Of a DNA stretch of 64,000 bases, positions 1 through 64,000 are shown in pieces; the stretch's first letter is position 1, and every line of letters begins with the position of its first letter. The DNA is from an uncultured Gammaproteobacteria bacterium. GTDB taxonomy: Bacteria; Patescibacteriota; Microgenomatia; 0-14-0-10-38-17. The notes below the pieces were generated by a model. It was not told the origin of the DNA. It worked only from the letters and a program-made list of their open reading frames with translations, and made no database searches. Where the stretch lies: positions 312,002 through 376,001 of the forward strand of contig CAYGEH010000001.1 in the NCBI GenBank assembly GCA_964348895.1, in the 5' to 3' direction. A program made the position numbers and the translations under genes.

Positions 1-1912
1 GGCCAATTTCCTGCAGTGCTTCCAAAATTTTTAACTTCATGTCTGGCGTCAAACGAGCAAAAACCGAAACATTTTTAACTGCCTCTTTAAATTTATGAGG
101 AGAAAAAGAAAATAATTCTTCTCCCGTTAAAACGAAGGGAAAGTCATTATTCTTTTTAAGGTTATCGTCAATTATTCCAACCTGTCGAGCAATCGCCAGG
201 GCTGTTTCTTTGTGGTCACCTGTTTTCATAACAATTCTAAGCCCAGCTCGCTTGGCCTTAAGAACTGCCTCCTTGACTCCTGATCGGGGCGGATCAGCCA
301 TAACGACAAAACCAATAAAGGCAAGGCCTGTTATTGCCTGATGAGAAAACTTTTTTAGATTTTTACTATCTCGACAAGCCAAAACCAACACTCTCATTCC
401 TTGCCGAGTAGATTCTAAAACCTTAGCTAAAATTTCTTCCTTTTCTTTTTGATCTAGTTTTACTTTTTTATTTTTAACTAACTTTTGAACACAAAAACTA
501 AGAACCATTTCTGGCGCCCCAGAAACAAAAACCTCTTCTTGGCCCTGTCTCTCGGCCAACACTGCTTTATATCTTAACTTCTGATCAAAGGGTAATTCGT
601 CAATAATATTAAAGTCGGCCAAATCTTTTTCCAGCCTAGCCTTATGTGTTAAAACGGTTAAAGCACCTTCGGTTGGATCACCGTTAATCTGATAGTCAAC
701 CCCACCAGATGAGGCTTCTTTAGTTACTAATTTTGCTCGACTACAAAGACCGCCTGCAAGAACAAGTTTTGTTAAAACCAAGCTTTTCTTGGGATCTATT
801 TCTTGACCAGCCTCAAAAAATTCTCCTCCAGGGTGCCAACCGTTCCCCGAAACCTGAAAATCATTCTCTTTAGTAACAATTCTCTCAACTGTCATTTTGT
901 TTTGAGTTAGAGTTCCTGTTTTGTCAACGGCAATAACATCGGTAACACTTAAGGTTTCTGTTGCCGGCAAAGAGCGAATAATCGCTTTTCTTTTTGCCAT
1001 TCTGCTTGCTCCAGCCGCCAAAACAATAGCTAATACGGCCGGCATTCCCGTTGGAATACCAGAAACAAGAGAGGCAACGGAAAAAATTAAAATTTCACCA
1101 AAGGCAAGATTGCGAACAAAAAAGCCAATTGAAAAAGTTATGCTCGCGCCAAACATGGCAATAATGGCCATTTGCTTAATTAGACGGCTGGTTTTTTCTT
1201 CAAAGTGGGTTTTTCCGGAATCAATTTCGCCTAAAGTTTGAGAAAGCTTGCCGATTGTGGTTTTTGCTCCAGTGGCAGTTACTACCGCCCTAGCCCAACC
1301 CCCAACAACAAATGTTCCCAACCAAACACTATTTTTTCGATCAGCCAATGGTGTCTTGATTGATAAAGTTCCTGTTTCCTTGCTCGCCGGAAAGGCTTCT
1401 CCTGTTAATGACGATTCGACTGTGCGAAACGATTTGGCTTCGATTAAGCGAGCGTCTGCTGGAACCCTGTCCCCCTCGGCTAAATAAATAATATCTCCAG
1501 GAACTAATTGGCTGGCTGGAATTTTTAATAATTGGCCGTTACGATAAACATTGGCCAAAGAAACCACCATTTCCTTCAGGGCCTCAATTGCTTTGTTGGC
1601 CCTATACTCTTGAACAAAACCAATTGTAGTGTTAATAACAATAACCGCCAAAATAACATAGGTATCAGTAAAATGACCAATAAAATAAGTAATGATTGCC
1701 GCCAAAAGCAAAATATAAACCATGGCATTGTTCATTTGGTGCCAAAGAAGAGTTAGAACAGGAAATCGTGGTTTGTTTTCAGGAATTTCATTAGAACCAT
1801 AATGAGAGAGTCTTGTTTTTGCTTCGGTGTCAGATAGGCCCTTCAGGGGATTAACTTTAAACTTTTTAATTACTTGACCGACGGTAAGATTATGATAAAA
1901 GTAGTTTTTCAA
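1..1912 (-). CDS. P-type cation-transporting ATPase (partial; C-terminus lies beyond window start)
   Basis: Minus-strand frame encodes DKTGTLT (P-type ATPase phosphorylation motif, codons ~925-905) and an N-terminus ...LSDTEAKTRLSHYGSNEIPENK... typical of P2-type ATPases; AAGGAG 8 nt upstream of a TTG start at 1912; + strand ORFs 921-1756 are antisense artefacts of this gene. Confidence 0.8.
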   Translation of the reverse strand, partial: MKNYFYHNLTVGQVIKKFKVNPLKGLSDTEAKTRLSHYGSNEIPENKPRFPVLTLLWHQMNNAMVYILLLAAIITYFIGHFTDTYVILAVIVINTTIGFVQEYRANKAIEALKEMVVSLANVYRNGQLLKIPASQLVPGDIIYLAEGDRVPADARLIEAKSFRTVESSLTGEAFPASKETGTLSIKTPLADRKNSVWLGTFVVGGWARAVVTATGAKTTIGKLSQTLGEIDSGKTHFEEKTSRLIKQMAIIAMFGASITFSIGFFVRNLAFGEILIFSVASLVSGIPTGMPAVLAIVLAAGASRMAKRKAIIRSLPATETLSVTDVIAVDKTGTLTQNKMTVERIVTKENDFQVSGNGWHPGGEFFEAGQEIDPKKSLVLTKLVLAGGLCSRAKLVTKEASSGGVDYQINGDPTEGALTVLTHKARLEKDLADFNIIDELPFDQKLRYKAVLAERQGQEEVFVSGAPEMVLSFCVQKLVKNKKVKLDQKEKEEILAKVLESTRQGMRVLVLACRDSKNLKKFSHQAITGLAFIGFVVMADPPRSGVKEAVLKAKRAGLRIVMKTGDHKETALAIARQVGIIDDNLKKNNDFPFVLTGEELFSFSPHKFKEAVKNVSVFARLTPDMKLKILEALQEIG

Positions 1913-2226
1913 AAGATTTTCTCCTTTTTCCCTGAAAGGGGATAAAAATTAGCCTATTCGTTATTTATATTATCATTATAAATTGTCTTGAGTAAGACCC
2001 GTCTTTTCCTTTTTTCTTATGAACTTGCTCCTGTTTTTATTTTTTTTATCTTGGCTTCCCTCCCATTGACATCTTGCCCTGATTATGAGATTAATTAATT
2101 AACTCTTTTAAACATGCTAACTGCCCGAGAGAGACTAGCTTTTGTTGATTTTCCCTCCTCCTTGTTTTGTCATCCTCTTTTATTTGATCGTTTATTATTC
2201 TCAGTCGCAAAAGGTGGTGATAAATA

Positions 2227-2298
2227 ATGCCAGTCAAGAAAAAAACAGCCAAGAAACCTGTTAAGAGAGTAGCTAAAAAAAAGCCCTGTAAAAAATAA
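2227..2298 (+). CDS. 23-aa lysine-rich basic peptide (MPVKKKTAKKPVKRVAKKKPCKK), hypothetical
   Basis: ATG preceded by AAGGTGGTGA Shine-Dalgarno-like sequence 7 nt upstream; short ORF not in supplied track; no homology recognised. Confidence 0.25.
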   Translation: MPVKKKTAKKPVKRVAKKKPCKK

Positions 2299-2630
2299 TT
2301 TTACAGAGATATTTTTCTCTTAAAAAAACATCAAATGCGGTGATTTTTCGCCGCATTTTTTGTTTGAAAAAATCATTAAATAAAAATAAGGTTTTATTAA
2401 AAAAAATTTAATCTACTCATTTTTTTATATAATCTTTCTTGATATCAAAATAAAATAAAAAAACCTTATAAAATGATGTTTATCGTATAATTAATCAGTT
2501 TCATTGCGATCAATAGCATTAAAATAAATAAGCAGAGCTTTTTTGCCATAATTTAAAAATTTTTTCTGTCTTTAAAAGAAAAAAACACTTAAGATTATAA
2601 TTTTTTTAAAAAAAAACAGTATTTAAAATT

Positions 2631-3488
2631 ATGAAAATTAAAAAGTTATTCGCTGGGCGGAAGCTAGTTATTGCAACGATGCACGAAAAAGAGCGGGTTA
2701 TTGCCCCCTTGCTCGAAGAGCATCTTGGGGTAGAAATTATTGTGCCAAAGAATTTTAACTCTGATAAGTTTGGAACATTTACCAGAGAAACTAAGAGAAC
2801 AGGAAATCAGCTTGAGGCTGCCCGAGCTAAGGTTCAGGCAGCGATGATAAGCGAGAAAGTGGATTTAGGGGTTTCAAGCGAAGGAAGCTTTGATGCTCAT
2901 CCCTCTATTCCCTTTATTCAATCTGATTTAGAACTAGTCTTATTCGTTGACAAAAAAAACAAATATGAAATCAAAGGTCATCATCAAACCCAAGAAGCAA
3001 ATATGGACGGGCAATATGTTACAAGCGCAAAGGAGGCCCTCGTTTTCGCCCAAAAGATAGGCTTTCCCCAACACGGCATCATTGTCAGGAAAAGTAAAAC
3101 TGGACACTTTGGAATTCACAAAAACATCCAAAACGAAAAGGCCCTGGTTGAGACAGTAGAAAAGATGCTTTCTGGTTTATTTTCTAAAAAAGTTTTTCTT
3201 GAAACCGATATGAGAGCACACAGAAATCCTACTCGCATGAAAGCGATAGAAAAAGCAACTAAAGATTTAATTAAAAACATTCTCTCTCTTTGTCCTAAGT
3301 GTCAATCTCCTGGTTTTGTGGTTGTTGATTTTGAAAAGGGTCTTAAATGTTCTCTTTGTAATTTACCAACCAACCTACCCTTAAACAACGTTTATCAATG
3401 CAATTTATGTGGTTATGAAGAAAAAAGAATTGTTACTAAATATGGCAAAGCTGCCGATCCTAAATATTGTGGATATTGCAATCCATAA
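2631..3488 (+). CDS. hypothetical protein with C-terminal four-CxxC zinc-ribbon
   Basis: 285-aa ORF after a long AT-rich intergenic region; C-terminus CPKC...CSLC...CNLC...CGYC suggests Zn-ribbon; no family recognised. Confidence 0.55.
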   Translation: MKIKKLFAGRKLVIATMHEKERVIAPLLEEHLGVEIIVPKNFNSDKFGTFTRETKRTGNQLEAARAKVQAAMISEKVDLGVSSEGSFDAHPSIPFIQSDLELVLFVDKKNKYEIKGHHQTQEANMDGQYVTSAKEALVFAQKIGFPQHGIIVRKSKTGHFGIHKNIQNEKALVETVEKMLSGLFSKKVFLETDMRAHRNPTRMKAIEKATKDLIKNILSLCPKCQSPGFVVVDFEKGLKCSLCNLPTNLPLNNVYQCNLCGYEEKRIVTKYGKAADPKYCGYCNP

Positions 3489-3626
3489 CAAAAAGGGGGC
3501 AAAAAGCTGGTCAAAAAATAACCAACTAACCAAAGAATAATCACGAATTTTTTTTTCAAAAAAACTACCTCCTCGCTAAATTACAAAAAAAGAACTTATT
3601 TTTACTTTATAAGGCTTATTTGGAGC

Positions 3627-4760
3627 TTAGGGGTTTTGTGGTTCCTGACTTTTTGGGGCAACAATTTGCTCAAGAGCTTTCTTCACTTCAGTTGGACCAG
3701 ACAAGAGTTCTTTTTGCCAAGAAATTAAATTTTTAGCAAATGGTTCTCTTGATCGTTTAAGTAAGGCTCTTAATGAGGCAACTTGGTTTTTGGGTTTACC
3801 AGCAATATGCATTCCCACCCCTTTATCGCCAACAACATTTTTATATCTTTCTTCCTGTCCGCCAATCAATCGAAAAATAAAAAGGGGTAATCCCACTAGC
3901 CCTGCCTCTACCGACATTTGTGCCAAAGAAAAGGCTAAGCCAAAATCGGCGACCGCCATCCACTCGGCCATTTCTTCTTCTGAAAGCCAGTTCAAAAAAC
4001 GAAACATAGGGTCATCACCATAGCTCTCTTTCATTTCTTTCTGAAAACTCTGGTTTTTTCCGCATAGAAAAACAAAAACTACATTGTCGTCTTTAAAAGC
4101 AATCCTTAGGTGTTTTATGTAGGCCTTAGATCTTTTTATCAAACCACTTCCCGCCATCACTAAAATTAAAAGACAGTTTTGTTCGACACCTAGTTTTTCT
4201 CGTAAAGAAGTTTTAATGTTTCCCTGTAAGATCTTTTCCCCCATTTCATAAAAAGCTGGTCTTGCCAAGGGTAGAGTATAAATTAATTGATTCAGGTTTA
4301 CTCCAAACTTAATAGCATCTGCTGTTGCTTGTGGCCAAAGAGCAAAGTAATAATCGGGTTGAGGAGAAGTAAAATAGGTTGCATGAGCAATTGGGTCCAA
4401 AAGCAACATTACTTTAACAAAAGTACTACCCCTAGGTCTGATTAGAGCGTGTGTGGAAATAATCAAATCGGCTTCCATATAGTTGGGAATTACTTGATTT
4501 AGCTTTTTTTCAATTTCTGGAACTAAAGGCTCAATCATTGCCTGAGCCAAAAATGGCCGATTAGAAATCTTAAAAAGAAGCTTGTAAATTTTTGGAACCC
4601 TATGAATCCAGCTAGTCGCCTTCTCGCTTATGCGAGGCAAAACATCATATATTTCGGATTGATAGCCCCATTGTTCCAGCCAATACCGATAGGCTTGAGC
4701 CATCGAAAAGTGCCCCTGTCCAGTTTGACCAGTTAAAATAATTGCCCTCTTTTTTTTCAC
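3627..4760 (-). CDS. glycosyltransferase, GT28 / MGDG-synthase (UgtP/MurG-like) family
   Basis: N-terminal IILTGQTGQGHFSMAQA resembles the MGDG synthase/MurG N-terminal sugar-acceptor domain; size 377 aa consistent. Confidence 0.55.
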   Translation of the reverse strand: MKKKRAIILTGQTGQGHFSMAQAYRYWLEQWGYQSEIYDVLPRISEKATSWIHRVPKIYKLLFKISNRPFLAQAMIEPLVPEIEKKLNQVIPNYMEADLIISTHALIRPRGSTFVKVMLLLDPIAHATYFTSPQPDYYFALWPQATADAIKFGVNLNQLIYTLPLARPAFYEMGEKILQGNIKTSLREKLGVEQNCLLILVMAGSGLIKRSKAYIKHLRIAFKDDNVVFVFLCGKNQSFQKEMKESYGDDPMFRFLNWLSEEEMAEWMAVADFGLAFSLAQMSVEAGLVGLPLFIFRLIGGQEERYKNVVGDKGVGMHIAGKPKNQVASLRALLKRSREPFAKNLISWQKELLSGPTEVKKALEQIVAPKSQEPQNP

Positions 4761-4915
4761 TGGCTCAATTTTAACACTAAAAAATAAGGCTTGAGGTTAA
4801 AATAAGCGCCGCTCACTTCTACTAGAGCTTATTTTAATAGTGATTTTGATATCCTGTTTAGAAAAAAGCCAGCAAGAAATAAAAAAGGCTTAAGAATTAA
4901 TCTGGTCTCCCTTAA

Positions 4916-6766
4916 CTATTCGCTATTTAACTTATTAGCTAACTCCTCCTGTTCTTTATGAAGATTTTCGTCTTGATCGATCATTCTTTCTTCAGCTTCA
5001 GTCAACCACTGGTTTGCTTCCATTCTGGCAAAAATCGCTCGGGCAATATTTATTCTAAGTAAAATTATTTCGTTTATTCTGTCAACCTCTACTTTGTTTT
5101 TTTCGTAAAAATCGCGATGGTCTTTTAATTTAAGCCAGCCAGGTTGAATTTCCTCAAGGCCAGAAAGAAGACTCCTCCATGAATCAATTGTTTCTTGTTC
5201 GTAGTTTGGCGGCACATAGCCAGCAAAATGCTGAACAATTACTTGAGTGGGGCAGCCATTAATTTCGCCCTCCACTTCTGCTAGACCAAACTCCTGCATA
5301 TCTTTGTTTAACATAAATTTCTTCCAGTCAGGGGATTCAAAAAAATGCTCAATTAATTCTTCAGCCTCATAGTAGCCCTGTGTTATTGCTTCATTCCAAG
5401 TAATGTTTGAGTATCCCACTTCATTCATTGCTTTAAGCTGGGTATAGCCACTCTCTGTGGCCTCGTAAGAGAAATCGTCATATTTTAGAATTACTTCTCC
5501 TCTTTTAAAAGCCGATTTCTCTAATTTGGGTTGATATTTCAATTCTCCAACCCCAGCCTCTCTTCTTTTTTTATTAAGTAATTCGAGGTATTTTTCAACA
5601 TCTAGTCTAATTTTTGAACCTTCTTCAAAATCTCTTGAAACATCACGCCAATTATTATCAAAATTGCCAATCTGTTTTTCCCAAGGAATAACATGACTAA
5701 TATCTTTGTAATCTATTAAGCCCAGTTTATGCCTTGAATCGCCACTCCCCTTACGATTATCTCCCATAACAAATAGTTTTCCCTCTGGAATGGTTAAACT
5801 TTGACATTCTAAAAAATATGAACTTCCAAAGGTTGAGCGGGCCCTATTAGTATAGGGTTCTTTTTGCGGTTCATTATTTAAATAAAAAATTCCGTCCCGA
5901 ATCTTAACTTTGTCGCCGGGCAGGGCCACCACTCTTTTAACAAATCCAGTCGCCTCGCCATCTTTTTCTGTAATTTCCTTTGTTTTTTCATTAAAGAAAA
6001 GGGCAATATCGCCTCTGCTAATTTCATAACTCAAAAATCGCCGACCAAGAGCCTCAAACCCCCTCGGATAGCGCATCATCCCTGGTGCCCCCACTGTTTC
6101 CCTAATTTGCTCTTCTCTTGTTTTCCCTTGGCCTTTGGGAAAGGTAGGGTACATTGAACCCGTACCAGCTAGGGGAATTGGTTCGGTCGCAAGATTCAAA
6201 TGCTCTTTAATTATCAACTCATTAACTACTAGCCCCGCAAAAACATAAATCCCAAGCCAAACAGGAAGAACCACAAAGACCACCAAGCCCAAAGCAAAAG
6301 ACTTTGCCAAAAAAAGACTTAATTTGAAGGGGCGAAACAATCCCTTTGCTCCAAAAGCTTTAATTTTCTTTATTGTTTCTTTGGGCTGAATAATTTGCCC
6401 AAAAAAATAAAAAGGCAAGAAGGCAAAAAATAAGCCGATTTTTAGGAATAAAACAACAACGTTAGTTTTTTTCTTTTTCTGAAGTTCTGTTTTGTAAACA
6501 AAATAGGCAAGAGACCCTAAGCCAAAAAAAATTATTCCTAAAAAAACAAACCCTAAAAGTATAAAAACAAAAATGTTGGGCGCTTCGCCAAGTGACTCCT
6601 GGCGTATGCCCAAAACAGCAACCATAACTCCTATCGCCCCCAAAACACACAGAAGCCAAAGCCAAAAAGCAAGTTTTGAAAATTTTGCTAACCACACTTT
6701 TCCCGCTTTTTTCTCCATTTGGTTTTTAATAAAAAAATGCCAAATAAGGTGTCGCAAAAAAAACAC
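4916..6766 (-). CDS. lepB: signal peptidase I (S26) with N-terminal polytopic membrane region and C-terminal CAP/SCP-like extension
   Basis: Catalytic boxes GSMYPTF, KRVVALPGDKV and GDNRKGSGDSR; ~200 aa hydrophobic N-terminal region (true start may be an internal Met, e.g. MEKKAGK); C-terminal ~230 aa with CAP-domain-like pattern (GYSNITWNEAI...HFFESPDWKKFML). Confidence 0.85.
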   Translation of the reverse strand: MFFLRHLIWHFFIKNQMEKKAGKVWLAKFSKLAFWLWLLCVLGAIGVMVAVLGIRQESLGEAPNIFVFILLGFVFLGIIFFGLGSLAYFVYKTELQKKKKTNVVVLFLKIGLFFAFLPFYFFGQIIQPKETIKKIKAFGAKGLFRPFKLSLFLAKSFALGLVVFVVLPVWLGIYVFAGLVVNELIIKEHLNLATEPIPLAGTGSMYPTFPKGQGKTREEQIRETVGAPGMMRYPRGFEALGRRFLSYEISRGDIALFFNEKTKEITEKDGEATGFVKRVVALPGDKVKIRDGIFYLNNEPQKEPYTNRARSTFGSSYFLECQSLTIPEGKLFVMGDNRKGSGDSRHKLGLIDYKDISHVIPWEKQIGNFDNNWRDVSRDFEEGSKIRLDVEKYLELLNKKRREAGVGELKYQPKLEKSAFKRGEVILKYDDFSYEATESGYTQLKAMNEVGYSNITWNEAITQGYYEAEELIEHFFESPDWKKFMLNKDMQEFGLAEVEGEINGCPTQVIVQHFAGYVPPNYEQETIDSWRSLLSGLEEIQPGWLKLKDHRDFYEKNKVEVDRINEIILLRINIARAIFARMEANQWLTEAEERMIDQDENLHKEQEELANKLNSE

Positions 6767-6886
6767 CGTTCAAAAAAAGGCTCTTTCTTGACTTTAAGAT
6801 TAATCTAATTAACAACTTATCTCAAGTTTTTAAGCTTGTTCTAGAAGAAGCTTGGATAAAAAACCAGTAAAAGTGAAGAAAAATAA

Positions 6887-7090
6887 TTACTTCTTTTTAA
6901 GGTGAACAGAAAGAATATAAATAGCAGAAACAAGAAGTATTAACCAAGCCAACAACAAATTTTTAGCGAAAAAATCGGGGAAGGTAGCAGCCAAAATAAT
7001 CCCAAACGACATTGCCGACAACTTAAAAATTCCTGCCTGCCACCAAGTAAGGCGAAAATCCTTAAAAAGCGATTGATTCTTTTTTGCCAT
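6887..7090 (-). CDS. small hypothetical membrane protein (67 aa)
   Basis: two predicted hydrophobic helices; no homology recognised. Confidence 0.35.
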   Translation of the reverse strand: MAKKNQSLFKDFRLTWWQAGIFKLSAMSFGIILAATFPDFFAKNLLLAWLILLVSAIYILSVHLKKK

Positions 7091-7135
7091 ACGTTAACTA
7101 TAACCTAGCAAAATAAAAATGGCTTGTCAATAGTT

Positions 7136-8074
7136 TTAACGAATCAATATTTCAGTGAAAACAAACATCGTATACAAAACCAAAAGCACTAGTCCTTCAA
7201 GCCGAGAAATGGTGTTTTTTGTTCGGGCAAAATAATAAAACACTCCTAAGCCAATGGCTAAAAATAAGAGACTGGTTATATAGTTTTTGGCTAAAAGAAC
7301 TGGCTGTCCATACCAAAAAGTCAAGAAGCCCAAAAGAAAGGTATTAAAAGCGGCTGAGCCTACATAGCCACCAAAGGCAACTTGATGTTTACGCATAAAA
7401 ATAGACCTGACAACAAGCGACAACTCAGGCACATTAGTGCCGACAGCAATAAGAATCAAACTTACAAAAAAAGGGGAAACATTTAATAGGCCAGAAAAAT
7501 AAATAGTTTGTTGAACAATAAGTCGACTGGCAACAAAAATAATCATCACTCCAAAAAGTATTTTCAAAAATTCTTTGCCAGCTCTAACGCTATTTCTTTT
7601 GTTGATATTTTGTAGCTTTTCTTTTAAGCTTCGTCTTGATTGAACAATAATAAGAAGAAAACCAAACAAGAGCATCGCAACAACACTGTCTGTTCTTCCA
7701 ATTCTGCCATCCATCGCCAAAATAACCGGTAGGCCAATTACCGCCAAAGAAGCCGGCAAGTTAAACCCTTGAAGCTCAGAACGAAGACGAACCGAGTTTC
7801 CCGCTACCGCCAAAAGTGGCATGACTAACATAAAAAGCACAATAGAAGCACCAATCAGGTTGCCGACATAAATTTCAGGATCATTTTCAAAAATAGCATT
7901 AATGCCGACAGACAGCTCGCCAACAGAAGTAAACAAGCCTAAAATTATAAACGAGACCGTAAAAGAAGAAAATTTAAGCGAGCGGGAGAGTCTTTCCACT
8001 GATTTAATCGCAAGCCCTGAGCCAACCCAAATACCAACAAACGATAATAAATAAACAACAACAGGAAAAGGCAT
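7136..8074 (-). CDS. Ca2+/Na+ antiporter, CaCA (YrbG-like) family
   Basis: Two alpha-repeat signatures GNLIGASIV and GTNVPELSL in a 10-TM-like 312-aa protein. Confidence 0.8.
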   Translation of the reverse strand: MPFPVVVYLLSFVGIWVGSGLAIKSVERLSRSLKFSSFTVSFIILGLFTSVGELSVGINAIFENDPEIYVGNLIGASIVLFMLVMPLLAVAGNSVRLRSELQGFNLPASLAVIGLPVILAMDGRIGRTDSVVAMLLFGFLLIIVQSRRSLKEKLQNINKRNSVRAGKEFLKILFGVMIIFVASRLIVQQTIYFSGLLNVSPFFVSLILIAVGTNVPELSLVVRSIFMRKHQVAFGGYVGSAAFNTFLLGFLTFWYGQPVLLAKNYITSLLFLAIGLGVFYYFARTKNTISRLEGLVLLVLYTMFVFTEILIR

Positions 8075-8299
8075 AAGTCTCTGCTCTCAGTTTAGCAAAA
8101 AAACGCTGTTAATTCACCACCACTTTAGTCCTCTCTTTATGGAAAGACTACGGCAAAAAAAATTTTACTAAAATCATAAGCGAAGAATCTTAAAACTGGG
8201 AAGTAAAAAAACACAACTTAACCAAATAAGGCCTCTTAGTTTGATTGTTAATTTGCGGGCTTCCTAATCATCAAATTACTATACAGCTAGATTTTACCG

Positions 8300-8503
8300 C
8301 TATTTATCGTGATTTTCAACTTTCCTTAAAGTTCTAACATAGAACTTGCCGAGTGAGCGAGCAGCAACAACACGCAGTGAAAACCCAGAAATCATCAAAA
8401 AGATACTAACCCAAGCCAAAAAAGAAGAACCAATGCTGGAAAAATGATAGTAATTTAGTAAAGAAGCAATCAGAATACCAAGGGTGTTAGCAAGAATAAC
8501 CAA
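8300..8503 (-). CDS. short membrane-protein ORF, possibly a truncated gene fragment
   Basis: 67-aa hydrophobic ORF in the AT-rich gap between the antiporter and the R-M island; ends abruptly; weak resemblance to N-terminus of polytopic methyltransferase-type membrane proteins only. Confidence 0.25.
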   Translation of the reverse strand: MVILANTLGILIASLLNYYHFSSIGSSFLAWVSIFLMISGFSLRVVAARSLGKFYVRTLRKVENHDK

Positions 8504-8697
8504 AGCGGGGAGGTTCGGACTCTTTTTATCATATGCTGTTTTATTAAGATCTTTGGCTGAAGAACCAGATCAGATTAACCTTTAAACCACAAAAAAGCCT
8601 GCAATTAAAAGGTAAGCACAAATCGTTGAAAAAGAAATTTGCATGTTGTTTCAAGTATACCTTTTTTCTCTGGTTCTTTGTATAATTTTGTAGAGGT

Positions 8698-8889
8698 ATG
8701 CCGAAGAAAGAAGACGAGTTACCCAAGCTGTTAACTATCAAACAGGCGTCAGAAATCCTAAATGTGCATGTAGAGACTTTGCGCAGATGGGGCAAAAGTG
8801 GGAAATTAAAGGCTGTCAGAGTTAATAAACGAGGCGACAGGCGCTATGATCCCAAAGATATTGAAGCAATACTGAAAAATAAAAAATAA
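8698..8889 (+). CDS. small HTH DNA-binding protein (MerR/excisionase-type helix-turn-helix)
   Basis: LTIKQASEILNVHVETLRRWGKSGKL is a classic excisionase/MerR-type HTH; stop TAA followed 2 nt later by res ATG (translational coupling). Confidence 0.7.
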   Translation: MPKKEDELPKLLTIKQASEILNVHVETLRRWGKSGKLKAVRVNKRGDRRYDPKDIEAILKNKK

Positions 8890-8891
8890 GT

Positions 8892-11477
8892 ATGACCAAT
8901 CTATACCAAAAATTAAAATTAGATGTCGCTAACTGGAGACAGCAAGGTTACTCCTCCTCCTATCCTGCTATTACCACCATCCTCCAGCGCAATCAAGGCA
9001 ACTTTCTAAGAAAGGCACAATTCGAGGCATTAGAGACTTACTGGTATCTCAGGCTGATTAAAAACACTCCCAACATCTTTGATCTCTATAAGGATTACTT
9101 TCCAGGGAAGACCCTCTTTGAAGCCTTTGGATTGAAACACTTGATCGAAAACCTGCCAGAAGACTTAATCACCCCAGAGCTTACCCAGGGAATCCTAAAA
9201 AAAATTGAAACAGATGATGCCTTTATAAAGCAAAATAAATTAGAAGCACTGAGGGAGACACTTACCCTTTCATATCCAAGTTACATTCTGGCATTGGCAA
9301 TGGGAGCGGGCAAAACAATCTTGATGGCTTCAATTATCGCCACCGAGTTTGCGATGGCACTGGAATATCAGGAGGAGGACGGCATCTTCATTAAAAACGC
9401 TCTGGTATTTGCGCCTGGGAAAACCATTTTAGGTGCTTTGAGGGAAATCTCCGATACTCCCTATGATAAGATACTGCCTCCTCGTTTTTATAAATCCTTT
9501 ATCACCAATGTTAAATTCACCTACACCAGAGATGGCGAGAAAGACATTCCCGTTATCCGAGGCAGCTCCTTTAATGTTGTTGTCACCAACACTGAGAAAA
9601 TAAGACTTCAAAAGAACAGCATCCCCAAATCTTTCCTATCTGGGCAGTTAAGGCTTGGGATAGAAGAAGCCAAAGAACTTGTGGCTAATTTAAGGCTACA
9701 GACCATTACTTCATTGCCTCATTTGGCAGTCTTTTCAGACGAAGCCCATCACACCTATGGACAAGAGCTGGCAAGCGATCTTAAACGGGTAAGACAGACC
9801 ATTAACTACATTGCCGAGAAAACCAACCTTCTGGCGGTGGTCAATACCACTGGCACACCATACTACCAAAGACAACTCCTGCGGGATGTCATTTACTGGT
9901 ATGGGCTATCCCAAGGCATCGAAGACGGCATTCTTAAAGAGGTTAGAGGCAACATTATGGCTTATCCTAAGGTCTCCGAGGAAGACTTTGTTATCGATAT
10001 TGTCAAAGATTTCTTCCAAGAATACAAAGATGTCCGAGTTAATAACGGCGAATATGCAAAACTGGCAATCTACTTCCCTCAGGTCGCTGACTTAGAGAAA
10101 GCTAAACCCATTGTGGAGCAAACTCTCATCTCATTAAAAATTGACCCATCAATTGTCCTGCCAGTGCATAACAAGTCAACTGACGAGATCAAAGACCTTT
10201 TTGATAATCGCATCAACGACCATAAATTGCCCTACAGGGTCTTTTTACTCGTCAACAAAGGCACTGAAGGATGGAACTGCCTATCCTTATTCGCCACCGC
10301 TCTGGCAAGGAAACTCACTTCAAGCAACAACTTTGTTTTACAAGCTGCCAGCAGGTGTCTAAGGCAAGTCAACGGCAATACCAAAAAAGCCAAGATTTAC
10401 CTCTCAAAAGACAATGTCTCCATTCTTGATCGGCAGTTGCAAGAAACCTTTGGTGAGGGGCTGGATGATCTCAACAGGGCTTCTACCGACACGGTAACAG
10501 TTAAAGTAACTCTTAGAAAAATTGAATTAGAGCCTTTACTTATCAAAAAGCTCATCCAAAAGATAGTCCCAGAAGACTTGAAAGCTGAAGAAAGTCTAAA
10601 AATCAATAAACCAGGCAAAGAAACGGTCAAATCCTTTGAAAAAACCATTTACTCCATGTCCAAAGCCCAAAGAAAAGGGGTGTTAGTTGAAGTGGGCACT
10701 AAAAAAGGAACGGTAACGGACAGGAAAATCGACCTGTTCCAAGCTGCCGTGGTTCTAGCTCATACTTACCGCTTAGACTCGCTAAAAACTTATAAATTGC
10801 TTCAAGGTTTATACCCAGACGGAGAAATTGGAGCGTTTGAACTGGAACTTATTCGTTCCCAAATAGAAAAACAAACCATGCGCTATAAAGTGGTTAACGA
10901 GACAGTCGAAGAAGCACTTGCCCTAATCAAGCAAAAGGGGTTCGAAGAAGAAATTGTTGACGGTAAAACCTCCTATGTGACCCACATCAGAGTTAACAAA
11001 ACCTCTCTGGAGAAATATGTGCTGGAGCTGAAAAATTACAAGGCAAAGGCTGGGCAGTTACCGCTCTTTGGCTTTCATTACGACCCCTACAATTTTGATT
11101 CAGAAGATGAGCGAGAGTTTTTTGAGAGAATGCTTACCAAACTCGGTGAAGACCCCGATAATGTTGAGGACATTTATTACACAGGCGCAATTAACGATCC
11201 CGCCAGAACTGACTTTATCTTTGAGTATAAAGATGACAAGGGAGACTGGCACAGTTATACCCCCGACTTTTTAATTCGCAAGAAAGACGGCAAGTCCTTA
11301 ATCGTAGAGGTAAAAGCCCCAAAATACAGGATTAAGGAAGCTGAAAAAGAGATGCAAGAGCTGGAAGCGATAAATCCTGATAAAATAAAGTATGAACTCC
11401 TGCTCTTAGAGGAAGGAGAATCAGTATTTGGTAAAGTTGCACCTGTTTTTAACTGGATTTACCAAAAACAAGAATAA
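8892..11477 (+). CDS. res: Type III restriction enzyme, Res subunit (SF2 helicase + PD-(D/E)xK nuclease)
   Basis: Walker A-like LAMGAGKT, DEAH box FSDEAHH, C-terminal YTPDF...LIVEVK nuclease motif; stop abuts mod start (TAA-AT-ATG). Confidence 0.85.
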   Translation: MTNLYQKLKLDVANWRQQGYSSSYPAITTILQRNQGNFLRKAQFEALETYWYLRLIKNTPNIFDLYKDYFPGKTLFEAFGLKHLIENLPEDLITPELTQGILKKIETDDAFIKQNKLEALRETLTLSYPSYILALAMGAGKTILMASIIATEFAMALEYQEEDGIFIKNALVFAPGKTILGALREISDTPYDKILPPRFYKSFITNVKFTYTRDGEKDIPVIRGSSFNVVVTNTEKIRLQKNSIPKSFLSGQLRLGIEEAKELVANLRLQTITSLPHLAVFSDEAHHTYGQELASDLKRVRQTINYIAEKTNLLAVVNTTGTPYYQRQLLRDVIYWYGLSQGIEDGILKEVRGNIMAYPKVSEEDFVIDIVKDFFQEYKDVRVNNGEYAKLAIYFPQVADLEKAKPIVEQTLISLKIDPSIVLPVHNKSTDEIKDLFDNRINDHKLPYRVFLLVNKGTEGWNCLSLFATALARKLTSSNNFVLQAASRCLRQVNGNTKKAKIYLSKDNVSILDRQLQETFGEGLDDLNRASTDTVTVKVTLRKIELEPLLIKKLIQKIVPEDLKAEESLKINKPGKETVKSFEKTIYSMSKAQRKGVLVEVGTKKGTVTDRKIDLFQAAVVLAHTYRLDSLKTYKLLQGLYPDGEIGAFELELIRSQIEKQTMRYKVVNETVEEALALIKQKGFEEEIVDGKTSYVTHIRVNKTSLEKYVLELKNYKAKAGQLPLFGFHYDPYNFDSEDEREFFERMLTKLGEDPDNVEDIYYTGAINDPARTDFIFEYKDDKGDWHSYTPDFLIRKKDGKSLIVEVKAPKYRIKEAEKEMQELEAINPDKIKYELLLLEEGESVFGKVAPVFNWIYQKQE

Positions 11478-11479
11478 AT

Positions 11480-13327
11480 ATGACAAACGATAAAACAAAT
11501 AAAGAATTAACCAAGTCTCTCTCTGACGAGATGAAGATTGAGGCTAAGATAAGCAAGATAAAGATTGAAACGCCAAAAGGTAGACCTCTACTCCATTGGG
11601 TCAACAAACACCCGTTAGAATATGTCACAGGCTTCCCGACACAACTAACAGAGGTTTTTGACCCCCAGAAGAAAGACAAATTCCCAGAAACTCCTAAATA
11701 CAATGAGCTTGAAAAAAACTGGCACAATCTCTTATTTCATGGTGATAATAAAGAAGTTTTAGCCACACTCCTGGAGCAGGGTTTTAGAGGCAAGGTTGAC
11801 CTTATTTACATCGATCCCCCGTTTGCCAGTAACAAAGACTACATAAGGAAAGTTGAGCTGCGAGGATTGAAAGATTTAGGAAAGATTGAAGAAGATAGCG
11901 AGTCTATCATCCAGCAGACGATGTATGAAGATATTTGGAAAAGGGACGAATACTTCCAATTCATGTATGAGCGGTTAATTTTACTGAAGGAATTGCTGGC
12001 AGAAACAGGCAATATTTATGTCCACCTTGATTTCAGGATGGTTCACTACATTAAAACGATAATGGACGAGATTTTTGGAGAAGACAATCTACAAAACGAA
12101 GTTATTTGGGCTTATAGGACGGGTGGATCAAGTAAGGGGAACTGGAGTCAGAAACACGACACAATTCTTTATTATTCTAAGTCGGACAAACCAACCTTTA
12201 ATTTACAGAAAGAAAAGGCTTACACAAAAAGTAAGTCGAGAAAGCCTGGTGTAATTGATTACGGTGGCGGAACTGCTGAATTTTTTGAAGACGAATACGG
12301 CGTTTACAATTTAGTTCACGCCAGAGATGTATGGGATATTCCTTATATCAATTCACAATCCGATGAACGCCAAGACTACGCAACTCAAAAACCAGAAGAA
12401 TTGTTGGATAAAATTATCAAGGCTTCTTCAGATAAAAATGACTTAATTCTCGACTGTTTCGTGGGTTCTGGCACAACTTGTGCTGTAGCTCAAAAGTTAG
12501 GGAGACGCTGGATTGGTGTAGATGTAAATAAGGGGGCAATTCAAGTTACCAGTAAAAGACTACAGAAGATTATCAAAGATCAAAAGGAAACCAAATACCC
12601 CACCTTCGTAATTTACAAGGTTAATAACTACGATTTGAGAATCCTGAAGACTGAGGTTAAGGAACTGGCTATCCAGCAATATGGAATTACTAAGGTCAAA
12701 ACGGACACTTTCTTTGACGGTTTGCGGGATAGTGGTGAGCTGGTTAAGATTATAGATTTCTATCATCCCTTAACACTACTTGACCTACAGCTGATCGTTG
12801 ATGAGCTTAACAAGCGCCCAGACGAGGATAGGGATGTGGTGGTCATCTCACTGGGCAGGGAGACAAAGGTTGATGCTTGGATTGAGGAATGGAATAAAAA
12901 ACAGCCTTATAAAGACACCAGAAGCAAGAAACGCATGCGCCAGTTTATTATCTTCGACCTCAAAGACAAAAACTTTGTGAGCTATGAGCCATCAAAAACG
13001 GAGATAGAAATTAAGAGGATGGGGAAAGGCAAAGTGAAGATTAAGATTACATCCTTTATCTCACCCACTATCATTAAACGCTTGGAGCTTGAACCAGGGC
13101 TCTTGCAAAAGAAAATCCCAGATTTCAGGTCGATGATCGATGTGGTGCTGATTGACACAGACTACAACGGTGAAGTATTTAAGATTGGTTTCTCGGATGT
13201 TCCCGAAAAACAGAAAGATTTAGTTAAGGGCGAATACGAACTTGAAGTAAGCGAAAAGCCAACCAAAGTGGCAGTCAAAGTCATTGACATGTTAGGAGAA
13301 GAAGTTCTGGTCACCAAAGAGGTGTAA
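11480..13327 (+). CDS. mod: Type III restriction-modification Mod subunit (beta-class N6-adenine/N4-cytosine DNA methyltransferase)
   Basis: Motif IV IDPPF (aa ~110) precedes motif I DCFVGSGTT (aa ~325) = beta-class order typical of Type III Mod. Confidence 0.85.
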   Translation: MTNDKTNKELTKSLSDEMKIEAKISKIKIETPKGRPLLHWVNKHPLEYVTGFPTQLTEVFDPQKKDKFPETPKYNELEKNWHNLLFHGDNKEVLATLLEQGFRGKVDLIYIDPPFASNKDYIRKVELRGLKDLGKIEEDSESIIQQTMYEDIWKRDEYFQFMYERLILLKELLAETGNIYVHLDFRMVHYIKTIMDEIFGEDNLQNEVIWAYRTGGSSKGNWSQKHDTILYYSKSDKPTFNLQKEKAYTKSKSRKPGVIDYGGGTAEFFEDEYGVYNLVHARDVWDIPYINSQSDERQDYATQKPEELLDKIIKASSDKNDLILDCFVGSGTTCAVAQKLGRRWIGVDVNKGAIQVTSKRLQKIIKDQKETKYPTFVIYKVNNYDLRILKTEVKELAIQQYGITKVKTDTFFDGLRDSGELVKIIDFYHPLTLLDLQLIVDELNKRPDEDRDVVVISLGRETKVDAWIEEWNKKQPYKDTRSKKRMRQFIIFDLKDKNFVSYEPSKTEIEIKRMGKGKVKIKITSFISPTIIKRLELEPGLLQKKIPDFRSMIDVVLIDTDYNGEVFKIGFSDVPEKQKDLVKGEYELEVSEKPTKVAVKVIDMLGEEVLVTKEV

Positions 13328-13357
13328 TTAGATATTCCTCTCAAAGATTACTGATTT

Positions 13358-13383
13358 AACTGCCCTTAATTGGGCAGTTTTTG
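13358..13383 (+). terminator. rho-independent terminator after mod
   Basis: AACTGCCC-ttaatt-GGGCAGTT 8-bp perfect stem followed by T-run (TTTTTG), 30 bp after the mod stop. Confidence 0.6.
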
Positions 13384-13395
13384 TAGAAAAATAGC

Positions 13396-14001
13396 ATGAT
13401 CGATATAAAAAACTTTGATCCTAAAAAAGACCTTGAAGAATTTCTGAAACCCTATGGTGAGAAGGCGCTATTAGATTTTAGAGATAAAGTCACTCAGGAC
13501 TTGAAAAGAATTTCTGAGAGGCATAAAAGCCTGCTAAAAGATTCTGAAAACTTCAGACTGCAGTTAATTACCATTGCTGGTGGAACAATTTCCATCTTTG
13601 TTGCCCTACAAGGAAACTTTGATATTTCACTGCTGACAAAACTGGGTTTTGCTGGTTTGGGCGTATCTTTGATATTGGGTGTAGCTTCGCTGTTTTTTGG
13701 TCTTGAATCAAAGCGATTTAAAATTCAATTAGAGGAAAGCAGTAATTTATTTCAGCAGAAACAGGCGCTTGATTTTCTTGAAAAGCTTTATCGTCTCGAT
13801 ATCAGCTCAGAAAAAGAGATACTTTCCTGCTCAGAGAGTTTTAAGAAAGAATATGATGCCGACCTCAAAAAAAGACAGAAACAGATAAACAAAATTCTGA
13901 ATTTTATACACCTGGACGCTCAAAAAGTTGAAAACGGACAGTTAATTTTATTTATGTTAGGGATAATCTTTATCGTTTCGGGATTGTTCCTGCGTGTCTA
14001 A
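13396..14001 (+). CDS. hypothetical membrane protein (2 central TM helices + C-terminal TM, coiled-coil flanks); first gene of 3-gene cassette
   Basis: Hydrophobic segments LITIAGGTISIFVAL, GFAGLGVSLILGVASLFFGL, LILFMLGIIFIVSGLFL; 201 aa; no homology recognised. Confidence 0.55.
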   Translation: MIDIKNFDPKKDLEEFLKPYGEKALLDFRDKVTQDLKRISERHKSLLKDSENFRLQLITIAGGTISIFVALQGNFDISLLTKLGFAGLGVSLILGVASLFFGLESKRFKIQLEESSNLFQQKQALDFLEKLYRLDISSEKEILSCSESFKKEYDADLKKRQKQINKILNFIHLDAQKVENGQLILFMLGIIFIVSGLFLRV

Positions 14002-14032
14002 TTAAACAATTAAAGCAGCCTGGTAAATAACT

Positions 14033-14746
14033 ATGAAAAACATAAATGATCTTCTAACTGAACTGGCTAAGGGTGCAACTCACATCATCAGCAAGCCAGA
14101 AACAATAAAGGAGCTTCAGAAGCAAGGGGTAAAGTTTGATGAACCCCAAAGATTGACTCCTGAACAAGCTGTCAAAAGCATATTTTCCCAAAGAAAAGCA
14201 GTTGCCTTAACCAACATAGCCAAATTCACTTCTCCGCCAGATATTGCTATCCCTACAATTGGTTTTCTTTATGATGAAATTCGGGAGTGTATTCTATTCG
14301 GACTTTATGGAGCTGCAATTTCTTTAAGTGCCGTTTTGGTGGAATTTTCACTCAAACACGCCATTATCAAGAAAAAGTGTGGAGACGCCTATGATAAAAA
14401 CGAATGGGATCGAATCGAAAATGTAGAACTTAACCCAACCATTAAAGAAGCCAAACAATTAGGCGTTATTGATAGAGAAACAGAAAAAAGGCTGATCAGC
14501 TTCAAAAACACTATCAGGAATCCCTATTTACATTACAACATAAAGAAAATCACAAAAAATGTGGCTATAAGAAAGGTGAAGCGGTTCGATATTAAAACGA
14601 GAGAAGTGAAAGAAGTCGACCTAGATGCGAAGGATAATCCTGTTGTTTGGGGATTTGCGAAAAGATTTGTTGATAGGGAGATGGTTTTTCAAGTCTTTGG
14701 ATTTGCAGACAATTTAGTAAAATATCTTTTTTCAAATAGCACATAA
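14033..14746 (+). CDS. hypothetical protein with RNxxxH (HEPN-like) motif
   Basis: RNPYLH at residues 162-167 (nt 14516-14533) matches the Rx4-6H HEPN RNase signature; 237 aa; 3-bp gap to next gene. Confidence 0.5.
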   Translation: MKNINDLLTELAKGATHIISKPETIKELQKQGVKFDEPQRLTPEQAVKSIFSQRKAVALTNIAKFTSPPDIAIPTIGFLYDEIRECILFGLYGAAISLSAVLVEFSLKHAIIKKKCGDAYDKNEWDRIENVELNPTIKEAKQLGVIDRETEKRLISFKNTIRNPYLHYNIKKITKNVAIRKVKRFDIKTREVKEVDLDAKDNPVVWGFAKRFVDREMVFQVFGFADNLVKYLFSNST

Positions 14747-14749
14747 GTT

Positions 14750-16390
14750 ATGAGCAAAAATAAGAAAATCGGCAAGAAAACAAACACGCCCTTCATAAGA
14801 TTCAGACACGGAACGAGGTTAGAGATAGACCCTAATGTTAGAGAATCGATAAAGGAATTTTTGGAGAATTATAAGCAGCAAGGTGAACAAACATTTCGTA
14901 GTCTCATCAAAGATATTGCTGATGGTTCTGGCTGGGGCATACACCCAGATTCTACCTGGCACAGAGCGATTCAAGAATTGTTTGAGAGATATCGAGACTG
15001 GGAATCACCATCAAGAGATAATGCTATCGCTGCTGTAATTGAAATACTGGAGATTTTGGCTAGAGGCACTGAACCTCAGACAACTTGGGATGAAGTCGTT
15101 AAAAAGCTAGAAAACAAGTTAGAAGTCCTAAGTGGTTGGGAATACTCTCACATTAAAAAGTTTGGTGAGCAGGATGGGATTAAAAGGGACGCAGATGACT
15201 ACTACATGGAAAAAGGCGGTCAGAGAGTCGATGTGATAGGCACAAAAACTTTGGAAGAAAATAAGTTTGATTACATTCAGGACGACATCAACAGAGATTA
15301 CGGTAATATCGGGTCTTTACTCAAATTGGCGGAGATGCTTTTTATATCTTTGGACTTTGTAGCCAATCCACAGCACTATCGTAAGGAACTTTCTTACGCC
15401 ATGAGCGAAGCGGATAGTAATACTTGGTTTCTACATGGAAGATGGCGAGTAGAAACATCATACGAGTTAATTCCCATTAGCTGGCATCCACGCAGCTGTT
15501 ATACCGATATTGATTGGTTAAAAAGCGAGGCGATAACCATTCTTGCTAGAAAATGCAGAGTTGAGCAAGAAGCGATCCCAAGAATACTCTCAACTGAGGA
15601 TAGTCTTTCAAGGTGGCAGGAGGCATTTCAAGGGTATGCCCTTCAATATGAGACAGCTTATGAAACAGACATAATTCTAGGAAGTGAGCCGTTTGGATCT
15701 TCTCCAGAGGAGCTTTACATTGATTTTGAAGGAAGGAAACTGAGGTGGATTAACGGCACAAAGTATGTTTACCCATCCCTGATAATTCCAGCAAAAGACG
15801 ATACCTACGAAGAAGAACGAGAAATTGCTCGACGGTTTGTCAGTGCGCTAGTGTTTTCGGAAAAGTATCCCATTAGAGAGATTACGAACGCTGCGTGTCC
15901 GAAAAGATTTGCTCCGCTTATTCGCCAGCCACGATCAAATATCTTTCTTGGTATTTCAACAGATATTCTTGCTTTACTTGGTCAACTGAGGACAGAGAGA
16001 CAGTGGCAAGCACTTTCGTATTACAAGGAAGCGGTAAACTCGGAAAGCATTTATTACCAGTTTTTATGTTATTACAACACAGTCAAATTGGCATTTCTCA
16101 ATGCAAACAATGAGGAAGATACGAATCGAGTCGACCAGTGGATAAATAGCCAAGCACCAAACTTAAATATAACTCCATTACTTACAAGGCTAACTAGCCA
16201 GGGAACGACACTAGCAGCTTATTTGAGACACGAAGGAGGGAGGAATGCTATTGCACATGTTGGGATGCTAAGGGGTAATCACCCAACCATTGTTCCAGAT
16301 AATCCAGATGATCGTCGCAGGATTCAAGAAGTGTTGCCGATTGTTAGAGAATTGGCAACGAAAGTAATAGGAGACGGAATGGTCAGTTAA
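14750..16390 (+). CDS. hypothetical protein with C-terminal RNxxxH (HEPN-like) motif
   Basis: RNAIAH at residues 498-503 (nt 16241-16258) preceded by a helical Y-rich segment (YYKEAVNSESIYYQFLCYYNTVKLAF); 546 aa; no other family recognised. Confidence 0.5.
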   Translation: MSKNKKIGKKTNTPFIRFRHGTRLEIDPNVRESIKEFLENYKQQGEQTFRSLIKDIADGSGWGIHPDSTWHRAIQELFERYRDWESPSRDNAIAAVIEILEILARGTEPQTTWDEVVKKLENKLEVLSGWEYSHIKKFGEQDGIKRDADDYYMEKGGQRVDVIGTKTLEENKFDYIQDDINRDYGNIGSLLKLAEMLFISLDFVANPQHYRKELSYAMSEADSNTWFLHGRWRVETSYELIPISWHPRSCYTDIDWLKSEAITILARKCRVEQEAIPRILSTEDSLSRWQEAFQGYALQYETAYETDIILGSEPFGSSPEELYIDFEGRKLRWINGTKYVYPSLIIPAKDDTYEEEREIARRFVSALVFSEKYPIREITNAACPKRFAPLIRQPRSNIFLGISTDILALLGQLRTERQWQALSYYKEAVNSESIYYQFLCYYNTVKLAFLNANNEEDTNRVDQWINSQAPNLNITPLLTRLTSQGTTLAAYLRHEGGRNAIAHVGMLRGNHPTIVPDNPDDRRRIQEVLPIVRELATKVIGDGMVS

Positions 16391-16549
16391 GTGTTAACCT
16401 TGTGTGCCCCTGTGTTGACTTGTGTGGGGCTTTCGTGCCTGGGGTGGATAAGTTACCTTAATTTAGCTTCAGAAGCCTCGTTGGGGATTTGTTGCAGGAT
16501 CTGTAGTGGCTCCGGGAGGACTCCTTAACCTCCATACTTATTTGGGCTA

Positions 16550-16891
16550 GCCTGGAGAATTACTAAGGATAAGTATGAGGAAAAAACGAAAGAGTATCGG
16601 GTAAAACAGAAGGAAATTAGCGGTAAGATTGCCAAACTAAATTATGCTGACGAGGAATACTATTTAACCTCGGAATACCTACTAAAACTGGCTTCTAATG
16701 CAGGAAAATTGTTTGAGAGTTCTGGAGTTCACGAAAAACGGCTACTTTTAAAGATGACACTTCAGAACTTGGAGTTAAATGACAAAATAACCCGATTTAA
16801 ATGGATAAAACCGTTTGACAAAATAGCTTTTTACACCTCTCGTCAGCCTTGGCTCCTCGGGGAGGATTTGAACCTCCGACCAACCGCTTAA
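16550..16891 (+). pseudogene. C-terminal remnant of a large serine recombinase, reading into tRNA-Asn
   Basis: Open frame ...YRVKQKEISGKIAKLNYADEEYYLTSEYLLKLASNAGKLFESSGVHEKRLLLKMTLQNLELNDKITRFKWIKPFDKI... has the same architecture as the C-terminal coiled-coil/tail of the intact recombinase at 28024-29520; no N-terminal catalytic domain upstream (stop at 16547-16549). Confidence 0.45.
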
Positions 16892-16925
16892 CAGGCGGGC
16901 GCTCTACCAACTGAGCTACCGAGGA
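16851..16925 (-). tRNA. tRNA-Asn (anticodon GTT)
   Basis: Cloverleaf TCCTCGG-TA-GCTC..GAGC-..-anticodon loop CTGTTAA-..-GGTTCAAATCC T-arm-CCGAGGA-G-CCA encoded on minus strand. Confidence 0.9.
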
Positions 16926-16995
16926 ATATTTTTTAATATCAATAAACGACTAAATTATAACATGTAGCAGACAGGAAAGGCCTTAGCTAAACCGC

Positions 16996-18165
16996 TTAAT
17001 CTAGATAGTCTTGAAGTTTTTTCCGCCTTGAGGGGTGTTTTAGTTTTCTTAAAGCTTTTGATTCAATTTGCCTGATTCGCTCTCTGGTAACACCAAAGTG
17101 TTTTCCCACCTCTTCCAGGGTTCGGGGTCGATCGCCATCTAGGGCAAACCTTAACCTTAAAACCTTAGCTTCTCGATCGCTTAAGCTCGATAAAACTTCA
17201 TCAACATTTTCTTTCAACAACTCTCTGGCTGCCTCTTCGTAGGGAGAAAGACGGGAGTCGTCTTCAATGAAATCACCTAAAACCGAATCTCCCTCCTCAC
17301 CCACTGGCGCCTGTAAAGATGCGGTATCTTGAGAAATCTTAAAAACAGTTTTTACCTTAGAAACAGGCAGTCCTAATTCTTCGGCAATCTCTTCTGCTAC
17401 TGGTTCTCGGCTTAATTTCTGAGTCAATCGACGACTGGTTCGATAAACTTTATTAATTGTTTCCACCATATGCACTGGGATTCTAATTGTTCGAGCCTGA
17501 TCAGCAATCGCCCGAGTAATAGCCTGGCGAATCCACCAAGTGGCATAAGTCGAAAACTTAAAGCCTCGCCGCCAATCATATTTTTCAGTTGCCCGAATTA
17601 AACCCTTATTGCCCTCTTGAATTAGATCTAAAAAGGATAGCCCTCGGCGAAGATACTTTTTGGCAATTGAGACTACTAGACGAAGATTGGCCTCCGTTAA
17701 TTTTTTCTTAGCCTCAATCGACCCCGCTTCAACTTTTTTTGCTAACTCAATTTCTTCACTCGCCTTTAAAAGGCTAATTCTGCCAATTTCTTTTAGGTAA
17801 TTTCTAACCGGATCAGTAATTTCTCCAGTCTGGGCGACTATTTTTTCAATCTGGGCGGCAAATTTAGCAAAGTCTTCTTGATTGGATTCTTCTAGGTCAA
17901 GCGACTCGAAAACATCCACACCCCTTTTGATTGCCCAATAATAAAACTCATCTAACTCCTTAACTCTTTCCTCAGCATCGGGAAAAACAATCAAAACTTC
18001 CGCTTGAGTTAAAAAGCCCTCGTCTTCACCTTTTTTAAGCAACTGTTTTGCTTCAAGGGAAAGAAAGGTTTTTTTCTTAGACGAATCTTTGTGGTCAACC
18101 TGACTTTTAGTTGAGGCTACTTTAGGCGAAGAAGCGGTTTTTTTAGAAAGACTTTTTTTGGCCAT
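16996..18165 (-). CDS. rpoD: RNA polymerase sigma-70 factor RpoD
   Basis: Regions 2-4 conserved: [54 protein letters not shown]; [26 protein letters not shown]. Confidence 0.95.
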
Positions 18166-18194
18166 AAAAAACTTCTTTCTATTCTATCACAAGA

Positions 18195-19964
18195 TTAGGT
18201 TAGCTGTTTAATCTTACGGCCAATTTCGTCAACCTGACTGGAAAGCTCTTCTACCTCTTTTTCTTGACCGGCTTCTTCGGCCTGACGAACTTGAGCCGAC
18301 AATTTACTTTTTCTCTCTTCTAGGTCAATTAGCCTTAATTCTTGCTTAACTTGATTAATTTCTTTTTCTTGAAATTGAGGATCGGCCAATTTCTCGGGAA
18401 GAGGATAAGTAAAAAAATTATTAAAAATTGATAATAATTCTTCGGGTAAGTCGCTAGCAAATTTCTGACTATCAAAGTGTTTATTGTTAGCTAAATATTT
18501 TTCCAAAAGATCAATTATCCTTTCTAGGCCGGGGTTAGCAACTAGACTCTTTATTTCTAGATCAATTAAGTCTTGGTGTCTTTTTTCTTGAAAACAAAGA
18601 GTAAAAAGATAGTCTAGTAACACTTGCCGACGATTTTTTCGCGGCTGTTGAAGAGGGGGCTGATAGCGGCCTCGTCCCTCATCAGAGGAAGAACCAGAGC
18701 GCCGAAGCCTTTCCCAAATTGCCTCCTGATTAACTTTTAATTTATTTGTTAACACTCCAACATAGTGGGACTGCAAAATTTCATCTTCAATACCAGCCAA
18801 AATCTGAGCGACTTCATCAACCGCTTTCTTTTTCCCCCAAGCGGTATTAGTGTCAAACCTCTCTAGGGCTGACTGAAGATAAAAATCAAAAATTGATCGA
18901 GCTTCTTTAATTTGCTTTTTCAAATAATTCGAGTCTGTCCTGGCAGCCTCATCGGGATCTTTAAACTTTCCCAAGTCAACTACTTTAACATTTAAGCCTT
19001 CATTAACAGCTAGTTGAATTCCCCGCCTAGCCGCGGCATCACCAGCACTATCAGCATCTAGGGCTAAAACTAATTCTTCTACATAGCGAGAAAGTAGGCG
19101 AATTTGTTCTTCTGTTAGAGCACTTCCCTTGATGGCAACAATGTTTTTTATTCCAGCCTGATAAGGAGAAATCATATCAAACTCACCTTCCACTATCACC
19201 ACCTGCTTGGTTTTTCTTAAAAACTCTTTGACCTTATTAAACCCAAAAAGAAGTTGGCTTTTGTGATAAATTGCTGTTTCTGGAGTATTGATATATTTTC
19301 CAACATCATCTTGGGGAATAATTATTCTCCCTGAAAAGCCAACAATATTATCTCGATGATCATAAAGAGGAAACATAATTCGGCCCCGAAAACGGTCGGT
19401 TAGTTTGCCTCGCTGATTTTTAAATACTAGCCCTGAAGCCTCCACTTCCTCAAAAGAAAAACCCTTTTTTTCTACTAGGAATTTAGCCAAAAACTCATAG
19501 CGATTAGGGGCATAGCCCAAGCTGAATTCAGCTATCATTTCCTGACTAATTCCCCGATTAGCTAAATAATCTCGAGCCATTTTGCCCGCCCGATGTTCGG
19601 TTAATAAAAAATGATAGGCCTCGGCGGCTAAATGATTAATTTCATAAAGCCGACGTCTTTTTGTCTCCTCGGAGTTGGGTTGATAGGATTTTAATTTTAC
19701 CCCCACTCGATCGGCTAAAAATCTTAACGCTTCGCCAAAATCCATTTTTTCATATTCCATTAAAAACTTATAAGCATTTCCGCCAATGCCACAGCCAAAA
19801 CATTTGAAAATTTGTCGTTCGGGAGAAACAATAAACGAGGGGGTTTTCTCTGAATGGAAAGGACAGTTAGTCCTAAAATTACGACCAGTTTTTTTTAGGG
19901 CTGATCGTTCATTAATCAGCTCAACAATATCAACCTTTGACAACACTTCTTCAACTTGATCCAT
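18195..19964 (-). CDS. dnaG: DNA primase DnaG
   Basis: CHC2 zinc finger CPFHSEKTPSF...KCFGCG, TOPRIM region (VIVEGEFD, LALDADSAGD); immediately upstream of rpoD as in the conserved dnaG-rpoD operon. Confidence 0.95.
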   Translation of the reverse strand: MDQVEEVLSKVDIVELINERSALKKTGRNFRTNCPFHSEKTPSFIVSPERQIFKCFGCGIGGNAYKFLMEYEKMDFGEALRFLADRVGVKLKSYQPNSEETKRRRLYEINHLAAEAYHFLLTEHRAGKMARDYLANRGISQEMIAEFSLGYAPNRYEFLAKFLVEKKGFSFEEVEASGLVFKNQRGKLTDRFRGRIMFPLYDHRDNIVGFSGRIIIPQDDVGKYINTPETAIYHKSQLLFGFNKVKEFLRKTKQVVIVEGEFDMISPYQAGIKNIVAIKGSALTEEQIRLLSRYVEELVLALDADSAGDAAARRGIQLAVNEGLNVKVVDLGKFKDPDEAARTDSNYLKKQIKEARSIFDFYLQSALERFDTNTAWGKKKAVDEVAQILAGIEDEILQSHYVGVLTNKLKVNQEAIWERLRRSGSSSDEGRGRYQPPLQQPRKNRRQVLLDYLFTLCFQEKRHQDLIDLEIKSLVANPGLERIIDLLEKYLANNKHFDSQKFASDLPEELLSIFNNFFTYPLPEKLADPQFQEKEINQVKQELRLIDLEERKSKLSAQVRQAEEAGQEKEVEELSSQVDEIGRKIKQLT

Positions 19965-20004
19965 CTTCCTGTAATTATATCAACTCTAAGAGGCCAAAAT
20001 GACA

Positions 20005-21165
20005 TCAACCAACAATATAAAGCTCTTCTTCCGCCCTGGTAACGGCGGTATAAAGCCAGCGACGCCAGTCATCATCGCTTGATCTGGAAAAGCGCTCTTC
20101 AAAAAGAACTACTTTTTTACTTTGAGCTCCTTGGGCTTTATGGACTGTCAAGGCATAACCAAAATCAAATAAATTTCCCTCCTTAGTCCGACTTCTTTCT
20201 TGAGTAAAGTTAAGACCGTCTTTATGATTAAATTGATCAACGGCAATTAATCCCCCTTGAAGGTTGTTTTCTTCATCCATGTTGATTTCAGCAAAATACC
20301 AGTCTTTGTTTTTCTTTTTAATAAAGTTAATTGTTCCTAGCATTCCATTGTAAATTCCCGCTTGATGATTATTTCTTAGACAAATTACCCGATCACCAGA
20401 CTGGGGGAGAGAAGAGTCAAAACCTAAGTTTTTTCTAATCTGAGTGTTCAGTCTCACTCGGGTATGGTTATAACCACACAGAATAAGAGTGCTCGGCTGA
20501 TAATTTGCTAACCATTCCGAAACCCTCTCTGCGGTTTCGGGGTTATTTTTTTCGACTTTAAGCACTTGGGGGCTAAATTCAAGAGCAGGAATAACGCCAT
20601 ATTTTCGAGCAACAGTGGCCACTTTTATAATCGGATTGTCTTGGGCTTGACGATGAATATTTTCTAATCTTAAATCGGGCTGATTCATTAGATTGAATTG
20701 ACCTCGAATTGGAGGGAGTTGACCGTGATCGCCGACAGCGATAATGGGAATGCCATAAAAAAGCAAGTCCTGCCAAACTTCCTCGTCCACCATTGAAGCC
20801 TCATCAACAATAATTAAATCAAACTCTATAGCCGTTCGTCTTTTCCAGCCCATAATTTCTCCTTTTGGGCCGATTATCGGCGAATAAATTAAAGAATGAA
20901 TCGTACCGACAAAATCTTGACTAAGCAAAGATTGCTGCTGTTTAATTTTCTGTTTTAAAACTCGAGCCGCTCGACCAGTAAAGCTAACGAAAGCCACTCT
21001 TAACCCTGGCTCGTCTTCGTAAAGCTTTTTTCTCAACACTCCGATTAGGGTGCTTTTGCCGGTTCCAGCATATCCTCCAAAAGTAATAAAACCACCCTGG
21101 GGATTTCTTTGCCAAGACAGCAATTTCGCTAAAGCTTTTTTCTGATCCAAAGAGAGACTAAGCAT
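20005..21165 (-). CDS. RecD/PIF1-family SF1 DNA helicase
   Basis: Walker A GYAGTGKST, Walker B LIIVDEASMV, C-terminal LTVHKAQG motif typical of RecD-like helicases. Confidence 0.75.
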   Translation of the reverse strand: MLSLSLDQKKALAKLLSWQRNPQGGFITFGGYAGTGKSTLIGVLRKKLYEDEPGLRVAFVSFTGRAARVLKQKIKQQQSLLSQDFVGTIHSLIYSPIIGPKGEIMGWKRRTAIEFDLIIVDEASMVDEEVWQDLLFYGIPIIAVGDHGQLPPIRGQFNLMNQPDLRLENIHRQAQDNPIIKVATVARKYGVIPALEFSPQVLKVEKNNPETAERVSEWLANYQPSTLILCGYNHTRVRLNTQIRKNLGFDSSLPQSGDRVICLRNNHQAGIYNGMLGTINFIKKKNKDWYFAEINMDEENNLQGGLIAVDQFNHKDGLNFTQERSRTKEGNLFDFGYALTVHKAQGAQSKKVVLFEERFSRSSDDDWRRWLYTAVTRAEEELYIVG

Positions 21166-21479
21166 TGCTTTTATTTTATCTCTTTTCCTTGTTTAGAGGA
21201 AATGAAAAGCCTATCTTTAGACAATCAAGCTTTGTTTTTCGCTTTATAATAAAACACTTCTCGATCCTTTCTTAGTTTAAAAAATTAGCTGTTTTCTAAA
21301 GGAATCTCTTTTTTATGAACAAGTTTTTTGTTCTTGAAGTTTTCGCTTAATTCAAGAAAAATAAAACGAAGAAAAGACGAAGCTTAAAAAAACCAAGGAC
21401 GGACGGGAAACAGACTCTATTTTTTACCTAATTTAAGGTAAACAAAGAGAGTCTGTCTCCCAAAAGGACTCACGTTCCT

Positions 21480-22010
21480 CTAGCTTGAATTCTCTTCTCT
21501 TCCTATTCCAGCCAGGGTTCGGCAACCAACCCAAATAGCTGATAGGAAAAACGCCCCACCGATTATGACAAAATATTCAGACAACGTCAGAAACATTGTC
21601 TGAATCAGCACCGAGAGCGGATTGGGGTTTTGGATAAAACTACCCCAAATGTTGGTGGCGATGTCATAAATGAACATCAACACGAAAAAGATTCGCGCTC
21701 CCAGCAGTGTTTTTTCGTTCAAGATCGGCAAGAGAACCCTGTACTTGGTCTCGTTTCGAATAGCTTCCTCCACTTCTTTGAAGTCCAAGAATAACAAGCC
21801 CGCGACCACCTCGGATACTGAACTCAAGATTGACAGCCCTAAGACTGTCTCGTATGGCAAGCCAATCAGCTGCAGTGGAATTATACTCAAGTTAATGTCC
21901 TCGAGTACCCACCGGACTCCAATGGAAACCATGAAGAAACCAGATAGAACACAAGATAGAAAGAACACCAACGCCAAGCAATACAAAAACGCTCTTCCAA
22001 ATGAGACCAC
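21480..22010 (-). CDS. hypothetical polytopic membrane protein
   Basis: 176 aa, 4-5 hydrophobic helices; no homology recognised. Confidence 0.45.
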   Translation of the reverse strand: MVSFGRAFLYCLALVFFLSCVLSGFFMVSIGVRWVLEDINLSIIPLQLIGLPYETVLGLSILSSVSEVVAGLLFLDFKEVEEAIRNETKYRVLLPILNEKTLLGARIFFVLMFIYDIATNIWGSFIQNPNPLSVLIQTMFLTLSEYFVIIGGAFFLSAIWVGCRTLAGIGREENSS

Positions 22011-22362
22011 TTTGCTCCTTTCCTAGAGAAACAGATTGTCAAAACCCTTTCGCGCTGTTGCGAAAATTAAACCAAATTATACCTTATAGTCCTATATTAT
22101 TCAATAATAGGTTCTTTTTTTCTCAATATTCATAAAAAATATCCTTATAGATAACCTATTTGCCCTTTTGTTGCTAATTTTACCGATGTTATTTTTAGCC
22201 TTAAATAATATTAAACAACCAAGCGTTAAGGCTAAAATAATAAAAAGTCTCTTCCTGCTTAACAGCTTTTTCTAAAGGAAATCTGAGCATTTTTACCGAC
22301 AATTCAATTTTTAAGTTTTAATTGTCGCTTTTGATTTGGCGAAGAAAATAAGCTTGTCTTTT

Positions 22363-22980
22363 TTAGCGAATAAAATTAGTAAAGACTCTTTTTTCTGTCT
22401 TGGGCAAACCATACTGCTCTTTACCAAGAGTTATGCTTTTAATAAGAAAAGCCATGTTTCTCCCTAAGACACGCATTGTTTGTAGCCCCTCTTCGTCTTT
22501 TCTTACATCATCAGGCGTATACCCATGCACGCTGTTCCAATATTGACTAGACACAATTGGCATGCCCGAAATGGCAAAATACTTGTTCAACATATCAAAG
22601 GTTGCTGAACAACCCCCTCTTCGTGCCGACACAACCGCCGCACCGACTTTCATTGTTTTATTACAATTAACGCTGTAAAAAAGTCGATCAACAAACGACA
22701 CCACAGTGCCGTTGGCCGACGCAAAATATACTGGTGAGCCAATAACAATGCCGTCACAATCAGTAAACTTTGGTGCTATTTCGTTAACTAGGTCATCAAA
22801 AACACACTTTCCCGTTTGCTTACATTTGCGACATCCAATACAACCTCGAATATTTTTATTGCCCACTTGAATAATTTCAGTGGTAATATCATTTTCGTTT
22901 AAGGCTTCTGCCACTTCACTTAGGGCTGTAAATGTACACCCTTTTTCGTTTGGGCTGCCGTTAATCAACAATACTTTCAT
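22363..22980 (-). CDS. iron-sulfur flavoprotein / NADPH-dependent FMN reductase family (flavodoxin-like fold)
   Basis: MKVLLINGSP N-terminus, compact Cys cluster CIGCRKCKQTGKC, GSPVYF motif. Confidence 0.65.
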   Translation of the reverse strand: MKVLLINGSPNEKGCTFTALSEVAEALNENDITTEIIQVGNKNIRGCIGCRKCKQTGKCVFDDLVNEIAPKFTDCDGIVIGSPVYFASANGTVVSFVDRLFYSVNCNKTMKVGAAVVSARRGGCSATFDMLNKYFAISGMPIVSSQYWNSVHGYTPDDVRKDEEGLQTMRVLGRNMAFLIKSITLGKEQYGLPKTEKRVFTNFIR

Positions 22981-23384
22981 TTTGGTTTTCTTTTCTCTTG
23001 GGTTTGAAAAAAATCTTTTTTTGCTATAAAGCTATTTAGCTTAAATCGTCATCATCAACATTAAAGTGTGTTAGCAGTTTTAATCAAAGTTTATCTTGTT
23101 GGGCTTTGATTAGTTTCTTTTTTTAATCTTAACATATGGTGTTAATTTCTAAATCGACGAGGCAACATTTTTCAGTTTCGTTGAATATAAAAACCAACAA
23201 AGTGCTTTTGAACAGCATTAAAAATATTATACAGAGCTATCCGGACTATATCTATTGGTTTACTACAATCAAGCTTCCTCTTGGGTGTGTTTTTAATGTC
23301 TTCGCCAGTTAACATTCTCAAGCCAATCAAGTACAATTAAAATATAACGCTTAACATAAAAAAAATTTTACAGGATAGAAACCT

Positions 23385-24113
23385 ATGGAAGCAGGACCAG
23401 AAGAATTTGTTAAACAAATAGAAAAATCGGCGGAAGATCGACTTACAAAATCAAGTCCTGGTATAACTTTTGTCCTCCAGGAGCAAGGAGGTGTCAAAAT
23501 AGCAGAAAATGACTACTTGGAACTATCATCCGAAAAACAGGCTCAAATAACAAGCTTGATTGGTATTACTGAACTGGCATCACAACTTCGTCATTCTTTG
23601 TTTGAACAAGCTTCGCTTGGTAGCATGACGGATGCGTCCAGGTCTGCTCCAGAATTAAGCGTAATATCTAACCAAGATGAATTTGTCCGAGAACTGTTAG
23701 GGAAAAACCCTAAATTGATTGATAAGTTGGCCGAAATAACAGCTAAAGCACGGATCTTTACGAGCATTTTAGATCAGCAAACAGGAGAAGCGACAAGAGT
23801 AATTGGCGTTAAGGTTAAGTCTTGGGAACACACAATAGGCGGAATCGCACGATCTTTATGTAGCAATAAAGCTGAAGAAGCTAATTATTTGCGCCTCGTT
23901 GAAAATAATATTACAAAATTAAACAATCCGTCTCAAAGAACAACTAAAGGGGCTGATGGGCAACCAACAACAGCTCGAGTCGAGAGTTACACATCGCGAC
24001 TAAATAAGTTAATTCAAAATCCCAGAGCAATAGGGTTTATCTCCTCATCTATGGGTCCTCAACAAGGGGAAGCACTTGCCGACAATATAATTAGAAACCG
24101 CCTTTACTCTTAA
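23385..24113 (+). CDS. hypothetical protein (242 aa), first gene of 2-gene operon
   Basis: ORF ends 4 nt before the next ATG; no homology recognised. Confidence 0.5.
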   Translation: MEAGPEEFVKQIEKSAEDRLTKSSPGITFVLQEQGGVKIAENDYLELSSEKQAQITSLIGITELASQLRHSLFEQASLGSMTDASRSAPELSVISNQDEFVRELLGKNPKLIDKLAEITAKARIFTSILDQQTGEATRVIGVKVKSWEHTIGGIARSLCSNKAEEANYLRLVENNITKLNNPSQRTTKGADGQPTTARVESYTSRLNKLIQNPRAIGFISSSMGPQQGEALADNIIRNRLYS

Positions 24114-24117
24114 TGCT

Positions 24118-26925
24118 GTGCGAGTTCTAGATAGAATACAGCGACCGCTTGGCTTCAACGGTAAATTTAGAAAACTTACTTCATGTCTAAAAGGACGCGA
24201 AGCGGATCCTGTCTACATACAGATTATAGAAAGCAACGGCCTTGTTGAAGTTTTCGTTCGGCTTAGAGATGAAATTGAACAGGTTCACGGTTCGCCTTTA
24301 GATAGTGATGAAACAAAGCAGAAAATCCAAAAGCTTAACGATAATTTTAGAGAACACTGTCGTCCAATCATCGAGAGATCTTTTGTAAAAGAAACAGATA
24401 ATGATGAGGTTATAAACCTTGTGGCCACCAAAAATAAAATTGTCGATATAAATAGACGGGCTAACGAAATAAATTCGTCAAATTTGGGTGAAGACGAAAA
24501 AAGACAGCGACTGGTTGACCTAGATAGAGAAATGCAGTCATTACTAATTCCCATCGCCAACAAAATAGATCGAATTTTCCCCCATGAAAGCTCCACCAAT
24601 CTTATAAGAGTGTTAGAAAGAGAAGATGCTGTTTGTGCCGGTAAAGTAAATGTTCTCCTTGCCATTTCTAAGTATTTAGGCATTAACGCCCGAACCAGTG
24701 TGGTAAAAGAAATTCTAGACAACAGCACAGCAGGACATGTTTGCTACGAATGTGATCTTCCTAGTGGAACGAAACTGGTCGTCGATGCCAACTTTGGTAA
24801 TAATTATGGCTCCGAAGAGAGAACAGATGACCAATTAATAACCCAGATAACAAGAAATAATCCTGGAATTAGCGATACGGAGATTGAGTCCTCATTAAAG
24901 TACGCTCACTTAGCAATAGCTAATGCCCGATTTATTTCTCCCGATTCTAGAGTGTTGATATACACAACTGAAAACACGGGGAAAATTGTTGCAAACGAAG
25001 ACCAGTTGCAAGAGGTAAGAAATAATCCTAATTTATTAATTAGAATTAACCCATATACTGGCCAAAAGGAAGTCTGGAAAGCAAGCGTTCCCTACCCACA
25101 CTTGATTACTTTTCCAGATAAGGATGGGTATTTATGTATCAATTCATCCTTTGCTTTCAATAATGCAAATTTAATACCAATGGGCTATAGGGAAGTTGGA
25201 ATATATCTGTTCAGAAAATGTATAGAAATGAACCCTTATAGTACTCGTGCGTATACTGGCTTAGCGAGTTTGCTTTCAGAAGAAGAGAGGGTTGCTTTTT
25301 TTGAAAAGATTAGGGAGACACAATCTGTTTTGTATTGGGAGGGGATAAGCACTGACCACGCATTATTGTCTGCGCATCAAGGTAACTTGGAGCTAGCTAC
25401 CCAATTATTTGAAGAAACAAGGGTTAAAAACCCGTCTGTCTATTACAAAGAAGTGTCCCGATTGTTTTATTTTTTTATAAGCGAAGCAAATAAAATGGCG
25501 GGCCAAGAAGCGACCAAGCTCAAAACAAAAGCAAAGGCTTTTATGGAGCTTGCCCGAACTGAAAACCCTTCGGCTTTCTACTCGAATAGATATAATGTTT
25601 CGGTAATGACTGGGATATATAGTGATCAAATAGATAAAAAGATCGAAATATACCAGCAATTTAAAGAAACACAAGAAACGGGATTTTGGAATACAGGCGA
25701 ACACTCTCCACCTTTCCAAAAACTAATGGAATTATATCTAGAACAAGCGGAGAAAAATCCTGCCTTAAGATTAAAAGCAATTGAACTTGCGAACGAAGTA
25801 AGGACACGAAACCCAAGACTCTATGCTAAAAGGGCTTACCTTTACGCCTCGCCTCTGTTTTTAGAAAACCAAGAAAATGATCCTAATCAAGTAGTGATTA
25901 TAATGGAGCTCGCCAAGAGTGGCTCTGAGATTTCGTTTTTTCAAACGGACGACAATGTTACTGGACTCGCAAGAGCTTATGAAGATCAGAATAATAGAGA
26001 TAAGGCCATAGCGTTGTTTGAAAGAGCAAGGATTGTCAATCCTAAATTATTTTGGAATGGTAAATACAAACCACTCTATGAAGACTTGGTTCATTTATAT
26101 GTAAAAGAGGGTCAACCAGAAAGGGCAATAGTAATATATCAAGAGGCAAAAGACAAAGACCCATTATTTTGGAGGGCCCCATATAGTGAAGGTTATTCTC
26201 GTCTTGCTTCCCTATATGCTGAAAATAAACAATTGACTGAAGCTATAGCCATATGCACCGAAGCCCAACTTAAAGATCCAAAATTTCTCAACCCTAGATA
26301 CTATAATTCTGGATATGCTCAGCTGGCCTCTTTATATGCCCAAAACGGACAAATGAATGAAGCTATCAAAACAATGCAACTTGGTCAAGAAACCGATGAA
26401 AACTATTGGACAGAGTCTTCCAGGGTTTTTAGATTAGTAAGTTATTATGAAAAAAACAATCAACTTAACGAGGCAGTTGCTGTCCTCGAGCAAGTAAGAG
26501 AAAGAGTCCCTAATTACTGGAGAACAGATTATTACATAATTTGTGATCTCTATCAAAAAAGTGGCAATACAGAAAAATCAATTCAAGTTCGCACTGAGCT
26601 AATCAAAATTTACGAAGCATTAAGAATATCTGATCAGAAGCTGTATTATCGCTTAGCCAAGAATTTGGCATATCTATATTTAGGCGAGGAACAAATCGAA
26701 AAAGCTATCCAAACATTAGAAGAGGGCAAGAAAAACTTTGCTTATTTCCATAATGAAGACATTATTGCTCTGGCCGAGCTCTATTTACGGGTCGGCAACA
26801 CAGAACAGGCAAAATTGACCTACCAAGATTTAATAGAGAAATACAAAAGGATTAGTACGCCAGAGATGATCCAATACGTTGTTGATAGGGCAAGGTCACA
26901 TGGGGTAGAAATTATAAACACTTAA
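24118..26925 (+). CDS. transglutaminase-like cysteine-protease-domain protein with long C-terminal TPR-like repeat region
   Basis: N-terminal AVCAGKVNVLLAISKYLGINARTSVV ... AGHVCYE ... KLVVDANF matches the C/H/D core of transglutaminase-like (TGc) domains; C-terminal 600 aa of ~34-aa helical repeats (YY/EA/KA periodicity). Confidence 0.6.
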   Translation: MRVLDRIQRPLGFNGKFRKLTSCLKGREADPVYIQIIESNGLVEVFVRLRDEIEQVHGSPLDSDETKQKIQKLNDNFREHCRPIIERSFVKETDNDEVINLVATKNKIVDINRRANEINSSNLGEDEKRQRLVDLDREMQSLLIPIANKIDRIFPHESSTNLIRVLEREDAVCAGKVNVLLAISKYLGINARTSVVKEILDNSTAGHVCYECDLPSGTKLVVDANFGNNYGSEERTDDQLITQITRNNPGISDTEIESSLKYAHLAIANARFISPDSRVLIYTTENTGKIVANEDQLQEVRNNPNLLIRINPYTGQKEVWKASVPYPHLITFPDKDGYLCINSSFAFNNANLIPMGYREVGIYLFRKCIEMNPYSTRAYTGLASLLSEEERVAFFEKIRETQSVLYWEGISTDHALLSAHQGNLELATQLFEETRVKNPSVYYKEVSRLFYFFISEANKMAGQEATKLKTKAKAFMELARTENPSAFYSNRYNVSVMTGIYSDQIDKKIEIYQQFKETQETGFWNTGEHSPPFQKLMELYLEQAEKNPALRLKAIELANEVRTRNPRLYAKRAYLYASPLFLENQENDPNQVVIIMELAKSGSEISFFQTDDNVTGLARAYEDQNNRDKAIALFERARIVNPKLFWNGKYKPLYEDLVHLYVKEGQPERAIVIYQEAKDKDPLFWRAPYSEGYSRLASLYAENKQLTEAIAICTEAQLKDPKFLNPRYYNSGYAQLASLYAQNGQMNEAIKTMQLGQETDENYWTESSRVFRLVSYYEKNNQLNEAVAVLEQVRERVPNYWRTDYYIICDLYQKSGNTEKSIQVRTELIKIYEALRISDQKLYYRLAKNLAYLYLGEEQIEKAIQTLEEGKKNFAYFHNEDIIALAELYLRVGNTEQAKLTYQDLIEKYKRISTPEMIQYVVDRARSHGVEIINT

Positions 26926-27089
26926 CCGCGCTTGTTGCCTTGTAAGCCACTTTTCTCTCCAATCTGGGGTTAGTTTATCGTCTTTGTTGTTCCAAACAGC
27001 TTGCTTATTCTTATTTTTGATTTTGCTTCTATGAAATTAAGCAACAAATCGACGAGGCGGTGTCTTTTGCTTTTGTTGAATATAGAACT

Positions 27090-27179
27090 TGGCGGAGGAG
27101 GTGGGATTCGAACCCACGTGAGCCATACGGCTCGCAAGGTTTTCGAGACCTGCTGATTAAACCGCTCTCACACTCCTCC
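27090..27179 (-). tRNA. tRNA-Ser (anticodon CGA), type II with long variable arm
   Basis: GGAGGAG acceptor, anticodon loop CTCGAAA, long variable arm, GGTTCGAATCC T-loop, CCA encoded. Confidence 0.85.
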
Positions 27180-27215
27180 ATCTTTTTAGAATTCCAAAAC
27201 ACCTAAGCTCTCTTT

Positions 27216-27292
27216 TGGCGTCCCCGGCGTGATTCGAACACGCGGCCTACAGTTCCGCAAACTGTCGCTCTATCCAACTGAGCTACGGGAAC
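27216..27292 (-). tRNA. tRNA-Arg (anticodon GCG read from sequence)
   Basis: GTTCCCG acceptor, D-arm GCTCAGTTGGATAGAGC, anticodon loop TTGCGGA, GTGTTCGAATCAC T-arm, CCA encoded; near-identical backbone to tRNA-Arg(CCG) at 37176. Confidence 0.75.
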
Positions 27293-27339
27293 AAGACAAG
27301 CTAATTATAGCAAAACGGGGCCAAAAAAAGAGATTTTTA

Positions 27340-27906
27340 TTAATTTTTCTTTTCGCCTGAAGCTTCTAGGGGGAAAGTTTTCGCCAACCAAGCAGTGCTT
27401 TTTTCGATAAAGCTTGGCTCTGGTTTGTGGTAAGGCAAGAAGTCTTCCATAATTTTTCTAACTTCTTTGCCGCCTTGCTCGCCTAAGAGCATAATTATTC
27501 TTTTGGGAAAATTAATCGTGGTGTTAACATTGAGAATTTTTTGTCCGTTTTCCTCTTCAATAAAAAAATAATTAAGCATATTCCAAGCATATTTTTGCTC
27601 GCCCCAAACCAAGCCTTGATTTGTAATTTTGTAAGTCGTGTTTTGAGGGGGCTTAGTCGAGAGAATGTAATAAAGAAAGATCAAAGCAAAAATAGTGGCA
27701 ATTAAAAAATATTCTTTAGCAAAAAATAAAATTATTGAAATTAAAAGAGCAATAGAAAGAACGGTAGTCCAAAAATCCTTATTTCGAGGCTTAAAGTTTC
27801 TTTCTGGAGCTTGCCAAGAAAGAAATGTTTTTATTCGATAAGAGGGAATTACCTCTTGCGGAAAAGGAGGAGGCTGGGTAATTTCTTCTCTTCTGTCTTC
27901 AACCAT
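27340..27906 (-). CDS. hypothetical membrane protein (188 aa)
   Basis: proline-rich N-terminus, two TM helices, no homology recognised. Confidence 0.5.
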   Translation of the reverse strand: MVEDRREEITQPPPFPQEVIPSYRIKTFLSWQAPERNFKPRNKDFWTTVLSIALLISIILFFAKEYFLIATIFALIFLYYILSTKPPQNTTYKITNQGLVWGEQKYAWNMLNYFFIEEENGQKILNVNTTINFPKRIIMLLGEQGGKEVRKIMEDFLPYHKPEPSFIEKSTAWLAKTFPLEASGEKKN

Positions 27907-27988
27907 TAGAATGATTGTATATCAGTTAACTTTTTAATTGCAAGTGTTAGGTTAAGTCTGCTGATTTTGGTATAATTTGAGAAGTCAA

Positions 27989-28077
27989 GGAGGAGTCGCT
28001 TAGAGGCCCATAGCACAGGTTTGCTAAACCTGCGAGCCGTATGGCTCACGTGGGTTCGAATCCCACCTCCTCCGCCA
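27989..28077 (+). tRNA. tRNA-Ser (anticodon GCT), type II
   Basis: GGAGGAG acceptor, anticodon loop TTGCTAA, long variable arm; 3' 45 nt identical to tRNA-Ser(CGA); 3' half overlapped by the recombinase ORF end. Confidence 0.85.
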
Positions 28078-29520
28078 GTTAGAAAAAGAAGGGTTTGGCT
28101 CGCCCTCTACGAGGGCTCGCCAGCCGATTTTAGGCGCAAAATTGAATTTTTTGTCTTTCAAAATAAAGTTCGAGCCGACATTTTTTAGAAATTGACGGAT
28201 TTCCGTTTTGTCGCTTTGCGACAAAAGAATTTTGGCTTGGCTACTCTGTAAAATCATTTCTTTCATCGGTTCGAGCCAATTATTTCCCGCTTGTTCAAAA
28301 TCTCTGATTTTCTGCTCAATTTCCAGTTTTTCGTTGAGCAGTTTTTGTTTCTTGGCTTGATATTCTTCAAGCGTCAAAGCCCCGCCAGTAATGTAGAGGT
28401 CTAACAATTTTTCAATTTTCTGCTCGGCTTCCGTTTTTTGCCGGTGGAGATTTTGAACAAAAATTCTACTTTCATTTTTGGCTTGTTTTTTTTCTTTGTC
28501 TAACTCGGCAAGCATATTTTTAGCCCACTTGTACGGCAAAGAAACTTTTTGAATAAAATCTCTCATCTGTTCAACAAGATTTTCCTCTCGCAGATATTTT
28601 TCATTACAAGTTTGCTTTTTCTTGGTGCACCGATAATAGTTATGTCCTTTTTGAGTTTCGGCAGTAATGAAGCAACCGCAAGACCCGCAACGCATTAAAC
28701 CGGAAAAAGCAAACTCGTGCTTTCGTTTCCTCTTTTTCTTGCCCCGGTTATTCATTACTTGTTGAACAGAATCAAAAAGTTTCTTGGAAATAATTGGCTC
28801 GTGGATTCCCTGATAAATTTCACCGTTGAATTTGAAAACGCCGTAGTAAAAAGGATTTTTTAACATTCGCTGGACACAAGAACAGGAAAGAACATTGCCT
28901 TTATAGCTGTCTATTTCAGTATCAGCCAAAAACTGCTTTATGGCCTTTAGCGTATATTCGCCGGTGGCATAAAGTTCAAAACATTTTCTAATTAACGGTG
29001 CTTTTTCTTTGTCAGTATCAATAGCTTTCGTCTTATGATTATTGAGATAGCCAAGCGGCGCAAAGCCAGGCCAAATTCCTTTTCGCAGTTTTTGGCGGTG
29101 TCCTCGTTTGATATTTTCAGAAAGGTTATCAATGTAGTATTTACTTTGGCCAAAGGCAATGTTCATCATGAATTTTCCTTGCGGTGTGCTATCAAACCAA
29201 AATGTCGGGAATTTCAAATCCTTAATCTTTCCTGTGTCCAGCAGGTAAATAATCTTTCCGCCATCAATAGAATTTCTCGCCAATCTGTCTGGATGCCAAG
29301 CCAAAATTCCGCTGGCTTCGCCAGCGCAAATCCGATCAAGCATTTCTCCGAAAATTTTTCGGCCAGGTTCTTTGGCGGTTTGCGCCTCGCATAGCGAGGC
29401 GACGATTTCAAGTTTTTCTTTGGCGGCAAATTCTTTTAATTCAGAAAGCTGGGATTCAATACTTAAAATTTGACGTTCCTCGCTGTCCGTTGATTTTCGG
29501 GTGTAAATAAAATACTTCAT
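28024..29520 (-). CDS. large serine recombinase (resolvase/invertase catalytic domain + recombinase/zinc-ribbon + coiled-coil)
   Basis: N-terminus MKYFIYTRKSTDSEERQ (catalytic Ser motif YxRxST), CxxC...C..C zinc-ribbon region (CGSCGCF...YYRC), long coiled-coil tail; last ~50 codons translate IR-A and the tRNA-Ser 3' half (…WRRRWDSNPREPYGSQV). Confidence 0.85.
   Translation of the reverse strand: MKYFIYTRKSTDSEERQILSIESQLSELKEFAAKEKLEIVASLCEAQTAKEPGRKIFGEMLDRICAGEASGILAWHPDRLARNSIDGGKIIYLLDTGKIKDLKFPTFWFDSTPQGKFMMNIAFGQSKYYIDNLSENIKRGHRQKLRKGIWPGFAPLGYLNNHKTKAIDTDKEKAPLIRKCFELYATGEYTLKAIKQFLADTEIDSYKGNVLSCSCVQRMLKNPFYYGVFKFNGEIYQGIHEPIISKKLFDSVQQVMNNRGKKKRKRKHEFAFSGLMRCGSCGCFITAETQKGHNYYRCTKKKQTCNEKYLREENLVEQMRDFIQKVSLPYKWAKNMLAELDKEKKQAKNESRIFVQNLHRQKTEAEQKIEKLLDLYITGGALTLEEYQAKKQKLLNEKLEIEQKIRDFEQAGNNWLEPMKEMILQSSQAKILLSQSDKTEIRQFLKNVGSNFILKDKKFNFAPKIGWRALVEGEPNPSFSNWRRRWDSNPREPYGSQV
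28072..28158. repeat. IR-A left copy (87 bp), begins inside the tRNA-Ser(GCT) 3' end (CCGCCAGTT...)
   Basis: Reverse complement matches 29578-29664 with 1 mismatch. Confidence 0.8.
28159..28186. repeat. IR-C left copy (28 bp), contiguous with IR-A
   Basis: CAAAATAAAGTTCGAGCCGACATTTTTT; perfect reverse-complement copy at 29793-29820. Confidence 0.75.
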
Positions 29521-29577
29521 AATTCTAAAAGATTAAAATTCAGAAAAGCCCGTTTCTGGCGTTTTGCTTCGCAAAAC

Positions 29578-29664
29578 AAAGACAAAAAATTCAATTTTGC
29601 GTCTAAAATCGGCTGGCGAGCCCTCGTAGAGGGCGAGCCAAACCCTTCTTTTTCTAACTGGCGG
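29578..29664. repeat. IR-A right copy (inverted), 47 bp upstream of recombinase start
   Basis: Reverse complement of 28072-28158 (1 mismatch); preceded by perfect hairpin GTTTTGCTTCGCAAAAC at 29561-29577. Confidence 0.8.
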
Positions 29665-29770
29665 TGTGTATTTGAAAAAATCCGAACTGATTTTGCGACC
29701 GATTGGCTCGGCGGGCGGAATTCCCCCCGAACCCCCTTTCCGCCCGCCTCGCCTTGAAGCGGAAGCGAAA
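29661..29770. repeat. IR-B left copy (110 bp) containing GC-rich hairpin GGCGGGCGGAA...TTCCGCCCGCC
   Basis: Reverse complement matches 30975-31084 with 1 mismatch; overlaps end of IR-A by 4 nt. Confidence 0.8.
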
Positions 29771-29792
29771 AGGCAAACCGCCAAAGAACCTG

Positions 29793-29820
29793 AAAAAATG
29801 TCGGCTCGAACTTTATTTTG
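29793..29820. repeat. IR-C right copy (inverted)
   Basis: Perfect reverse complement of 28159-28186. Confidence 0.75.
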
Positions 29821-29929
29821 GCCAGAAGCGGGCTTTTCGAATTTTTATTGATTAAATCCATTTTATTTGGTAGTATTACATTAGGGATAAAGTTCTTATA
29901 TACTACAATACTATCAAAACTTTATTTAT

Positions 29930-30136
29930 ATGACAAGTGGAGAAATAATCAGCGAAAATATTAAACGATTACGCAGTAAACTTGGCTTAACCCAAGACGA
30001 CTTAGCCAAGAAGGCGGATATTAAATACACAACGCTTATGAAAGTCGAAAGCGGTGCTGTAAATAAGCCAAGCGTTCAAACTATGGCGAAAATCGCCAAA
30101 GCGCTTGGTGTTTCAATAGAAGATTTAATAAAGTAA
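29930..30136 (+). CDS. XRE-family helix-turn-helix transcriptional regulator (68 aa)
   Basis: IKRLRSKLGLTQDDLAKKADIKYTTLMKVESG classic XRE HTH; 9 bp before the next gene. Confidence 0.8.
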   Translation: MTSGEIISENIKRLRSKLGLTQDDLAKKADIKYTTLMKVESGAVNKPSVQTMAKIAKALGVSIEDLIK

Positions 30137-30145
30137 AATAAACTT

Positions 30146-30910
30146 ATGAACAAAAAAATTCTTTGGATAATCACAGTTATAATTATTCTCATCAGCGCGG
30201 GTGTATATTTTGTGTTGAACCAGCAACAATCATCGCCGTCGCAGATGATTACTAATTTTGAGGAGTGCGCCCGAGCTGGTTATCCGGTTGGGGAATCATA
30301 CCCAAGACAATGTTGGACACCCGATGGCGGACATTTTGTAGAAGAAATAAAAATTGAACAAATAAAAGAAAAATATACGTCTGAATTGATGGCTATTCCC
30401 GGCGTGGTCGGCGTTGGCATTGGTGAATGTGAAGGCAATCCTTGTATCAAGGTGTTTTTAGAAAACGATTCATCGGACTTGAAAGCGAAAATACCAGCCC
30501 AACTTGACGGATTCAAGGTAGATATCGAAGTAACCGGACCTATTGAAGCGTTAGGTCAAGTAACCATTGTAAGTATGGCGCCCTTATCCGGCTCTTTAGG
30601 AGAAGGAGTTACTATCTACGGCTCAGGTTTTACTCCAAACAATAACGATATTGCTTTTACTAGTGACAAGATAAAGTTCCGAGGAAGAAATACCGCTTAT
30701 TTAAATGGCATTGTTTCTCCAGATGGCAAAACATTGCGCTTTAATCTTCCGGATAACAATAATGTACTGCTTGGCGCCTGCGCATTCTCGCAAATGAAAG
30801 CAAACGAAGCATGTCCAGATATTGGGATAGAATTACCAACAGGCAGTGTCCAAATTTCCGTTGTAAATAAGAATGGTACAAGCAATAGTGTAACCATTGT
30901 AGTAAGATGA
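30146..30910 (+). CDS. secreted/membrane-anchored protein with conserved Cys-containing N-terminal module and beta-sandwich-like C-terminus
   Basis: N-terminal signal anchor; NFEECARAGYPVGESYPRQCWTPDGGHFVEE shared with the protein at 36548-37057; C-terminal G/T/N-rich beta-strand pattern. Confidence 0.65.
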   Translation: MNKKILWIITVIIILISAGVYFVLNQQQSSPSQMITNFEECARAGYPVGESYPRQCWTPDGGHFVEEIKIEQIKEKYTSELMAIPGVVGVGIGECEGNPCIKVFLENDSSDLKAKIPAQLDGFKVDIEVTGPIEALGQVTIVSMAPLSGSLGEGVTIYGSGFTPNNNDIAFTSDKIKFRGRNTAYLNGIVSPDGKTLRFNLPDNNNVLLGACAFSQMKANEACPDIGIELPTGSVQISVVNKNGTSNSVTIVVR

Positions 30911-30974
30911 TATTAATGTAGTATTACAACGCAATAGTATGCCCGAAGTTATCTCAAAACATCCGGAGATTACA

Positions 30975-31084
30975 CTTTCGCTTCCGCTTCAAGGCGAGGC
31001 GGGCGGAAGGGGGGTTCGGGGGGAATTCCGCCCGCCGAGCCAATCGGTCGCAAAATCAGTTCGGATTTTTTCAAATACACACCG
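30975..31084. repeat. IR-B right copy (inverted)
   Basis: Reverse complement of 29661-29770 (1 mismatch). Confidence 0.8.
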
Positions 31085-31212
31085 CTAAGCCAGAAAATGT
31101 TTTTGTTGGCCTAATGCTTCTTTTGATGATTTAGTGAAAAAAACCATGGCAAATATTAAAGAGGCAAAACCAAAATAAAGAATAAACAAATTGTCTGAAT
31201 AAACAGATTCCC

Positions 31213-31695
31213 TTGCCTTGGAAAAAATTAAATCTATTAAGAACTCAGCCGATAAATAAATCTACCATGCTGTACTTTGCTTACGGATCAAACATGAATC
31301 ACACCCAAATGAATGAAAGATGCCCTGGTAGTCGATTTATTGGTCCTGCCAAATTGAGCAGTCATAAATTCGTTTATGACGGTTATTCTAAAACAAGAAA
31401 GGGTGCCGTTGCAAACATAATTAATAAAAACAATTCTAAAGATGCCGTTTGGGGTGGGTTGTTTAAGATTTCGAAAGACAACAAGAATTCTCTCGACTGT
31501 TATGAAGGCTACCCGAGAGTATATGAAAGGATGGAAGTAACCGTTCAGGACTTAAATGGCAAAATGTTTAATGCGTTAGTGTATTTGCGTAAGGGCGAGA
31601 AGGTCGGAATTCCGAGTGAAAATTATCACAAGACTGTGCTTTGTGGTGCTAGGGATTGCGGGTTGCCACAAGACTATATTGATTCGAATCTTTAA
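31213..31695 (+). CDS. gamma-glutamyl cyclotransferase (AIG2/GGCT-like) family protein
   Basis: YFAYGSNM N-terminal motif and catalytic-region E (YEGYPRVYER); true start is probably the internal Met at 31267 (MLYFAYGSNM). Confidence 0.7.
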   Translation: MPWKKLNLLRTQPINKSTMLYFAYGSNMNHTQMNERCPGSRFIGPAKLSSHKFVYDGYSKTRKGAVANIINKNNSKDAVWGGLFKISKDNKNSLDCYEGYPRVYERMEVTVQDLNGKMFNALVYLRKGEKVGIPSENYHKTVLCGARDCGLPQDYIDSNL

Positions 31696-31809
31696 TGTGA
31701 AACATTTATCTTCACAATAGTTTGGCAGAACACTAACCCTGTGGCTAAAATAACGGCTAAAACCATAAAGAAACTAGATGTTTTTATTGATGTTTTAATG
31801 AAATAGAGA

Positions 31810-32439
31810 ATGAAGAATCAGCCTAAGCTAACCACAGAAATATATGATGAGATAAGCACTGCTTATGTCGCTAAATTTAATAAGCCATCTGAGAATATAG
31901 ACGATTTTCTGAAATTGATTAGAGAGGGGGGTAAAATTTTAGATGCAGGCTGTGGCCCCGGAACAGACGCTTCTTATGTTGCTTCCAAGGGTTTTAATGT
32001 AATCGGCATTGATCTTTCGGAAAAAATGCTTGAAATAGCAAAAAGAAAAAGCCCAGGAATATGTTTTCAAAAAGCTGACATCCGTAGGCTTAATTTTAAA
32101 CCAAATATTTTTGACGGCATTATTGCTTCCTTCTCTCTCATTCATATTTTTAAGAAAGATATTAATAAAACCATTAATAATTTTTATAAGTTGCTAAAAC
32201 CTGGGGGAGTTGTTTATATCGGAATTCAAGAGGGAAAATCACAAGAAATATTTTTAGTCGAACCATTAAAGTCAGACGAAAGAATTTTTCTTAATATTAT
32301 TTCTGTCAAAGAAATAAAAGAAATTCTTATTAGAGCAAGATTTCTTGTTTTAGCTGAATTTTTAAGACCTGCAGAAAATAAAGAAGAATTTGATTTTAAA
32401 AAGTTTATTGTAATAGCAAGAAAGTCCACTTCAAATTAG
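31810..32439 (+). CDS. class I SAM-dependent methyltransferase
   Basis: Motif I ILDAGCGPGTD, motif post-I VIGIDLSEKM, motif II FDGIIASF. Confidence 0.75.
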   Translation: MKNQPKLTTEIYDEISTAYVAKFNKPSENIDDFLKLIREGGKILDAGCGPGTDASYVASKGFNVIGIDLSEKMLEIAKRKSPGICFQKADIRRLNFKPNIFDGIIASFSLIHIFKKDINKTINNFYKLLKPGGVVYIGIQEGKSQEIFLVEPLKSDERIFLNIISVKEIKEILIRARFLVLAEFLRPAENKEEFDFKKFIVIARKSTSN

Positions 32440-32649
32440 AGAAAATTTTATAGAAGCGCTTTGTGTTTCAATAAAAGGTTTAGTAAAAACAATATGGAAA
32501 AACATCTCCGCCAATTTATAAGTGATTTAAGAAATAAATAAAACTGTGTTTGTCGCAATTTCCAAATTTACAAAAAATATTTTAAAATATATAAATATAA
32601 TCACACATAAAATAATTTTATTAGAACAAAATTTTCAATAATAAAACTA

Positions 32650-33411
32650 ATGAATCCGCTAATTATAAAAATATCAACACTGGTGGCCTATGTCGTCATG
32701 GTGGCTGTTAACCATTTGGCGGTAATACTTCCCCTCGGTGGTAGAACCACGGGTACGATATCAAACAATTATCCAAACCTCTTTGCTCCAGCCGGCTATG
32801 CGTTTTCCATCTGGGGTTTGATTTATATTCTTTTGGGTGTTTACGCTGTATATCAATTACGAAGAGAGAAAGATGTATTGGTGGAAAAAATCAATCGTAT
32901 TTTCATCGTAAATACTCTTCTTAATGCTTCATGGATGTTTGCTTGGCACTATGATTTTATCTGGCTCTCTGTCGTTCTCATGATTGGACTGTTAATTACT
33001 CTTATTAAAATTGTGAATATTTTCTCTACACATATTTTTACTCCAAAAGAAAAGTTTCTGGTGCGCCTGCCCTTCAGTGTTTATTTTGGTTGGGTTACTG
33101 TTGCTACAATTGCCAACATTACCGTTTTTCTAGTTTATCTTGGCTGGAATCGATTTGGATTGCCTGAAAATGTTTGGATGGTTATGGTTCTTTTGATCGG
33201 AGCCCTAATTGGTTCGTGGCGAATGTTGCGCGATCGCTATGCTTCTTATGGGCTTGTGCTTGTTTGGGCGTATGGTGCTATTCTTGCTAGACACCTTTCG
33301 ATAAGTGGTTTTAACAGACAATATCCAAGTGTAATTTGGACTGTGGTTTTGTGTCTTTTTATATTTTTAGGAGTAATCACCTTTATAAGCATTAAGAAAA
33401 AGAATAATTAA
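32650..33411 (+). CDS. hypothetical polytopic membrane protein (possibly TspO/MBR-like, uncertain)
   Basis: 253 aa, ~7 hydrophobic helices, Trp-rich (NASWMFAWHY); family assignment not secure. Confidence 0.5.
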   Translation: MNPLIIKISTLVAYVVMVAVNHLAVILPLGGRTTGTISNNYPNLFAPAGYAFSIWGLIYILLGVYAVYQLRREKDVLVEKINRIFIVNTLLNASWMFAWHYDFIWLSVVLMIGLLITLIKIVNIFSTHIFTPKEKFLVRLPFSVYFGWVTVATIANITVFLVYLGWNRFGLPENVWMVMVLLIGALIGSWRMLRDRYASYGLVLVWAYGAILARHLSISGFNRQYPSVIWTVVLCLFIFLGVITFISIKKKNN

Positions 33412-33413
33412 TT

Positions 33414-33812
33414 ATGTTTCTTAAGCTCTGGTTTATCGCCCTGCCAGTTTTTTTTGTTATCGATATGCTTTGGCTTGGGCTAGTGGCTAAGAACTTTTAC
33501 GCTAAACAAATCGGAACACTTTTAAAGTCAAACGTTAACTGGGCGGCGGCGGTTATTTTTTACTTAATTTTTATTACTGGTCTAGTTGTTTTTGTTATTA
33601 ATCCAGCCATGGAAAAGGGATCGTGGACACACGCTCTTCTTTTTGGCGCTTTGTTTGGTTTCGTGTGTTACGCAACTTACGATCTGACAAATTTGGCACT
33701 AACAAAGGGCTGGTCAGTTTTAGTAACTGTTGTTGATTTGGCGTGGGGTGCGACTTTGGCGGCTTTGGTTTCGGTTATAACCTACTTTATCGCCACCAAA
33801 CTAGGGCTGTGA
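33414..33812 (+). CDS. hypothetical 4-TM membrane protein
   Basis: 132 aa, start 3 nt after preceding stop (operon with 32650). Confidence 0.5.
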   Translation: MFLKLWFIALPVFFVIDMLWLGLVAKNFYAKQIGTLLKSNVNWAAAVIFYLIFITGLVVFVINPAMEKGSWTHALLFGALFGFVCYATYDLTNLALTKGWSVLVTVVDLAWGATLAALVSVITYFIATKLGL

Positions 33813-33967
33813 ACTACTTCTTGATCCTTATCTTAATCTTATTTGTATATGTGTTTTTGTGGTTTAGGTTTTTAAAGAGAAAAGAGAACAGCCCGATTAA
33901 CATGATTTGGGGTCTGGGGTTTGTCTTTTTGGTGCGGATGTTTTTTTTGTTTTTTTAAAAAAGTAAT

Positions 33968-34312
33968 ATGCGTATCTGGGATATATCGCCAAAATATTTG
34001 TGCAGGAAACATTTACTCGCCGAACACCGTGAACTTCATGGTTTATGGAACATTTTAACCAAACATGAAGGTAGGGGTGGTTACTCTCGACACCCCGAGA
34101 CCCTGCGTTGGGCTGGAAAAACAAAGGCGCTTTACAAAAGGCACAAAATGCTAACAGAGGAATTTGCAAGACGGGGATATGAGCATCGTTCCCCACTTGA
34201 GGAAAAATTAGCCAAAGGCTTAATTAGTCAAAAAGCGTTTATTAATACCCTCCAAGAACAAAAAACGATTTTAAAAAATAAACCTTGTGATTGCCTGCTT
34301 CGCTTTAAATAA
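33968..34312 (+). CDS. pyrimidine-dimer DNA glycosylase-like protein (T4 endonuclease V-like family), tentative
   Basis: N-terminus MRIWDISPKYLCRKHLLAEHRELHGLW matches the conserved start of bacterial Pyr_excise/DenV-like proteins as recalled. Confidence 0.45.
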   Translation: MRIWDISPKYLCRKHLLAEHRELHGLWNILTKHEGRGGYSRHPETLRWAGKTKALYKRHKMLTEEFARRGYEHRSPLEEKLAKGLISQKAFINTLQEQKTILKNKPCDCLLRFK

Positions 34313-34488
34313 GGCAAGGAGCTGGTAATTAATAAAACTTTATTTGTATTGTGAGTGAAAATATTAAAAATATGCCCATTATTTTTGCTGAAAACTTAGA
34401 TCTAAAGCCAGAAACAAATCAAAGCCTTAAACTCTGACAGAAACATTAAAAATTGGTGTTTGAAGAGAAACTTTAATAAAATAATCAT

Positions 34489-35742
34489 ATGGAGAAACAA
34501 GCACAGACTGGGGAAACTACTTTTAGTTTCGAACAGCAAGGGGTAGCCCCAAGAGAGAGATTGCTAGAAATTAAAAATGAACTTTGGGGAATTAGTAAAA
34601 ACTCATCAAACGAACAGCGCAGCCAATTAATCGACAGAATACCCTCTGCTCTTATTTTTATGGGTGAAACACTAAAACAAGATAATTACTATCTTGAAAC
34701 CCTTAAAATAATAAACTACATGGGAACAGCCTCTTCTGTAGCAGATATCCCTGAGTTAAATCAATTAAGAAATTCATTTGTAGAGCAAAATTTGCAGGTA
34801 ATAATGCAGGGGGCGATAGAAGAAGGCATTAAGAGTGATGGCGACGATAAAAATAGAAGGGTCGCTCTTCGGTGCTTGTCTTTTACTGTTGTAAGCGGAA
34901 CCGAAAAACAGCGAACACATATTTTATCTACAATAGATTCCCACAGATTTGACTTGATTCACAGCCCTGGCGATACAGAAGTGTTTCGGTCTTATTTTGA
35001 AGTCATATTTAAACATGGATCAGTCGAACAGAAGAAAAATGCAGCAGAGCTAGTTTTGTCTTTTTACAATAATAATGAAGATTTTTCCAGAAAAGTTGCT
35101 GGTTTAAACATGATGAGACTTTATTATGACCAATTTTCTGATAAAAGTTTTCCTGCCTCCGATATAATACAATTGGACGATCCAATTTATCAACAGATTA
35201 CAGAAACACTAAAGCAATATATTCCCGACATTGATGATCTTGTCCAGAAAGTTCTTTATGGTGGCCCTGTTAGTAAAAACATTTTTGGTAATCCCGATAA
35301 TGTAGGCACAAGACTGGTAGACAACATGAATGCTGTTTTACATCTTGAACGGCAGAGGTCGGGTATTTGTCAAGTATTACGAAAGGAATTTGGCATCAGA
35401 AACTTCTTTAGATATCCCCCTGAAGTACTCATTGCCCAATATGATAATCGTAATGTTGTGACAGAAATAGGCATCGTAGCAGTAGCCCTCTATGACCACA
35501 ATGGGTATTTTTACCAAGGGTTTGTTCAAAACAAAGTGCTAAATTTATTTGCTCGACTACAAAACGAACAAACACTGGGAAAGAAATATGGCCTTATGGT
35601 TTATGAGATTGAGGATAGTCGCGAACTGGCAAGAGCCATTACTCACAGTCAGAGTAGAAAACTATTGTTTGGCATGATAATCGGTTATGGCGCGTTATGG
35701 CCAAAGAGCTCAGTTGAACTTGACGATTTCTTTTCTTTATAG
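34489..35742 (+). CDS. hypothetical protein (417 aa)
   Basis: long soluble ORF, helical-repeat-like N-half; no homology recognised. Confidence 0.5.
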   Translation: MEKQAQTGETTFSFEQQGVAPRERLLEIKNELWGISKNSSNEQRSQLIDRIPSALIFMGETLKQDNYYLETLKIINYMGTASSVADIPELNQLRNSFVEQNLQVIMQGAIEEGIKSDGDDKNRRVALRCLSFTVVSGTEKQRTHILSTIDSHRFDLIHSPGDTEVFRSYFEVIFKHGSVEQKKNAAELVLSFYNNNEDFSRKVAGLNMMRLYYDQFSDKSFPASDIIQLDDPIYQQITETLKQYIPDIDDLVQKVLYGGPVSKNIFGNPDNVGTRLVDNMNAVLHLERQRSGICQVLRKEFGIRNFFRYPPEVLIAQYDNRNVVTEIGIVAVALYDHNGYFYQGFVQNKVLNLFARLQNEQTLGKKYGLMVYEIEDSRELARAITHSQSRKLLFGMIIGYGALWPKSSVELDDFFSL

Positions 35743-36105
35743 AAAGGCTAATCGTAATAACTCCTTAATCTCAGAAGATATGGAAAATTTAATCCCCTCT
35801 GTTTCTGGAGCACTTGAAAAAGCACTTCAATTATCTTTGATTCTTGCAGTACTGGACAGGGCATAGTCCAAGAAGCCTCAAGGTTAAGCTTAAGAGTTTT
35901 GGGGCCAATTCGCCCTGATTTAATCAAGTCATATACTATAACTCACAAAAAGAAGGACTCAACATTGACGCTGAATGGATTTTAGAAGAAAAAGTAACTT
36001 ATTGTCATAGCGCTCGCGAGTTTGATTTAAAAAGTATTAACCACTAAAAAAGGCCTTGAAGACAAACTCTTGCGACTACCTTCTTAACATGCTTAAATAG
36101 TTTTT

Positions 36106-36423
36106 ATGAAAAAAATCATAACAATAATATCGATTATTGTTTTGGGCGGGGCGGGGGTTTATTTATTAACTTCTTCAAGAGAGCCCACAGTTCGACCAGA
36201 ATTAAAGTGTCAAACAGCAGAAATGACCTACTTTTACCGCCCTGAATGTTCTTGGTGTCAACAAATTAAGAGAGAAAGGGTGATAGAGAAAATAAAAGAA
36301 TTGGGAGTAGAAGTAGAAGCAAGATATTCAAGTATGGGTTCAGTGCCAAGATTTTTAATTAATGATGAGACTCATACTGGCTATAGAACCCTAGAACAAC
36401 TAAAAGAATTATTGGGTTGTTAA
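36106..36423 (+). CDS. membrane-anchored thioredoxin-fold protein
   Basis: N-terminal TM anchor followed by PECSWCQQ (CxxC) redox motif. Confidence 0.6.
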   Translation: MKKIITIISIIVLGGAGVYLLTSSREPTVRPELKCQTAEMTYFYRPECSWCQQIKRERVIEKIKELGVEVEARYSSMGSVPRFLINDETHTGYRTLEQLKELLGC

Positions 36424-36547
36424 AATTTCAATAAACAAAAACGGGCTGGTTTCGTCTTCGTGATAATAAACACTCCACAAGAAGAACTTAAAGCCAAGCG
36501 GGTATATAATAAAAGAGGCTTGGGTCTAAATTATTAAAATAAATCTT

Positions 36548-37057
36548 GTGGGTAGAAAAACTGCTTTTATCATCGTAATTGCTCTTTTCCTTTTGGGCTT
36601 GGGTGTGTATTTTATGCAAGCCCAGCAAAGACCATTATCAACACAAGCAGTAACCAACTTTAAAGAATGTGCTCAGGCTGGTTTTCCTGTGGGAGAATCT
36701 TTTCCTAGACAATGCTGGACACCAGACGGAAGGCATTTTGTTGAAGAAGTAAAACAAGAAGGGCCGTCCCCTGTTTCGGAATCAATTATGATCTCTGGAA
36801 CAATAACCTGCCTGCCAAAAATCAGTTCAGGCCCACAAACCATGGAGTGTGCCATTGGCTTAAAAGACAATGACGGCGACTATTATGGCCTAAAAAATCT
36901 CTTTAGTTTTGACCTGGAGTATAAGTTTTCTCAGCCTGGATTAAGAGTTCAGGTTTCTGGTGTTTTACTGGAGGAGGAAATGAGGGGTCCAGACGGAAAC
37001 AGATATGATATTATCGGAGTAATTGATTTGGCTTCCATAAAAGAGGCTGAAAATTAA
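36548..37057 (+). CDS. secreted/membrane-anchored protein, paralog of 30146-30910 N-terminal module
   Basis: NFKECAQAGFPVGESFPRQCWTPDGRHFVEE ~80% identical to the N-terminal module of 30146 protein; different C-terminus. Confidence 0.65.
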   Translation: MGRKTAFIIVIALFLLGLGVYFMQAQQRPLSTQAVTNFKECAQAGFPVGESFPRQCWTPDGRHFVEEVKQEGPSPVSESIMISGTITCLPKISSGPQTMECAIGLKDNDGDYYGLKNLFSFDLEYKFSQPGLRVQVSGVLLEEEMRGPDGNRYDIIGVIDLASIKEAEN

Positions 37058-37081
37058 AAAGATTAGATAGCCAAAATAAAG

Positions 37082-37165
37082 GGAAGGGTCGGATAATGGT
37101 ATTCCACCAGTCTTGAAAACTGGCGCCGCTAAAATGGCTTGTGGGTTCGAGCCCCACCCCTTCCG
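37082..37165 (+). tRNA. tRNA-Ser (anticodon TGA), type II; CCA not encoded
   Basis: GGAAGGG acceptor, anticodon loop CTTGAAA, long variable arm, GGTTCGAGCCC T-loop. Confidence 0.8.
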
Positions 37166-37175
37166 CCCTCTCTTT

Positions 37176-37249
37176 GTTCCCGTAGCTCAGCTGGATAGAG
37201 TGACGGTTTCCGGAACCGTAGGTCGCGTGTTCAAATCACGCCGGGAACG
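37176..37249 (+). tRNA. tRNA-Arg (anticodon CCG)
   Basis: GTTCCCG acceptor, anticodon loop TTCCGGA, GTGTTCAAATCAC T-arm; ends 3 nt before the Nudix ATG. Confidence 0.85.
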
Positions 37250-37252
37250 CTT

Positions 37253-37675
37253 ATGAAACGAGAATTTTCTGCTGGTGGAATCGTTTATAAAAAAGAGGGC
37301 GACAGGGTTCTTTGGTTGTTAATTCAACCAAAAGACACTAATCGCTGGCAATTTCCTAAGGGCTGGATCGAAGCAGGTGAAACGGCCAAAGCTGCAGCCC
37401 TAAGAGAGGTAGAAGAAGAGACTGGTGTTATTGGGGAAATGATAACAAGAATCGGAAGAGTTTCGTGGTGGTTTGTTGAGAATGGTGAAAAAATTTTTAA
37501 AACTACTACCTACTTCTTGATCGAGGCTAAGGAAAGTCTCAAGCAATTTGACAAGGAGGAAATTGAAAAAATTGCTTGGGTTTCTTTTGCCAAAGCTCAA
37601 GAAAAACTCACTTTTGATTCAGCTAAAAAAGCTCTAAAACAAGCTGAAGGGGTTTTGGCTAATCGGTTGTTTTAG
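37253..37675 (+). CDS. Nudix hydrolase
   Basis: Nudix box GWIEAGETAKAAALREVEEETGV (Gx5Ex7REUxEExGU). Confidence 0.8.
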   Translation: MKREFSAGGIVYKKEGDRVLWLLIQPKDTNRWQFPKGWIEAGETAKAAALREVEEETGVIGEMITRIGRVSWWFVENGEKIFKTTTYFLIEAKESLKQFDKEEIEKIAWVSFAKAQEKLTFDSAKKALKQAEGVLANRLF

Positions 37676-37811
37676 ATCATCTTCTTTTTAAGAGAAAACG
37701 CTAAAAAAAGAAACCAATCAAATATGAGGGGCAACAAAAAGCGCCGTTAGCTATAATTTTCTTCTCAAAAAAACTTATTGATATAATAAGGGTGGCAAAA
37801 AAATTAACTTT

Positions 37812-37903
<92 letters not shown>

Positions 37904-38044
37904 TTAGGAAATGTCTTTGTTCCACAAAGCGGACGCTAGAGGCGAGTTTTTGTTGATTAGGTTCATTTTGTTTGGGAACATAAAAAAATGAAAATAAACA
38001 CCAATTTAATCTTAAGTTGTCAGAATCCTAAGATGTGGCAAGTA

Positions 38045-38235
38045 ATAAAAATACAATTAGGAACAACATCAAGAAATTACGAGTAAAGCTTGGTTTAACG
38101 CAAGACAATTTAGCCAAAAAAATCTGGTGCTAAACACATAACCCTTTCAAAAATTGAAAACGAGGCGTTTACAAAATCGGTCGCACATAATAATATAACA
38201 GTGAAATCTCTAAAACGCTTGGTGTTTTTTAATAG
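38045..38235 (+). pseudogene. decayed copy of the XRE HTH gene (frameshifted, no start codon)
   Basis: Translates ...IRNNIKKLRVKLGLTQDNLAKK then shifts frame to SGAKHITLSKIENEAF...; clear homology to 29930-30136 protein but disrupted. Confidence 0.5.
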
Positions 38236-38279
38236 AAGAATTATTAAAATAGTTTTAATCATCATTTAAAAATAAATTT

Positions 38280-38627
38280 ATGAGGAAAAAAATATCAAAA
38301 TTTTTAAATAGAACTATTTTTCTAGTTGCCAGCGTATTAACAGCCATTTTTTTAAAAGCAGCTCATGCTTTGGCTCAAGAATTTAATCCAAATACAGTAA
38401 TTATTTATGGTCCTCCAGAGCTTATAGCCTGCGGGGGCAATAAATTGTGCTATTCATTATTACTATACTGGTCAAGACTTTCGTGGATATCTGCTATTAT
38501 TGTTTTGCTTGTTTTACTTGCGATACCATTTGGGATTGTTAAGCTCATAACAAAAGTTGTCCGAAGAAAGAAACAAAATCAAAAAATTCAACCACCAAAA
38601 TCAACCGATGGATTACCCAAGCAGTAG
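38280..38627 (+). CDS. small signal-peptide/TM protein with CGGNKLC motif; possible substrate or partner of the downstream radical-SAM enzyme
   Basis: 115 aa; stop TAG immediately followed by the radical-SAM ATG (TAGATG). Confidence 0.45.
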   Translation: MRKKISKFLNRTIFLVASVLTAIFLKAAHALAQEFNPNTVIIYGPPELIACGGNKLCYSLLLYWSRLSWISAIIVLLVLLAIPFGIVKLITKVVRRKKQNQKIQPPKSTDGLPKQ

Positions 38628-39680
38628 ATGTCAAATTATCTTTTGTCGAAAATCAAACTTATTGGTTTTCAAAAGAGCTTTTTATTGTCCTATAAAATAG
38701 GCGTTGTTCCTCCACCAAAGTTTATAATTTGGGATTGCACCAGAAAATGTAATTTGAGCTGCGAACACTGTGGTGCAAAAAAAGAGAAATATTCGACAGA
38801 GCTCACAACTCAACAGACAAAGAATCTCGTTAAAAAACTATCAGACTACAAAGTTAAGTATTTCGTTGTTACAGGTGGAGAGCCATTATTAAGACAAGAC
38901 CTTTTTGAAATTTTTTCTTTTGCAAAAGAAGTTGGACTGAAAACTGGTTTAGCAACGAACGGTTTCTTTATTAACGAAGACAACAGTAAAGTTATCGCTA
39001 AGGTTTTTGATTCTGTCCAGATTAGCTTAGACGGGCCTCAAGAGGTCCACAATAAGATAAGGGGAAATAAAGAGGCTTTTCAAAGGGCTGTTAACGGAGT
39101 AAACTTGCTTCGCAAAAATAAATGTAAGCAAATAACAATATCTTCGGTTATTACCACTTCAAACATTAGGAATTTAAAGAAACTTATAGGAATAGTAAAG
39201 AAATTAGATGTTGATATTTGGAAAATTGTTTCGGTTATGCCAATAGGAAAGGTTGAACAAAATGATAATTTATACTTAAATAGGCAAGAGTTTTTAAAAC
39301 TTTTAAATTTCATAAAAAGGAATAAAAAGAAATTAAGAATTGAGTTTGGGGAAAATCTTGGCTATTTAGAAAAATATGATAAGAAGGTAAGAAGTGAACC
39401 ATTCTTTTGCCCGGTTGGATTTTTGGCTTGTTGTGTTGGCGTTAATGGAAAAATAAGAGGATGTCCCGAGCAGCCGGATATTCCATCTTTTACAGAAGGA
39501 AATATTTTAGAAAGGGATTTTTCTGAAATTTGGGAAAGTGGATTTAAGAAATATCGGGACAGGGAGCTTTTACAAGATGAAACCTGCAGGAAATGTAAGC
39601 TTAAGAATGACTGCAATGGTGGTTGTTGGGTAATGAGATTAAAAGACATTAACTGTTCAGTAAGACGATATTGTTTATAA
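38628..39680 (+). CDS. radical SAM enzyme with C-terminal SPASM-like Cys-rich domain
   Basis: CNLSCEHC (CxxxCxxC) radical-SAM cluster; C-terminal CPVGFLACCVGVNGKIRGC...CRKCKLKNDCNGGCW auxiliary-cluster pattern. Confidence 0.85.
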   Translation: MSNYLLSKIKLIGFQKSFLLSYKIGVVPPPKFIIWDCTRKCNLSCEHCGAKKEKYSTELTTQQTKNLVKKLSDYKVKYFVVTGGEPLLRQDLFEIFSFAKEVGLKTGLATNGFFINEDNSKVIAKVFDSVQISLDGPQEVHNKIRGNKEAFQRAVNGVNLLRKNKCKQITISSVITTSNIRNLKKLIGIVKKLDVDIWKIVSVMPIGKVEQNDNLYLNRQEFLKLLNFIKRNKKKLRIEFGENLGYLEKYDKKVRSEPFFCPVGFLACCVGVNGKIRGCPEQPDIPSFTEGNILERDFSEIWESGFKKYRDRELLQDETCRKCKLKNDCNGGCWVMRLKDINCSVRRYCL

Positions 39681-39728
39681 TAAAAATAATTTACCGCCAA
39701 GGAACAAAGAGAACAAAGAACCAGCCCC

Positions 39729-40523
39729 ATGAATAACTTCTCAAGAAATATAGCAAAAACCGTTGAGGAAAGCGTAGTAATGACAATGGACGGTTCCGAC
39801 AAAGAAATCTTCCCATTTTTACCCTACATACTTCAAGATCTTTGGGAGATTGGTTCAGACCCAGAGGTTATTATCAAATTGATTAAAAAACATTCCTTTA
39901 ATTACAATAACTTAAGGGTTCTTGACTTGGGTTGCGGAAAGGGGGCGGTTTCCATAAAAGTTGCGTGCGAATTTGGTTGTTCCTGCTATGGAATTGACGC
40001 AGTGTCTGAATTTATTTCTGATGCTCAGCAAAAAGCCGTTGAGTATAGCGTAGATCATTTATGTAAATATGAGATAGGAGATATTAGGGAGAAAGTGAAA
40101 GAACTGGGGGTATATGAAATCATAATTCTTGGGTCGATTGGGCCAGTTTTTGGAAATTGCTTTGCGACATTGATGGCCTTGTCAAAATGCTTAAGCGACT
40201 CGGGAATAATAATCATAGATAACGGTTATATTGAAGACAATGTCAGCTATACACATCCGTTATACTCCAAAAAACAAACAATTCTTCAACAAATAAACTC
40301 GGCGGAAATGAAATTAATAGAGAACGACATATTTAATCGCAACAAAATCAAACATTCCAACGATTTTATTTTTCATAATTTGAGAAAAAGGTGTCTGGAG
40401 CTAATTGATAAATATCCAAAAAAAAGAAACTTGTTTGAAGACTATATTAGAAAACAAGCAGAAGAGAATGGTGTGCTTGAAAATAAAATAATATGCACAA
40501 CAATGGTTATAAGAAGAAATTAA
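39729..40523 (+). CDS. class I SAM-dependent methyltransferase
   Basis: Motif I VLDLGCGKGAVS; 264 aa. Confidence 0.7.
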   Translation: MNNFSRNIAKTVEESVVMTMDGSDKEIFPFLPYILQDLWEIGSDPEVIIKLIKKHSFNYNNLRVLDLGCGKGAVSIKVACEFGCSCYGIDAVSEFISDAQQKAVEYSVDHLCKYEIGDIREKVKELGVYEIIILGSIGPVFGNCFATLMALSKCLSDSGIIIIDNGYIEDNVSYTHPLYSKKQTILQQINSAEMKLIENDIFNRNKIKHSNDFIFHNLRKRCLELIDKYPKKRNLFEDYIRKQAEENGVLENKIICTTMVIRRN

Positions 40524-40776
40524 GTAAAAAAGTCAATGTTTAAAATACTTTGGGATGCTTGTTGTTATTAAAGAAGAAATTCTAAATCTTTCTTTTCTTT
40601 TTCTAGCGGGAACGAACAGAAAGGGGGTGGAGAAAGTTGCATTCGCCCTTGATAGATTTTGGGTAAAATCAGTTCAAGTTTTTTTAAAAACATATCATCA
40701 AAAAAACAAAATAACCACTTTTGGCTCATTTTTTTAAAAAATTTATTTTATTCTAATAACAATTTAATTCCTGATA

Positions 40777-42102
40777 ATGTTTAAAAGTTTTTCAGAAGCA
40801 CAAAAGTATCTTTTCTCTCAAATTAGCAAGCAAAAAAAAGGCCTTTCTCCTGCTTATCGTTTATCCAGAACTAAGGAAATTCTCAAGTGTCTTAACAACC
40901 CTCAAAACAAAATAAAAAACATCCATATCGCCGGAACTGCCGGAAAAGGTTCAACAGCCTTTTTGCTCAGTCTAATTCTAAGATCACAAGGCTTTAGAGT
41001 TGGTCTTCATCTTTCCCCACACCTAGTTGACATTCGGGAGCGATTTCAAATTAATCATCAATTAATCTCAAAAAAACAATTTTTAAAACACCTTAATAGC
41101 CTTTTACCTGTTTTAGAAAAAATTAGCAAAACTCCGTTTGGGCCCCCAGATTACTTTGAAATTTTAACCGTTATGGCTTTTCAAATTTTTTATCAAGAAA
41201 AAGTTGATTATGCCGTTATTGAAACTGGAATAGGGGGGTTATACGACTCAACCAACACTATTGTTAGCCCTCAAAAGATTAACATCATTACCAGAATTGG
41301 CTTTGATCATTGCCAGATTCTGGGCAACACTCTAACAGAAATTGCTTTTCAAAAAATGGGCATTGTTGCTAACAACTCAACGGTTATCACTGGAGATCAA
41401 AGACCAACTGCCAGCTGGATGATTGAAAAAGCCTCTCAGCAAAAGCAGGCCTGGCTAATACAGGTAAAAGAGGGGAAAGATTTTCAAGTCGAACAAGTCA
41501 AGCTTGAAAAAACCAGCTTTTCTTATCAAGGACGCCCTCTTCTTTTGGGCTTAAGCGGTCGTCACCAAGTTCAAAACTGTGCTCTGGCCCTAAAAACAGT
41601 TGAATTAATCTCCAGCCGCGATCAATTCAAATTGTCTTGGCCTAAAATAAAGGTCGCTCTTGCTGGGGCACAATTTCCAGGCAGACTAGAAATTATTCAA
41701 AAAAATAATAAAAAAATAATTCTCGATGGCGCCCACAATGAGGCCAAAATGGTCGCCCTTACTGAAGCCTTAAAAGAGCTTTTCCCTCAAAAAAAATTCA
41801 ACTTTTTAATTGCTTTTAAAAGAGATAAAGACATTAGAAAAATGATTAAAAAGATTATTCCTTTAGCTAATAATATAACTATATCTAGTATTTTTTCTTC
41901 TGATAGTAATTGGCAGAAAATGATTTATCCTCCAAAAGAGATAGAGACACTTATCCACAATTTAGGCTTTACTAAAACTATCACTATTAGCGAACCAAAA
42001 CAGGCCCTTAAAGAAAGTCTTAAAAGCAATAATCGGCCATTAGTTGTTACCGGATCGCTTTACTTGCTTAGTGAGATTTATCCTTTATTGAGCAAGGGTT
42101 AA
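40777..42102 (+). CDS. folC: folylpolyglutamate synthase / Mur-ligase-family protein (FolC-like)
   Basis: P-loop IAGTAGKGST, Mur ligase middle-domain pattern, 441 aa. Confidence 0.7.
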   Translation: MFKSFSEAQKYLFSQISKQKKGLSPAYRLSRTKEILKCLNNPQNKIKNIHIAGTAGKGSTAFLLSLILRSQGFRVGLHLSPHLVDIRERFQINHQLISKKQFLKHLNSLLPVLEKISKTPFGPPDYFEILTVMAFQIFYQEKVDYAVIETGIGGLYDSTNTIVSPQKINIITRIGFDHCQILGNTLTEIAFQKMGIVANNSTVITGDQRPTASWMIEKASQQKQAWLIQVKEGKDFQVEQVKLEKTSFSYQGRPLLLGLSGRHQVQNCALALKTVELISSRDQFKLSWPKIKVALAGAQFPGRLEIIQKNNKKIILDGAHNEAKMVALTEALKELFPQKKFNFLIAFKRDKDIRKMIKKIIPLANNITISSIFSSDSNWQKMIYPPKEIETLIHNLGFTKTITISEPKQALKESLKSNNRPLVVTGSLYLLSEIYPLLSKG

Positions 42103-42807
42103 AACCCAAACCTTGGGAAGACCAGCTTTTTTTAAGGTTCGACCAGCTTCTTTGGCGGTTGTTCCGCTAGTCCAAATATCGTCAATCAATAAAACAGGAG
42201 GCAGATTTTCTTGACAATTACCAAGCCTGTCCGCATTAATTACAAAAGCATTTCGAATGTTTTTTTGACGCTCCTTTTTGTTTAGTTCGAATTGAGGGCT
42301 GGTTGACCTCTTTCTTAATAAAAGCTTGTCTTCTAGGGGCAAACCATAATAATCAGCTATTCTTTCACCAATAATTCTGGCCTGATTAAAACCCCGTTGG
42401 CGAAACTTGCTCTTGTGAAGAGGAATGGGAATAACTACTGGTTTTTCTTTAAGAAAGTTATTAAAAACTAAAAAACTTTCTTCTTTTTTAAAAAAATCTA
42501 GGGCAAAATTAGTTAAATTTTCCAAGGCAGAAAAAACGAACGGCTCAAACTTAATTTGAGCAATAATTTCCTTAAACAGAGAGCGATAAGAAAAAGCAGA
42601 AACTAGACCGTCAAGAAAATAGCCATGACGACAATCCTCATGAATCTGACCAGTCAAAGATGGCCTGCCACAATAAGGACAAATTTGTCTTGTCAAAAGA
42701 GGTAGTCGCTCTTGACAGGCAGAACAAACAAGAGCCCCCTGTTTTTGGCAACCCAAACAGGCAGAAGAAAAAACAAAGTCAAGTAAGTGGCCAACAAGAC
42801 CAGACAT
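42085..42807 (-). CDS. comFC: ComF-family protein (phosphoribosyltransferase domain with N-terminal zinc finger)
   Basis: N-terminal CLGCQ...CSACQ...CPYCG Zn-finger, C-terminal PRTase motif LLIDDIWTSGTT; convergent 18-bp overlap with folC. Confidence 0.8.
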   Translation of the reverse strand: MSGLVGHLLDFVFSSACLGCQKQGALVCSACQERLPLLTRQICPYCGRPSLTGQIHEDCRHGYFLDGLVSAFSYRSLFKEIIAQIKFEPFVFSALENLTNFALDFFKKEESFLVFNNFLKEKPVVIPIPLHKSKFRQRGFNQARIIGERIADYYGLPLEDKLLLRKRSTSPQFELNKKERQKNIRNAFVINADRLGNCQENLPPVLLIDDIWTSGTTAKEAGRTLKKAGLPKVWVLTLAQ

Positions 42808-42997
42808 TAAATCTAATCTAAACCAATAAATGATAAAATTAAAGTAATAAAACCTAGTTGTTCTTGTTGTTCCTCTTTAAAAAAATTTTAATGGTCTTTT
42901 GGGAAGCTTTTGGTTTTTTGACCACTAGCCCCTTTTTAAAAAACAGCAAAATCTTTTAAAATCTAAACTGTTAAAAATTGAAAAATTAATTCAGAAA

Positions 42998-43411
42998 ATG
43001 CTAATCAAAAACCATAAAGCTTATCGAGATTGTCGAATTATAGCTGAAAAGGAGGCTGGGGTTGTTTTATGGGGATCAGAAGTAAAAAGCTTACGATCTG
43101 GCCAAGCAAATCTTGACGGGGCCTTAATTCACCTTAGAAACCAAGAGGCCTTTTTAGTTGGGGCCTATATTGCCCCTTATCAGACTAATCGCGAATCTCT
43201 TGACCCCAAAAGAACTCGAAAATTGCTTTTAAACAAAAAAGAGCTTATTGCCTGGTTTAATAAAATTAAGCAAGAAAAATTGATCATTTTGCCGCTAGAG
43301 TGGTATAATAAAGGCAATCTTATTAAATTAAGAATTGCCTTAGGCAAAAAGAAGAAGACTGAAGGAAAGAAACTCCCCAGTCTTCGTAGTCAGGAATTTC
43401 GCCAAAGCTAA
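42998..43411 (+). CDS. smpB: SsrA-binding protein SmpB
   Basis: Conserved SmpB core (GSEVKSLR, NLDGALIHL..., C-terminal basic tail). Confidence 0.9.
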   Translation: MLIKNHKAYRDCRIIAEKEAGVVLWGSEVKSLRSGQANLDGALIHLRNQEAFLVGAYIAPYQTNRESLDPKRTRKLLLNKKELIAWFNKIKQEKLIILPLEWYNKGNLIKLRIALGKKKKTEGKKLPSLRSQEFRQS

Positions 43412-43455
43412 GACAGAAATAAAATTTTTATTTTTTTCGGCGAAAGTGGACTGTA

Positions 43456-43852
43456 GGGGATGTATTTGATTCGACGATTTTGGTTCTTTTAAAATTCGCA
43501 AGCCGGGAATGGTTTAAGCCCGTTAAACAAAACCAAAACTAAATGCCGACAGAAATGTCGACTACTCGTTTGAGCCAGAGCTAAATTTTGCTTTTGCTTA
43601 ATTTGCTTAAAGCTTAAAACATGAGCATTTTTGGGAGTTTTTTCTTATCGGAAGCCCAAAGGTGAAAACACAGATAAGATGCGTCAAATTACCTCCCGTC
43701 TTGAAGGTAATTTCGACAAAGAAAAACTAAAGACTAACTCTAAAATGGCTGTCGATTGCCCTTATTTTAGAGAAAATTATAAATCGACTAAGCTTGTAGT
43801 GATTTTAAAAAGTCATTTTCGGACGGGAGGTCACACCTCCCCATCTCCACCA
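43456..43852 (+). ncRNA. ssrA: tmRNA (SsrA)
   Basis: 5' GGGGATGTATTTGATTCGACG matches the canonical tmRNA 5' acceptor/TLD; 3' end GGAGGTCACACCTCC T-arm-like hairpin + CATCTCC-A-CCA pairing with 5' GGGGATG; internal reading frame GCC GAC AGA AAT ... TTT GCT TAA predicts tag ADRNVDYSFEPELNFAFA; located directly after smpB. Confidence 0.75.
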
Positions 43853-43920
43853 AAATAAGGGTTCGTGGTTTTTTCCATACTACTAACTACTATCCAAAAA
43901 GGCTCTTTTGTTTTGCTCTT

Positions 43921-45732
43921 CTACTCTAAGTTTACCTTTAGAAGCTTATCTTGAGTGCCAATAACGGCAACAGTTTCATCGGGAGAAATAATTAATCCTT
44001 TTGCTTGATCAAGATCTATCGCTTTAATTTCATTACCAATTTGACCTGTTTCTTTGTTGACAGACAAGAATCGACTATTGTTTTTATCAACCAGATAAAC
44101 ATTGGCGAAGTCGGCAGCGGTGTGAATTAAAACTTGATTGCCTAAATTGGGCACACTATAAGTTTCTTCTAGATAGCCCTGAAAGAATCTATAAAGATTA
44201 TCTCCTGTCAACCAAATCGCGCCATCAATCGCCATTTTAGCCCCTTCGGTTAATTGAGGCAGATCTTCTTTGTTCCATTTTCTAATCGCTCCAAAACCAG
44301 CCCTGATGGCTGGATACTGCCAAATTGTTCCATTTTGGACATCCAAAAGATACAGGCTGCCCAACCAACCAGAGAAATCAACTATTTTACCCCAGGAGTC
44401 GTTAGTTTCAATCGTCTTGTTAAGCCTGTTATTGTTAATTTCATAAAAACCATCATCAGTTAAAAGGGTTATTTTGCCCGCCTGAGAAAAGATGGCCGTT
44501 GCTTTTTTAATTTTTTCATCGCCCAGAATAACTGCAGACCTGCGATTTTCCCAATCTAAAGAGTAAACCTTTCCCTGATTGTTATCCAGTAAATAAATCG
44601 TTCTGCCAGTGGCCGTTAAGCTCGCCAAATTTAATCCCTCCTCTATTTGTGCCAAAGAAAAAAATTCCGTTAAACTTTCGACTGGTTCGGGGGGGGTTTG
44701 AGTTAAGGTGATCAACAACTGATTAAGTTCTTCCCTTAAGCGATCGGCCTCTTCCTGGCTGGTTCGATCAAAAGAAATTGAGTCTAAAAGGTCTTTGGCC
44801 CTAGCAATGGTCGCTATTGCCTGATCTTTGTCTAGCGAAGCCAGCCCCTGAGCCTCTTGATACTTATCTTGAGCCTGACTAAGGACTTCTTGCCTCATTT
44901 CTTGTCGAACCAAGTTGTTTTGGCGAAAAAAGAAATATCCTCCGGCTGCCAAAGCTAAAACTAAAGTAAAGCCAGCCGCTAGAACTGACCAGCGTTTCCA
45001 AGGAAAAGACTTGAAACGGTTAAAAGTGGAAAAAGAAGATTTCTTTTCCTGTTTCTCCTCAAGAATAATTGCTCCAGTTTCACTTTGATTCTTTTTGTTA
45101 ACTAGTCCAATTAATAAACCAGCTGCATCACTGTTTTTAGAAGAAATCGATAAACCACTGGATAATTTATCGGCGGTCTCTTCTAGGCTTTGCTGGCCAA
45201 GGGCTTGTTGAATTAAATCGTCTCTTAAAATGTAAAAACTGCTTGTTCCCAAAATCACCAAGTCTCCAGCTTCGGCTTTTCCCGAAGAGGAAACCACTTG
45301 ACCCAGTCCTTCGCCGACTAAAACTGCCGAAATGGTTGGTCCTCGCTTAACCAAAACTTTTCCCTCGCCCAAAACAGCAAAATACCAAACCCCTTTCCAG
45401 AAAACCCCAGCAACAATTTCAACTGCAAAGTCAAACTGACTTTCGGTTATTTCTTTAGTAATAGCCTCCAGAGCCTCAACTAGCCTTGCCATCGGCCAAC
45501 CACTGGGTTGATCGTAATATTCTTTTTGTAGCCGATCAATTAATTCCTGTCCAAACTCAGGGTTAATTTCATCTTGTCCAAGTAAAGAAAAGCAGGCCAA
45601 CAAAGATCCTCTCTTTTCTAACAAGTCTTTATTTTCTGGAGAAAAAAAATAAGTTTGAGCCCAACCATTATTGCCTCCAGTTCCTAAAATTTTAGCGACT
45701 TTTAGGGAAAAGTTATCCATAGTTTCTTTCAA
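43921..45732 (-). CDS. hypothetical bitopic membrane protein (cytoplasmic N-domain, one TM, large extracytoplasmic C-domain)
   Basis: 603 aa; TM VLAAGFTLVLALAAGGYFFF near residue 240; no family recognised. Confidence 0.5.
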   Translation of the reverse strand: MKETMDNFSLKVAKILGTGGNNGWAQTYFFSPENKDLLEKRGSLLACFSLLGQDEINPEFGQELIDRLQKEYYDQPSGWPMARLVEALEAITKEITESQFDFAVEIVAGVFWKGVWYFAVLGEGKVLVKRGPTISAVLVGEGLGQVVSSSGKAEAGDLVILGTSSFYILRDDLIQQALGQQSLEETADKLSSGLSISSKNSDAAGLLIGLVNKKNQSETGAIILEEKQEKKSSFSTFNRFKSFPWKRWSVLAAGFTLVLALAAGGYFFFRQNNLVRQEMRQEVLSQAQDKYQEAQGLASLDKDQAIATIARAKDLLDSISFDRTSQEEADRLREELNQLLITLTQTPPEPVESLTEFFSLAQIEEGLNLASLTATGRTIYLLDNNQGKVYSLDWENRRSAVILGDEKIKKATAIFSQAGKITLLTDDGFYEINNNRLNKTIETNDSWGKIVDFSGWLGSLYLLDVQNGTIWQYPAIRAGFGAIRKWNKEDLPQLTEGAKMAIDGAIWLTGDNLYRFFQGYLEETYSVPNLGNQVLIHTAADFANVYLVDKNNSRFLSVNKETGQIGNEIKAIDLDQAKGLIISPDETVAVIGTQDKLLKVNLE

Positions 45733-45738
45733 TTAACT

Positions 45739-45969
45739 TTAAAGAATTGTGAACAATAAAATTAATAAACCCAAAACCGACAAGGCCAATAAAAGCCAGT
45801 TTCCCACCCTTAAGAAAAAGTCTAGGCTGGTCTTAAAAAGGTTTTCCATTAAAACTATTTGTCGTCCGACAATTAAAAGAAAAATAATCTGACCGACAAA
45901 GAAAAATAATAAAAACCATTTTAGCAAGAAAATTAAACCAAATTCAGCTAAAAGATTATTTAGATTCAT
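45739..45969 (-). CDS. small membrane protein (76 aa)
   Basis: two hydrophobic helices; overlaps start region of upstream gene by 1 nt. Confidence 0.4.
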   Translation of the reverse strand: MNLNNLLAEFGLIFLLKWFLLFFFVGQIIFLLIVGRQIVLMENLFKTSLDFFLRVGNWLLLALSVLGLLILLFTIL

Positions 45970-46667
45970 TATTTGTTGTTTGCTTTGCTGACTGCCACTT
46001 CTCTTAGTTTTCTCAAAGTACTAGCAACCTCAGCTGGACGAGGAACTTTTAAAAATTCAATTTGAGGCTTAGATCCAGCCGTTTGAACATAGACATTGCC
46101 AAAGTTAAAAATTATTCCCAATAAGCCACCCATATTGTGAGTAACATCTTGGATTTTGTCCAGGTTAGCATCAGAAACTTCTCGATAAATCAAATCGTGA
46201 AAGTCAACGTTAATAATTCTTTTGTTGGAAATAATACTGACGTTAAAATACCAGTTTAAAAAAGCTGACCAACCAATCAAAAAGGCTAAAACCAACCAAC
46301 CATAAACTGTCATTGTTCGCAATCCACTAGATAAAGAATCTAGCCAACCAAAACTTACCGTCAAAGAGGCAACTAAAAACATCGCTAAAAATAAAATTAA
46401 AGGGGGAATCTTGACGAGCGGATGACGACGCAAAACAACCAAGGCCTCCTCGTCCTCGGTTTTATCAAAAAATCTCACCCTCTTAGGTTTGATTGATAAA
46501 CCTACACTCGGACGAATCCCGTCAGCAGCTTCATGAAAAAAACTATTCTCTTTATTATCGTGATCAGAAGAAGAGGGGCTACTTGGCTCTTGATTAACAA
46601 CCTCCATTTTGTTATCAAAAGAAGCGTTTTCTGTTTTCTCTTTGGGAGCCTTATAAATAAGTGCCAT
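45969..46667 (-). CDS. membrane protein with bacterial PH-like (YdbT/bPH_2-type) domain, tentative
   Basis: two TM helices followed by a ~100-aa domain resembling bPH_2 (NVSIISNKRIINVDF...VYVQTAG). Confidence 0.45.
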   Translation of the reverse strand: MALIYKAPKEKTENASFDNKMEVVNQEPSSPSSSDHDNKENSFFHEAADGIRPSVGLSIKPKRVRFFDKTEDEEALVVLRRHPLVKIPPLILFLAMFLVASLTVSFGWLDSLSSGLRTMTVYGWLVLAFLIGWSAFLNWYFNVSIISNKRIINVDFHDLIYREVSDANLDKIQDVTHNMGGLLGIIFNFGNVYVQTAGSKPQIEFLKVPRPAEVASTLRKLREVAVSKANNK

Positions 46668-46796
46668 TTCCTATAAAAAAACAATTTCTAACTTTACAAC
46701 TAGTTTCTAATAGTTTCTAACAAATTATTTTATGGCCAAATTAGCCAATTCTTAACCTTTTATTTCTTTTTTTTCTAGTCTTAGATTGATTATAGC

Positions 46797-48488
46797 TTAT
46801 TTTTTCTCAATATTAAAAAGAGGAGAGCGAATAGCAACAAAACCCGGGGCTCGTAAATTAAAGGCTTCTAGAAACTCTGATCCTGGCACAGAAACTTCAC
46901 CTCTGTTGGTTTGAAAAATTACCAAGCTGGTTTGACCATCGTTTCCATAGCGAACCGAAACAGACGAAACATTGGTATAAGCTCCGCCACTATCGTTGGC
47001 TCGAGTCCTCATTTCTTCTAAAGAATAGGGATTTCCAGTTATATTGTTAATGGGGCATTGATTGATTGTCACTGGCAAAATGCGAGAGTCGTCTCGATGA
47101 CTTCTCAACACTAGCCAGGCATTGAGAATGTCGGCCATTTCAGTTTCAGACAACCAAGGGTGAGTTCGACCACAAGTGCCAGTAGCGACATTAAAACCTC
47201 TGGTATACCAAGAGCTATAAAACCAAGGCGAACCGGCAATGCTTTCCCAAGCTCGACTAGCAAAACCCTCGCCCCCTTGTCCATCACGAGTATCCCAACC
47301 AGAAGTAGTTAAAAAGCCTCCAGCAGTAGAAGAATAGTAGGTAACGACATCTTCAATTATTTGACCCCTGGTATCTTCAACTGCTTTTCGCCAAGCTGCG
47401 GGTGGATTATTGGCTTTGCTTCTAGAAAAAACCTGACAAGCTTGGGTCACACAAATCGCCCGACCACTTTGTTTAAATCGATAAGCATAAGTTCTGGCGG
47501 CAATGGCTTGGGCCCTTAGAGCCTCTTCTCGCCAAGAAGCTGGCATTTCGGCAATTCCCAGCAAATAATCTTCTTCAAAATTAAGTGAACCGTGCCCTTG
47601 AACAAGAATGTTACCACTGGTGTCTCTTTCTACTGGCTCTTTGCCATAATAGGCTTTTAAGATTTCCCGATAACTTTGACCAGCCTCAGCTCTCCCTTTG
47701 GCTCCATACTGACTCATTCCTCTTCGATGAGTCCAGGCTCCAAAAGAAAAAGCGGCAAACCAAGTTCCCCCGCCCGGATCACAAAATGAAGGACTTCCCG
47801 GTGGACCAGAGCAAGGAATGTTAGACACTGGCACCTCTCCCACTGCCGAAGCAAAACTCCCTGATCGGGCGGCCAGCAACTCTTTTTGACGAGCTGACAG
47901 CTGAGCCCTATACCGCTCGGCGGTTCTAATTTCTCCCTCTAAAAACTCTTTTCTCTTGGCAAAAGCGACCTTAACTGTCGCCAATTCTTGCCGAACTCTT
48001 TCTAGCGCCTTTTTGTCTTGTTTCAGTTGAACCAGTTTTTCTGCTAAAACAATTAAATCCTCTCGGTCTTTTCTGGCAGCAACTCGAGAAAAAGAAACTC
48101 CTCGCGCCAAATCAGCCGCCTCACTATCACCAGCAAAAATAGTTAATAGGGGAGAAGCAGAAGACCGCTGTTTAAGATACTGGCTTCTTACTCTTTGCTC
48201 AAACATCGCTCGTTGATAAACTAAGTCTTCGGTTCGTTCATCAATTTCTCCACTCAACTGGCGAACCCTTTGTTCGATGCTAATAATTCTGTTTTGAGCA
48301 TTGACAATTTTACTGGTAAGATCAGCTGATTCGTTTTTTAAGGGACCAATGGCGGCGGTAATGTTAGCCAACTCTTTCTCAATTTCTTCTAGGCTCATCT
48401 CGCTAATTGACCTAGAGAAAACCAGAGAATCACTTAAAAGCACGAAAAACAACAAAAAGAACAACAAACCAACTAAAAATTTTTTCAT
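46797..48488 (-). CDS. SpoIID/LytB-domain protein with N-terminal signal peptide and coiled-coil
   Basis: GMSQYGAKGRAEAGQSYREILKAYY = SpoIID signature; N-terminal signal peptide and ~200 aa coiled coil. Confidence 0.75.
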   Translation of the reverse strand: MKKFLVGLLFFLLFFVLLSDSLVFSRSISEMSLEEIEKELANITAAIGPLKNESADLTSKIVNAQNRIISIEQRVRQLSGEIDERTEDLVYQRAMFEQRVRSQYLKQRSSASPLLTIFAGDSEAADLARGVSFSRVAARKDREDLIVLAEKLVQLKQDKKALERVRQELATVKVAFAKRKEFLEGEIRTAERYRAQLSARQKELLAARSGSFASAVGEVPVSNIPCSGPPGSPSFCDPGGGTWFAAFSFGAWTHRRGMSQYGAKGRAEAGQSYREILKAYYGKEPVERDTSGNILVQGHGSLNFEEDYLLGIAEMPASWREEALRAQAIAARTYAYRFKQSGRAICVTQACQVFSRSKANNPPAAWRKAVEDTRGQIIEDVVTYYSSTAGGFLTTSGWDTRDGQGGEGFASRAWESIAGSPWFYSSWYTRGFNVATGTCGRTHPWLSETEMADILNAWLVLRSHRDDSRILPVTINQCPINNITGNPYSLEEMRTRANDSGGAYTNVSSVSVRYGNDGQTSLVIFQTNRGEVSVPGSEFLEAFNLRAPGFVAIRSPLFNIEKK

Positions 48489-48786
48489 TGTTTATTGTTT
48501 CTGGAATAGGTAAACCATTATTTTACTTTTGGCAAACAAAGCAGATATGTCTTGAGGTGGCGAATTGTCCTTTCTTTAAGATAAGATTAAATAGTTAGTT
48601 CAAATATCATAATATCAAATTTGGCTTTTTTTTGCTATGATTAACTATCTCAAGTTTTAAAAACAAAAGATGTTGCTAGTCTCAAGGTTGTTTTTTTGTT
48701 TTAGTTGTGTTTTTCTTTTTTTCTTTTGGCGAAACCAACCTTGTTAATTATTAATAGATTAAACAGAAATCAAAAAAGAGACCTTC

Positions 48787-49974
48787 TTGATTTCTGTTTT
48801 CTGCTGGGATAAACTAAAAAAAATGTTCTCAAGAAAAAAAAGACTGCTTTTGTTAAACTTTTTAGCTTTTGCTTTTTTCTTTCTCCTCGTCTTTTTTGGC
48901 CCATCACAGGTTTCCGCTCAAGTCTGTGAAAACTGGAGAGTTAACGGTCTTTCTGACGGAAGAATCGTTACTGAAAACAACAATCCTGTCTTGACCTTCA
49001 CCTTCGATGTAGCGAACCTCAAGGAAGGCGATCGCTTCACTATTTGCACTGACCTTTGCATAAGGGAACGTTTTGACTTTGTTCTTCAAAATCAAACATT
49101 GAAAGAGGGAGCAAACACAATTGTAATTGACGATTCAATACAAGCCACATTCGGCAACAATAGGGGCAGGGGTCGCTTAAAAATAAGAAATGTTATGAGA
49201 AATGAAGATGTCGATGTTTGTTATTTTGACTTCGAGGTTGTGGTTAAAAACGAATTTTCTCTATGCTCTTTGAGGGTCTCTAGTTCCATATATGAGGGAC
49301 GCAGTTTCACCCCCAACACTGAAATTTTTATTGAAGGGAGCAACATTCCTCCTCCTACTAGGCACTCCTCTTACTTTATAAAACTTAAAGGTAGTCCTCT
49401 TGTTGGTCGGGAGAACGTCATTGAAGATTATTCCATTACATTCTTGGAAGGAAACTCTGGTCAGCTTAACAAAACTTCTCTGGGTCGACTTGATGAAGGA
49501 GTCTACCAAGTTTTTCTGTATGAGCATAACGTTTCGGGTGAATATCAAGTGGCTTGCCCTCCCGCATCCTTTCGAGTTAGTTATGGTGGCGGAACCCCAG
49601 GCGAAGGTTTTCAGTCTCCAGCTGCAGCAAGAATTTGCGATAACATTGAGCCGGTTTCTAGACAAAACGCTTGCCTTCTTTGTTTTTTCGACAATAAGGG
49701 AATCTGGACGGCTCTAGGCTGTTTGCCGACTGATCCGTTGGGTTTAGTTAAGGCTTTTTTTCCTTATCTTCTAGGATTAGGGGGGTTGTCGGCTTTTCTT
49801 TTGATTGTTTTTTCAGGCATAAAAATTTTAACTTCAGCTGGTAATCCTGAAGCCATTCAGGGGGCAAAAGAAACCATCACTTCGGCTGTTACTGGACTAC
49901 TTTTTGTCATCTTGTCTTTATTCCTTTTAAGATTAATTGGGGTTGAGATTTTGGGATTACCAGGATTAAATTAA
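48787..49974 (+). CDS. secreted protein with C-terminal VirB2/TrbC-like pilin domain (N-terminal extracellular domain fused to pilin module)
   Basis: Signal peptide; C-terminal ...SAGNPEAIQGAKETITSAVTGLLFVILSLFLL matches the conserved motif of the seven downstream small pilin-like proteins. Confidence 0.6.
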   Translation: MISVFCWDKLKKMFSRKKRLLLLNFLAFAFFFLLVFFGPSQVSAQVCENWRVNGLSDGRIVTENNNPVLTFTFDVANLKEGDRFTICTDLCIRERFDFVLQNQTLKEGANTIVIDDSIQATFGNNRGRGRLKIRNVMRNEDVDVCYFDFEVVVKNEFSLCSLRVSSSIYEGRSFTPNTEIFIEGSNIPPPTRHSSYFIKLKGSPLVGRENVIEDYSITFLEGNSGQLNKTSLGRLDEGVYQVFLYEHNVSGEYQVACPPASFRVSYGGGTPGEGFQSPAAARICDNIEPVSRQNACLLCFFDNKGIWTALGCLPTDPLGLVKAFFPYLLGLGGLSAFLLIVFSGIKILTSAGNPEAIQGAKETITSAVTGLLFVILSLFLLRLIGVEILGLPGLN

Positions 49975-50000
49975 AATAGATATAATATCAATCAGCAGAA

Positions 50001-50354
50001 ATGACAGAAAAAAATCTTCTCTTTGCCCAAATTACAATACCAGAATATTCCGATATTAATTTAACGCCGGCTCCAGGGGCATCTGGTCAGCCAAATATTG
50101 TTCACTGGACCAATATTAGTTCAATCGTTAATCAAGCTCTTGCTTATATTTTCCCCCTTGCTGGTATTTTAGTTTTTATTTATCTTCTTTACGGCGGAAT
50201 AAGCTTAATGTTGGCTATGGGGAATGAGGAGGGAATCATAGAGGGTAAGGCAAAAATCACTAACGCCATAATTGGCTTCTTAATTATTTTTGTCGCTTAT
50301 TGGTTGGTTCAGGCCCTAGAATTAATTTTGGGAGTTACTTTACTTGGTTGGTAG
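50001..50354 (+). CDS. VirB2/TrbC-like T4SS pilin paralog 1
   Basis: two TM helices flanking GGISLMLAMGNEEGIIEGKAKITNAIIGFLIIF conserved loop. Confidence 0.65.
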   Translation: MTEKNLLFAQITIPEYSDINLTPAPGASGQPNIVHWTNISSIVNQALAYIFPLAGILVFIYLLYGGISLMLAMGNEEGIIEGKAKITNAIIGFLIIFVAYWLVQALELILGVTLLGW

Positions 50355-50394
50355 AAATTGTCAAATAAAGAGGGAAATGTTAAACTTCAATTAA

Positions 50395-50727
50395 ATGAAC
50401 TACGCTTTGTTGTCGGTTAGCCTCGGTGATGTTTTTAGAATAGGACCAGGAAGGGGTATCGACGAGGCTTATCAATTCAGCTCAATTGGTGAGCTTATTT
50501 CTACCATTTTACCCAGCATTTATCTCTTGGCCGGCTTAATTCTTCTTTTTTTCTTGATTTTTGGTGGCTTGTCTGTTATCTTGGGAGCAGGTAAAGGAAG
50601 CCAAGAACAGGTAGAAAAGGGTAAAAAAACTCTAACTGGGACTTTGCTAGGATTTTTGGTAGTTTTTGCCAGTTACTGGATTGTTCAAATTTTAGAAATT
50701 ATTACTGGCATAGAAATTTTTAAATAA
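50395..50727 (+). CDS. VirB2/TrbC-like T4SS pilin paralog 2
   Basis: GGLSVILGAGKGSQEQVEKGKKTLTGTLLGFLVVF. Confidence 0.65.
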   Translation: MNYALLSVSLGDVFRIGPGRGIDEAYQFSSIGELISTILPSIYLLAGLILLFFLIFGGLSVILGAGKGSQEQVEKGKKTLTGTLLGFLVVFASYWIVQILEIITGIEIFK

Positions 50728-50756
50728 TTTTTAAGTTTATTCTAAATTAAAAGGTT

Positions 50757-51113
50757 ATGAATCTTTGGCAAGTCATTGGCAGAATTGAACCGCCTGAACC
50801 TTTTGGGTCTAATGGAGGCATAGCCGACGGAGGCTTAAGTAGATTTTTAAATAATATTTTTGTCCTTTTAACTGTTGGGGCGGGCATTTTTGCTCTTTTT
50901 AACTTTATCCGAGCTGGTTACACTTATATGGGCGCCAAGAATGAAAAAGAAAAGATCGCAGACGCTAGCGCAATGATTGTTAATAGTATTATTGGACTTT
51001 TTATTATTGCTTCCGCTTTTGTTGTTGCCGCCTTGGTTGGTCAAATTTTTTTTGGCGATTGGGAGTTTATTATTAACCCTAGGATCGTCGGTCCAAGACC
51101 AAGTGCAGGATAA
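50757..51113 (+). CDS. VirB2/TrbC-like T4SS pilin paralog 3
   Basis: YTYMGAKNEKEKIADASAMIVNSIIGLFIIAS. Confidence 0.6.
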   Translation: MNLWQVIGRIEPPEPFGSNGGIADGGLSRFLNNIFVLLTVGAGIFALFNFIRAGYTYMGAKNEKEKIADASAMIVNSIIGLFIIASAFVVAALVGQIFFGDWEFIINPRIVGPRPSAG

Positions 51114-51131
51114 ATATTTTTATTAAAAAAT

Positions 51132-51500
51132 ATGTTTAAAATTCTCCAAATTACTTCTTCTGTAAGAGAGGATACCCCCCTGGGGCCATTGGTTGGACCT
51201 GGAATTGTTCCAGAAGAAAATGTTGGGCAACAAATTGCCAGCATTATTTCCACCATTATTGGCATCTTCACGGTCTTGGCGATTATTTGGTTTATTATTG
51301 AGTTTGTCATTGCTGGCTATCTTATGGTTAGCTCCGCTGGTGATCAAGAAAAAACCGCCGAAGCTAAAAAAAGATTGACCCAGTCTCTCTTTGGCTTGAT
51401 TATTGTTATCAGTGCCATTTTCTTTATTAGCCTTGTCTCCTTCATTGCCGGAATTGATTTTCTAAACATTGCTGAATATATTAATAGGTTAACTTTCTAG
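51132..51500 (+). CDS. VirB2/TrbC-like T4SS pilin paralog 4
   Basis: AGYLMVSSAGDQEKTAEAKKRLTQSLFGLIIVIS. Confidence 0.65.
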   Translation: MFKILQITSSVREDTPLGPLVGPGIVPEENVGQQIASIISTIIGIFTVLAIIWFIIEFVIAGYLMVSSAGDQEKTAEAKKRLTQSLFGLIIVISAIFFISLVSFIAGIDFLNIAEYINRLTF

Positions 51501-51529
51501 AAGTTAAAGAAAAAAACACTAAACCTTAA

Positions 51530-51880
51530 ATGATTCAACTGGGCTTAATTATCAACCAAATTGTTAATCCGCTTTTACCATATCAGCCGACTATGGAACA
51601 AGCTCCAGCTCTCCTTGGCCAAACCCTGAGTAATGCTTTGGCTTTGCTTTTAATTGTTGTTGGATTAGCCTTTTTCTTTATGTTTGTGGTCGGGGGAATA
51701 AAGTGGATCTCTTCGGCTGGAGATAAAGAAAAAGTTGGGGGTGCCAAAAAGCAAATCTCTTCGGCTGTTATTGGCTTGATCTTAGTTTTGTTGGTTTTTG
51801 CCGTTGTTGGTTTAATCAACACTCTTTTCGGCGTTAATTTAGTTAATTTTTCCATTCCAAGGCTTCTACCTCAACAGTAG
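51530..51880 (+). CDS. VirB2/TrbC-like T4SS pilin paralog 5
   Basis: GGIKWISSAGDKEKVGGAKKQISSAVIGLILVLLVF. Confidence 0.65.
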   Translation: MIQLGLIINQIVNPLLPYQPTMEQAPALLGQTLSNALALLLIVVGLAFFFMFVVGGIKWISSAGDKEKVGGAKKQISSAVIGLILVLLVFAVVGLINTLFGVNLVNFSIPRLLPQQ

Positions 51881-52015
51881 TCAAGTCCAGGAATTCCAAG
51901 AGAAAGGAATCCAATTCATGAGATCCGATAATTTAAAAGTCAACAAAAGCAATGTTTTATTTATGATAAAATAACTTTTTAAAAAGAAACCTAAAGAAAA
52001 GGCGGTGAAAGAAAA

Positions 52016-52405
52016 TTGAAAAACATTTTTGATAAATTTAATAGTTTAGCGCTGTGGGGGGTCGTTTATGCCACTTCTAATACTACAAGCAGGGTCGTTA
52101 TTGACCCTCCAGCAAATGCTACAACCCTAGAAAGAATTACCATTCAAGCCTTAATATCGGGATTAATTTCTCTCGTTTTTATTGTTGCTTCGTTGGTTTT
52201 TTTCTTTATGCTGGTGACTGGAGGCATTAAATGGATGATGGCAGGTGGAGATAAAGAAAAGGTTGGAGGTGCCCGAAGCCAATTAACTTCAGCCCTAATC
52301 GGATTAATTGTTATCTTTTTGTCTTGGGCAATCTCTCAGTTATTGAGAACTTTGTTTGGGGTTGACATTCTTGGCGAGTTCACTATCCCTGCGTTTTTTA
52401 ACTAA
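52016..52405 (+). CDS. VirB2/TrbC-like T4SS pilin paralog 6
   Basis: GGIKWMMAGGDKEKVGGARSQLTSALIGLIVIFLSW. Confidence 0.65.
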   Translation: MKNIFDKFNSLALWGVVYATSNTTSRVVIDPPANATTLERITIQALISGLISLVFIVASLVFFFMLVTGGIKWMMAGGDKEKVGGARSQLTSALIGLIVIFLSWAISQLLRTLFGVDILGEFTIPAFFN

Positions 52406-52414
52406 ACAAACGAC

Positions 52415-52771
52415 ATGAGCGTTCTTAGTCTGCTAGTCGGAATTGGTGTTTTGGCCCAAGAAGGCAGATGGAGTGAAAACCCTGAATATGTGGTGAATGA
52501 TGTGGCCACAATTCAAGCTCTAGAGGCAATCATTGCCAGTATTTTGGGCATTATTGTTCCCCTTGTAGGGGTCGTTCTTTTGGTGATGTTAATCCTTGGC
52601 GGATTTAAATATATCACCTCGGGCGGAGAGGTAGAACAGGCCAATCAAGCCAAAAAGACTTTAACTTCCGCTATTTTTGGCTTGATGGTGGTCTTGGGGG
52701 CTTGGCTGATCATTCGTTTACTAGAAGAGTTTACTGGTCTTAATTTAAGCACTTTTGTTATTCCACGCTAA
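52415..52771 (+). CDS. VirB2/TrbC-like T4SS pilin paralog 7
   Basis: GGFKYITSGGEVEQANQAKKTLTSAIFGLMVVLGAW. Confidence 0.65.
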   Translation: MSVLSLLVGIGVLAQEGRWSENPEYVVNDVATIQALEAIIASILGIIVPLVGVVLLVMLILGGFKYITSGGEVEQANQAKKTLTSAIFGLMVVLGAWLIIRLLEEFTGLNLSTFVIPR

Positions 52772-52888
52772 ATGCGCTCAAATTGTTATTTTAATTTTGA
52801 CAAATAAAGCAGATGCACTTTTTGCCACCAAAATGGCTAAGCTGACAAAACTAGACTTGGCCTGTTTCCTTGTTTTAAGAAACTATTT

Positions 52889-54514
52889 TTGTTAAATTTA
52901 ATTAAGACGATTTTTTTAAGACTTTATCTTTATAAGATGAAAAATAAATCTTACAAAAATAGGTTTTTTTTCATTCTATTAAGGTTATTAGTGTTTCTTT
53001 TGTTCTTTTTTTCTCTCTCTTCGTCTGTTTCTGCCCTTCAATCTTCACTTGCTCCAGAAATTATTATTCCTCGACCAGGAGTTGCCACTACTAACTTTGA
53101 AATTGAATTTAAGACCCAAACAAAAACAACACTCTCTAGTCCTGTGTGTTCTCATAACAATAGCCCTTCTGATAATCAAGAAGGCCCTCTTTATGAAGAG
53201 GGCGATTTGAGAGGAGAGCTTTTCTGGCTGAAGCATAATTACCCCGATCTTTCAGTTATGGGTAGAATTATGGCTGGAGCTTCCGAGAAGCTATTGCCCC
53301 GAATTTTGGGAGAAACTCTGGAAATTAGGGGGGGAAATGACTTGTCTGGACAAGCCAAGCATCATGTTTTTGGTCGTTATCAAAAAATCGTTCTAAATAG
53401 CAACGGTGAAGAAGTCGTCGTTGACGTTGAGGATTCCAATCCTTTGGCAACCCCAACAGAAAGAGTTTTTGTTCCTTCGGAATGGTCACAAATAATTGGT
53501 CAGGGCAAAATTTTGGGGGGTCTATTTGGCACCACCGAGGCCCCTAATAGCGTTATTATTGAAATTGTCAATCCCACCAACACCAACGCTCCGCCACGAA
53601 AAGTTAATCACGTTCCCACCAATATCAGAAAAGAGGCTTCTCAGGCTAACAGTGTCATTGAAAATAAGAACTTTGAAACTAAAACCTTGTTGCAAACCCT
53701 TATTCGAACCACTGTTTCTATCGTTCGAAGATTAATTGAAGATGCTTTAGCTTGGATTAGACAAGAGGATACGGAGAAAAATCTTTTGGCTCAAGATAAA
53801 TTAGGAGGACTAACTTTGGTCAACAAAACTAGGGCCACTGTTCCGGGGTTAGAAACAATCAACCAGCAAGCAGAGTTATTTTCTGTTTTTCTGCCTGCCA
53901 ATTTAGTTAAAAATCAAGAAGGAAAAATAAGTGCCCCTCTTGCGGTTGAAGCTCAATATCAGGTTTCAGAAAACTATTCTCTTCGAGAAGGCTCTGAAGA
54001 AACTGTTTTTCAAAACTTAGGAAGAACCGTCAGAAACTACTGCTTGGCTCTTTGTTCCCAATATCCGGCCGGATATCCAATTAACAGAATTGACCCCCTG
54101 TGTGTTTCCTGTAATCCAAAGGACTACGAGCTAACTGGTTATGGAGACATCGCCCTAAACAAACATCTGTGTAATCTCGAAGGTGGACTCTGCCATTATT
54201 ATATCAGCCCGTTTAGCTTGGCTGATCAGGGTTGTGGCCCCAATCAAGACCCAAAGTGCACAGGAAATCGCTGTAATCCCTATGAGATTGGTCCTGACGG
54301 TGATTATCGTGAAGCTGGTTGTTCCATGCCTCATGGCACTTGCTACGACAGCTCTGTTTGTTATGCTATGACTTTTGCCCCTAACCCTGCTGGGGGCTTT
54401 GGTGAATGCCAATACGCCAATCCTAGTGTTTGTGTTCGAGCCGATCGAGTTCAAGTTGGAGAATGTGCTGCTGTTTGTTATTGGGGTTGCTGCGCTGAAC
54501 AAGGAAGAAGATAA
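52889..54514 (+). CDS. secreted protein with extremely Cys-rich C-terminal domain
   Basis: Signal peptide (start possibly internal Met at 52937); about 30 Cys in the last ~160 residues; no family recognised. Confidence 0.5.
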   Translation: MLNLIKTIFLRLYLYKMKNKSYKNRFFFILLRLLVFLLFFFSLSSSVSALQSSLAPEIIIPRPGVATTNFEIEFKTQTKTTLSSPVCSHNNSPSDNQEGPLYEEGDLRGELFWLKHNYPDLSVMGRIMAGASEKLLPRILGETLEIRGGNDLSGQAKHHVFGRYQKIVLNSNGEEVVVDVEDSNPLATPTERVFVPSEWSQIIGQGKILGGLFGTTEAPNSVIIEIVNPTNTNAPPRKVNHVPTNIRKEASQANSVIENKNFETKTLLQTLIRTTVSIVRRLIEDALAWIRQEDTEKNLLAQDKLGGLTLVNKTRATVPGLETINQQAELFSVFLPANLVKNQEGKISAPLAVEAQYQVSENYSLREGSEETVFQNLGRTVRNYCLALCSQYPAGYPINRIDPLCVSCNPKDYELTGYGDIALNKHLCNLEGGLCHYYISPFSLADQGCGPNQDPKCTGNRCNPYEIGPDGDYREAGCSMPHGTCYDSSVCYAMTFAPNPAGGFGECQYANPSVCVRADRVQVGECAAVCYWGCCAEQGRR

Positions 54515-54557
54515 AAGTTATAACTGAATGTTTTTTGTGATATATTAAACATAAGAT

Positions 54558-56021
54558 ATGTTTGTCAAAAAAGGTTTAATGCTTCTTCTTTATTCTTGTG
54601 TTTTTCTGCCTATTTTTTTGATTCTTGTCCCAAAAGCTTGGGCTCAAACCCAAAACGAGCTAGTAACTTTTGAACAAGATGTTTTCGACACTGATGATTC
54701 TCATAACCAGCCAAAACACGCCCATGGAAATATCGGAAACATTTCTGGGTCGCTAGTAAATAGAATTATGGGGTGTGTTACTGAGGCTTGTCAGAGAAAA
54801 CAAGACGAGGCTTCTGGTGGTGCTGTTGGCAGCATTAATGATCTTATTGTCGTTTTATATTCCACTCCTCCTGCCTCTTCTGCCTATTATCTTGCTGACC
54901 TAGGTCAACGATTAAACATTGTTCAACCCGCTTATGCTCAAGGTATTGGTTTTTCTGGCCTGCAACCTCTTCTTCCTCTCTGGCGGGCTGTTCGCAATAT
55001 CGCCTATATCTTTTTTATTTTTGTTTTTATTTTTATTGGCTTTGCAATAATGTTTCGAGCCAAAATTAACCCTCAAGTGGTAGTTACCCTTCAATCTGCT
55101 ATTCCCAAAGCAACGGTCGCTCTTATTCTTGTTACTTTTTCATATGCGATTGCTGGTCTAATGATTGACCTTATGTATCTTATTACTGGTTTATCTCTTT
55201 ATGTTCTGAGCAATGTTGCTGGAGCTCATCTTTTTCGCGATATTCCTGCTTACTTCACTGCCAGCTTTGGAGACCTGTTTCACGATGTTTGGAGTCCTAT
55301 GTACGGAAACATTCGAGAGGTGCTTGGAGGGCTTTTGCCTTGGACAGGAGGCACGCTTGCGGTATCAGTCGTTGCTGGTTTTATGCCAGCCATCCTTATG
55401 GGCGCCGGAGGTTGGCTTCTTGCTCTCGCTACAGCCGGGCCAGCTCTCGTTTTTATTCTTCTGGCGGCACTTGTTTTTCTTTTTATTGTCATTAAAATCT
55501 TTTTTGCTGTCGTTAAAGCCTATTTTGGTGTTATTATTAGTGTTCTTATTGGTCCTCTTCAGCTAATGCTCTCTGCTGTTCCTGGTCAAAATACCTTTGG
55601 TGCTTGGATGAAAGGTCTTCTGTCTAACCTTCTTGTTTTCCCCACGGTAACGATTATGCTTGTTTTAGCTAATTTTTTGGCACAAACCACCGAAAACTTA
55701 TGGGTTCCTCCAATGCTGGGCGCTTTTGGTGCAAGCACTGGAGAAGTTGCAGGCTCCATAATAGGGCTCTGTTTTGTTTTTGCGACCCCAAAAGCAGCTG
55801 ATATAATAAAAAGCATGTTTGATCGTAAACCTTTTAACTATGGAGGGGCTGTGGGTGAGGCAATGACCCCAATTTCCTCTGGAATGAAGACTTATGGAGT
55901 TTATCGAGGAGCTACGATGGCTAGACACCTTAAAAGAATTGGTCGAGCAGGAACACCACAGGCTGATTGGAAGGCTACAGCTGGAGCAGTGTTAGAAAGG
56001 GGATTAGGGGTAAAACAATAA
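54558..56021 (+). CDS. VirB6/TrbL-like polytopic membrane protein of the T4SS-like cluster
   Basis: Signal peptide + ~130-aa periplasmic region followed by ≥6 TM helices, position between pilins and VirB4. Confidence 0.5.
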   Translation: MFVKKGLMLLLYSCVFLPIFLILVPKAWAQTQNELVTFEQDVFDTDDSHNQPKHAHGNIGNISGSLVNRIMGCVTEACQRKQDEASGGAVGSINDLIVVLYSTPPASSAYYLADLGQRLNIVQPAYAQGIGFSGLQPLLPLWRAVRNIAYIFFIFVFIFIGFAIMFRAKINPQVVVTLQSAIPKATVALILVTFSYAIAGLMIDLMYLITGLSLYVLSNVAGAHLFRDIPAYFTASFGDLFHDVWSPMYGNIREVLGGLLPWTGGTLAVSVVAGFMPAILMGAGGWLLALATAGPALVFILLAALVFLFIVIKIFFAVVKAYFGVIISVLIGPLQLMLSAVPGQNTFGAWMKGLLSNLLVFPTVTIMLVLANFLAQTTENLWVPPMLGAFGASTGEVAGSIIGLCFVFATPKAADIIKSMFDRKPFNYGGAVGEAMTPISSGMKTYGVYRGATMARHLKRIGRAGTPQADWKATAGAVLERGLGVKQ

Positions 56022-56109
56022 ACAAGGAAAGCAATAAAGATTAAAAAGATACTCTTTCTTCTAATCTGGACAGCTCTTAGGGTTAGTTTTGTGCGATAAA
56101 TTGGCTATT

Positions 56110-58041
56110 TTAGGTTATATTTAATTCTTCTCCAGCAAAGGTTCCAAGAATAGGGTGTTTTCTAAGAAGACCTGTGTCGAAGTTCCTAAACAACGATTGA
56201 AAGGCCGATCGATCTTGATCGTTTTCAAATGGAGCCGTAGCCCTTCTTAGGTTGGGATTTTTTACTCCTCCACGACTAGCATAAACTGCCCAAACTTTTA
56301 AGTTGTGATGCTGTTTTTCGCTCAGTCTTCCTCCGTGCTCTGATCTTAGCTTCAATCTAACAAATATATCCATTAACGGTCTTGTCCATTCCGTTATTTT
56401 AACTTCTTCAAGTGGAGCCTCACCCGCAAAATATGCATTTAGCTGGTTAGCCTTATTAAGAACGACCGTTTGATAGTTTGTTTTCCAAGGATCTTTTTGA
56501 ACCCTGTTCCAGTTAATTCTTTCTCCGTTTATTAGTTTAGACAAAAGACTTTCTCTTTCCCCCTCCTCTCCATATGTTTCCCAAAAACTTTGCATCGTCG
56601 TGACAGGATAACATTCAGGAACAGAAACTAAAACTCTTCCCTTCCAGTCCCTATGTTTCCAAAATTCCGACGGAGAAGATGCCCCCATAAAAATAAATTC
56701 TGCTGATCTTTGGCTTTGAGCGTTTCTAATTCTGTTCATTTGTAACACCCCCCAGCGACCAAAAGCTCCTCGCGCCTGATCTCCTTGTGCCTTGCTTTCA
56801 AACTTTTCCAAAGGATGAAAAACTGCCCTTAAGTCATCGGAGCAAATTGCTGACGCCAAACTACCGTGTCTTTCTCTTAAAAAACCACTTTCTTCTCTTT
56901 CCTCCAAACTTCGTTCTTTCCAAAAATCATATCTTGAATCAACTGACTCAACTAAGTTTGAAACAAAAATCCAATTCCAAGCAATAGCGTCAGCCCCTTT
57001 GATTCTAATCCGCAGTTGTTGTCGCTCTTGTTCGTTCATAGCCGCTTCCATTTCTCTTGTAACACCAAAAACATTTCTTTTTAGATAATGTTGAAGATTC
57101 ACCCTAAACTCTTTGAGCTCTTTACCACTTTCACATTCCACTAAAGATTTTCTTAGGGTTATTTCTTTCCCATCATCAGCTTTCCCTTCAATTTCAATTC
57201 TGCCTAAAATCGCTCTTGTATACCACTCAAGCCCTTCTTTTACTCCTTCAATGTTGTAAAGTAGTTCCATATCCTCAGAGGAAAGATCAATTAGGTCTTG
57301 ATTTTCTACTAGTTTTTCTGTGTTAGCAGAGTAAATTTTTTTCCAATAAGCCGCTCGAGCCAATCTCCAACGAACCTCCCATTCCTCACGCTCTTCGGAA
57401 GAAAGGCTAGTGTAAAAACCTGGCTCTATGTTCGGAGTAAAACGAGCATAAAACTCTTGTTGCCACTCTACATCTACCCATCGCTCTTGTTCGTCTTCTG
57501 GTGAAAGCCGAGGTCTTGTTATTCTGTCGATAAGAAGATTATAAGCTTGTATGCTTATTTCGTTAGCTCTCATCATTTCTTCTATTTGTAAACGAAAAAG
57601 CTCTTTCATCTCTTTCCTTTCTGGTGTTTCTGTTGATATAGAAGGAGAGATAGATGTTCTTTCTCCAGGCTGTTTTGTCGTTAAGAACCCCCTGTGTTCC
57701 TCTAGTTTTAACACCAGCTCCATCCATTGTGCCCACTCACCACTCTCTTCTGTAAGCGTTCCTTGGTCGCACAGATCGTTGCCGATATTTATTAACTTTG
57801 TTAATCCTTCTGGCGTTTTCCCAGCATAACTCATCGCCCTTCTTGCCAATTCAACAAGCTCTATTTTTTCAACTATTGCTGGAACTACCAGGTCTTCGCC
57901 TTGTTCGTTTTTAACAACTCTAGGTTCAATCAAACCACGAATACTCCTGTTAAAAGCCTCTTGAGGGCTTTCAATATTTTGTTCTGGTCCCATCACTAAC
58001 CTTTGTTCTGGTCCTGACATACCCTGTTCTCCTTCTGTCAT
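56110..58041 (-). CDS. hypothetical soluble acidic protein (643 aa), opposite strand within T4SS-like cluster
   Basis: long ORF with visibly higher G+C and Glu/Arg/Trp-rich composition than neighbours; no homology recognised. Confidence 0.5.
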   Translation of the reverse strand: MTEGEQGMSGPEQRLVMGPEQNIESPQEAFNRSIRGLIEPRVVKNEQGEDLVVPAIVEKIELVELARRAMSYAGKTPEGLTKLINIGNDLCDQGTLTEESGEWAQWMELVLKLEEHRGFLTTKQPGERTSISPSISTETPERKEMKELFRLQIEEMMRANEISIQAYNLLIDRITRPRLSPEDEQERWVDVEWQQEFYARFTPNIEPGFYTSLSSEEREEWEVRWRLARAAYWKKIYSANTEKLVENQDLIDLSSEDMELLYNIEGVKEGLEWYTRAILGRIEIEGKADDGKEITLRKSLVECESGKELKEFRVNLQHYLKRNVFGVTREMEAAMNEQERQQLRIRIKGADAIAWNWIFVSNLVESVDSRYDFWKERSLEEREESGFLRERHGSLASAICSDDLRAVFHPLEKFESKAQGDQARGAFGRWGVLQMNRIRNAQSQRSAEFIFMGASSPSEFWKHRDWKGRVLVSVPECYPVTTMQSFWETYGEEGERESLLSKLINGERINWNRVQKDPWKTNYQTVVLNKANQLNAYFAGEAPLEEVKITEWTRPLMDIFVRLKLRSEHGGRLSEKQHHNLKVWAVYASRGGVKNPNLRRATAPFENDQDRSAFQSLFRNFDTGLLRKHPILGTFAGEELNIT

Positions 58042-58210
58042 ATGCTTGCTTCTCCCTTAAACTTATTATTACAAGAAAAAGAGAGAATAGTCAAACACAA
58101 AACTAATAATAATTAATATTATAAGACATAATGGTGTTTTTTGTCTAGAGACCATTTAAGATTGCATCAGGTTTTAGTTTGTTGTAAGCTTAAAAAAATA
58201 AGGTTCTTTA

Positions 58211-59064
58211 TGAAACAGCATCCAGTTCCCCAACACATTTCTTCTTATCGGTTTCGCCTAGTAGGAGAAATGACTCTCGAGCAGTTTGCTAAAGTGGCAG
58301 CTGGTTGTATTATTGCTCTTGTTTTTTACGCCCTGCCTCTGCCGGGATTAATTAAATGGTTGTTTATTATAATCTCTGCCTCTACTGGGGCTATGCTTGC
58401 CTTTGTTCCCTTTGAGGGTCGCCCAATAGAGGTTTGGATTGTTTCTTTCATTAAGTCAATCTATTCTCCAACTGAGTATGTTTGGCAGAAAACAGCGATT
58501 GAGTTTCCTTTTACTAAAATTAAAAAGAAAACAGACTCTTTGGCAGAGCAACCACCCCAAAAAGAGACGACCCGCTCGCTTTCTGTTAAAGAGCTCGCCC
58601 TTATTCAAGCCCTGTCAGACAATAAATCTTTTTACAGCCAAGAAGAGTTGAATCAAACTCAACAACTTTTGGCTCTTTTTCAATCAACCGCCACCACCAA
58701 TCAACCTCCAGTTAAAGAATATTCTTTGGTAAAAGAACCCCCTAAAAAAGAGGCTAAATTCAGCCAAGACCTTCCTTTTCCCAATGCTCCAGACCAACCA
58801 AACATTCTGGTCGGCATGGTAATCGATAAGAATAATAAAATTGTTGAAGGGGCAATTATTGAAATTAAAGATGGCAACAACGAGACTGTGCGAGCAATGA
58901 GAACTAATAAACTTGGTCAATTTCGGACCGTTTCTCCTCTTCCTGACGGCCAATATCAAATTAACACCGAAGGTCTTAATCTTAGGTTTGATATAATAAA
59001 AATCCAACTTAATGGCGAAATTGTCCAGCCAATTGAAATCAGAGAAAACGAAGTCGATAATTAA
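58211..59064 (+). CDS. membrane protein with C-terminal carboxypeptidase-regulatory-like beta-sandwich domain
   Basis: Start taken at Met with AAGG 6 nt upstream (ORF track start 58141); two TM helices; C-terminal ILVGMVIDKNNKIVEGAIIEIKDGNNETV...DGQYQI pattern. Confidence 0.45.
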
Positions 59065-59158
59065 AGACCATGTCTTTGAGAATTAATTATTAAAAAAGCA
59101 AGACTTACAATCTCTTTTAACGATATATTCTAATTTTTTTTAATTTAAAACTGCCAGC

Positions 59159-59866
59159 ATGTCTGTCACGCCAATTCGTTCGTCTACCCAAGAGGCTCTG
59201 CCGATTGAAGATATTCGTGAGGATTTAATTATTTTAAAAGACGGTTCGGCCGCATTAGTTCTTCAAGTTAATGCCATTAACTTTAGTTTATTATCAGAAC
59301 AAGAACAAGATGCTATTATTTATGCTTATGCTGGATTATTAAACTCTCTTAATTTTTCCGTGCAAATTATAGTCCGTTCTCAAAAGAAAGACATTACTGG
59401 CTATTTATCTTTACTAGAAAAAGCCAAGGTCGAGCAAAACAACCCTCTGTTAAAAGCTTTAATTAACAAGTATCAGGCCTTTATTCGAGAAACAGTTACT
59501 CAGACAGAAATTTTAGATAAAAAATTTTATTTAGTCATTCCCTTTTCCTCGCTTGAATTAGGAGTTGGTCAGGCTGCCTCCAGTGTTTTAAGCCAGTTCT
59601 CGCCTCTTAAAAGCAGAAAGAAAACAAACAATACTCTTAATGTTGACTTGGTGGTCGAAAAAGCTAAAACTAGTTTGGAGCCAAAAAGAGACCATCTTAT
59701 TCGACTACTTGGACGCATTGGTTTAGTGGCCCAACAACTAAACACCAACGAACTTCTTCGGCTATTCTTTAGAATTTATAATCCTGACGCCAAAATTATT
59801 GATCACGCCCTCACCAAAGAATATACCGATCCTGTTATCAAAAACAATAATCCTGTTCTTAAATAA
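59159..59866 (+). CDS. T4SS-associated protein (VirB4 N-terminal-domain-like / VirB3-position protein), tentative
   Basis: 235 aa; stop TAA followed by AG then VirB4 ATG; IEDIREDLIILKDGSAALVLQVNAINFSLLSEQEQ resembles N-terminal segments of Gram-positive VirB4-type proteins as recalled. Confidence 0.4.
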   Translation: MSVTPIRSSTQEALPIEDIREDLIILKDGSAALVLQVNAINFSLLSEQEQDAIIYAYAGLLNSLNFSVQIIVRSQKKDITGYLSLLEKAKVEQNNPLLKALINKYQAFIRETVTQTEILDKKFYLVIPFSSLELGVGQAASSVLSQFSPLKSRKKTNNTLNVDLVVEKAKTSLEPKRDHLIRLLGRIGLVAQQLNTNELLRLFFRIYNPDAKIIDHALTKEYTDPVIKNNNPVLK

Positions 59867-59868
59867 AG

Positions 59869-61791
59869 ATGATTAGTCTAAAAAACCTAACAAAGAGGGG
59901 AAAGAAAGAGAAGACAGCTCCTGCCCCCGCCCAGAAACAGCGTGATTTAGGCGAAGGAGTCACAACTATTAAAGACTTGCTTGCTCCATCGGCAATTGAG
60001 GTTGATTTTAATCATTTAAGGATTGACAATAAATACTTTCGCTCTCTTTTTGTGGCTGGTTACCCTCGGTTTGTTAATGCCAATTGGCTGGCACCACTAA
60101 TTAACTTTGATCATACTCTGGACATTGCTATGTTTATCTATCCCGTTGACATTAAGGGTACTCTTGATGATTTGAGAAGAAAAATTGCCGAAATGGAAGC
60201 TGAAATCGCCACTGATATTCAAAGGGGCAAGGTTATTGATCCTTCCACTAAAGCAAAGCTAGAAGACGCTCTGGGTCTTCAAGAGCAGCTAACCAAGGGG
60301 GTTGAGCGTTTTTTTCAATTTGGGCTTTATTTGACTGTTCCTGGCAATAGCGTTAAAGAGCTTGATGAAACAACTAAGGAAATTAAGTCTACCCTTGGTT
60401 CGTTAATGATTATTGCCAAAGACGCCTCTCTTCAAATGGAAGAAGGTTTTCAGGCCACGCTCCCAATTGGCACTGGTAAACTCAATGTTACCAGAAACAT
60501 GGATACCACTTCTTTGGCGACAACCTTTCCTTTCACCTCTTCAGAATTAACCGCCAACGAGGGTATTTTGTACGGCGTTAATCAACATAACGGCTCTTTG
60601 GTTATTTTTGATCGTTTTAATTTAGAAAACGCTAATTCTGTGGTTTTTGGCAAGTCTGGTTCTGGTAAAAGCTATATGATTAAACTCGAGGCCCTAAGAT
60701 CGCTAATGATGGGGGCAGAAACCATCATTATTGATCCAGAAAGTGAATATGAAAAACTATCAGAGGCTGTTGGCGGAGAGTATATTAGTTTTGGTTTCGG
60801 TTCTAGTGCTAAAATTAACCCTTTTGACTTACCCCAGAAATACACGGAGCAAGATGGGGCCTCGTCAGAAAATCGACTCGGTTTTAAACTGCTTTCTCTT
60901 CAGTCTCTTTTTAAAATCATGATGGGCAAAATGGACTCTGATGAAGAGGCGGTTTTGGATCGAGCCTTAGTCGCCACCTATAAAAATAAAGGCATCACTC
61001 CTGATCCGACCAGCCAAAAAGGCGAAGCTCCATTACTAGAGGATCTTTATAAAACTCTTTTGGGAATGGAAACTCCTAAAGCCAAGACCCTGTCTAATCG
61101 TCTAGAAAAGTTTGTTAAAGGGTCTCTTATTGGCATTTTTGATCAACGATCTAATGTTAATTTAAAAAATCCGTTTACTGTTTTTTCTTTAAAAAATGTT
61201 GAGGGTTCACTGCGACCAATTGTAATGTTTATTATTCTTGACTATATTTGGACCAAGGTTCAGGATGATCTTAAAAAAAGGATTGTTATTGTTGATGAAG
61301 CCTGGTATTTAATGCGCCACAAAGATTCGGCTCAATATCTAGAATCAATCGCTAAGCGAGCTCGAAAATACTATTTGGGTCTAACCACCATCACCCAGGA
61401 CGCTCCTGACTTTTTAGCCTCTCCTTATGGTAAATCAATTATCACTAATTCTTCGATTCAAATTTTAATGAAGCAACACCCAGCGGCAATCGATCAGATC
61501 GGAGAAATCTTTTATTTGTCTCAGGGAGAAAAGAATCTTCTACTTTCCGCTGATATCGGCGAAGGTTTATTTTTTGCTGGCGAAAACCATGTTGCCATCC
61601 AGGTAATTTCTTCGCCTGAAGAACATAAACTAATCAGCACTGATCCTCGAGAAAAGTCGATTGGAGTTAATATTCCCGAAGAAGGGAGTAAGGAACCCCA
61701 AGACCAAGAAGTAAAAAACATTGATCAAATTAACATTCCCAAGCCCTCAGCGCCAATAAATAGCGAGGAGGGAGTAAGTAGTCCTTTATAG
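59869..61791 (+). CDS. virB4: VirB4/TrbE-family T4SS ATPase
   Basis: Walker A VVFGKSGSGKSY, Walker B RIVIVDEAWYLM, upstream FRSLFVAGYPRFV...IIDPESEY layout typical of Gram-positive-type VirB4. Confidence 0.85.
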   Translation: MISLKNLTKRGKKEKTAPAPAQKQRDLGEGVTTIKDLLAPSAIEVDFNHLRIDNKYFRSLFVAGYPRFVNANWLAPLINFDHTLDIAMFIYPVDIKGTLDDLRRKIAEMEAEIATDIQRGKVIDPSTKAKLEDALGLQEQLTKGVERFFQFGLYLTVPGNSVKELDETTKEIKSTLGSLMIIAKDASLQMEEGFQATLPIGTGKLNVTRNMDTTSLATTFPFTSSELTANEGILYGVNQHNGSLVIFDRFNLENANSVVFGKSGSGKSYMIKLEALRSLMMGAETIIIDPESEYEKLSEAVGGEYISFGFGSSAKINPFDLPQKYTEQDGASSENRLGFKLLSLQSLFKIMMGKMDSDEEAVLDRALVATYKNKGITPDPTSQKGEAPLLEDLYKTLLGMETPKAKTLSNRLEKFVKGSLIGIFDQRSNVNLKNPFTVFSLKNVEGSLRPIVMFIILDYIWTKVQDDLKKRIVIVDEAWYLMRHKDSAQYLESIAKRARKYYLGLTTITQDAPDFLASPYGKSIITNSSIQILMKQHPAAIDQIGEIFYLSQGEKNLLLSADIGEGLFFAGENHVAIQVISSPEEHKLISTDPREKSIGVNIPEEGSKEPQDQEVKNIDQINIPKPSAPINSEEGVSSPL

Positions 61792-61817
61792 TTTCTAAAG
61801 AACTAAAGTTTTCTAAT

Positions 61818-64000
61818 GGCAACAGTCGACAATAAAAAATTAATTCTCTCTAAAGAATCTGCTCAGTTTCTCCTTGAGGGTTTGAGATTTTTTCAAAACA
61901 ATCCTCAGGCAAGAGAGTGGCACAATTTAGATAAAAACACTTTTTTACTTCTTGCCCGCGATATCGCTCAGTTCTACCCTGACGAACAGGAGACTTTAGG
62001 TGAATATTTAGTTCGCTTTGAATTTTTTTTACGAAGAGTTGTTAACAATGAAGAACTTGCCCCTTCCCTTCCTCAAAACCTAAAAGAACTTGTTGCCGCT
62101 TTTGAGATCTTTCAAAAAGAAAAAAACGCTAAAACAAAGGCAGAAGGAATTGATCTTCCCACTACTCAAGATATTAACCTTGAAGACTGGATTAAGTTTT
62201 TACAAGAAAAACATACTATCCAAAGAGTTGAAAAAGAAATAAGGGAAAACCCTGTTTTTGTAAGTCTACCAAAGCAGCAAGAAGAAGGTTTAAGAAAAGC
62301 TCTTGTTAAAAGAATTGCCAGTGTTGTTCCCCGATCTGCTGTTCCCAGCCAAGAAGAAGAAGTGGTCGCCACCGAAGAAATTAACAATATCCTTAATCAA
62401 GGTATAGTAGGATTAACCCTAGAAGGAAGGGATCCTCTTGTCAAACAAATCTCTGAACAAATTAGGTTTCTTACGGTTCCACCTGAAGAAGAACAACCAC
62501 TATCTCCAGCAGAGCAAGTCTTAACCCAAGCCGTTACCAGGACAATAAAAAACAAAACCCCCATAAAAGAACCTGAGCAGGTCTTGCAAGTGGCTGAAGC
62601 AATTACTCGAACTCTAGCCCAAAAAACCCCAAGACTAACCGAGCAAAAAGAGAATCTTTTATCCGAAATAGAAAGATTTTCCCTGACAGAACAGGTAATT
62701 AACGCTTCTTTGCCAGAAATTGTTGAGCTATTTACTCACCCCACCACCACAACCACTCCTAATCTAAGTCCAGAAGAGTCTCAAGACTTTCTTCAAGAGC
62801 TAACTAAAGAAACGGCCCAACCCTTGCTTTCCCTTTCTGTTCTGCTGGGAGAAGAAGCAAGAGTCGATTCTCTTCATCTCCCTAAAGCAAGAAGAAACCA
62901 AGAAGGTTTGGTCTTTTCTCAAGTCAGCGAAAACCCTTTATTAATATATCAACTTGCTCCTGAAGAAGGCCAAACTCCGCTTGCCGCTCAGATGCGCCAA
63001 GTAGTCGATCATCACGGTTTTAATTCAAAGTCAGCCGAAGTCCTTAGTTATCAAAATGAAGAGGTTTCTGGCTTAATTAACAACCTAACTGGAAAAACAA
63101 GCCTTTGGTGGCAAAATCAAATTAATTTATTCCGAGCCAAAGGCGAAAACCAAAATCTGGTCGAGCAAGCAGTTAAGGGGTTTAATTTTCAAATCAGATT
63201 TGAAAGAAATTTTCCTCAGTTAAATGGTTTTTATCACCAGGCAGTTAGTTGGGCTAAACCACAGCAATTGCTTAGTCGAATTACTCATCCTGCTTTTGGC
63301 CCTCTCAAAACCAAGATTGGAGATTGGTGGCAAAACACCGCCCTGGCCAAAAGAATTGCCCAAAGCGCAAAATCTAAGAGCCTCCTTTTTTTAAAAAAAA
63401 CCCTGGGTTCTTTTAATTTCTTTGGAACTGGAGCTAGGAAAGGTCTTCAAGTAATGGCAAAAAAGGGCGCAATCAAAGCAGTTGGTTTGTTGGCAAAAAA
63501 ACTTGCTGCTACTAAGATAGGAGCTCTCCTTGGTTCGATTGCTCCAGGAGTGGGTAATCTTATTGGCGCAGTTGCTGGGTTTGGTTTTGATTTGATCAAG
63601 GGAGGGCTTGGTTTTTTTTCTCGGTTCTTACAAAAAGTCAGTGGCGGTGAAACTGAAGCTGAAGAAACAATTAAGGCTAGTTTTGGTCCTTTAGGTAAGG
63701 TCGCTCTTTCTCCAATCGTTTTGATTATTGTTGGAATGCCAGTCTTAATCTTTTCTTTAACTTTAGGGCTGTTTCAGTTTGAGGGAAGTGCTCTTGTGGT
63801 TGGCGACGAAGAAATTATTTCTGGAATACCCTTTTCTCAGCTACCAACAAAAGAGCCTCTTCCTGATAGCCATTTTGCTGAGTGGCTGGCGGCCATCTTA
63901 CAAGAATGTCCTGCTACTGGGCCAAACGGATATATTAACAGAAGAAATTTTCCTGAGGTAGCCAAATGTTTGGCCAACGCAGGGGTCAGTGAAAATGTGA
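61818..64000 (+). CDS. large hypothetical protein with C-terminal TM segments (partial; continues beyond window end)
   Basis: ATG at 61818, open to the window end; soluble ~480-aa N-region then glycine-rich hydrophobic helices (AVGLLAKKLAATKIGALLGSIAPGVGNLIGAVAGFGF). Confidence 0.5.

Follow-up and report, generated by a model that had tools for sequence, protein, structure and literature searches.

Two proteins encoded in a 64,000-nucleotide stretch of DNA (the window), P1 and P2, begin alike and end differently. This raises the question of whether they represent a polymorphic surface-protein, adhesin or toxin family at mobile-element hotspots, which the initial annotation saw them as resembling, or something else.

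P1 and P2 and their common N-terminal segment

Both open reading frames are present (Table 1), and their products share 41 of 71 residues (58%, E=9e-31, BLASTP) in a match confined to residues 1-71; BLASTP found no similarity beyond residue 71. The common signal anchor and cysteine-containing module, and the complete divergence behind them, had both been noted initially and are confirmed. The segment consists of the anchor followed by a 35-residue two-cysteine module. The anchor is an N-terminal transmembrane (TM) helix, uncleaved-looking and predicted to span residues 3-26 in both models, and a lipobox is absent from both sequences. P1 and P2 hold the only two module copies in the 64-kb window, and tblastn detected no extra module or C-terminal fragments there.

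The tails had been described as a longer and a shorter β-sandwich, which the models do not bear out. The P2 tail (residues ~78-166) is predicted to form an OB-fold barrel of the NigD/potempin/BOF type, at 15-19% identity and without a sequence-family match. The P1 tail is predicted to comprise a two-cysteine α/β domain and then an IPT/TIG Ig-like domain (PF01833; residues ~139-254), in a model of moderate confidence (mean pLDDT 74; linker 133-152 below 50). The eight-cysteine-cluster domain (TIGR04289/PF27854) has no match in P1 or P2 and occurs only in the relatives P0006 and P0010.

In the shared parts pN is 0.11-0.25 (0.11 in the core) and pS is saturated. The saturation of synonymous sites implies that the paralogs are old, and the module is under strong purifying selection. 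The nearest relatives retain the C-terminus: over the full length, P0001 is collinear with P2 (96% identity) and P0044 with P1 (100%), and no strain-level swapping of C-termini was found among these close relatives.

Table 1. Features of the P1 and P2 loci, in window coordinates.
Feature	Position	Strand	Remarks
tRNA-Ser(gct)	27989-28077	+	ARAGORN, Rfam tRNA; 3' end ..CCGCCA abuts arm A
Large serine recombinase	28024-29520	-	498 aa
Arm A, non-coding left end	28078-28158		GC hairpin; conserved in cassette family
B, 28-bp repeat	28159-28186		inverted partner B', 100%
Internal inverted copy of joined cassette ends (A' + C)	29578-29770	-	inverted repeats
B', inverted copy of B	29793-29820		leader directly after
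Cassette leader	29821-29929	+	starts with motif GCCAGAAGCGGGCTTTTC
XRE-family HTH regulator	29930-30136	+	68 aa; Pfam HTH_3 3.1e-15; first cassette gene
P1	30146-30910	+	254 aa; anchor, N module, D module, TIG domain
P1 TM anchor	30152-30223	+	
P1 two-Cys N module	30245-30349	+	C41, C56
P1 'GVGIGEC' D module, 2-Cys α/β	30353-30553	+	C95, C100
P1 predicted IPT/TIG Ig-like domain	30560-30907	+	C212, C223
C', non-coding right end	30976-31085		ends ..CAAATACACACCGC, then chromosome-side sequence
Thioredoxin/glutaredoxin-like protein, membrane-anchored	36106-36423	+	CSWC motif; 125 nt upstream of P2
P2	36548-37057	+	169 aa, GTG start; anchor, N module, OB-fold barrel
P2 TM anchor	36554-36625	+	
P2 two-Cys N module	36647-36751	+	C41, C56
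P2 predicted OB-fold barrel	36779-37045	+	C88, C101
tRNA-Ser(tga)	37082-37167	+	
tRNA-Ser(gga)	37813-37902	+	precedes decayed cassette
Decayed leader and XRE gene (HTH relic)	37930-38250	+	nhmmer E=2.5e-14 vs 29829-30134
Decayed-cassette cargo	38280-39680	+	115-aa TM protein, 350-aa radical-SAM protein

A two-cysteine mini-domain with many fusion partners

The module consensus, ITNFEECxxAGYPVxESYPRQCxTPDGxxFVE, covers ~35 residues, of which C, A, E, S, P, C and E are invariant; every module has exactly two cysteines. Both AF2 models contain the same elements, a helix at residues 38-43/44 and strands at 55-57 and 63-65, with block-mean pLDDT over the module of 71-79 (P2) and 77-88 (P1). The module is accordingly modelled as a single short helix lying against a β-hairpin, and one disulfide between the two invariant cysteines probably staples it.

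A 36-position module profile searched against 1.84 billion representatives matched at least 4,149 protein clusters at E<=1e-3, of which 1,951 reach E<=1e-10. The matched proteins are 60-626 residues long and carry one to three scored copies, with profile scores of 77-141 bits. Among 217 proteins, the first module cysteine lies at residue 25-70 in 165 (~76%), a hydrophobic stretch precedes the module in 195, and the module starts at or beyond residue 100 in 30. The usual place is thus right behind a membrane anchor, with internal, C-terminal and repeated placements also found. In short proteins of 60-90 residues the module is nearly the sole domain, and it also forms tandem arrays of two, three or more copies.

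Among the domains fused to the module are OB-fold, TIG, eight-Cys, Hint, cupredoxin, Gmad2, MliC, Kazal, DUF333 and PrcB_C domains, and further unrelated ones such as fn3 and hydrolase-like domains. Mosaics recombine the parts: P0024 and P0047 are N+D+B, P0046 is N+TIG, P0006 and P0010 combine N with the eight-Cys domain and B, and P0071 and P0098 are N+B+Hint_2. At the family level this upholds the proposal of a constant N-terminal module with variable C-termini, drawn from many alternative domains. Occurrence in many unrelated proteins, initially taken as a possible sign against that proposal, is real and runs to thousands of proteins, but the variability of partners is present rather than missing. 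The module matches nothing in Pfam, NCBIfam or PDB sequences. Kinship with DUF333 (PF03891) was considered and rejected, at an hhalign probability of 1%; DUF333 matches fall beside the module, not on it. The module is a widespread, undescribed 35-residue two-cysteine mini-domain, promiscuous in its partners, and neither a private feature of the two paralogs nor a toxin-delivery domain.

The cassette beside tRNA-Ser(gct)

Both loci had been described as lying next to tRNA-Ser genes, which is correct: tRNA-Ser(tga) begins 25 nt past the P2 stop codon, and tRNA-Ser(gct) precedes P1 by 2.07 kb, the recombinase gene lying between. The mobile-element context holds for P1, which is in a cassette beside the tRNA gene, but not for P2, around which no cassette hallmarks were found in the window; in four of five other homolog loci examined the surroundings lack tRNA genes. 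Likewise, an intact XRE gene ends 9 nt before P1, but the HTH relic once paired with P2 heads the next cassette. The relic (tblastn 17/22 residues, 77% over 22 aa) is separated from P2 by ~0.9 kb containing two tRNAs, a NUDIX gene and tRNA-Ser(gga). An intact cassette at L045 carries a TM/radical-SAM gene pair near-identical to the one behind the relic, between XRE and C', and the relic is part of this adjacent, decayed radical-SAM cassette rather than a partner of P2.

The sequence comparisons indicate that XRE and P1 are cargo of a conserved small cassette with a large serine recombinase, for which tRNA-Ser(gct) would be the integration target. All three recombinase Pfam domains score above cut-offs (Resolvase 1.9e-17, Recombinase 2.1e-15, Zn_ribbon_recom 1.1e-9), the last ~45 codons span B, A and the tRNA 3' end, and copies 78-93% identical with the same architecture occur at other loci. 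Nested inverted repeats of 87, 110 and 28 nt surround the recombinase and XRE+P1. Arm A forms the 87-nt repeat with 29578-29664 (99%) and has copies 88-98% identical in many other loci; C' forms the 110-nt repeat with 29661-29770 (99%) and has extended matches in 36 GTDB species representatives; 33 metagenome loci preserve B at 93-100%. On the minus strand, A'+C reads C'|A with an attP-like junction (..CACACCGCCA|GTTAGAAAAAG), and a contiguous C'A unit is present in many genomes. The junctions T|A, C'|A and C'|D have ..CCGC(CA) in common. The leader contains a promoter-like ATTACA-18-TATACT and has homologs at L010, L018, the HTH relic and 60 metagenome loci, in 57 of which an XRE gene follows.

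In ~70 other loci, from several phyla, this frame holds different cargo; its ends are ~90% conserved. The full architecture recurs with different cargo in Ca. Uhrbacteria (L075), in at least nine complete metagenome loci and in L051, where the contig end cuts the recombinase gene. A simple form lacking the recombinase is found in ~17 metagenome loci and in L026 and L064, and L026 has tandem partial tRNA 3' ends. At L010, XRE-P1-C' is 99.8% identical with a different left flank, the break falling exactly at 29820|29821. No empty site or excised circle was recovered in the locus comparisons; the arrangement suggests that the cassette is moved by the recombinase. N-module proteins are absent from all of the ~70 other cassettes, so the link between protein family and element is incidental.

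The cassette fits the pattern of tRNA-targeting integrative elements, as its recombinase adjoins the tRNA 3' end and its frame has different cargo elsewhere. SCC-type elements are moved by large serine recombinases. Like these and tycheposons, the cassette has a site-specific recombinase beside a tRNA gene, tRNA-Ser included, varies in its cargo, has derivatives that lack the recombinase and shows tandem accretion (L026, with partial tRNA 3' ends). It differs in being very small (1-3 kb, usually XRE and one to three genes), in its ~100-nt non-coding arms, ~85-100% conserved across phyla, and in that its joined ends recur internally as an inverted copy and the recombinase module lies between 28-bp inverted repeats. 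It also uses a large serine recombinase, whereas tyrosine recombinases were present in 910 of 937 tycheposon-study elements (bioRxiv 10.1101/2020.12.28.424599). Integron cassettes are similarly small and mostly single-gene, with conserved structured ends, accumulation at one site and diverse cargo; the P1 cassette, however, has no IntI tyrosine recombinase, attI or attC, its ends are unlike attC, each cassette brings its own leader/promoter and XRE regulator, and the target is a tRNA-Ser 3' end. With regard to invertible-segment (invertase or shufflon) switches, inverted repeats are present, complete 'complex' copies of the cassette are all in one orientation, and the opposite recombinase orientation is seen only in the deletion derivatives L023, L091, L133 and L157.

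Possible roles of the module and its partners

The best explanation, to which we assign a probability of about 0.6, is that P1 and P2 are old paralogs in a domain-shuffled Patescibacteria surface family in which the module displays binding domains, XRE+P1 being separately the cargo of a cassette. Both would be type-II (N-in, C-out) membrane-anchored extracytoplasmic proteins of a very large family assembled through domain shuffling; disulfides and topology are predictions. Anchor helix and module would form a generic membrane-proximal building block presenting different small disulfide-containing binding domains at the cell surface, the OB-fold barrel in P2 and the α/β 'GVGIGEC' and IPT/TIG domains in P1. 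The role is most likely ligand, envelope or host-cell binding (adhesion or protective binding) rather than toxin delivery. Independently, a cassette of the order leader, XRE, cargo, C' would integrate beside tRNA-Ser(gct) with its large serine recombinase, in a widespread frame that normally bears other cargo. This account builds on the homology, architecture, distribution and predicted folds described above and on the conserved cassette frame. No homolog, experimental or structural, was found that gives the module a function. Since the module is not strictly membrane-proximal and can be repeated, 'pedestal' may describe it too narrowly, and it may have a binding activity of its own.

Known modular surface proteins (TIG/Ig, BOF/OB-fold, TIGR04289) likewise place autonomous disulfide-containing domains, variously combined, behind an N-terminal anchor or signal, and TIG, OB-fold and eight-Cys domains co-occur within the module family. 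Cys-rich exported proteins have been noted in CPR genomes, exceeding 1,000 aa in Peribacteria (PMC4736985). The module family differs in its small size (~130-400 aa) and in a shared 35-residue module outside all Pfam, NCBIfam and PDB models. The modelled P2 barrel resembles the NigD-like N-terminal domain, Tannerella potempins and BOF/YgiW, but at the low identity given above and with its own conserved cysteine pair, C88/C101.

It is possible, though unlikely, that the module itself is the functional unit, a small binding or inhibitor-like domain directed at, for example, envelope-attacking hydrolases or a cell-wall or host ligand, with its partners accessory. Its extreme conservation, near-solitary occurrence in short proteins and tandem arrays agree with this, as does repeated fusion with the inhibitor-type Kazal (seven proteins), MliC, PrcB_C and potempin-like OB-fold domains. 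The inhibitor association, however, comes from the top 137 representatives, a set biased towards multi-copy proteins; partners also include the unrelated cupredoxin, Hint, fn3 and hydrolase-like domains, and the module has no homology to a characterised inhibitor or binding domain.

Less probable still is a sorting or processing tag for a dedicated peptidase, sortase-like enzyme or oxidoreductase, with no role in the mature protein. Anchor and module do move jointly among fusion partners, the module mostly directly behind the anchor, and a membrane-anchored CxxC thioredoxin-like gene adjoins P2. But that neighbour, whose NCBIfam glutaredoxin matches are weak (E 0.05-0.07), is not kept beside P2 homologs, no sortase or exosortase-type signal was found, and the module, modelled as a folded mini-domain rather than a linear motif, also occurs repeated and far from any N-terminus.

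The surface-protein or adhesin likeness proposed initially is plausible, in line with the preferred account of displayed binding domains; the toxin likeness is not supported. As in CDI, Rhs and MafB systems, a constant N-terminal region meets alternative C-termini at family level, P1 is inside a putatively mobile cassette, and some relatives end in Hint_2 domains; Hint domains release toxins in some polymorphic toxin systems. A trafficking module with swappable toxins and adjacent immunity genes, diversified at mobile-element hotspots, is nevertheless very improbable. The P1 and P2 C-termini have predicted binding-type TIG and OB folds without a Pfam or NCBIfam toxin match; no small immunity-like ORF lies 3' of either gene: behind P1 comes the non-coding repeat C', with a GGACT-family gene 300 nt further on, and behind P2 a tRNA gene. 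Orphan arrays, a pre-toxin demarcation motif and strain-level C-terminal replacement are likewise absent, the closest relatives having an unchanged C-terminus, and the module is not limited to the N-terminus.

Finally, a generic signal-peptide- or lipoprotein-proximal motif without domain status, towards which the similar composition of N-terminal hydrophobic helices in any exported protein might point, is refuted by the BLASTP match, the invariant residues, including both cysteines, and the profile scores of a conserved part that lies behind the helix, has a consistent predicted fold and accompanies no lipobox.

Two old paralogs and their shared mini-domain

P1 (254 aa) and P2 (169 aa, GTG start) are both membrane-anchored, and the initial annotation had proposed that they share an N-terminal module and then diverge. 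BLASTP bore this out as a real, non-random relationship: residues 1-71 align with 41/71 identities (58%, E=9e-31), and no similar segment was returned outside them. By tblastn the 64-kb window holds two copies of the module, those of P1 and P2. Nucleotide identity is 64% over the shared part and 71% in its core. Nei-Gojobori counts gave a saturated pS of 0.74-0.92 versus a pN of 0.25, or 0.11 in the core; P1 and P2 are therefore old paralogs under purifying selection rather than products of a recent duplication or gene conversion.

The two-Cys module (N) has the consensus ITNFEECxxAGYPVxESYPRQCWTPDGxxFVE. The shared region of P1 and P2 has no Pfam or NCBIfam match, a search of PDB sequences with the module profile returned no chain at E<=10, and nothing specific on the module was found in the literature. 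The profile has 36 positions (alignment A2); run against 1.84 billion cluster representatives, it matched 4,149 proteins at E<=1e-3, of which 1,951 reach E<=1e-10. The matched proteins are 60-626 aa long and carry one to three scored copies each. Of 217 retrieved proteins with the core motif, 195 have a hydrophobic stretch ahead of the module, 165 have the first cysteine at residue 25-70, and in 30 the module starts at residue 100 or later. A relationship to DUF333, suggested by the pattern C..GG...C..DG, was rejected, as the hhalign probability was 1% and DUF333 matches lie beside the module.

Homologs of P1 and P2 are mosaics of small modules, namely N, the P2 C-terminal domain (B), P1 residues ~70-136 with the motif PGVVGVGIGECxGxPC (D), an IPT/TIG domain and an eight-cysteine-cluster domain (8Cys; TIGR04289/PF27854). 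Two homologs (P0024, P0047) are N+D+B and thus unite the P1 middle domain and the P2 tail in one protein. Others are N+TIG (P0046), N+8Cys+B (P0006), N+B+8Cys (P0010, P0003) or N+B+Hint_2 (P0071, P0098), and P0018 has the N module twice. Pfam partners of the module among the top representatives are Kazal (7), DUF333 (4), Gmad2 (4), Germane, PrcB_C, cupredoxin and fn3, to which the first homolog search added Hint_2, MliC and TIG. The view of a surface-protein family with variable partners is supported at the scale of the family. It is ordinary domain shuffling of small extracytoplasmic domains, with an unusually successful mini-domain still without a model. Most surface proteins of Patescibacteria, which live attached to other cells, lack annotation; a model of this mini-domain (more than 4,000 protein clusters) together with its partners offers a handle for annotating a large part of that surface proteome and helps in picking constructs for binding and structure work.

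The D module, for which Pfam has no model, forms tandem triplets or doublets and follows TIG domains in a set of four homologs (P0045, P0064, P0133, P0082), among which it is also the C-terminal part of a homolog of Nal1_C-like proteases. The autoprocessing domain Hint_2 (PF13403) ends eight family members (P0051, P0058, P0066, P0071, P0098, P0100, P0102, P0115), which suggests C-terminal cleavage or ligation of some surface proteins.

The P2 model (27-sequence alignment, mean pLDDT 83) comprises a TM helix (3-26), the module as a helix (38-44) plus a hairpin (55-57/63-65), and a β-barrel (78-166) predicted with pLDDT >90. In the P1 model (40-row fragment alignment, mean pLDDT 74) the anchor and module are predicted as in P2 (helix 38-43, strands 55-57 and 63-65), followed by an αββαβ D domain at 70-129 and a linker of low confidence at 133-152. 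Cysteines come exactly two per module (P1 C41/C56, C95/C100 and C212/C223; P2 C41/C56 and C88/C101), in support of one disulfide in each module that would form outside the cytoplasm; this, like the function of the two-Cys module, is something we infer.

A constant N-terminus with variable C-termini had also been likened to polymorphic toxin families, a reading that is not supported; the arrangement alone is not the signature of such systems. No toxin family or fold was recognized in P1 or P2, and no small ORF that could be an immunity-like neighbour lies downstream of either gene. The nearest relatives keep the C-terminus rather than replace it, P0001 and P0044 being 96% and 100% identical over the full length. 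The module itself is conserved rather than a diversification boundary, and it occurs beyond N-termini. It is indeed spread over thousands of otherwise unrelated proteins, but its partners vary. Homologs of P2 or P1 at three loci (L001, L005, L006) sit on the edges of defence or toxin-antitoxin islands, one with HicAB, PIN, AbiEii and HepT/MNT, the others with CBASS or methyltransferases.

Layout of the element around P1

A repeat search of the window revealed three nested inverted repeats that together span 28072-31085 and enclose the gene of a large serine recombinase as well as XRE and P1 (Table).

Table. Features of the P1 and P2 regions, in window order
Feature	Position	Description
tRNA-Ser + tRNA-Arg pair	27090-27292	inverted relative to the second pair
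tRNA-Ser(gct)		junction with A: CCGCCA, then GTTAGAAAAAG
A	28072-28158	inverted repeat with A', 87 nt, 99%
B	28159-28186	inverted repeat with B', 28 nt, 100%
Recombinase gene		minus strand; 498 aa; large serine recombinase with Resolvase, Recombinase and Zn-ribbon domains
Motif		
Hairpin		17 nt
A'	29578-29664	
C	29661-29770	inverted repeat with C', 110 nt, 99%; C'/A junction on the minus strand of A'C: CACACCGCCA, then GTTAGAAAAAG
Spacer		22 nt
B'	29793-29820	
Leader	29821-29929	conserved
XRE gene	29930-30136	intact; HTH_3, E=3e-15
P1	30146-30910	
C'	30976-31085	junction with flank: CACACCGC, then TAAGCC
Match to XRE gene 3' end	32454-32487	88%
Match to XRE gene 3' end	34453-34484	84%
Thioredoxin/glutaredoxin-like gene	36106-36423	membrane-anchored product, CSWC motif
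P2	36548-37057	
tRNA-Ser + tRNA-Arg pair	37082-37250	
Relic	37930-38250	decayed leader + XRE gene, nhmmer E=2.5e-14
TM + radical-SAM genes	38280-39680	115 aa and 350 aa

Formally, inversion between B and B' in a tandem of a mini unit plus a canonical element would give this layout, which may have arisen in that way. Such a canonical element would have the order A, hairpin, motif, forward recombinase, B', leader, XRE, cargo, C', with B' inside the 3' end of the recombinase gene. Repeat B, arm A and the 3' end of tRNA-Ser, read on the reverse strand, encode the final ~45 codons of the recombinase ORF (28024-28186); in the other B/B' orientation the C-terminus of the recombinase would differ.

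C'/A was considered as an RNA gene, for which no evidence was obtained. Neither part has an Rfam match, and folding z-scores were -1.7, -2.7, -1.2 and -0.8 against shuffles, not a clear improvement on them; the sequence is therefore better read as recombination or regulatory DNA. An Rfam search of the element loci returned only tRNAs and an unrelated SRP RNA outside the element (L063). Counts from a promoter/terminator scan were not above those of shuffles.

The cassette in other genomes

A mirror-image architecture is present on a Ca. Uhrbacteria contig (L075), with a recombinase 88% identical, A arms only 93% alike, tRNA-Ser(cga) as target and a different cargo. The layout in the window is not an assembly artefact. 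An 18-mer of C' matched 55 GTDB species representatives, with 36 extended matches versus ~17 expected by chance; many of the matches are in Patescibacteria, and others lie on long contigs from Chloroflexota, Sedimentisphaerales and an anammox bacterium. The C'+A unit (30976-31085 plus 28078-28158; loci L023-L077 and L078-L197) is a non-coding stretch of ~200 nt, ending ..ACACACCGCCA|GTTAG.AAA, and is ~85-100% conserved in 36 GTDB species spread over several phyla as well as in dozens of contigs from metagenomes. A 19-mer of the leader matched at least 120 metagenome contigs; among the matches listed, 60 have the extended leader, 57 an XRE gene and 38 recombinase sequence.

The element takes several forms. 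The complex form, as in the window, is complete in at least 10 loci (L088, L101, L106, L108, L111, L152, L154, L156, L176, L075), and L051 follows the same order with its recombinase gene interrupted by the contig end. A simple form (tRNA-Ser, A, hairpin, leader, XRE, cargo, C') was found in at least about 17 metagenome loci and in L026 and L064. Among the matches listed, four loci (L023, L091, L133, L157) have a deletion form with a forward-reading recombinase stub, and L028 is a bare mini unit (tRNA-Ser, A, B, 22 nt, C'). In L026 (2780-3165) the tRNA and arm A are separated by two additional, incomplete tRNA-Ser 3' ends arranged in tandem, the pattern expected of successive integrations. L010, from a near-identical strain (99.8%), matches the window from the leader through XRE, P1 and C' into the flank and differs to the left, where a LexA-like gene and a diverged C'/A-like stretch (1-1323) are found. 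The break falls exactly at the leader start (29820/29821), which indicates a recent rearrangement at this boundary.

Among the cargo genes, which are very diverse, are restriction-modification pairs and a radical-SAM pair, along with genes for hydrolases and membrane proteins. In about one third of the cassettes among the matches listed, the cargo is one anchored protein whose anchor resembles that of P1 (e.g., MNKK...GGVFYFWNQQQ). N-module proteins are not typical cargo: tblastn found no N, B or D module in ~70 other cassettes among the matches listed.

No description of the element was found in the literature. The P1 frame (tRNA-Ser, A, optional recombinase module, leader, XRE, cargo, C') is tentatively proposed to be an undescribed gene-cassette platform that crosses phyla and is driven by a serine recombinase. 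Its ultra-conserved ~200-nt non-coding ends would form an attP-like junction (C'+A), and its recombinase/attP module, bounded by 28-bp repeats, would be invertible. Patescibacteria and other phyla would swap small cargo through non-autonomous cassettes, in many cases one membrane-anchored surface protein (P1 being an example), and the two-Cys family would belong to this traded surface repertoire. We give these proposals, taken jointly, a probability of roughly 0.3. If active, the frame would provide ultra-small bacteria and several other phyla with a compact exchange route at tRNA-Ser for single surface, restriction-modification or enzyme genes, and it might yield new large serine recombinases whose att sites are defined. 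The element merits separate study.

The surroundings of P2

P1, not demonstrably P2, is cargo of this widespread cassette linked to a serine recombinase and tRNA-Ser. The mobile-element setting that the initial annotation gave both genes stands for P1, but no leader, C' or XRE was found next to P2. As for their placement beside tRNA-Ser, P2 ends 25 nt before tRNA-Ser(tga), and P1 lies 2.07 kb from tRNA-Ser(gct) with the recombinase gene between. The pairing with XRE genes holds for P1 and its intact XRE only. The relic follows tRNA-Ser(gga) and heads two genes that match the cargo of an intact cassette (L045), which marks it as a decayed cassette of its own rather than a partner of P2. The TM and radical-SAM pair may be RiPP-like. 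A search for another XRE relic heading a P2 cassette yielded short, weakly aligned matches alone; these 32-34-nt stretches, 84-88% alike to the XRE gene 3' end, stand before other genes and may be remnants of earlier cassettes in the interval from C' to P2.

Elsewhere, one P2-type gene (P0011, L018) is preceded by tRNA-Ser(tga) and a homologous leader, with no XRE gene, another (P0004, L001) has a C'-like element after it, and P0047 and P0009 have neither leader nor C'-like element and no tRNA nearby. Adjacency to tRNA-Ser is not a family trait, being seen at one of five other homolog loci examined (L018, upstream). The CSWC protein encoded directly upstream of P2 is a possible extracytoplasmic thiol oxidoreductase; its gene is absent at five other P2-type loci and is not a conserved partner.

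Other proteins of the window cluster with those of Patescibacteria (Ca. Woesebacteria), and the GC content is ~38%. The window contains seven tRNA genes, with four tRNA-Ser isoacceptors within 11 kb. The two tRNA-Ser + tRNA-Arg pairs flank the region on both sides, and their tRNA-Arg copies are 90% complementary.

Follow-up and report, generated by a model that had tools for sequence, protein, structure and literature searches.

A radical-SAM/SPASM enzyme and a small membrane protein with a conserved tyrosine motif as a candidate two-gene protein-maturation module

Which molecule is modified by a radical-SAM enzyme whose gene is tightly coupled to that of a small membrane protein? The question is raised by three consecutive ORFs on the forward strand of the 64,000-nucleotide stretch of DNA analysed here (the window). 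The first, from the ORF list (38280-38627, +), encodes a 115-aa small membrane protein, the predicted substrate; in related loci its orthologues immediately precede the enzyme gene. The second (38628-39680, +) encodes a 350-aa radical-SAM/SPASM enzyme, the predicted maturase, and the third (39729-40523, +) a 264-aa class I SAM methyltransferase (Pfam Methyltransf_31, 42.6 bits). The junction between the first two reads CAG TAG ATG TCA, the TAG stop codon of the small-protein gene abutting the ATG of the enzyme gene, and 48 nt separate the enzyme and methyltransferase genes. The positions of the three ORFs and the abutting codons, as read off the sequence, agree with the original prediction, which had taken the three genes for a RiPP-like maturation cassette. 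A scan of positions 37600-41000 gave promoter and terminator counts no higher than the shuffled expectation.

The sequence of the 350-aa protein marks it as a true radical-SAM/SPASM enzyme. It exceeds the Pfam cutoffs for Radical_SAM (PF04055, 82.7 bits against a cutoff of 29.5), Fer4_12 (40.5 bits) and, over residues 261-324, SPASM (PF13186, 28.4 bits against 21.5). The CX3CX2C radical-SAM cluster motif, CNLSCEHC (C41, C45 and C48; 38748-38771, +), is invariant in 35 homologues. The SPASM auxiliary-cluster region (C261 to C343; 39408-39656, +) contains C261, C268/C269, C279, C320-x2-C323-x5-C329-x3-C333 and C343, all invariant in the same 35 homologues except C268, which is kept in at least 90%. 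This matches the SPASM pattern CX9-15GX4C...CX2CX5CX3C...C, with C269-x9-C279, G274-x4-C279 and C343, plus C261, and the Cys set would be enough for two predicted auxiliary clusters. The assignment as a SPASM enzyme, made earlier from CxxxCxxC and a C-terminal auxiliary-type Cys pattern, is thereby borne out. The AF2 model of the enzyme (pLDDT 94) has SkfB, SuiB, CteB, PqqE and anSME as its nearest solved folds, with TM-scores of 0.66-0.74. These fold neighbours are all maturases, and the enzyme thus resembles peptide and protein maturases. Ahead of the catalytic core and cluster motif it has only about 30 residues, with one conserved helix (residues 2-23), and there is no signal peptide. Pfam gave no match to a PqqD/RRE domain in the enzyme.

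The enzyme family comprises 479 matches with a mean column identity of 57%. It is annotated in Microgenomates, Woesebacteria, Diapherotrites, Pacearchaeota and Woesearchaeota, which contradicts the earlier remark that such a system would be unusual for a reduced CPR-like genome. In an NCBIfam profile search, of which the best 25 of 89 matches were inspected, the top curated family is TIGR04133 (218.6 bits, E = 1e-64), whose cutoff is 425. Below it stand AhbD (TIGR04545; 154.1 bits against a cutoff of 500, E = 6e-45), MftC (TIGR03962; 147.5 against 265, E = 5e-43), NirJ (138 against 515, E = 4e-40), the PqqE family (116 against 381, E = 1e-33) and MoaA (75-83 against 284-325), each likewise under its cutoff.

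The coupling of the two genes is conserved. A scan of metagenome contigs with a C-terminal-only alignment gave 80 true loci (numbered here with the prefix L). A scan of a genome collection with full-length-alignment patterns was saturated by AhbD/NirJ-like genes; among the matches listed there, only L006 and L007 belong to the true family, and L008, L014 and L016 are of the TIGR04133 type. Fifty-eight distinct related loci, with enzyme identities of 42-100% and GC contents of 28-68%, were compared. A small membrane or secreted ORF lies just upstream of the enzyme gene, on the same strand, in 57 of these 58, as measured on metagenome contigs rather than complete genomes; in L150, the seeming exception, such an ORF is found about 260 nt upstream. 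The gap between partner and enzyme genes has a median of 10 nt and is 40 nt or less in 55 of the 58, and several genes abut or overlap. Co-conservation of the upstream small protein had been set beforehand as a test, and the pair passed it. When the neighbouring genes were clustered all against all, only the partners formed a recurrent family (clusters of 25, 18 and 7 loci); no other neighbour recurred in more than six loci.

The methyltransferase does not share this conservation. A tblastn search of 87 other family loci, some of which have enzymes of 80-87% identity, did not find it in any, and in L102 folC follows the enzyme gene at about 490 nt with no methyltransferase in between. The methyltransferase is a lineage-specific neighbour outside the module, and the three-gene unit first proposed reduces to the pair. 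Within 4 kb on either side, no leader protease or exporter gene recurs in 88 loci, and in the same loci no recurrent neighbour gene could supply an RRE protein. Tetrapyrrole, Moco, sulfatase and PqqD- or MftB-type chaperone genes are also not recurrent among the neighbours.

The 115-aa protein begins with a predicted signal peptide or N-terminal hydrophobic helix (residues 1-32; 38280-38375, +), which has a basic N-region (MRKKISKFLNR), a hydrophobic core and an AxA site, ending in AHALA before a Q. AxA-type sites, VHA, ALA and VDA, are also present in its relatives. There follow the VIIYGPPE motif (residues 40-47; 38397-38420, +), the Cys pair CGGNKLC (residues 51-57; 38430-38450, +), and a TM anchor (approximately residues 64-94) with a basic tail beginning RRKKQNQK (residues 95-115), together at 38469-38624 (+). 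The anchor and tail were placed by a hydropathy scan and K+R counts, which are 4 for the N-terminus, 1 for the loop and 7 for the C-terminus; topology and cleavage site were predicted from simple hydropathy and charge counts of this kind. The signal peptide, Cys pair and TM anchor described in the original prediction can all be read from the sequence, the first and last as predicted features. When this gene is compared with its close relatives, third codon positions show an excess of differences. A phmmer search with the 115-aa protein gave seven matches in 1.84 billion representatives, and the small proteins match no Pfam or NCBIfam family above threshold. Sub-threshold matches to MscL, holin and DUF families were rejected as noise driven by the TM helices.

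The original prediction had described the small protein as Cys-bearing, but the conserved feature is VIIYGPPE, and the Cys pair is restricted to a sub-clade, outside the conserved core. The form C-G-x-N-K-[LV]-C is present in L091, L100, L101, L103, L107, L110 and L113. It is absent from L092-L099, the enzymes of which are 80-83% identical, from L005, L086 and L088, and from all type B and type C partners. Of the 81 ORFs of at least 60 aa in the window, the 115-aa protein is the only one that carries the VIIYGPPE motif, the predicted modification site.

A strict form of the motif, [MIV][VIA]-Y-[GAM]-P/x-P, is present in 48 of 58 distinct partners against 14 of 1165 control ORFs (1.2%). Tyr occupies all 62 motif sites, and 28 of them have Ala or Met in place of Gly. 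The partners are nearly without mutual sequence similarity and have in common the motif, not a fold. Three architectures are found: a signal peptide, the motif and a TM helix; a TM helix, a K/R-rich loop and a second TM helix followed by one to three C-terminal motif copies; and a signal peptide, the motif and a soluble domain. In each of these arrangements the motif is next to a hydrophobic helix and is predicted to face outward. Tandem partner genes occur in L118 and L119.

The ten partners that lack the strict motif are mostly of the Altiarchaeia-like 'type C', several of which keep the Tyr as SR[IMV]YVP. Three have no Tyr at the motif position, with SRVLVP in L126 and MSRIRSN in L141 and L146, so that Tyr may not be a universal target. 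The Pro varies in position (+2, +3 or +4), which argues against a single fixed Tyr-Pro cross-link. Two other chemistries were considered and rejected: a GFP-like Tyr-Gly cyclization, given the Ala or Met in place of Gly at 28 of 62 sites, and an epimerization at motif position +1, where the residue is usually Gly.

The pairing and the motif together suggest that the two genes probably form a protein-maturation module, in which the small membrane protein would be the dedicated substrate of the radical-SAM/SPASM enzyme. This is the reading favoured here, with some reserve. The enzyme, which has no signal peptide or RRE and carries a 23-residue N-terminal helix before its core, would act in the cytoplasm. 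It would recognize the newly made partner through the sequence hydrophobic-hydrophobic-Tyr-(Gly/Ala/Met)-Pro/x-Pro just C-terminal to the signal or TM helix, and the N-terminal helix of the small protein may also serve as the enzyme's recognition helix. 5'-Deoxyadenosyl radical chemistry, with the two predicted auxiliary clusters, would then modify the motif. Within it the Tyr, invariant where the motif is present, is the likeliest target, and the product might be an intramolecular cross-link or a changed side chain. The modified segment would then be brought to the membrane's outer face. Bufferins, the precursors of which have Sec signal peptides and are modified in the cytoplasm, provide a precedent (PMC12452194).

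Gene adjacency by itself would also fit a partner that is not a substrate but serves as a membrane tether or a regulatory subunit, with the enzyme modifying another target, for example a lipid or envelope component. The partners consist almost wholly of TM helices, the conserved N-terminal helix of the enzyme could lie on the membrane, and radical-SAM/SPASM enzymes that modify membrane lipids, Tes and Gms, exist (PMC11186832); GDGT-MAS is among the PDB sequence matches of the window enzyme (E = 1e-14). Such a role is nevertheless quite improbable. The positive-inside rule places the motif outside in both main architectures, and an inserted motif cannot dock a cytoplasmic enzyme. It is difficult to see why a tether should have one to three motif copies; repetition of the motif and tandem partner genes are more in keeping with a substrate than with a docking subunit. 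Partners without a TM helix exist, namely a secreted protein of Omnitrophica (L089) and the lipoproteins of Bacteroidota, and the nearest folds are peptide maturases. Gms, moreover, exceeds 420 aa, and the window enzyme lacks its six-helix N-terminal domain (PMC11186832), and an identity as a lipid-modifying Gms or Tes was rejected on domain architecture.

A small ORF directly ahead of a SPASM enzyme is also the usual layout of a classic RiPP cassette, in which a leader-core precursor would be tailored by the radical-SAM enzyme and the methyltransferase and released as a diffusible peptide. Repeated motifs and the tandem genes of L118 and L119 recall multi-core precursors, the closest solved folds are RiPP maturases, and cyclophane synthases act on aromatic-X-X motifs (PMC11499958). 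This explanation is unlikely all the same, as the methyltransferase is missing from the other 87 loci and the partners keep TM anchors or lipoprotein or soluble domains, which would probably leave the product attached to the cell. The pair is accompanied by no protease, exporter or RRE domain, so that a released RiPP natural product is not indicated, and it is widespread in reduced symbiont-type genomes with little secondary metabolism. Where the original prediction spoke of a RiPP or anaerobic sulfatase-maturase-like layout, a peptide- or protein-modifying role therefore stands as the best reading, the sulfatase-maturase comparison being the closer, and the classic RiPP part does not, there being no protease, exporter or RRE. 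A third explanation, that the enzyme is a housekeeping cofactor enzyme akin to AhbD, NirJ or MoaA and the small ORF merely adjacent, seems very improbable indeed. After TIGR04133, the next-best NCBIfam scores are those of AhbD, the peptide maturase MftC and NirJ, and AhbD also has a SPASM domain with two auxiliary clusters (PMC10452713). However, the scores for AhbD, NirJ and MoaA all lie far under the curated cutoffs, placing the enzyme in no housekeeping family, and neither tetrapyrrole nor Moco genes recur in the neighbourhoods. A housekeeping role would also leave the pairing with motif-bearing partners across 57 loci unexplained.

The substrate reading can be set beside known systems. The proposed scheme resembles that of the anaerobic sulfatase-maturating enzyme anSME, which acts on Sec-exported proteins at a short linear motif while they are still in the cytoplasm. 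Like the window enzyme, it is a SPASM enzyme of similar size without an RRE (PDB 4k36-4k39); among the best structural matches it has the top identity (23-24%; TMq approximately 0.70-0.72) and is the closest in size. In contrast, the sulfatase motif C/S-x-P/A-x-R is absent from the window partner, and anSME is not in the best 25 of the 89 NCBIfam matches of the window enzyme. The predicted target is, furthermore, a dedicated adjacent small protein with a conserved Tyr, not Cys or Ser. For PqqE and MftC the substrate is a small dedicated peptide, encoded nearby, in which a Tyr is modified. Both are clearly homologous to the window enzyme (PqqE 6c8v, TMq 0.66), but no PqqD- or MftB-type chaperone or other pathway gene is found near the window-family pair, and a search near the pair for MftA- or MftB-like genes found none. 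The motifs also differ, being E-x3-Y in PqqA and a C-terminal GVY in MftA as against hh-Y-G/A-P (h, hydrophobic) in the window partners. The cyclophane synthases (the triceptide 3-CyFEs HtkB, HaaB and ChlB) are SPASM enzymes that cross-link an aromatic residue to a side chain within aromatic-X-X motifs of three to five residues, often in multiple copies per precursor (PMC11499958). The invariant Tyr of the window-family motif likewise stands in a short and sometimes repeated sequence, Y-[GAM]-[P/x], in which a cross-link of this kind would lower the mass by 2 Da. On the other hand, ChlB is a weaker structural match (E approximately 7e-12, rank 26) than SkfB, SuiB and anSME, and no named cyclophane synthase family is in the best 25 of the 89 NCBIfam matches. 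The window-type precursors differ too in having signal peptides and TM anchors, not leader peptides, and in the unfixed position of the Pro.

An independent sister system, which lends weight to the substrate reading, is present in Bacteroidota. TIGR04133 and TIGR04134 ('radical SAM-associated putative lipoprotein') are 'hypothetical equivalog' models without known function. Immediately ahead of the genes of true TIGR04133 members (L014, 552 bits; L008, 469 bits) are TIGR04134 lipoprotein genes, which either abut them or overlap them by 4 nt. A homologue search for TIGR04134-like proteins gave three matches with a single sequence and 165 with a three-sequence profile, and M-Y-G-x-P is found 7-16 residues after the lipobox Cys in 106 of 114 TIGR04134-like lipoproteins. 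Both systems thus have a tightly coupled partner gene directly upstream and an exported partner with (V/M)-Y-G-x-P soon after the signal sequence. The window enzyme is approximately 29% identical to true TIGR04133 members and under the family cutoff; the window partner and nine others have no match to TIGR04134 even at E values of up to 10, and the window partner has no lipobox. It is a 115-aa bitopic or hairpin membrane protein, whereas TIGR04134 is a lipoprotein of approximately 150 aa with a CarboxypepD_reg-like beta domain, and the hosts are CPR bacteria, DPANN archaea and others for the window family as against Bacteroidota for TIGR04133. A literature search that extended to TIGR04133 and its associated lipoprotein, and to SPASM enzymes of CPR, DPANN and Bacteroides, found nothing on the enzyme/small-protein pair.

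It is conceivable, as a tentative generalization, that this family as a whole, in CPR bacteria, DPANN and other archaea, Omnitrophota and, as TIGR04133, Bacteroidota, installs an undescribed modification on the Tyr of a membrane-proximal hh-Y-G/A-P of Sec-exported, membrane-anchored or lipidated proteins. If this is true, the outcome would be a new protein post-translational modification in the cell envelope, perhaps a cross-link derived from Tyr or a redox-active group tethered to the membrane's outer face, and not a secreted product. An anonymous 'radical SAM domain protein' would acquire a concrete enzyme-substrate hypothesis with a defined target motif, common to the TIGR04133/TIGR04134 proteins of gut Bacteroidota. 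The genomes of CPR bacteria and DPANN archaea are very small, and the envelopes of these organisms are poorly understood. Retention of the module across such genomes suggests that it probably matters for surface biology. The hosts of the Bacteroidota sister system are cultivable and genetically tractable, which makes the hypothesis directly testable. In annotation, neither the methyltransferase nor the Cys pair should be counted in the conserved unit. As a minor observation, no DNA repeats of note were found in the 29-39 kb part of the window, and an HTH and secreted-protein duplication in that region is detectable at the protein level only.

On the plus strand of the window, three consecutive ORFs encode a small membrane protein of 115 aa (38280-38627; ORF listing), a radical-SAM/SPASM enzyme of 350 aa (38628-39680; ORF listing and Pfam) and a class I SAM methyltransferase of 264 aa (39729-40523; ORF listing and family scores), in the layout described by the original prediction. 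Positions 38622-38633 read CAG-TAG-ATG-TCA, so that no nucleotide separates the small ORF's stop codon from the ATG of the enzyme gene. The methyltransferase, which is of a generic class I SAM type according to its family profile scores, starts 48 nt after the enzyme stop codon.

The enzyme scores above the Pfam cutoffs for Radical_SAM, Fer4_12 and SPASM. It contains the radical-SAM cluster cysteines (C41-x3-C45-x2-C48) and a complete SPASM cysteine set (C261, C268/269, C279, C320, C323, C329, C333 and C343); across 35 aligned homologues, all are invariant except C268 (at least 90 %). Among NCBIfam models, TIGR04133 ('rSAM_w_lipo', a hypothetical equivalog) scores best, at 218.6 bits (cutoff 425), and scores are far under the cutoffs of the AhbD, MftC, NirJ, PqqE and MoaA models. 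The Pfam results and the low AhbD, NirJ and MoaA scores agree with the predicted assignment to the SPASM radical-SAM enzymes rather than to a housekeeping family. An AlphaFold2 model (pLDDT 94) comprises an N-terminal helix (residues 2-23), a radical-SAM core and a SPASM region, and lacks a PqqD-like recognition domain (RRE). The closest solved structures (TMq 0.66-0.74) are SkfB, SuiB, CteB, PqqE and the anaerobic sulfatase-maturating enzyme (anSME), all maturases of peptides or proteins. A homologue search gave 479 matches, with full-length members to ~43 % identity. Annotated hosts are Microgenomates, Woesebacteria, Omnitrophica, Diapherotrites, Pacearchaeota, Woesearchaeota and Euryarchaeota, to which a genome-collection scan adds Altiarchaeia and Cloacimonadota.

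Exact-protein look-ups provided five contexts, each with a small, family-less ORF directly 5' of the enzyme gene and with differing genes 3' of it. A metagenome-contig scan with C-terminal alignment yielded 80 enzyme-family loci, and upstream neighbours were counted in 58 distinct loci with upstream sequence available. The ORF 5' of the enzyme gene encodes a small protein with hydrophobic helices (the partner) in these loci, L160 having the only different neighbour. The intervening gap has a median of 10 nt and is at most 40 nt in 55 of the 58; in L150, a seeming exception, the partner ORF lies ~260 nt 5' of the enzyme gene. All-against-all BLAST clustering of the ORFs in the 4 kb flanking each side identified the small partners as the only recurrent neighbours (three clusters, of 25, 18 and 7 loci), with no other neighbour gene recurring in more than six loci. 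Co-conservation of the small protein with the enzyme, proposed at the outset as a test, is thus evident in 57 of the 58 distinct loci. In L005 (1-5110; enzyme 66 % identical), the pair is situated just 3' of type IV pilus-like genes (N_methyl/GspH, PilM and PilN), a neighbourhood found in this lineage only.

The partners examined match no Pfam or NCBIfam model and are barely alike in sequence. What they do have in common is a short motif whose consensus is T-M-V-V-Y-G-P-P-P or M-V-I-Y-A-P-P-E-V-F. A strict pattern, [MIVLFA][MIVLAFTEDCS]Y[GAM](Px|[PSAT]P), is present in 48/58 distinct partner proteins and in 14 of 1165 control ORFs of at least 60 aa from the same loci (1.2 %); among the 81 window ORFs of this length, it occurs only in the 115-aa protein (VIIYGPPE). 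In type A, to which the window's partner belongs, a signal peptide with an AxA site is followed by the motif and then, ~20 residues on, by a TM helix that leads into a basic tail. In type B (e.g. L090 of Diapherotrites), two TM helices flank a K/R-rich loop and are followed by one to three C-terminal motif copies of the form M-V-x-Y-G-P-x-P. Type C (Altiarchaeia-like) has SR[IMV]YVP between two TM helices, and type D (L089 of Omnitrophica) has a signal peptide, the motif and a soluble domain. The motif is close behind a hydrophobic helix in all four types, and simple charge counts under the positive-inside rule suggest that its position is on the membrane's outer side. The 134-aa partner of L153 (3988-4392) has three copies ~30 residues apart (CYGPPDD, DYGPPEY and VYGPPPR) within a long acidic tail; copies in other type B partners are back-to-back. 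In L118 (134-612) and L119 (3842-4320), tandem ORFs of 78 and 75 aa lie 5' of the enzyme gene; both bear the motif (AMMDYMPG and PMMIYMPSP) and resemble duplicated precursor genes.

The 115-aa protein begins with a basic N-terminus and a hydrophobic core that leads to an AHALA/Q site, and ends in a TM helix (residues ~64-94) and a basic tail. Relative to close relatives, its ORF has an excess of third-codon-position changes, and the protein diverges faster than the enzyme (74 % vs 87 % identity between the window and L091). A phmmer search of 1.84 billion representative proteins returned seven matches. The sequence CGGNKLC occupies residues 51-57 (38430-38450). The form C-G-x-N-K-[LV]-C is strongly kept within one partner sub-clade (L091, L100, L101, L103, L107, L110 and L113), and the Cys pair is missing from L092-L099, though the enzymes there are 80-83 % identical to that of the window. 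The pair could form an extracytoplasmic disulfide or be a second modification site.

Among the genome-scan loci, L014 (552 bits) and L008 (469 bits) encode genuine TIGR04133 members. The ORFs 5' of these enzymes encode TIGR04134 'radical SAM-associated putative lipoproteins' (L014, 49.3 bits; cutoff 39.8), and are as tightly coupled to the enzyme gene as in the window's pair. A profile search gave 165 TIGR04134-like lipoproteins; Y-G-x-P is present in 106 of the 114 looked at (consensus M-Y-G-[TMS]-P-T-G-x-F-E), with its Tyr 7-16 residues past the lipobox Cys. The TIGR04133 enzymes are only ~29 % identical to the window's family, yet gene order is alike and the otherwise unrelated partners have the same Tyr-Gly-x-Pro core just past the export signal. 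No other observation argues as strongly for the motif as the enzyme's target. In L008 (5551-5949) and L016 (8174-8821), Tyr-Gly immediately follows the lipobox Cys (QAC-YG and AAC-YG), so the motif would be at the extreme N-terminus of the mature lipoprotein; the L016 ORF lies ~1.1 kb 3' of the enzyme gene, not 5'.

The enzyme class, the gene pairing and the motif are established by these data. Their best reading is a module comprising a SPASM maturase and a dedicated adjacent substrate, which we infer to be the small protein. The cytoplasmic enzyme would bind the partner's motif, and probably also the adjoining hydrophobic helix, ahead of export or insertion into the membrane, and radical chemistry would alter the motif, most likely at Tyr. 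As one precedent, anSME acts on sulfatases before they are exported by Sec. Bufferins offer another, their precursors carrying Sec signal peptides and undergoing modification in the cytoplasm (PMC12452194). Radical-SAM cyclophane synthases cross-link aromatic residues inside 3-5-residue motifs (PMC11499958). By analogy, a cyclophane-type cross-link is plausible here, and is put no higher because Pro positions vary among partners and Tyr is absent at the motif position in three type C partners.

The pair might instead make a released RiPP product. This is disfavoured, since the partners stay anchored, the methyltransferase shows no conservation, and neither an RRE nor a protease or exporter goes with the pair. 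A membrane-tether function for the small protein fits poorly with a motif predicted to lie outside the cell and repeated in some partners, and certain partners lack an anchor. Family scores and architecture speak against a cofactor or lipid enzyme; the lipid-modifying radical-SAM/SPASM enzyme Gms exceeds 420 aa and carries a helical domain at its N-terminus (PMC11186832). Full-text searches found no literature on this enzyme-partner pair or on TIGR04133/TIGR04134. The proposed maturase-substrate module is sister to that curated, uncharacterised system and is not categorically new; it offers an enzyme-motif pair that is widely conserved and open to direct testing, in lineages with poorly known envelope biology.

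The methyltransferase, originally taken as a third member of the unit, has no tblastn match in 87 related loci, including those with 80-87 % identical enzymes. The original prediction is confirmed as an observation and partly supported as an interpretation: the enzyme-small protein pair is real, but the trio and the emphasis on Cys, confined to one sub-clade, are not upheld. In L102 (82 % identical enzyme), folC lies ~490 nt 3' of the enzyme gene. The lineage restriction of the methyltransferase gene, and a GC content of 0.335-0.339 at 38-42 kb, below the whole-window 0.384, hint at its insertion between the enzyme gene and folC.

In close relatives (L091-L101), a gene for a 68-aa XRE-type HTH protein (91-100 % identical among themselves) lies directly 5' of the small-protein gene. 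The window has only a remnant of ~23 codons there (38053-38121; 78 % identity) and an intact copy 8 kb away (29930-30136; 85 % identity), so this genome may have lost or relocated the regulator that precedes the cassette. Right after the intact copy, a 254-aa ORF (30146-30910) has an N-terminal region paralogous to that of a 169-aa secreted protein (36548-37057; 68 % identity over 53 residues), a duplication visible at the protein level only, with no DNA repeat detected. No integrase or repeat pointing to an island was seen near the tRNA genes of this region. tRNA-Ser(tga) and tRNA-Arg(ccg), 8 nt apart (37082-37250), end 2 nt 5' of the NUDIX gene start (37253), and tRNA-Ser(gga) (37813-37902) lies between the NUDIX gene and the cassette.

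What the first reader, a model, noticed from the sequence alone, without database searches (positions are those of the whole stretch)
48787..52771. Eight consecutive VirB2/TrbC-like pilin modules (one fused to a large secreted domain, seven stand-alone paralogs)
- Seven tandem 110-129-aa genes each encode two TM helices around a conserved loop G(G)xxxxxxGxxxExxxxxKKxLTSAxxGLxxV.
- The preceding 395-aa secreted protein ends in the same module.
- With VirB6-like and VirB4 genes downstream, this is a T4SS-like apparatus with an unusually expanded and diversified pilin repertoire.
- Such expansion suggests antigenic or functional pilin variation, or heteropolymeric pili. That may be relevant to the episymbiotic lifestyle proposed for CPR bacteria.
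Basis: partly seen in the sequence, partly recalled or inferred. Interest (0 to 1): 0.7.

Follow-up and report, generated by a model that had tools for sequence, protein, structure and literature searches.

The report
Tandem secretion-system pilin genes in Patescibacteria
Eight neighbouring genes for small pilin-like membrane proteins sit beside a type IV secretion system in an ultra-small Patescibacteria genome; arrays of this kind have been described since 2023-2025, so the finding is real but not new.

Summary
Eight consecutive + strand ORFs (48787-52771) each carry a two-helix module that scores above Pfam's curated cut-off for PF18895 T4SS_pilin. These are the only such modules in the 64 kb. 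A VirB3-like PrgI protein, TrsD and VirB4 lie downstream, along with a polytopic protein whose predicted fold best matches DotA and TrwI/VirB6.

The kind is already published. Quinonero-Coronel et al. 2025 report 441 VirB2-like arrays of 2-11 genes in Patescibacteria, abundant in Microgenomatia. Wang et al. 2023 found such an array essential in a Saccharibacterium.

Four points are not mentioned in the papers I read:
- In four related Shapirobacteria-like species the seven short pilins are strictly collinear one-to-one orthologues. Orthologues share 57-78% identity and paralogues 19-54%, and the orthologues diverge at about the rate of neighbouring genes. There are no long DNA repeats. This argues against antigenic variation and for fixed, non-redundant subunits.
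- The 395-aa first gene combines a signal peptide, a hypervariable disulfide-rich ectodomain of two beta-sandwiches and a very conserved pilin module. It is a candidate host-binding subunit.
- Natural single polypeptides with 2-17 pilin modules exist elsewhere.
- All eight modules weakly match a Mycoplasma ICE pilin-like family.

Pilus formation itself remains unproven.

The parts
48787..49974 (+). 'Long pilin'. It combines a Sec signal peptide (likely true start ATG 48823), two predicted beta-sandwich domains, a Cys-rich neck and a C-terminal PF18895 helical hairpin (aa 324-384 of the 395-aa ORF).
   Evidence: The Pfam hit scores 31.9 bits. The AF2 model has mean pLDDT 74, and 85-92 in the hairpin. 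Foldseek returns only generic tandem FN3/Ig-like hits. Across 61 homologues the ectodomain columns are 6-15% conserved against 53-74% in the pilin module, and eight Cys are 77-97% conserved.
50001..50354 (+). Short pilin 1 (117 aa).
   Evidence: PF18895 at 32.5 bits. Orthologues lie at the same array position in L003-L008, with 64-72% identity in L005-L008 and 52-56% in L003/L004.
50395..50727 (+). Short pilin 2 (110 aa).
   Evidence: PF18895 at 34.9 bits. Positional orthologues share 69-75% identity in L005-L008.
50757..51113 (+). Short pilin 3 (118 aa). This is the most divergent loop, GAKNEKEKIADA.
   Evidence: PF18895 at 28.4 bits. Positional orthologues share 69-78% identity.
51132..51500 (+). 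Short pilin 4 (122 aa).
   Evidence: PF18895 at 37.8 bits. NF045849 at E 2.5e-9. Positional orthologues share 57-68% identity.
51530..51880 (+). Short pilin 5 (116 aa).
   Evidence: PF18895 at 41.0 bits. Positional orthologues share 62-71% identity. Its closest paralogue is pilin 6, at 54%.
52016..52405 (+). Short pilin 6 (129 aa). The N-terminus looks like a signal peptide ending VYA.
   Evidence: PF18895 at 40.5 bits. Positional orthologues share 59-71% identity. The AXA-like motif is conserved in the orthologues.
52415..52771 (+). Short pilin 7 (118 aa). The N-terminus looks like a signal peptide ending VLA|Q.
   Evidence: PF18895 at 47.2 bits. The weak PF04956 TrbC hit is E 0.16. NF045849 at E 5.6e-9. 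Orthologues share 67-68% identity.
52889..54514 (+). Secreted protein of 541 aa with a Cys-rich C-terminus. It is positionally conserved and fast-evolving, and its function is unknown.
   Evidence: There are no Pfam, NCBIfam or PHROG hits. The L007 counterpart is 830 aa at 48% identity. The L008 counterpart is 809 aa and barely detectable.
54558..56021 (+). Polytopic membrane protein of 487 aa, a candidate divergent VirB6.
56110..58041 (-). 643-aa protein of unknown function on the opposite strand, inside the cluster.
   Evidence: No family hit was found. Counterparts at the same position in L007 and L008 share only the N-terminal M..GPEQ motif.
58141..59064 (+). PrgI (VirB3-like) membrane protein with a C-terminal CarboxypepD_reg-like beta-sandwich.
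   Evidence: PF12666 at 28.6 bits against a cut-off of 27. PF13620 at E 2.1e-6.
59159..59866 (+). TrsD-like protein, equivalent to the VirB4 N-terminal domain as a separate gene.
   Evidence: NF041427 TrsD at E 2.4e-7. PF11130 at 28.1 bits.
59869..61791 (+). VirB4-family ATPase of the monoderm (CD1110/FATA-like) type.
   Evidence: NF045971 at 392.7 bits against a cut-off of 325. PF19044 at E 7e-30.
61807..64000 (+). Large ORF of at least 731 aa that runs off the window and has C-terminal TM segments. It always lies next to VirB4 in relatives.
   Evidence: Six-frame reading of the region. No Pfam hit. The homologues of 1127-1136 aa that abut VirB4 in L003/L004 share its N-terminus.
46797..48488 (-). 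SpoIID-domain protein, divergently transcribed and syntenic with the array. It may act as a peptidoglycan-remodelling helper; that is my inference.
   Evidence: PF08486 at E 5e-18. It occupies the same position in L003-L008.
48518..48546 (+). 29-nt motif, copy 1, upstream of the long pilin.
   Evidence: Two copies occur in the window against 0 expected.
52786..52814 (+). 29-nt motif, copy 2, between pilin 7 and the 541-aa gene.
   Evidence: Found. It is absent from the loci of other species.

Best explanation
This is the pilin array of a chromosomal, monoderm-type (MPF-FATA-like) type IV secretion system of a Shapirobacteria-like member of the Patescibacteria (CPR).

The eight genes are probably co-transcribed. 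They encode eight old, individually conserved and non-redundant two-helix (N-out, loop-in, C-out) VirB2-like subunits. These subunits probably assemble together, on the VirB6-like/PrgI/TrsD/VirB4 membrane machine, into one envelope-spanning or extracellular conduit or filament.

The first subunit is special. Its pilin hairpin is the most conserved part of the locus. Its N-terminus, which faces outward, carries a disulfide-stabilised and sequence-hypervariable tandem beta-sandwich ectodomain. I propose that this is the host-contact (adhesin or tip) element.

Status of each step:
- Shown here: family membership, topology features, gene order, orthology and evolutionary rates.
- Taken from the literature: essentiality of such arrays in a Saccharibacterium.
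- Inferred: co-assembly, filament formation and the adhesin role.

The confidence of 0.6 is for the whole statement. The identity as a Patescibacteria T4SS pilin array alone would rate about 0.95.
For: - **Family.** All eight modules exceed the PF18895 gathering score.
- **Topology.** Each module has two hydrophobic helices with a K/R-bearing loop. The AF2 model shows a helical hairpin with pLDDT 85-92.
- **T4SS context.** PrgI, TrsD and VirB4 lie downstream. The 487-aa polytopic protein best matches DotA and TrwI/VirB6 by fold.
- **Operon-like layout.** The genes share a strand with 9-135 nt gaps, and no terminator-like hit lies in the gaps between them.
- **Non-redundancy.** In L005-L008, which are separate GTDB species, pilins 1-7 recur in the same order. 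The best match is always the positional counterpart. Orthologue identity is 57-78% against 19-54% for paralogues. Each paralogue forms its own clade with one member per species.
- **Ordinary evolutionary rate.** Neighbouring genes are 59-79% identical between the same genomes, so the short pilins are not hypervariable.
- **No homogenisation.** No repeat is longer than 55 nt or above 71% identity, and there is no invertible element.
- **Long pilin.** Its C-terminal 100 aa are 72-81% identical across species, and still 73% where neighbours have dropped to 41-45%. Its ectodomain is 24-31% identical and varies in length. The Cys scaffold is conserved. The fold is a tandem FN3/Ig-like sandwich.
- **Gene-fusion (Rosetta-stone) support for co-assembly.** 149 of the top 150 family representatives carry 2-17 modules in one chain. 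One of them was verified as an uninterrupted ORF. P0250 fuses a long-pilin-type module to two short modules.
- **Literature.** Arrays of 2-11 pilins with about 25% identity are reported in Patescibacteria (PMC12102498). The pilin series is essential in S. epibionticum (PMC10633639; PMC12857230).
Against: - No pilus made by a Patescibacteria T4SS has been seen. The name 'pilin' for PF18895 is an annotation, not a tested function (calls pilus formation only an 'intriguing possibility').
- The classical TrbC/VirB2 model is not matched at threshold. No solved pilin is found by sequence.
- Collinear orthology is shown for only four relatives. L003/L004 have only the long pilin and pilin 1 at this locus, and more distant genomes have 3-4 short pilins. 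So seven short subunits are not universally required.
- The N-termini are heterogeneous. Pilins 6 and 7 look like cleavable signal peptides, while pilins 2, 3 and 5 do not.
- The ectodomain fold matches are generic, with TM-scores of 0.2-0.3.
- There are no expression data.
Confidence: 0.6

Rival explanations
1. Antigenic or host-range variation. The paralogues are alternative major pilins, expressed one or a few at a time or diversified by recombination, so that the cell can evade host defences or fit different host strains. This is what has been proposed for the VirB2 paralogues of Bartonella and Anaplasma, and it is suggested for Patescibacteria in PMC12102498.
For: Paralogue identity is low, at 19-54%. 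The N- and C-terminal tails, which would face outward, are the least conserved parts of each orthologue group. The literature makes this suggestion. Array size differs between lineages, from 2 to 8.
Against: Orthology is strictly one-to-one and collinear, with one member per species in each clade. Orthologue divergence equals that of neighbouring genes. There is no repeat DNA, gene-conversion tract or invertible promoter. The tight same-strand spacing suggests co-transcription. Covalent multi-module fusions exist elsewhere in the family. The pilin series is reported as essential in S. epibionticum.
Confidence: 0.12
2. The proteins do not form a filament. They are integral-membrane subunits of the translocon, for example a ring or lining around the VirB6-like channel, or lipid-handling subunits, and they never leave the membrane. 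On this reading the T4SS works without a pilus, as in other monoderms.
For: Monoderm T4SSs generally lack pili. All eight modules weakly match a 'pilin-like' protein of wall-less Mycoplasma ICEs, NF045849, at E 2.5e-9 to 4e-3. Pilins 3 and 5 also touch the larger Mbov_0396/MMCAP2_0566 TM proteins. Polypeptides with up to 17 modules, or 34 TM helices, would be awkward to extract into a pilus. No solved pilin is matched by sequence.
Against: The family shares size and the two-helix hairpin with VirB2/TraA propilins, and the predicted topology is likewise N-out/C-out. The long pilin presents a large secreted ectodomain, which makes most sense on an exposed structure. Because both termini lie outside, tandem fusions remain compatible with a polymer or with cleavage at junctions; 'AYAQ' motifs are seen at the junctions of P0250.
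Confidence: 0.25
3. Chance resemblance. These are unrelated small two-TM proteins whose similarity reflects hydrophobic composition only.
For: Only three columns are invariant among the eight modules. Hydrophobic sequences attract many weak Pfam hits.
Against: All eight modules independently pass a curated threshold for the same family, and every other hit is far below its cut-off. The module profile finds exactly these eight ORFs in 64 kb. The same arrangement next to VirB4 recurs in 12 other genomes.
Confidence: 0.01

Closest known systems
VirB2-like pilin arrays of Patescibacteria T4SS loci (Quinonero-Coronel et al. 2025, PMC12102498; the essential array of six pilins in Southlakia epibionticum, Wang et al. 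2023, PMC10633639)
   Same: - Tandem PF18895 genes near a monoderm-type VirB4 with TrsD and PrgI.
- Eight genes, within the reported range of 2-11.
- Paralogue identity of 19-54%, against the reported average of 25% and maximum of 54%.
- Chromosomal location, with no relaxase or coupling protein seen nearby.
- Microgenomatia-type host.
   Different: Nothing is different in kind. Four points are documented here and not mentioned in those papers as far as I read them:
- the positional orthology across species;
- the long pilin with a hypervariable ectodomain;
- the fold-level VirB6 candidate, in a class where VirB6 was reported as scarce;
- the weak link to the Mycoplasma ICE pilin-like family.
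Classical conjugative pilins VirB2/TrbC/TraA (Pfam PF04956 and relatives)
   Same: - Propilin size of about 110-130 aa.
- Two hydrophobic helices with a short basic loop.
- Predicted N-out/C-out topology.
- Encoded in a T4SS locus with VirB3-, VirB4- and VirB6-like genes.
   Different: - PF04956 is not matched at threshold; the best result is E 0.16.
- The host is a monoderm with no outer-membrane core complex.
- There are eight diverged paralogues rather than one major pilin.
- One paralogue carries a 250-300 aa ectodomain.
- Leader peptides are short or absent.
VirB2 paralogue arrays of Bartonella and Anaplasma phagocytophilum
   Same: Several tandem virB2-like genes lie in one T4SS locus.
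   Different: Those arrays are interpreted as antigenic or host-range variation. Here the paralogues are old, collinear orthologue groups that evolve at the ordinary rate without repeat DNA.
Mycoplasma ICE 'Mbov_0395 family pilin-like conjugal transfer protein' (NCBIfam NF045849), encoded beside Mbov_0396 (a TM protein) and Mbov_0397 (VirB4)
   Same: All eight modules align to nearly the whole 80-position model, at E 2.5e-9 to 4e-3. VirB4 and TrsD also hit the Mbov_0397 model.
   Different: All scores (16.7-36.7 bits) are below the equivalog cut-off of 40. The Mycoplasma ICEs are conjugative elements.

Membership tests
Pfam PF18895 T4SS_pilin | The HMM score reaches the curated gathering score (26.6 bits). 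| tested here: met
   All eight score 28.4-47.2 bits. Precomputed hits on identical proteins in ENA contigs agree.
Pfam PF18895 T4SS_pilin | A two-transmembrane helix-loop-helix module. | tested here: met
   Hydropathy shows two helices per module. The AF2 hairpin spans residues 296-328 and 333-368 with pLDDT 85-92.
Patescibacteria VirB2-like pilin array (PMC12102498) | Two to eleven pilin genes, in tandem or separated by one non-pilin gene. | tested here: met
   Eight consecutive genes.
Patescibacteria VirB2-like pilin array (PMC12102498) | Located near virB4 (within 20 CDS), together with TrsD and PrgI/VirB3. | tested here: met
   VirB4 begins 7.1 kb, or six genes, after pilin 7. TrsD and PrgI lie between them.
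Patescibacteria VirB2-like pilin array (PMC12102498) | High divergence among the array members (about 25% average identity, 54% maximum). | tested here: met
   Pairwise local identity is 19-54%.
Patescibacteria VirB2-like pilin array (PMC12102498) | VirB4 falls in the Patescibacteria clade that is sister to MPF-FATA. | tested here: inconclusive
   The best models are the monoderm CD1110 family (392.7 bits) and the Mycoplasma ICE VirB4 (272 bits). Relatives are Shapirobacteria. No VirB4 phylogeny was built.
Patescibacteria VirB2-like pilin array (PMC12102498) | No relaxase or coupling protein in the cluster. | tested here: inconclusive
   None was found among the T4SS-cluster genes or among ten of the largest other ORFs in the window. 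Smaller ORFs and the rest of the genome were not scanned.
Classical TrbC/VirB2 pilin (Pfam PF04956) | The HMM score reaches the gathering score (27.9 bits). | tested here: not met
   Only pilin 7 gives any hit, at 12.7 bits and E 0.16. No PDB pilin is found by profile search. No plasmid match is found by tblastn.
Classical TrbC/VirB2 pilin (Pfam PF04956) | A long cleavable leader peptide processed by signal peptidase. | tested here: inconclusive
   Short hydrophobic N-termini ending in AXA-like motifs are conserved in the orthologues of pilins 6 and 7, and partly in those of pilins 1 and 4. They are absent in pilins 2, 3 and 5. No cleavage predictor or experiment was available.
Classical TrbC/VirB2 pilin (Pfam PF04956) | Polymerises into an extracellular pilus on the T4SS. 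| not testable with these tools
   This needs cryo-ET or biochemistry. The literature treats it as open.
Antigenically variable VirB2 paralogue arrays (Bartonella/Anaplasma type) | Paralogues diversify faster than the genome background, or exchange sequence by recombination. | tested here: not met
   Orthologues are 57-78% identical and neighbouring genes 59-79%. There is one member per species per clade. No repeats exceed 55 nt.
VirB6 family (for ORF 54558-56021) | A polytopic inner-membrane protein with at least five TM helices, encoded in the T4SS cluster. | tested here: met
   The AF2 model is all-helical with long hydrophobic helices. The gene lies between the pilin array and PrgI.
VirB6 family (for ORF 54558-56021) | Sequence-profile match to VirB6/PrgH models. 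| tested here: not met
   No Pfam, NCBIfam or PDB-sequence hit was found.
VirB6 family (for ORF 54558-56021) | Fold similarity to solved VirB6-type proteins. | tested here: inconclusive
NCBIfam NF045849 Mbov_0395 pilin-like conjugal transfer protein | The score reaches the equivalog cut-off (40 bits). | tested here: not met
   Scores are 16.7-36.7 bits, at E 2.5e-9 to 4e-3, for all eight. The family is related but these proteins are not members.

The most novel reading that the evidence does not exclude
The eight modules are obligate partners of one heteromeric T4SS-attached conduit with fixed composition. The long pilin anchors a hypervariable, disulfide-braced tandem beta-sandwich ectodomain at the exposed end, and this ectodomain sets host specificity. 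It would be the adhesin reported as missing from Patescibacteria T4SSs. The covalent 'poly-pilins' of 2-17 modules found elsewhere in the family would be the same assembly written as a single chain, or a polyprotein cut at junctional AXA sites.
Probability: 0.3. Interest if true: 0.65.

Novelty: new member of a known kind. Interest (0 to 1): 0.3.

Why it matters
The T4SS and its pilin array are among the few systems shown to be essential for the epibiotic life of a cultivated Patescibacterium, and what they do is unknown.

This window adds no new kind of system. The comparative results do narrow the hypotheses:
- The short pilins behave like fixed structural parts, not like a variable repertoire.
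- The fast-evolving, surface-exposed elements are the ectodomain of the first pilin and the two proteins that follow the array. These are the places to look for determinants of host specificity.
- The unannotated 487-aa family is a candidate for the VirB6 that was reported as scarce in Microgenomatia.

Tried and rejected
- **PDB sequence search, pilins.** A profile search with the eight modules found nothing at E up to 10.
- **PDB sequence search, 487-aa family.** The same search with that family's profile also found nothing.
- **Plasmid search.** tblastn of pilin 7 against 72,556 plasmids gave no match.
- **Reference pilins.** I tried to fetch R388 and F plasmid records so that their VirB2/TraA could be compared profile-to-sequence. 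The accessions are not in the collections, so no direct hhalign test against classical pilins was made.
- **Related-locus search.** A 6-sequence alignment worked.
- **PHROGs scan.** The scan of the unknown neighbours gave nothing useful.
- **Promoter and terminator scans.** Promoter-like counts do not exceed the shuffles (18 against 15.6), and terminator-like counts exceed them only marginally (15 against 8.4, sd 3.4). I draw no promoter from them and use only the absence of terminator-like hits in the gaps between genes.
- **The 29-nt motif.** It is not conserved in other species' loci, so no regulatory claim is made.
- **dN/dS.** Not attempted, because at 57-78% protein identity the synonymous sites are expected to be saturated.
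- **Gene-calling artefact as the source of multi-module proteins.** Considered and rejected: one case was checked and is an uninterrupted ORF under the standard code.

Full report
**Observation**

The eight + strand ORFs are present exactly as described:
- 48787-49974 (395 aa)
- 50001-50354 (117 aa)
- 50395-50727 (110 aa)
- 50757-51113 (118 aa)
- 51132-51500 (122 aa)
- 51530-51880 (116 aa)
- 52016-52405 (129 aa)
- 52415-52771 (118 aa)

The gaps between them are 9-135 nt. Every ORF hits Pfam PF18895 'T4SS_pilin' above the curated gathering score: 28.4-47.2 bits against 26.6. All other Pfam hits are far below their cut-offs. In the 395-aa protein the match lies at residues 324-384.

A profile of the eight modules finds only these eight ORFs in the whole 64-kb window. 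The alignment gives the consensus GGIKxxxSAGxxEKxxxAKKxITSAxIGL, with only three invariant columns. Pairwise identities among the paralogues are 19-54%.

**Surroundings**

Downstream of the array lie, in order:
- A 541-aa secreted, Cys-rich protein with no family hit.
- A 487-aa polytopic membrane protein with no family hit.
- A 643-aa protein on the opposite strand with no family hit.
- A PrgI/VirB3-like protein (PF12666, 28.6 bits against a cut-off of 27).
- A TrsD-like protein, which corresponds to the N-terminal domain of VirB4 encoded as a separate gene.
- A VirB4 ATPase of the monoderm CD1110 type (NF045971, 392.7 bits against a cut-off of 325).
- A large ORF that runs off the window.

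Upstream and divergent is a SpoIID-domain protein. The rest of the window is ordinary chromosome: DnaG, RpoD, a Mur ligase and seven tRNAs. Among the ORFs I scanned (the T4SS-cluster genes and ten of the largest others) none is a relaxase or a coupling protein.

Identical copies of the locus occur on ENA metagenome contigs, and one contig that carries the first gene is 691 kb long. The closest species-level relatives are labelled Candidatus Shapirobacteria, in the Microgenomates group of Patescibacteria.

**What is already known**

Quinonero-Coronel et al. 2025 (PMC12102498) searched 3,035 Patescibacteria genomes with PF18895 and related profiles. [quoted passage not shown] The average identity is 25% and the maximum 54%. 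The arrays lie next to a VirB4 clade related to MPF-FATA, together with TrsD, PrgI and VirB6, and usually without a relaxase.

Wang et al. 2023 (PMC10633639) found the pilin series in the T4SS cluster of Southlakia epibionticum to be essential. [quoted passage not shown]

**Positional orthology**

A scan of one genome per species with the conserved C-terminus of the first gene returned 12 loci.

In four of them (L005-L008) a long pilin is followed by short pilins in the same order as in the window. The best match of each short pilin is always its positional counterpart. Orthologue identity is 57-78% for the short pilins, against 19-54% between paralogues. In a neighbour-joining tree each of the eight paralogues forms its own clade, with one member per species.

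Neighbouring genes between the same genomes are 59-79% identical, so the short pilins evolve at the background rate. The array DNA holds no repeat longer than 55 nt or above 71% identity, and no invertible element.

These results argue against recent amplification, gene conversion or a variable repertoire. They argue for eight long-maintained, non-equivalent subunits.

Array size is not universal, however. L003/L004 have only the long pilin and pilin 1 here, followed directly by dnaA and dnaN. More distant genomes have one or two long pilins and three or four short ones.

**The long pilin**

Homologues of the 395-aa protein are 223-482 aa long. They share a C-terminal region of about 100 aa (TALGCIPT ... 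GNPEK ... ITSA ... IPGF) at 45-83% identity, but their N-terminal parts differ greatly.

Between the window and its relatives the C-terminal 100 aa are 72-81% identical. They remain 73% identical in L003/L004, where neighbouring genes have dropped to 41-45%. The ectodomain, by contrast, is 24-31% identical and varies in length.

Across 61 homologues, ectodomain columns are 6-15% conserved against 53-74% in the pilin module. Eight cysteines are nevertheless conserved in 77-97% of sequences.

The AlphaFold2 model (mean pLDDT 74) shows, from N- to C-terminus:
- a signal helix;
- two beta-sandwich domains;
- a small Cys-rich neck;
- a long helical hairpin with pLDDT 85-92.

The only structural matches are generic tandem FN3/Ig-like receptors and the Vibrio matrix protein RbmA.

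Because the N-terminus of a VirB2-type hairpin faces outward, this ectodomain would be displayed on whatever the pilins build. I infer a host-binding role. [quoted passage not shown]

**Family-wide fusions**

A full HMMER search of 1.84 billion cluster representatives with the module profile found 85,679 proteins at E up to 1e-3. Of the 150 best, 149 contain 2-17 modules in a single polypeptide. This ranking favours multi-module proteins, so it does not measure how common they are.

P0242 has six modules. It is an uninterrupted ORF under the standard code, flanked by four stand-alone pilin genes. P0250 joins a long-pilin-type module to two short modules through junctions that contain AYAQ-like motifs.

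Such fusions are topologically possible because both termini lie outside the membrane. By gene-fusion (Rosetta-stone) logic they support co-assembly of different modules.

**The VirB6 question**

The 487-aa protein belongs to a family of at least 539 proteins, none with a Pfam domain. Its AF2 model (pLDDT 77) is all-helical.

- The Foldseek top four are all chains of R388 stalk-complex entries, at weak E-values of 0.03-0.5.

This is moderate support for 'VirB6-like'. It is of some interest because VirB6 homologues were reported as scarce in Microgenomatia.

**Link to Mollicutes elements**

All eight modules align over nearly the full length of NCBIfam NF045849, 'Mbov_0395 family pilin-like conjugal transfer protein' of Mycoplasma ICEs. 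E-values run from 2.5e-9 to 4e-3, below the equivalog cut-off. TrsD and VirB4 also hit the adjacent Mbov_0397 model.

This suggests that a pilin-like two-helix protein may already belong to some monoderm-type (FATA) systems, rather than having been borrowed from diderm T4SSs. That is a lead, not a demonstration.

**Mechanism and confidence**

I consider it near-certain that this is the PF18895 pilin array of a Patescibacteria chromosomal T4SS.

I consider it more likely than not that the eight proteins are non-redundant subunits assembled together on the VirB6-like/PrgI/TrsD/VirB4 machine, with the long pilin as the exposed and variable element. That step is inferred.

Two questions cannot be decided with these tools: whether the product is a true extracellular pilus or a membrane-embedded assembly, and what passes through it.

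**Verdict**

It is a new member of a known and recently published kind. Interest is modest. The comparative details (positional orthology, the hypervariable long pilin, the poly-pilin fusions and the VirB6 candidate) are the parts worth carrying forward.

Noticed in passing
Proteins P0242-P0391; L015:1777-3435: Many PF18895 family members are single polypeptides with 2-17 tandem pilin modules, for example 1775 aa with 17 modules. One six-module example was verified as an uninterrupted ORF under the standard code, sitting among stand-alone pilin genes. None of the papers I read mentions such fusions.
   Followed up: partly
window 48518-48546 and 52786-52814: A 29-nt sequence, TTATTTTA(A/C)TTTTG(A/G)CAAA(T/C)AAAGCAGAT, occurs twice against 0 expected by chance. 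One copy is upstream of the long pilin and the other is just after pilin 7, upstream of the 541-aa gene. It is absent from the loci of other species, and its function is unknown.
   Followed up: partly
window 54558-56021: This unannotated 487-aa polytopic protein family has at least 539 members and no Pfam domain. Its predicted fold best matches DotA and TrwI/VirB6. It is a candidate for the VirB6 reported as scarce in Microgenomatia.
   Followed up: partly
window 56110-58041 (-): A 643-aa charged protein lies on the opposite strand inside the T4SS cluster. Genes of 608-700 aa occupy the same position in L007 and L008, but they share only an N-terminal M..GPEQ motif with it.
   Followed up: partly
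window 52889-54514: A secreted protein with a Cys-rich C-terminus follows the array. Its counterparts in relatives are 809-830 aa, with 48% identity or barely detectable similarity, so it evolves much faster than its neighbours.
   Followed up: partly
L003:10858-13735 and L004:11078-14205: In two more distant relatives the long pilin and pilin 1 are followed directly by dnaA and dnaN. This fits the published remark that Patescibacteria T4SS genes often lie next to the replication origin.
   Followed up: no
window 4916-6766 (-): An unusually long (616 aa) protein carries an S26 signal-peptidase domain. This could be relevant if the pilin leaders or junctions are cleaved.
   Followed up: no
window 27989-29520: A large serine recombinase gene (28024-29520, - strand) overlaps the 3' part of tRNA-Ser(gct) (27989-28077, + strand). 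This may be the edge of an integrated element.
   Followed up: no
window 8892-13327: A ResIII helicase-type gene lies next to an N6/N4 DNA methylase gene, which looks like a type III restriction-modification pair.
   Followed up: no
window 48787 / 48823 / 48850: There are three candidate start codons for the long pilin. The public gene call uses the TTG at 48850 (374 aa). The ATG at 48823 gives the most canonical signal peptide, with a basic n-region.
   Followed up: partly
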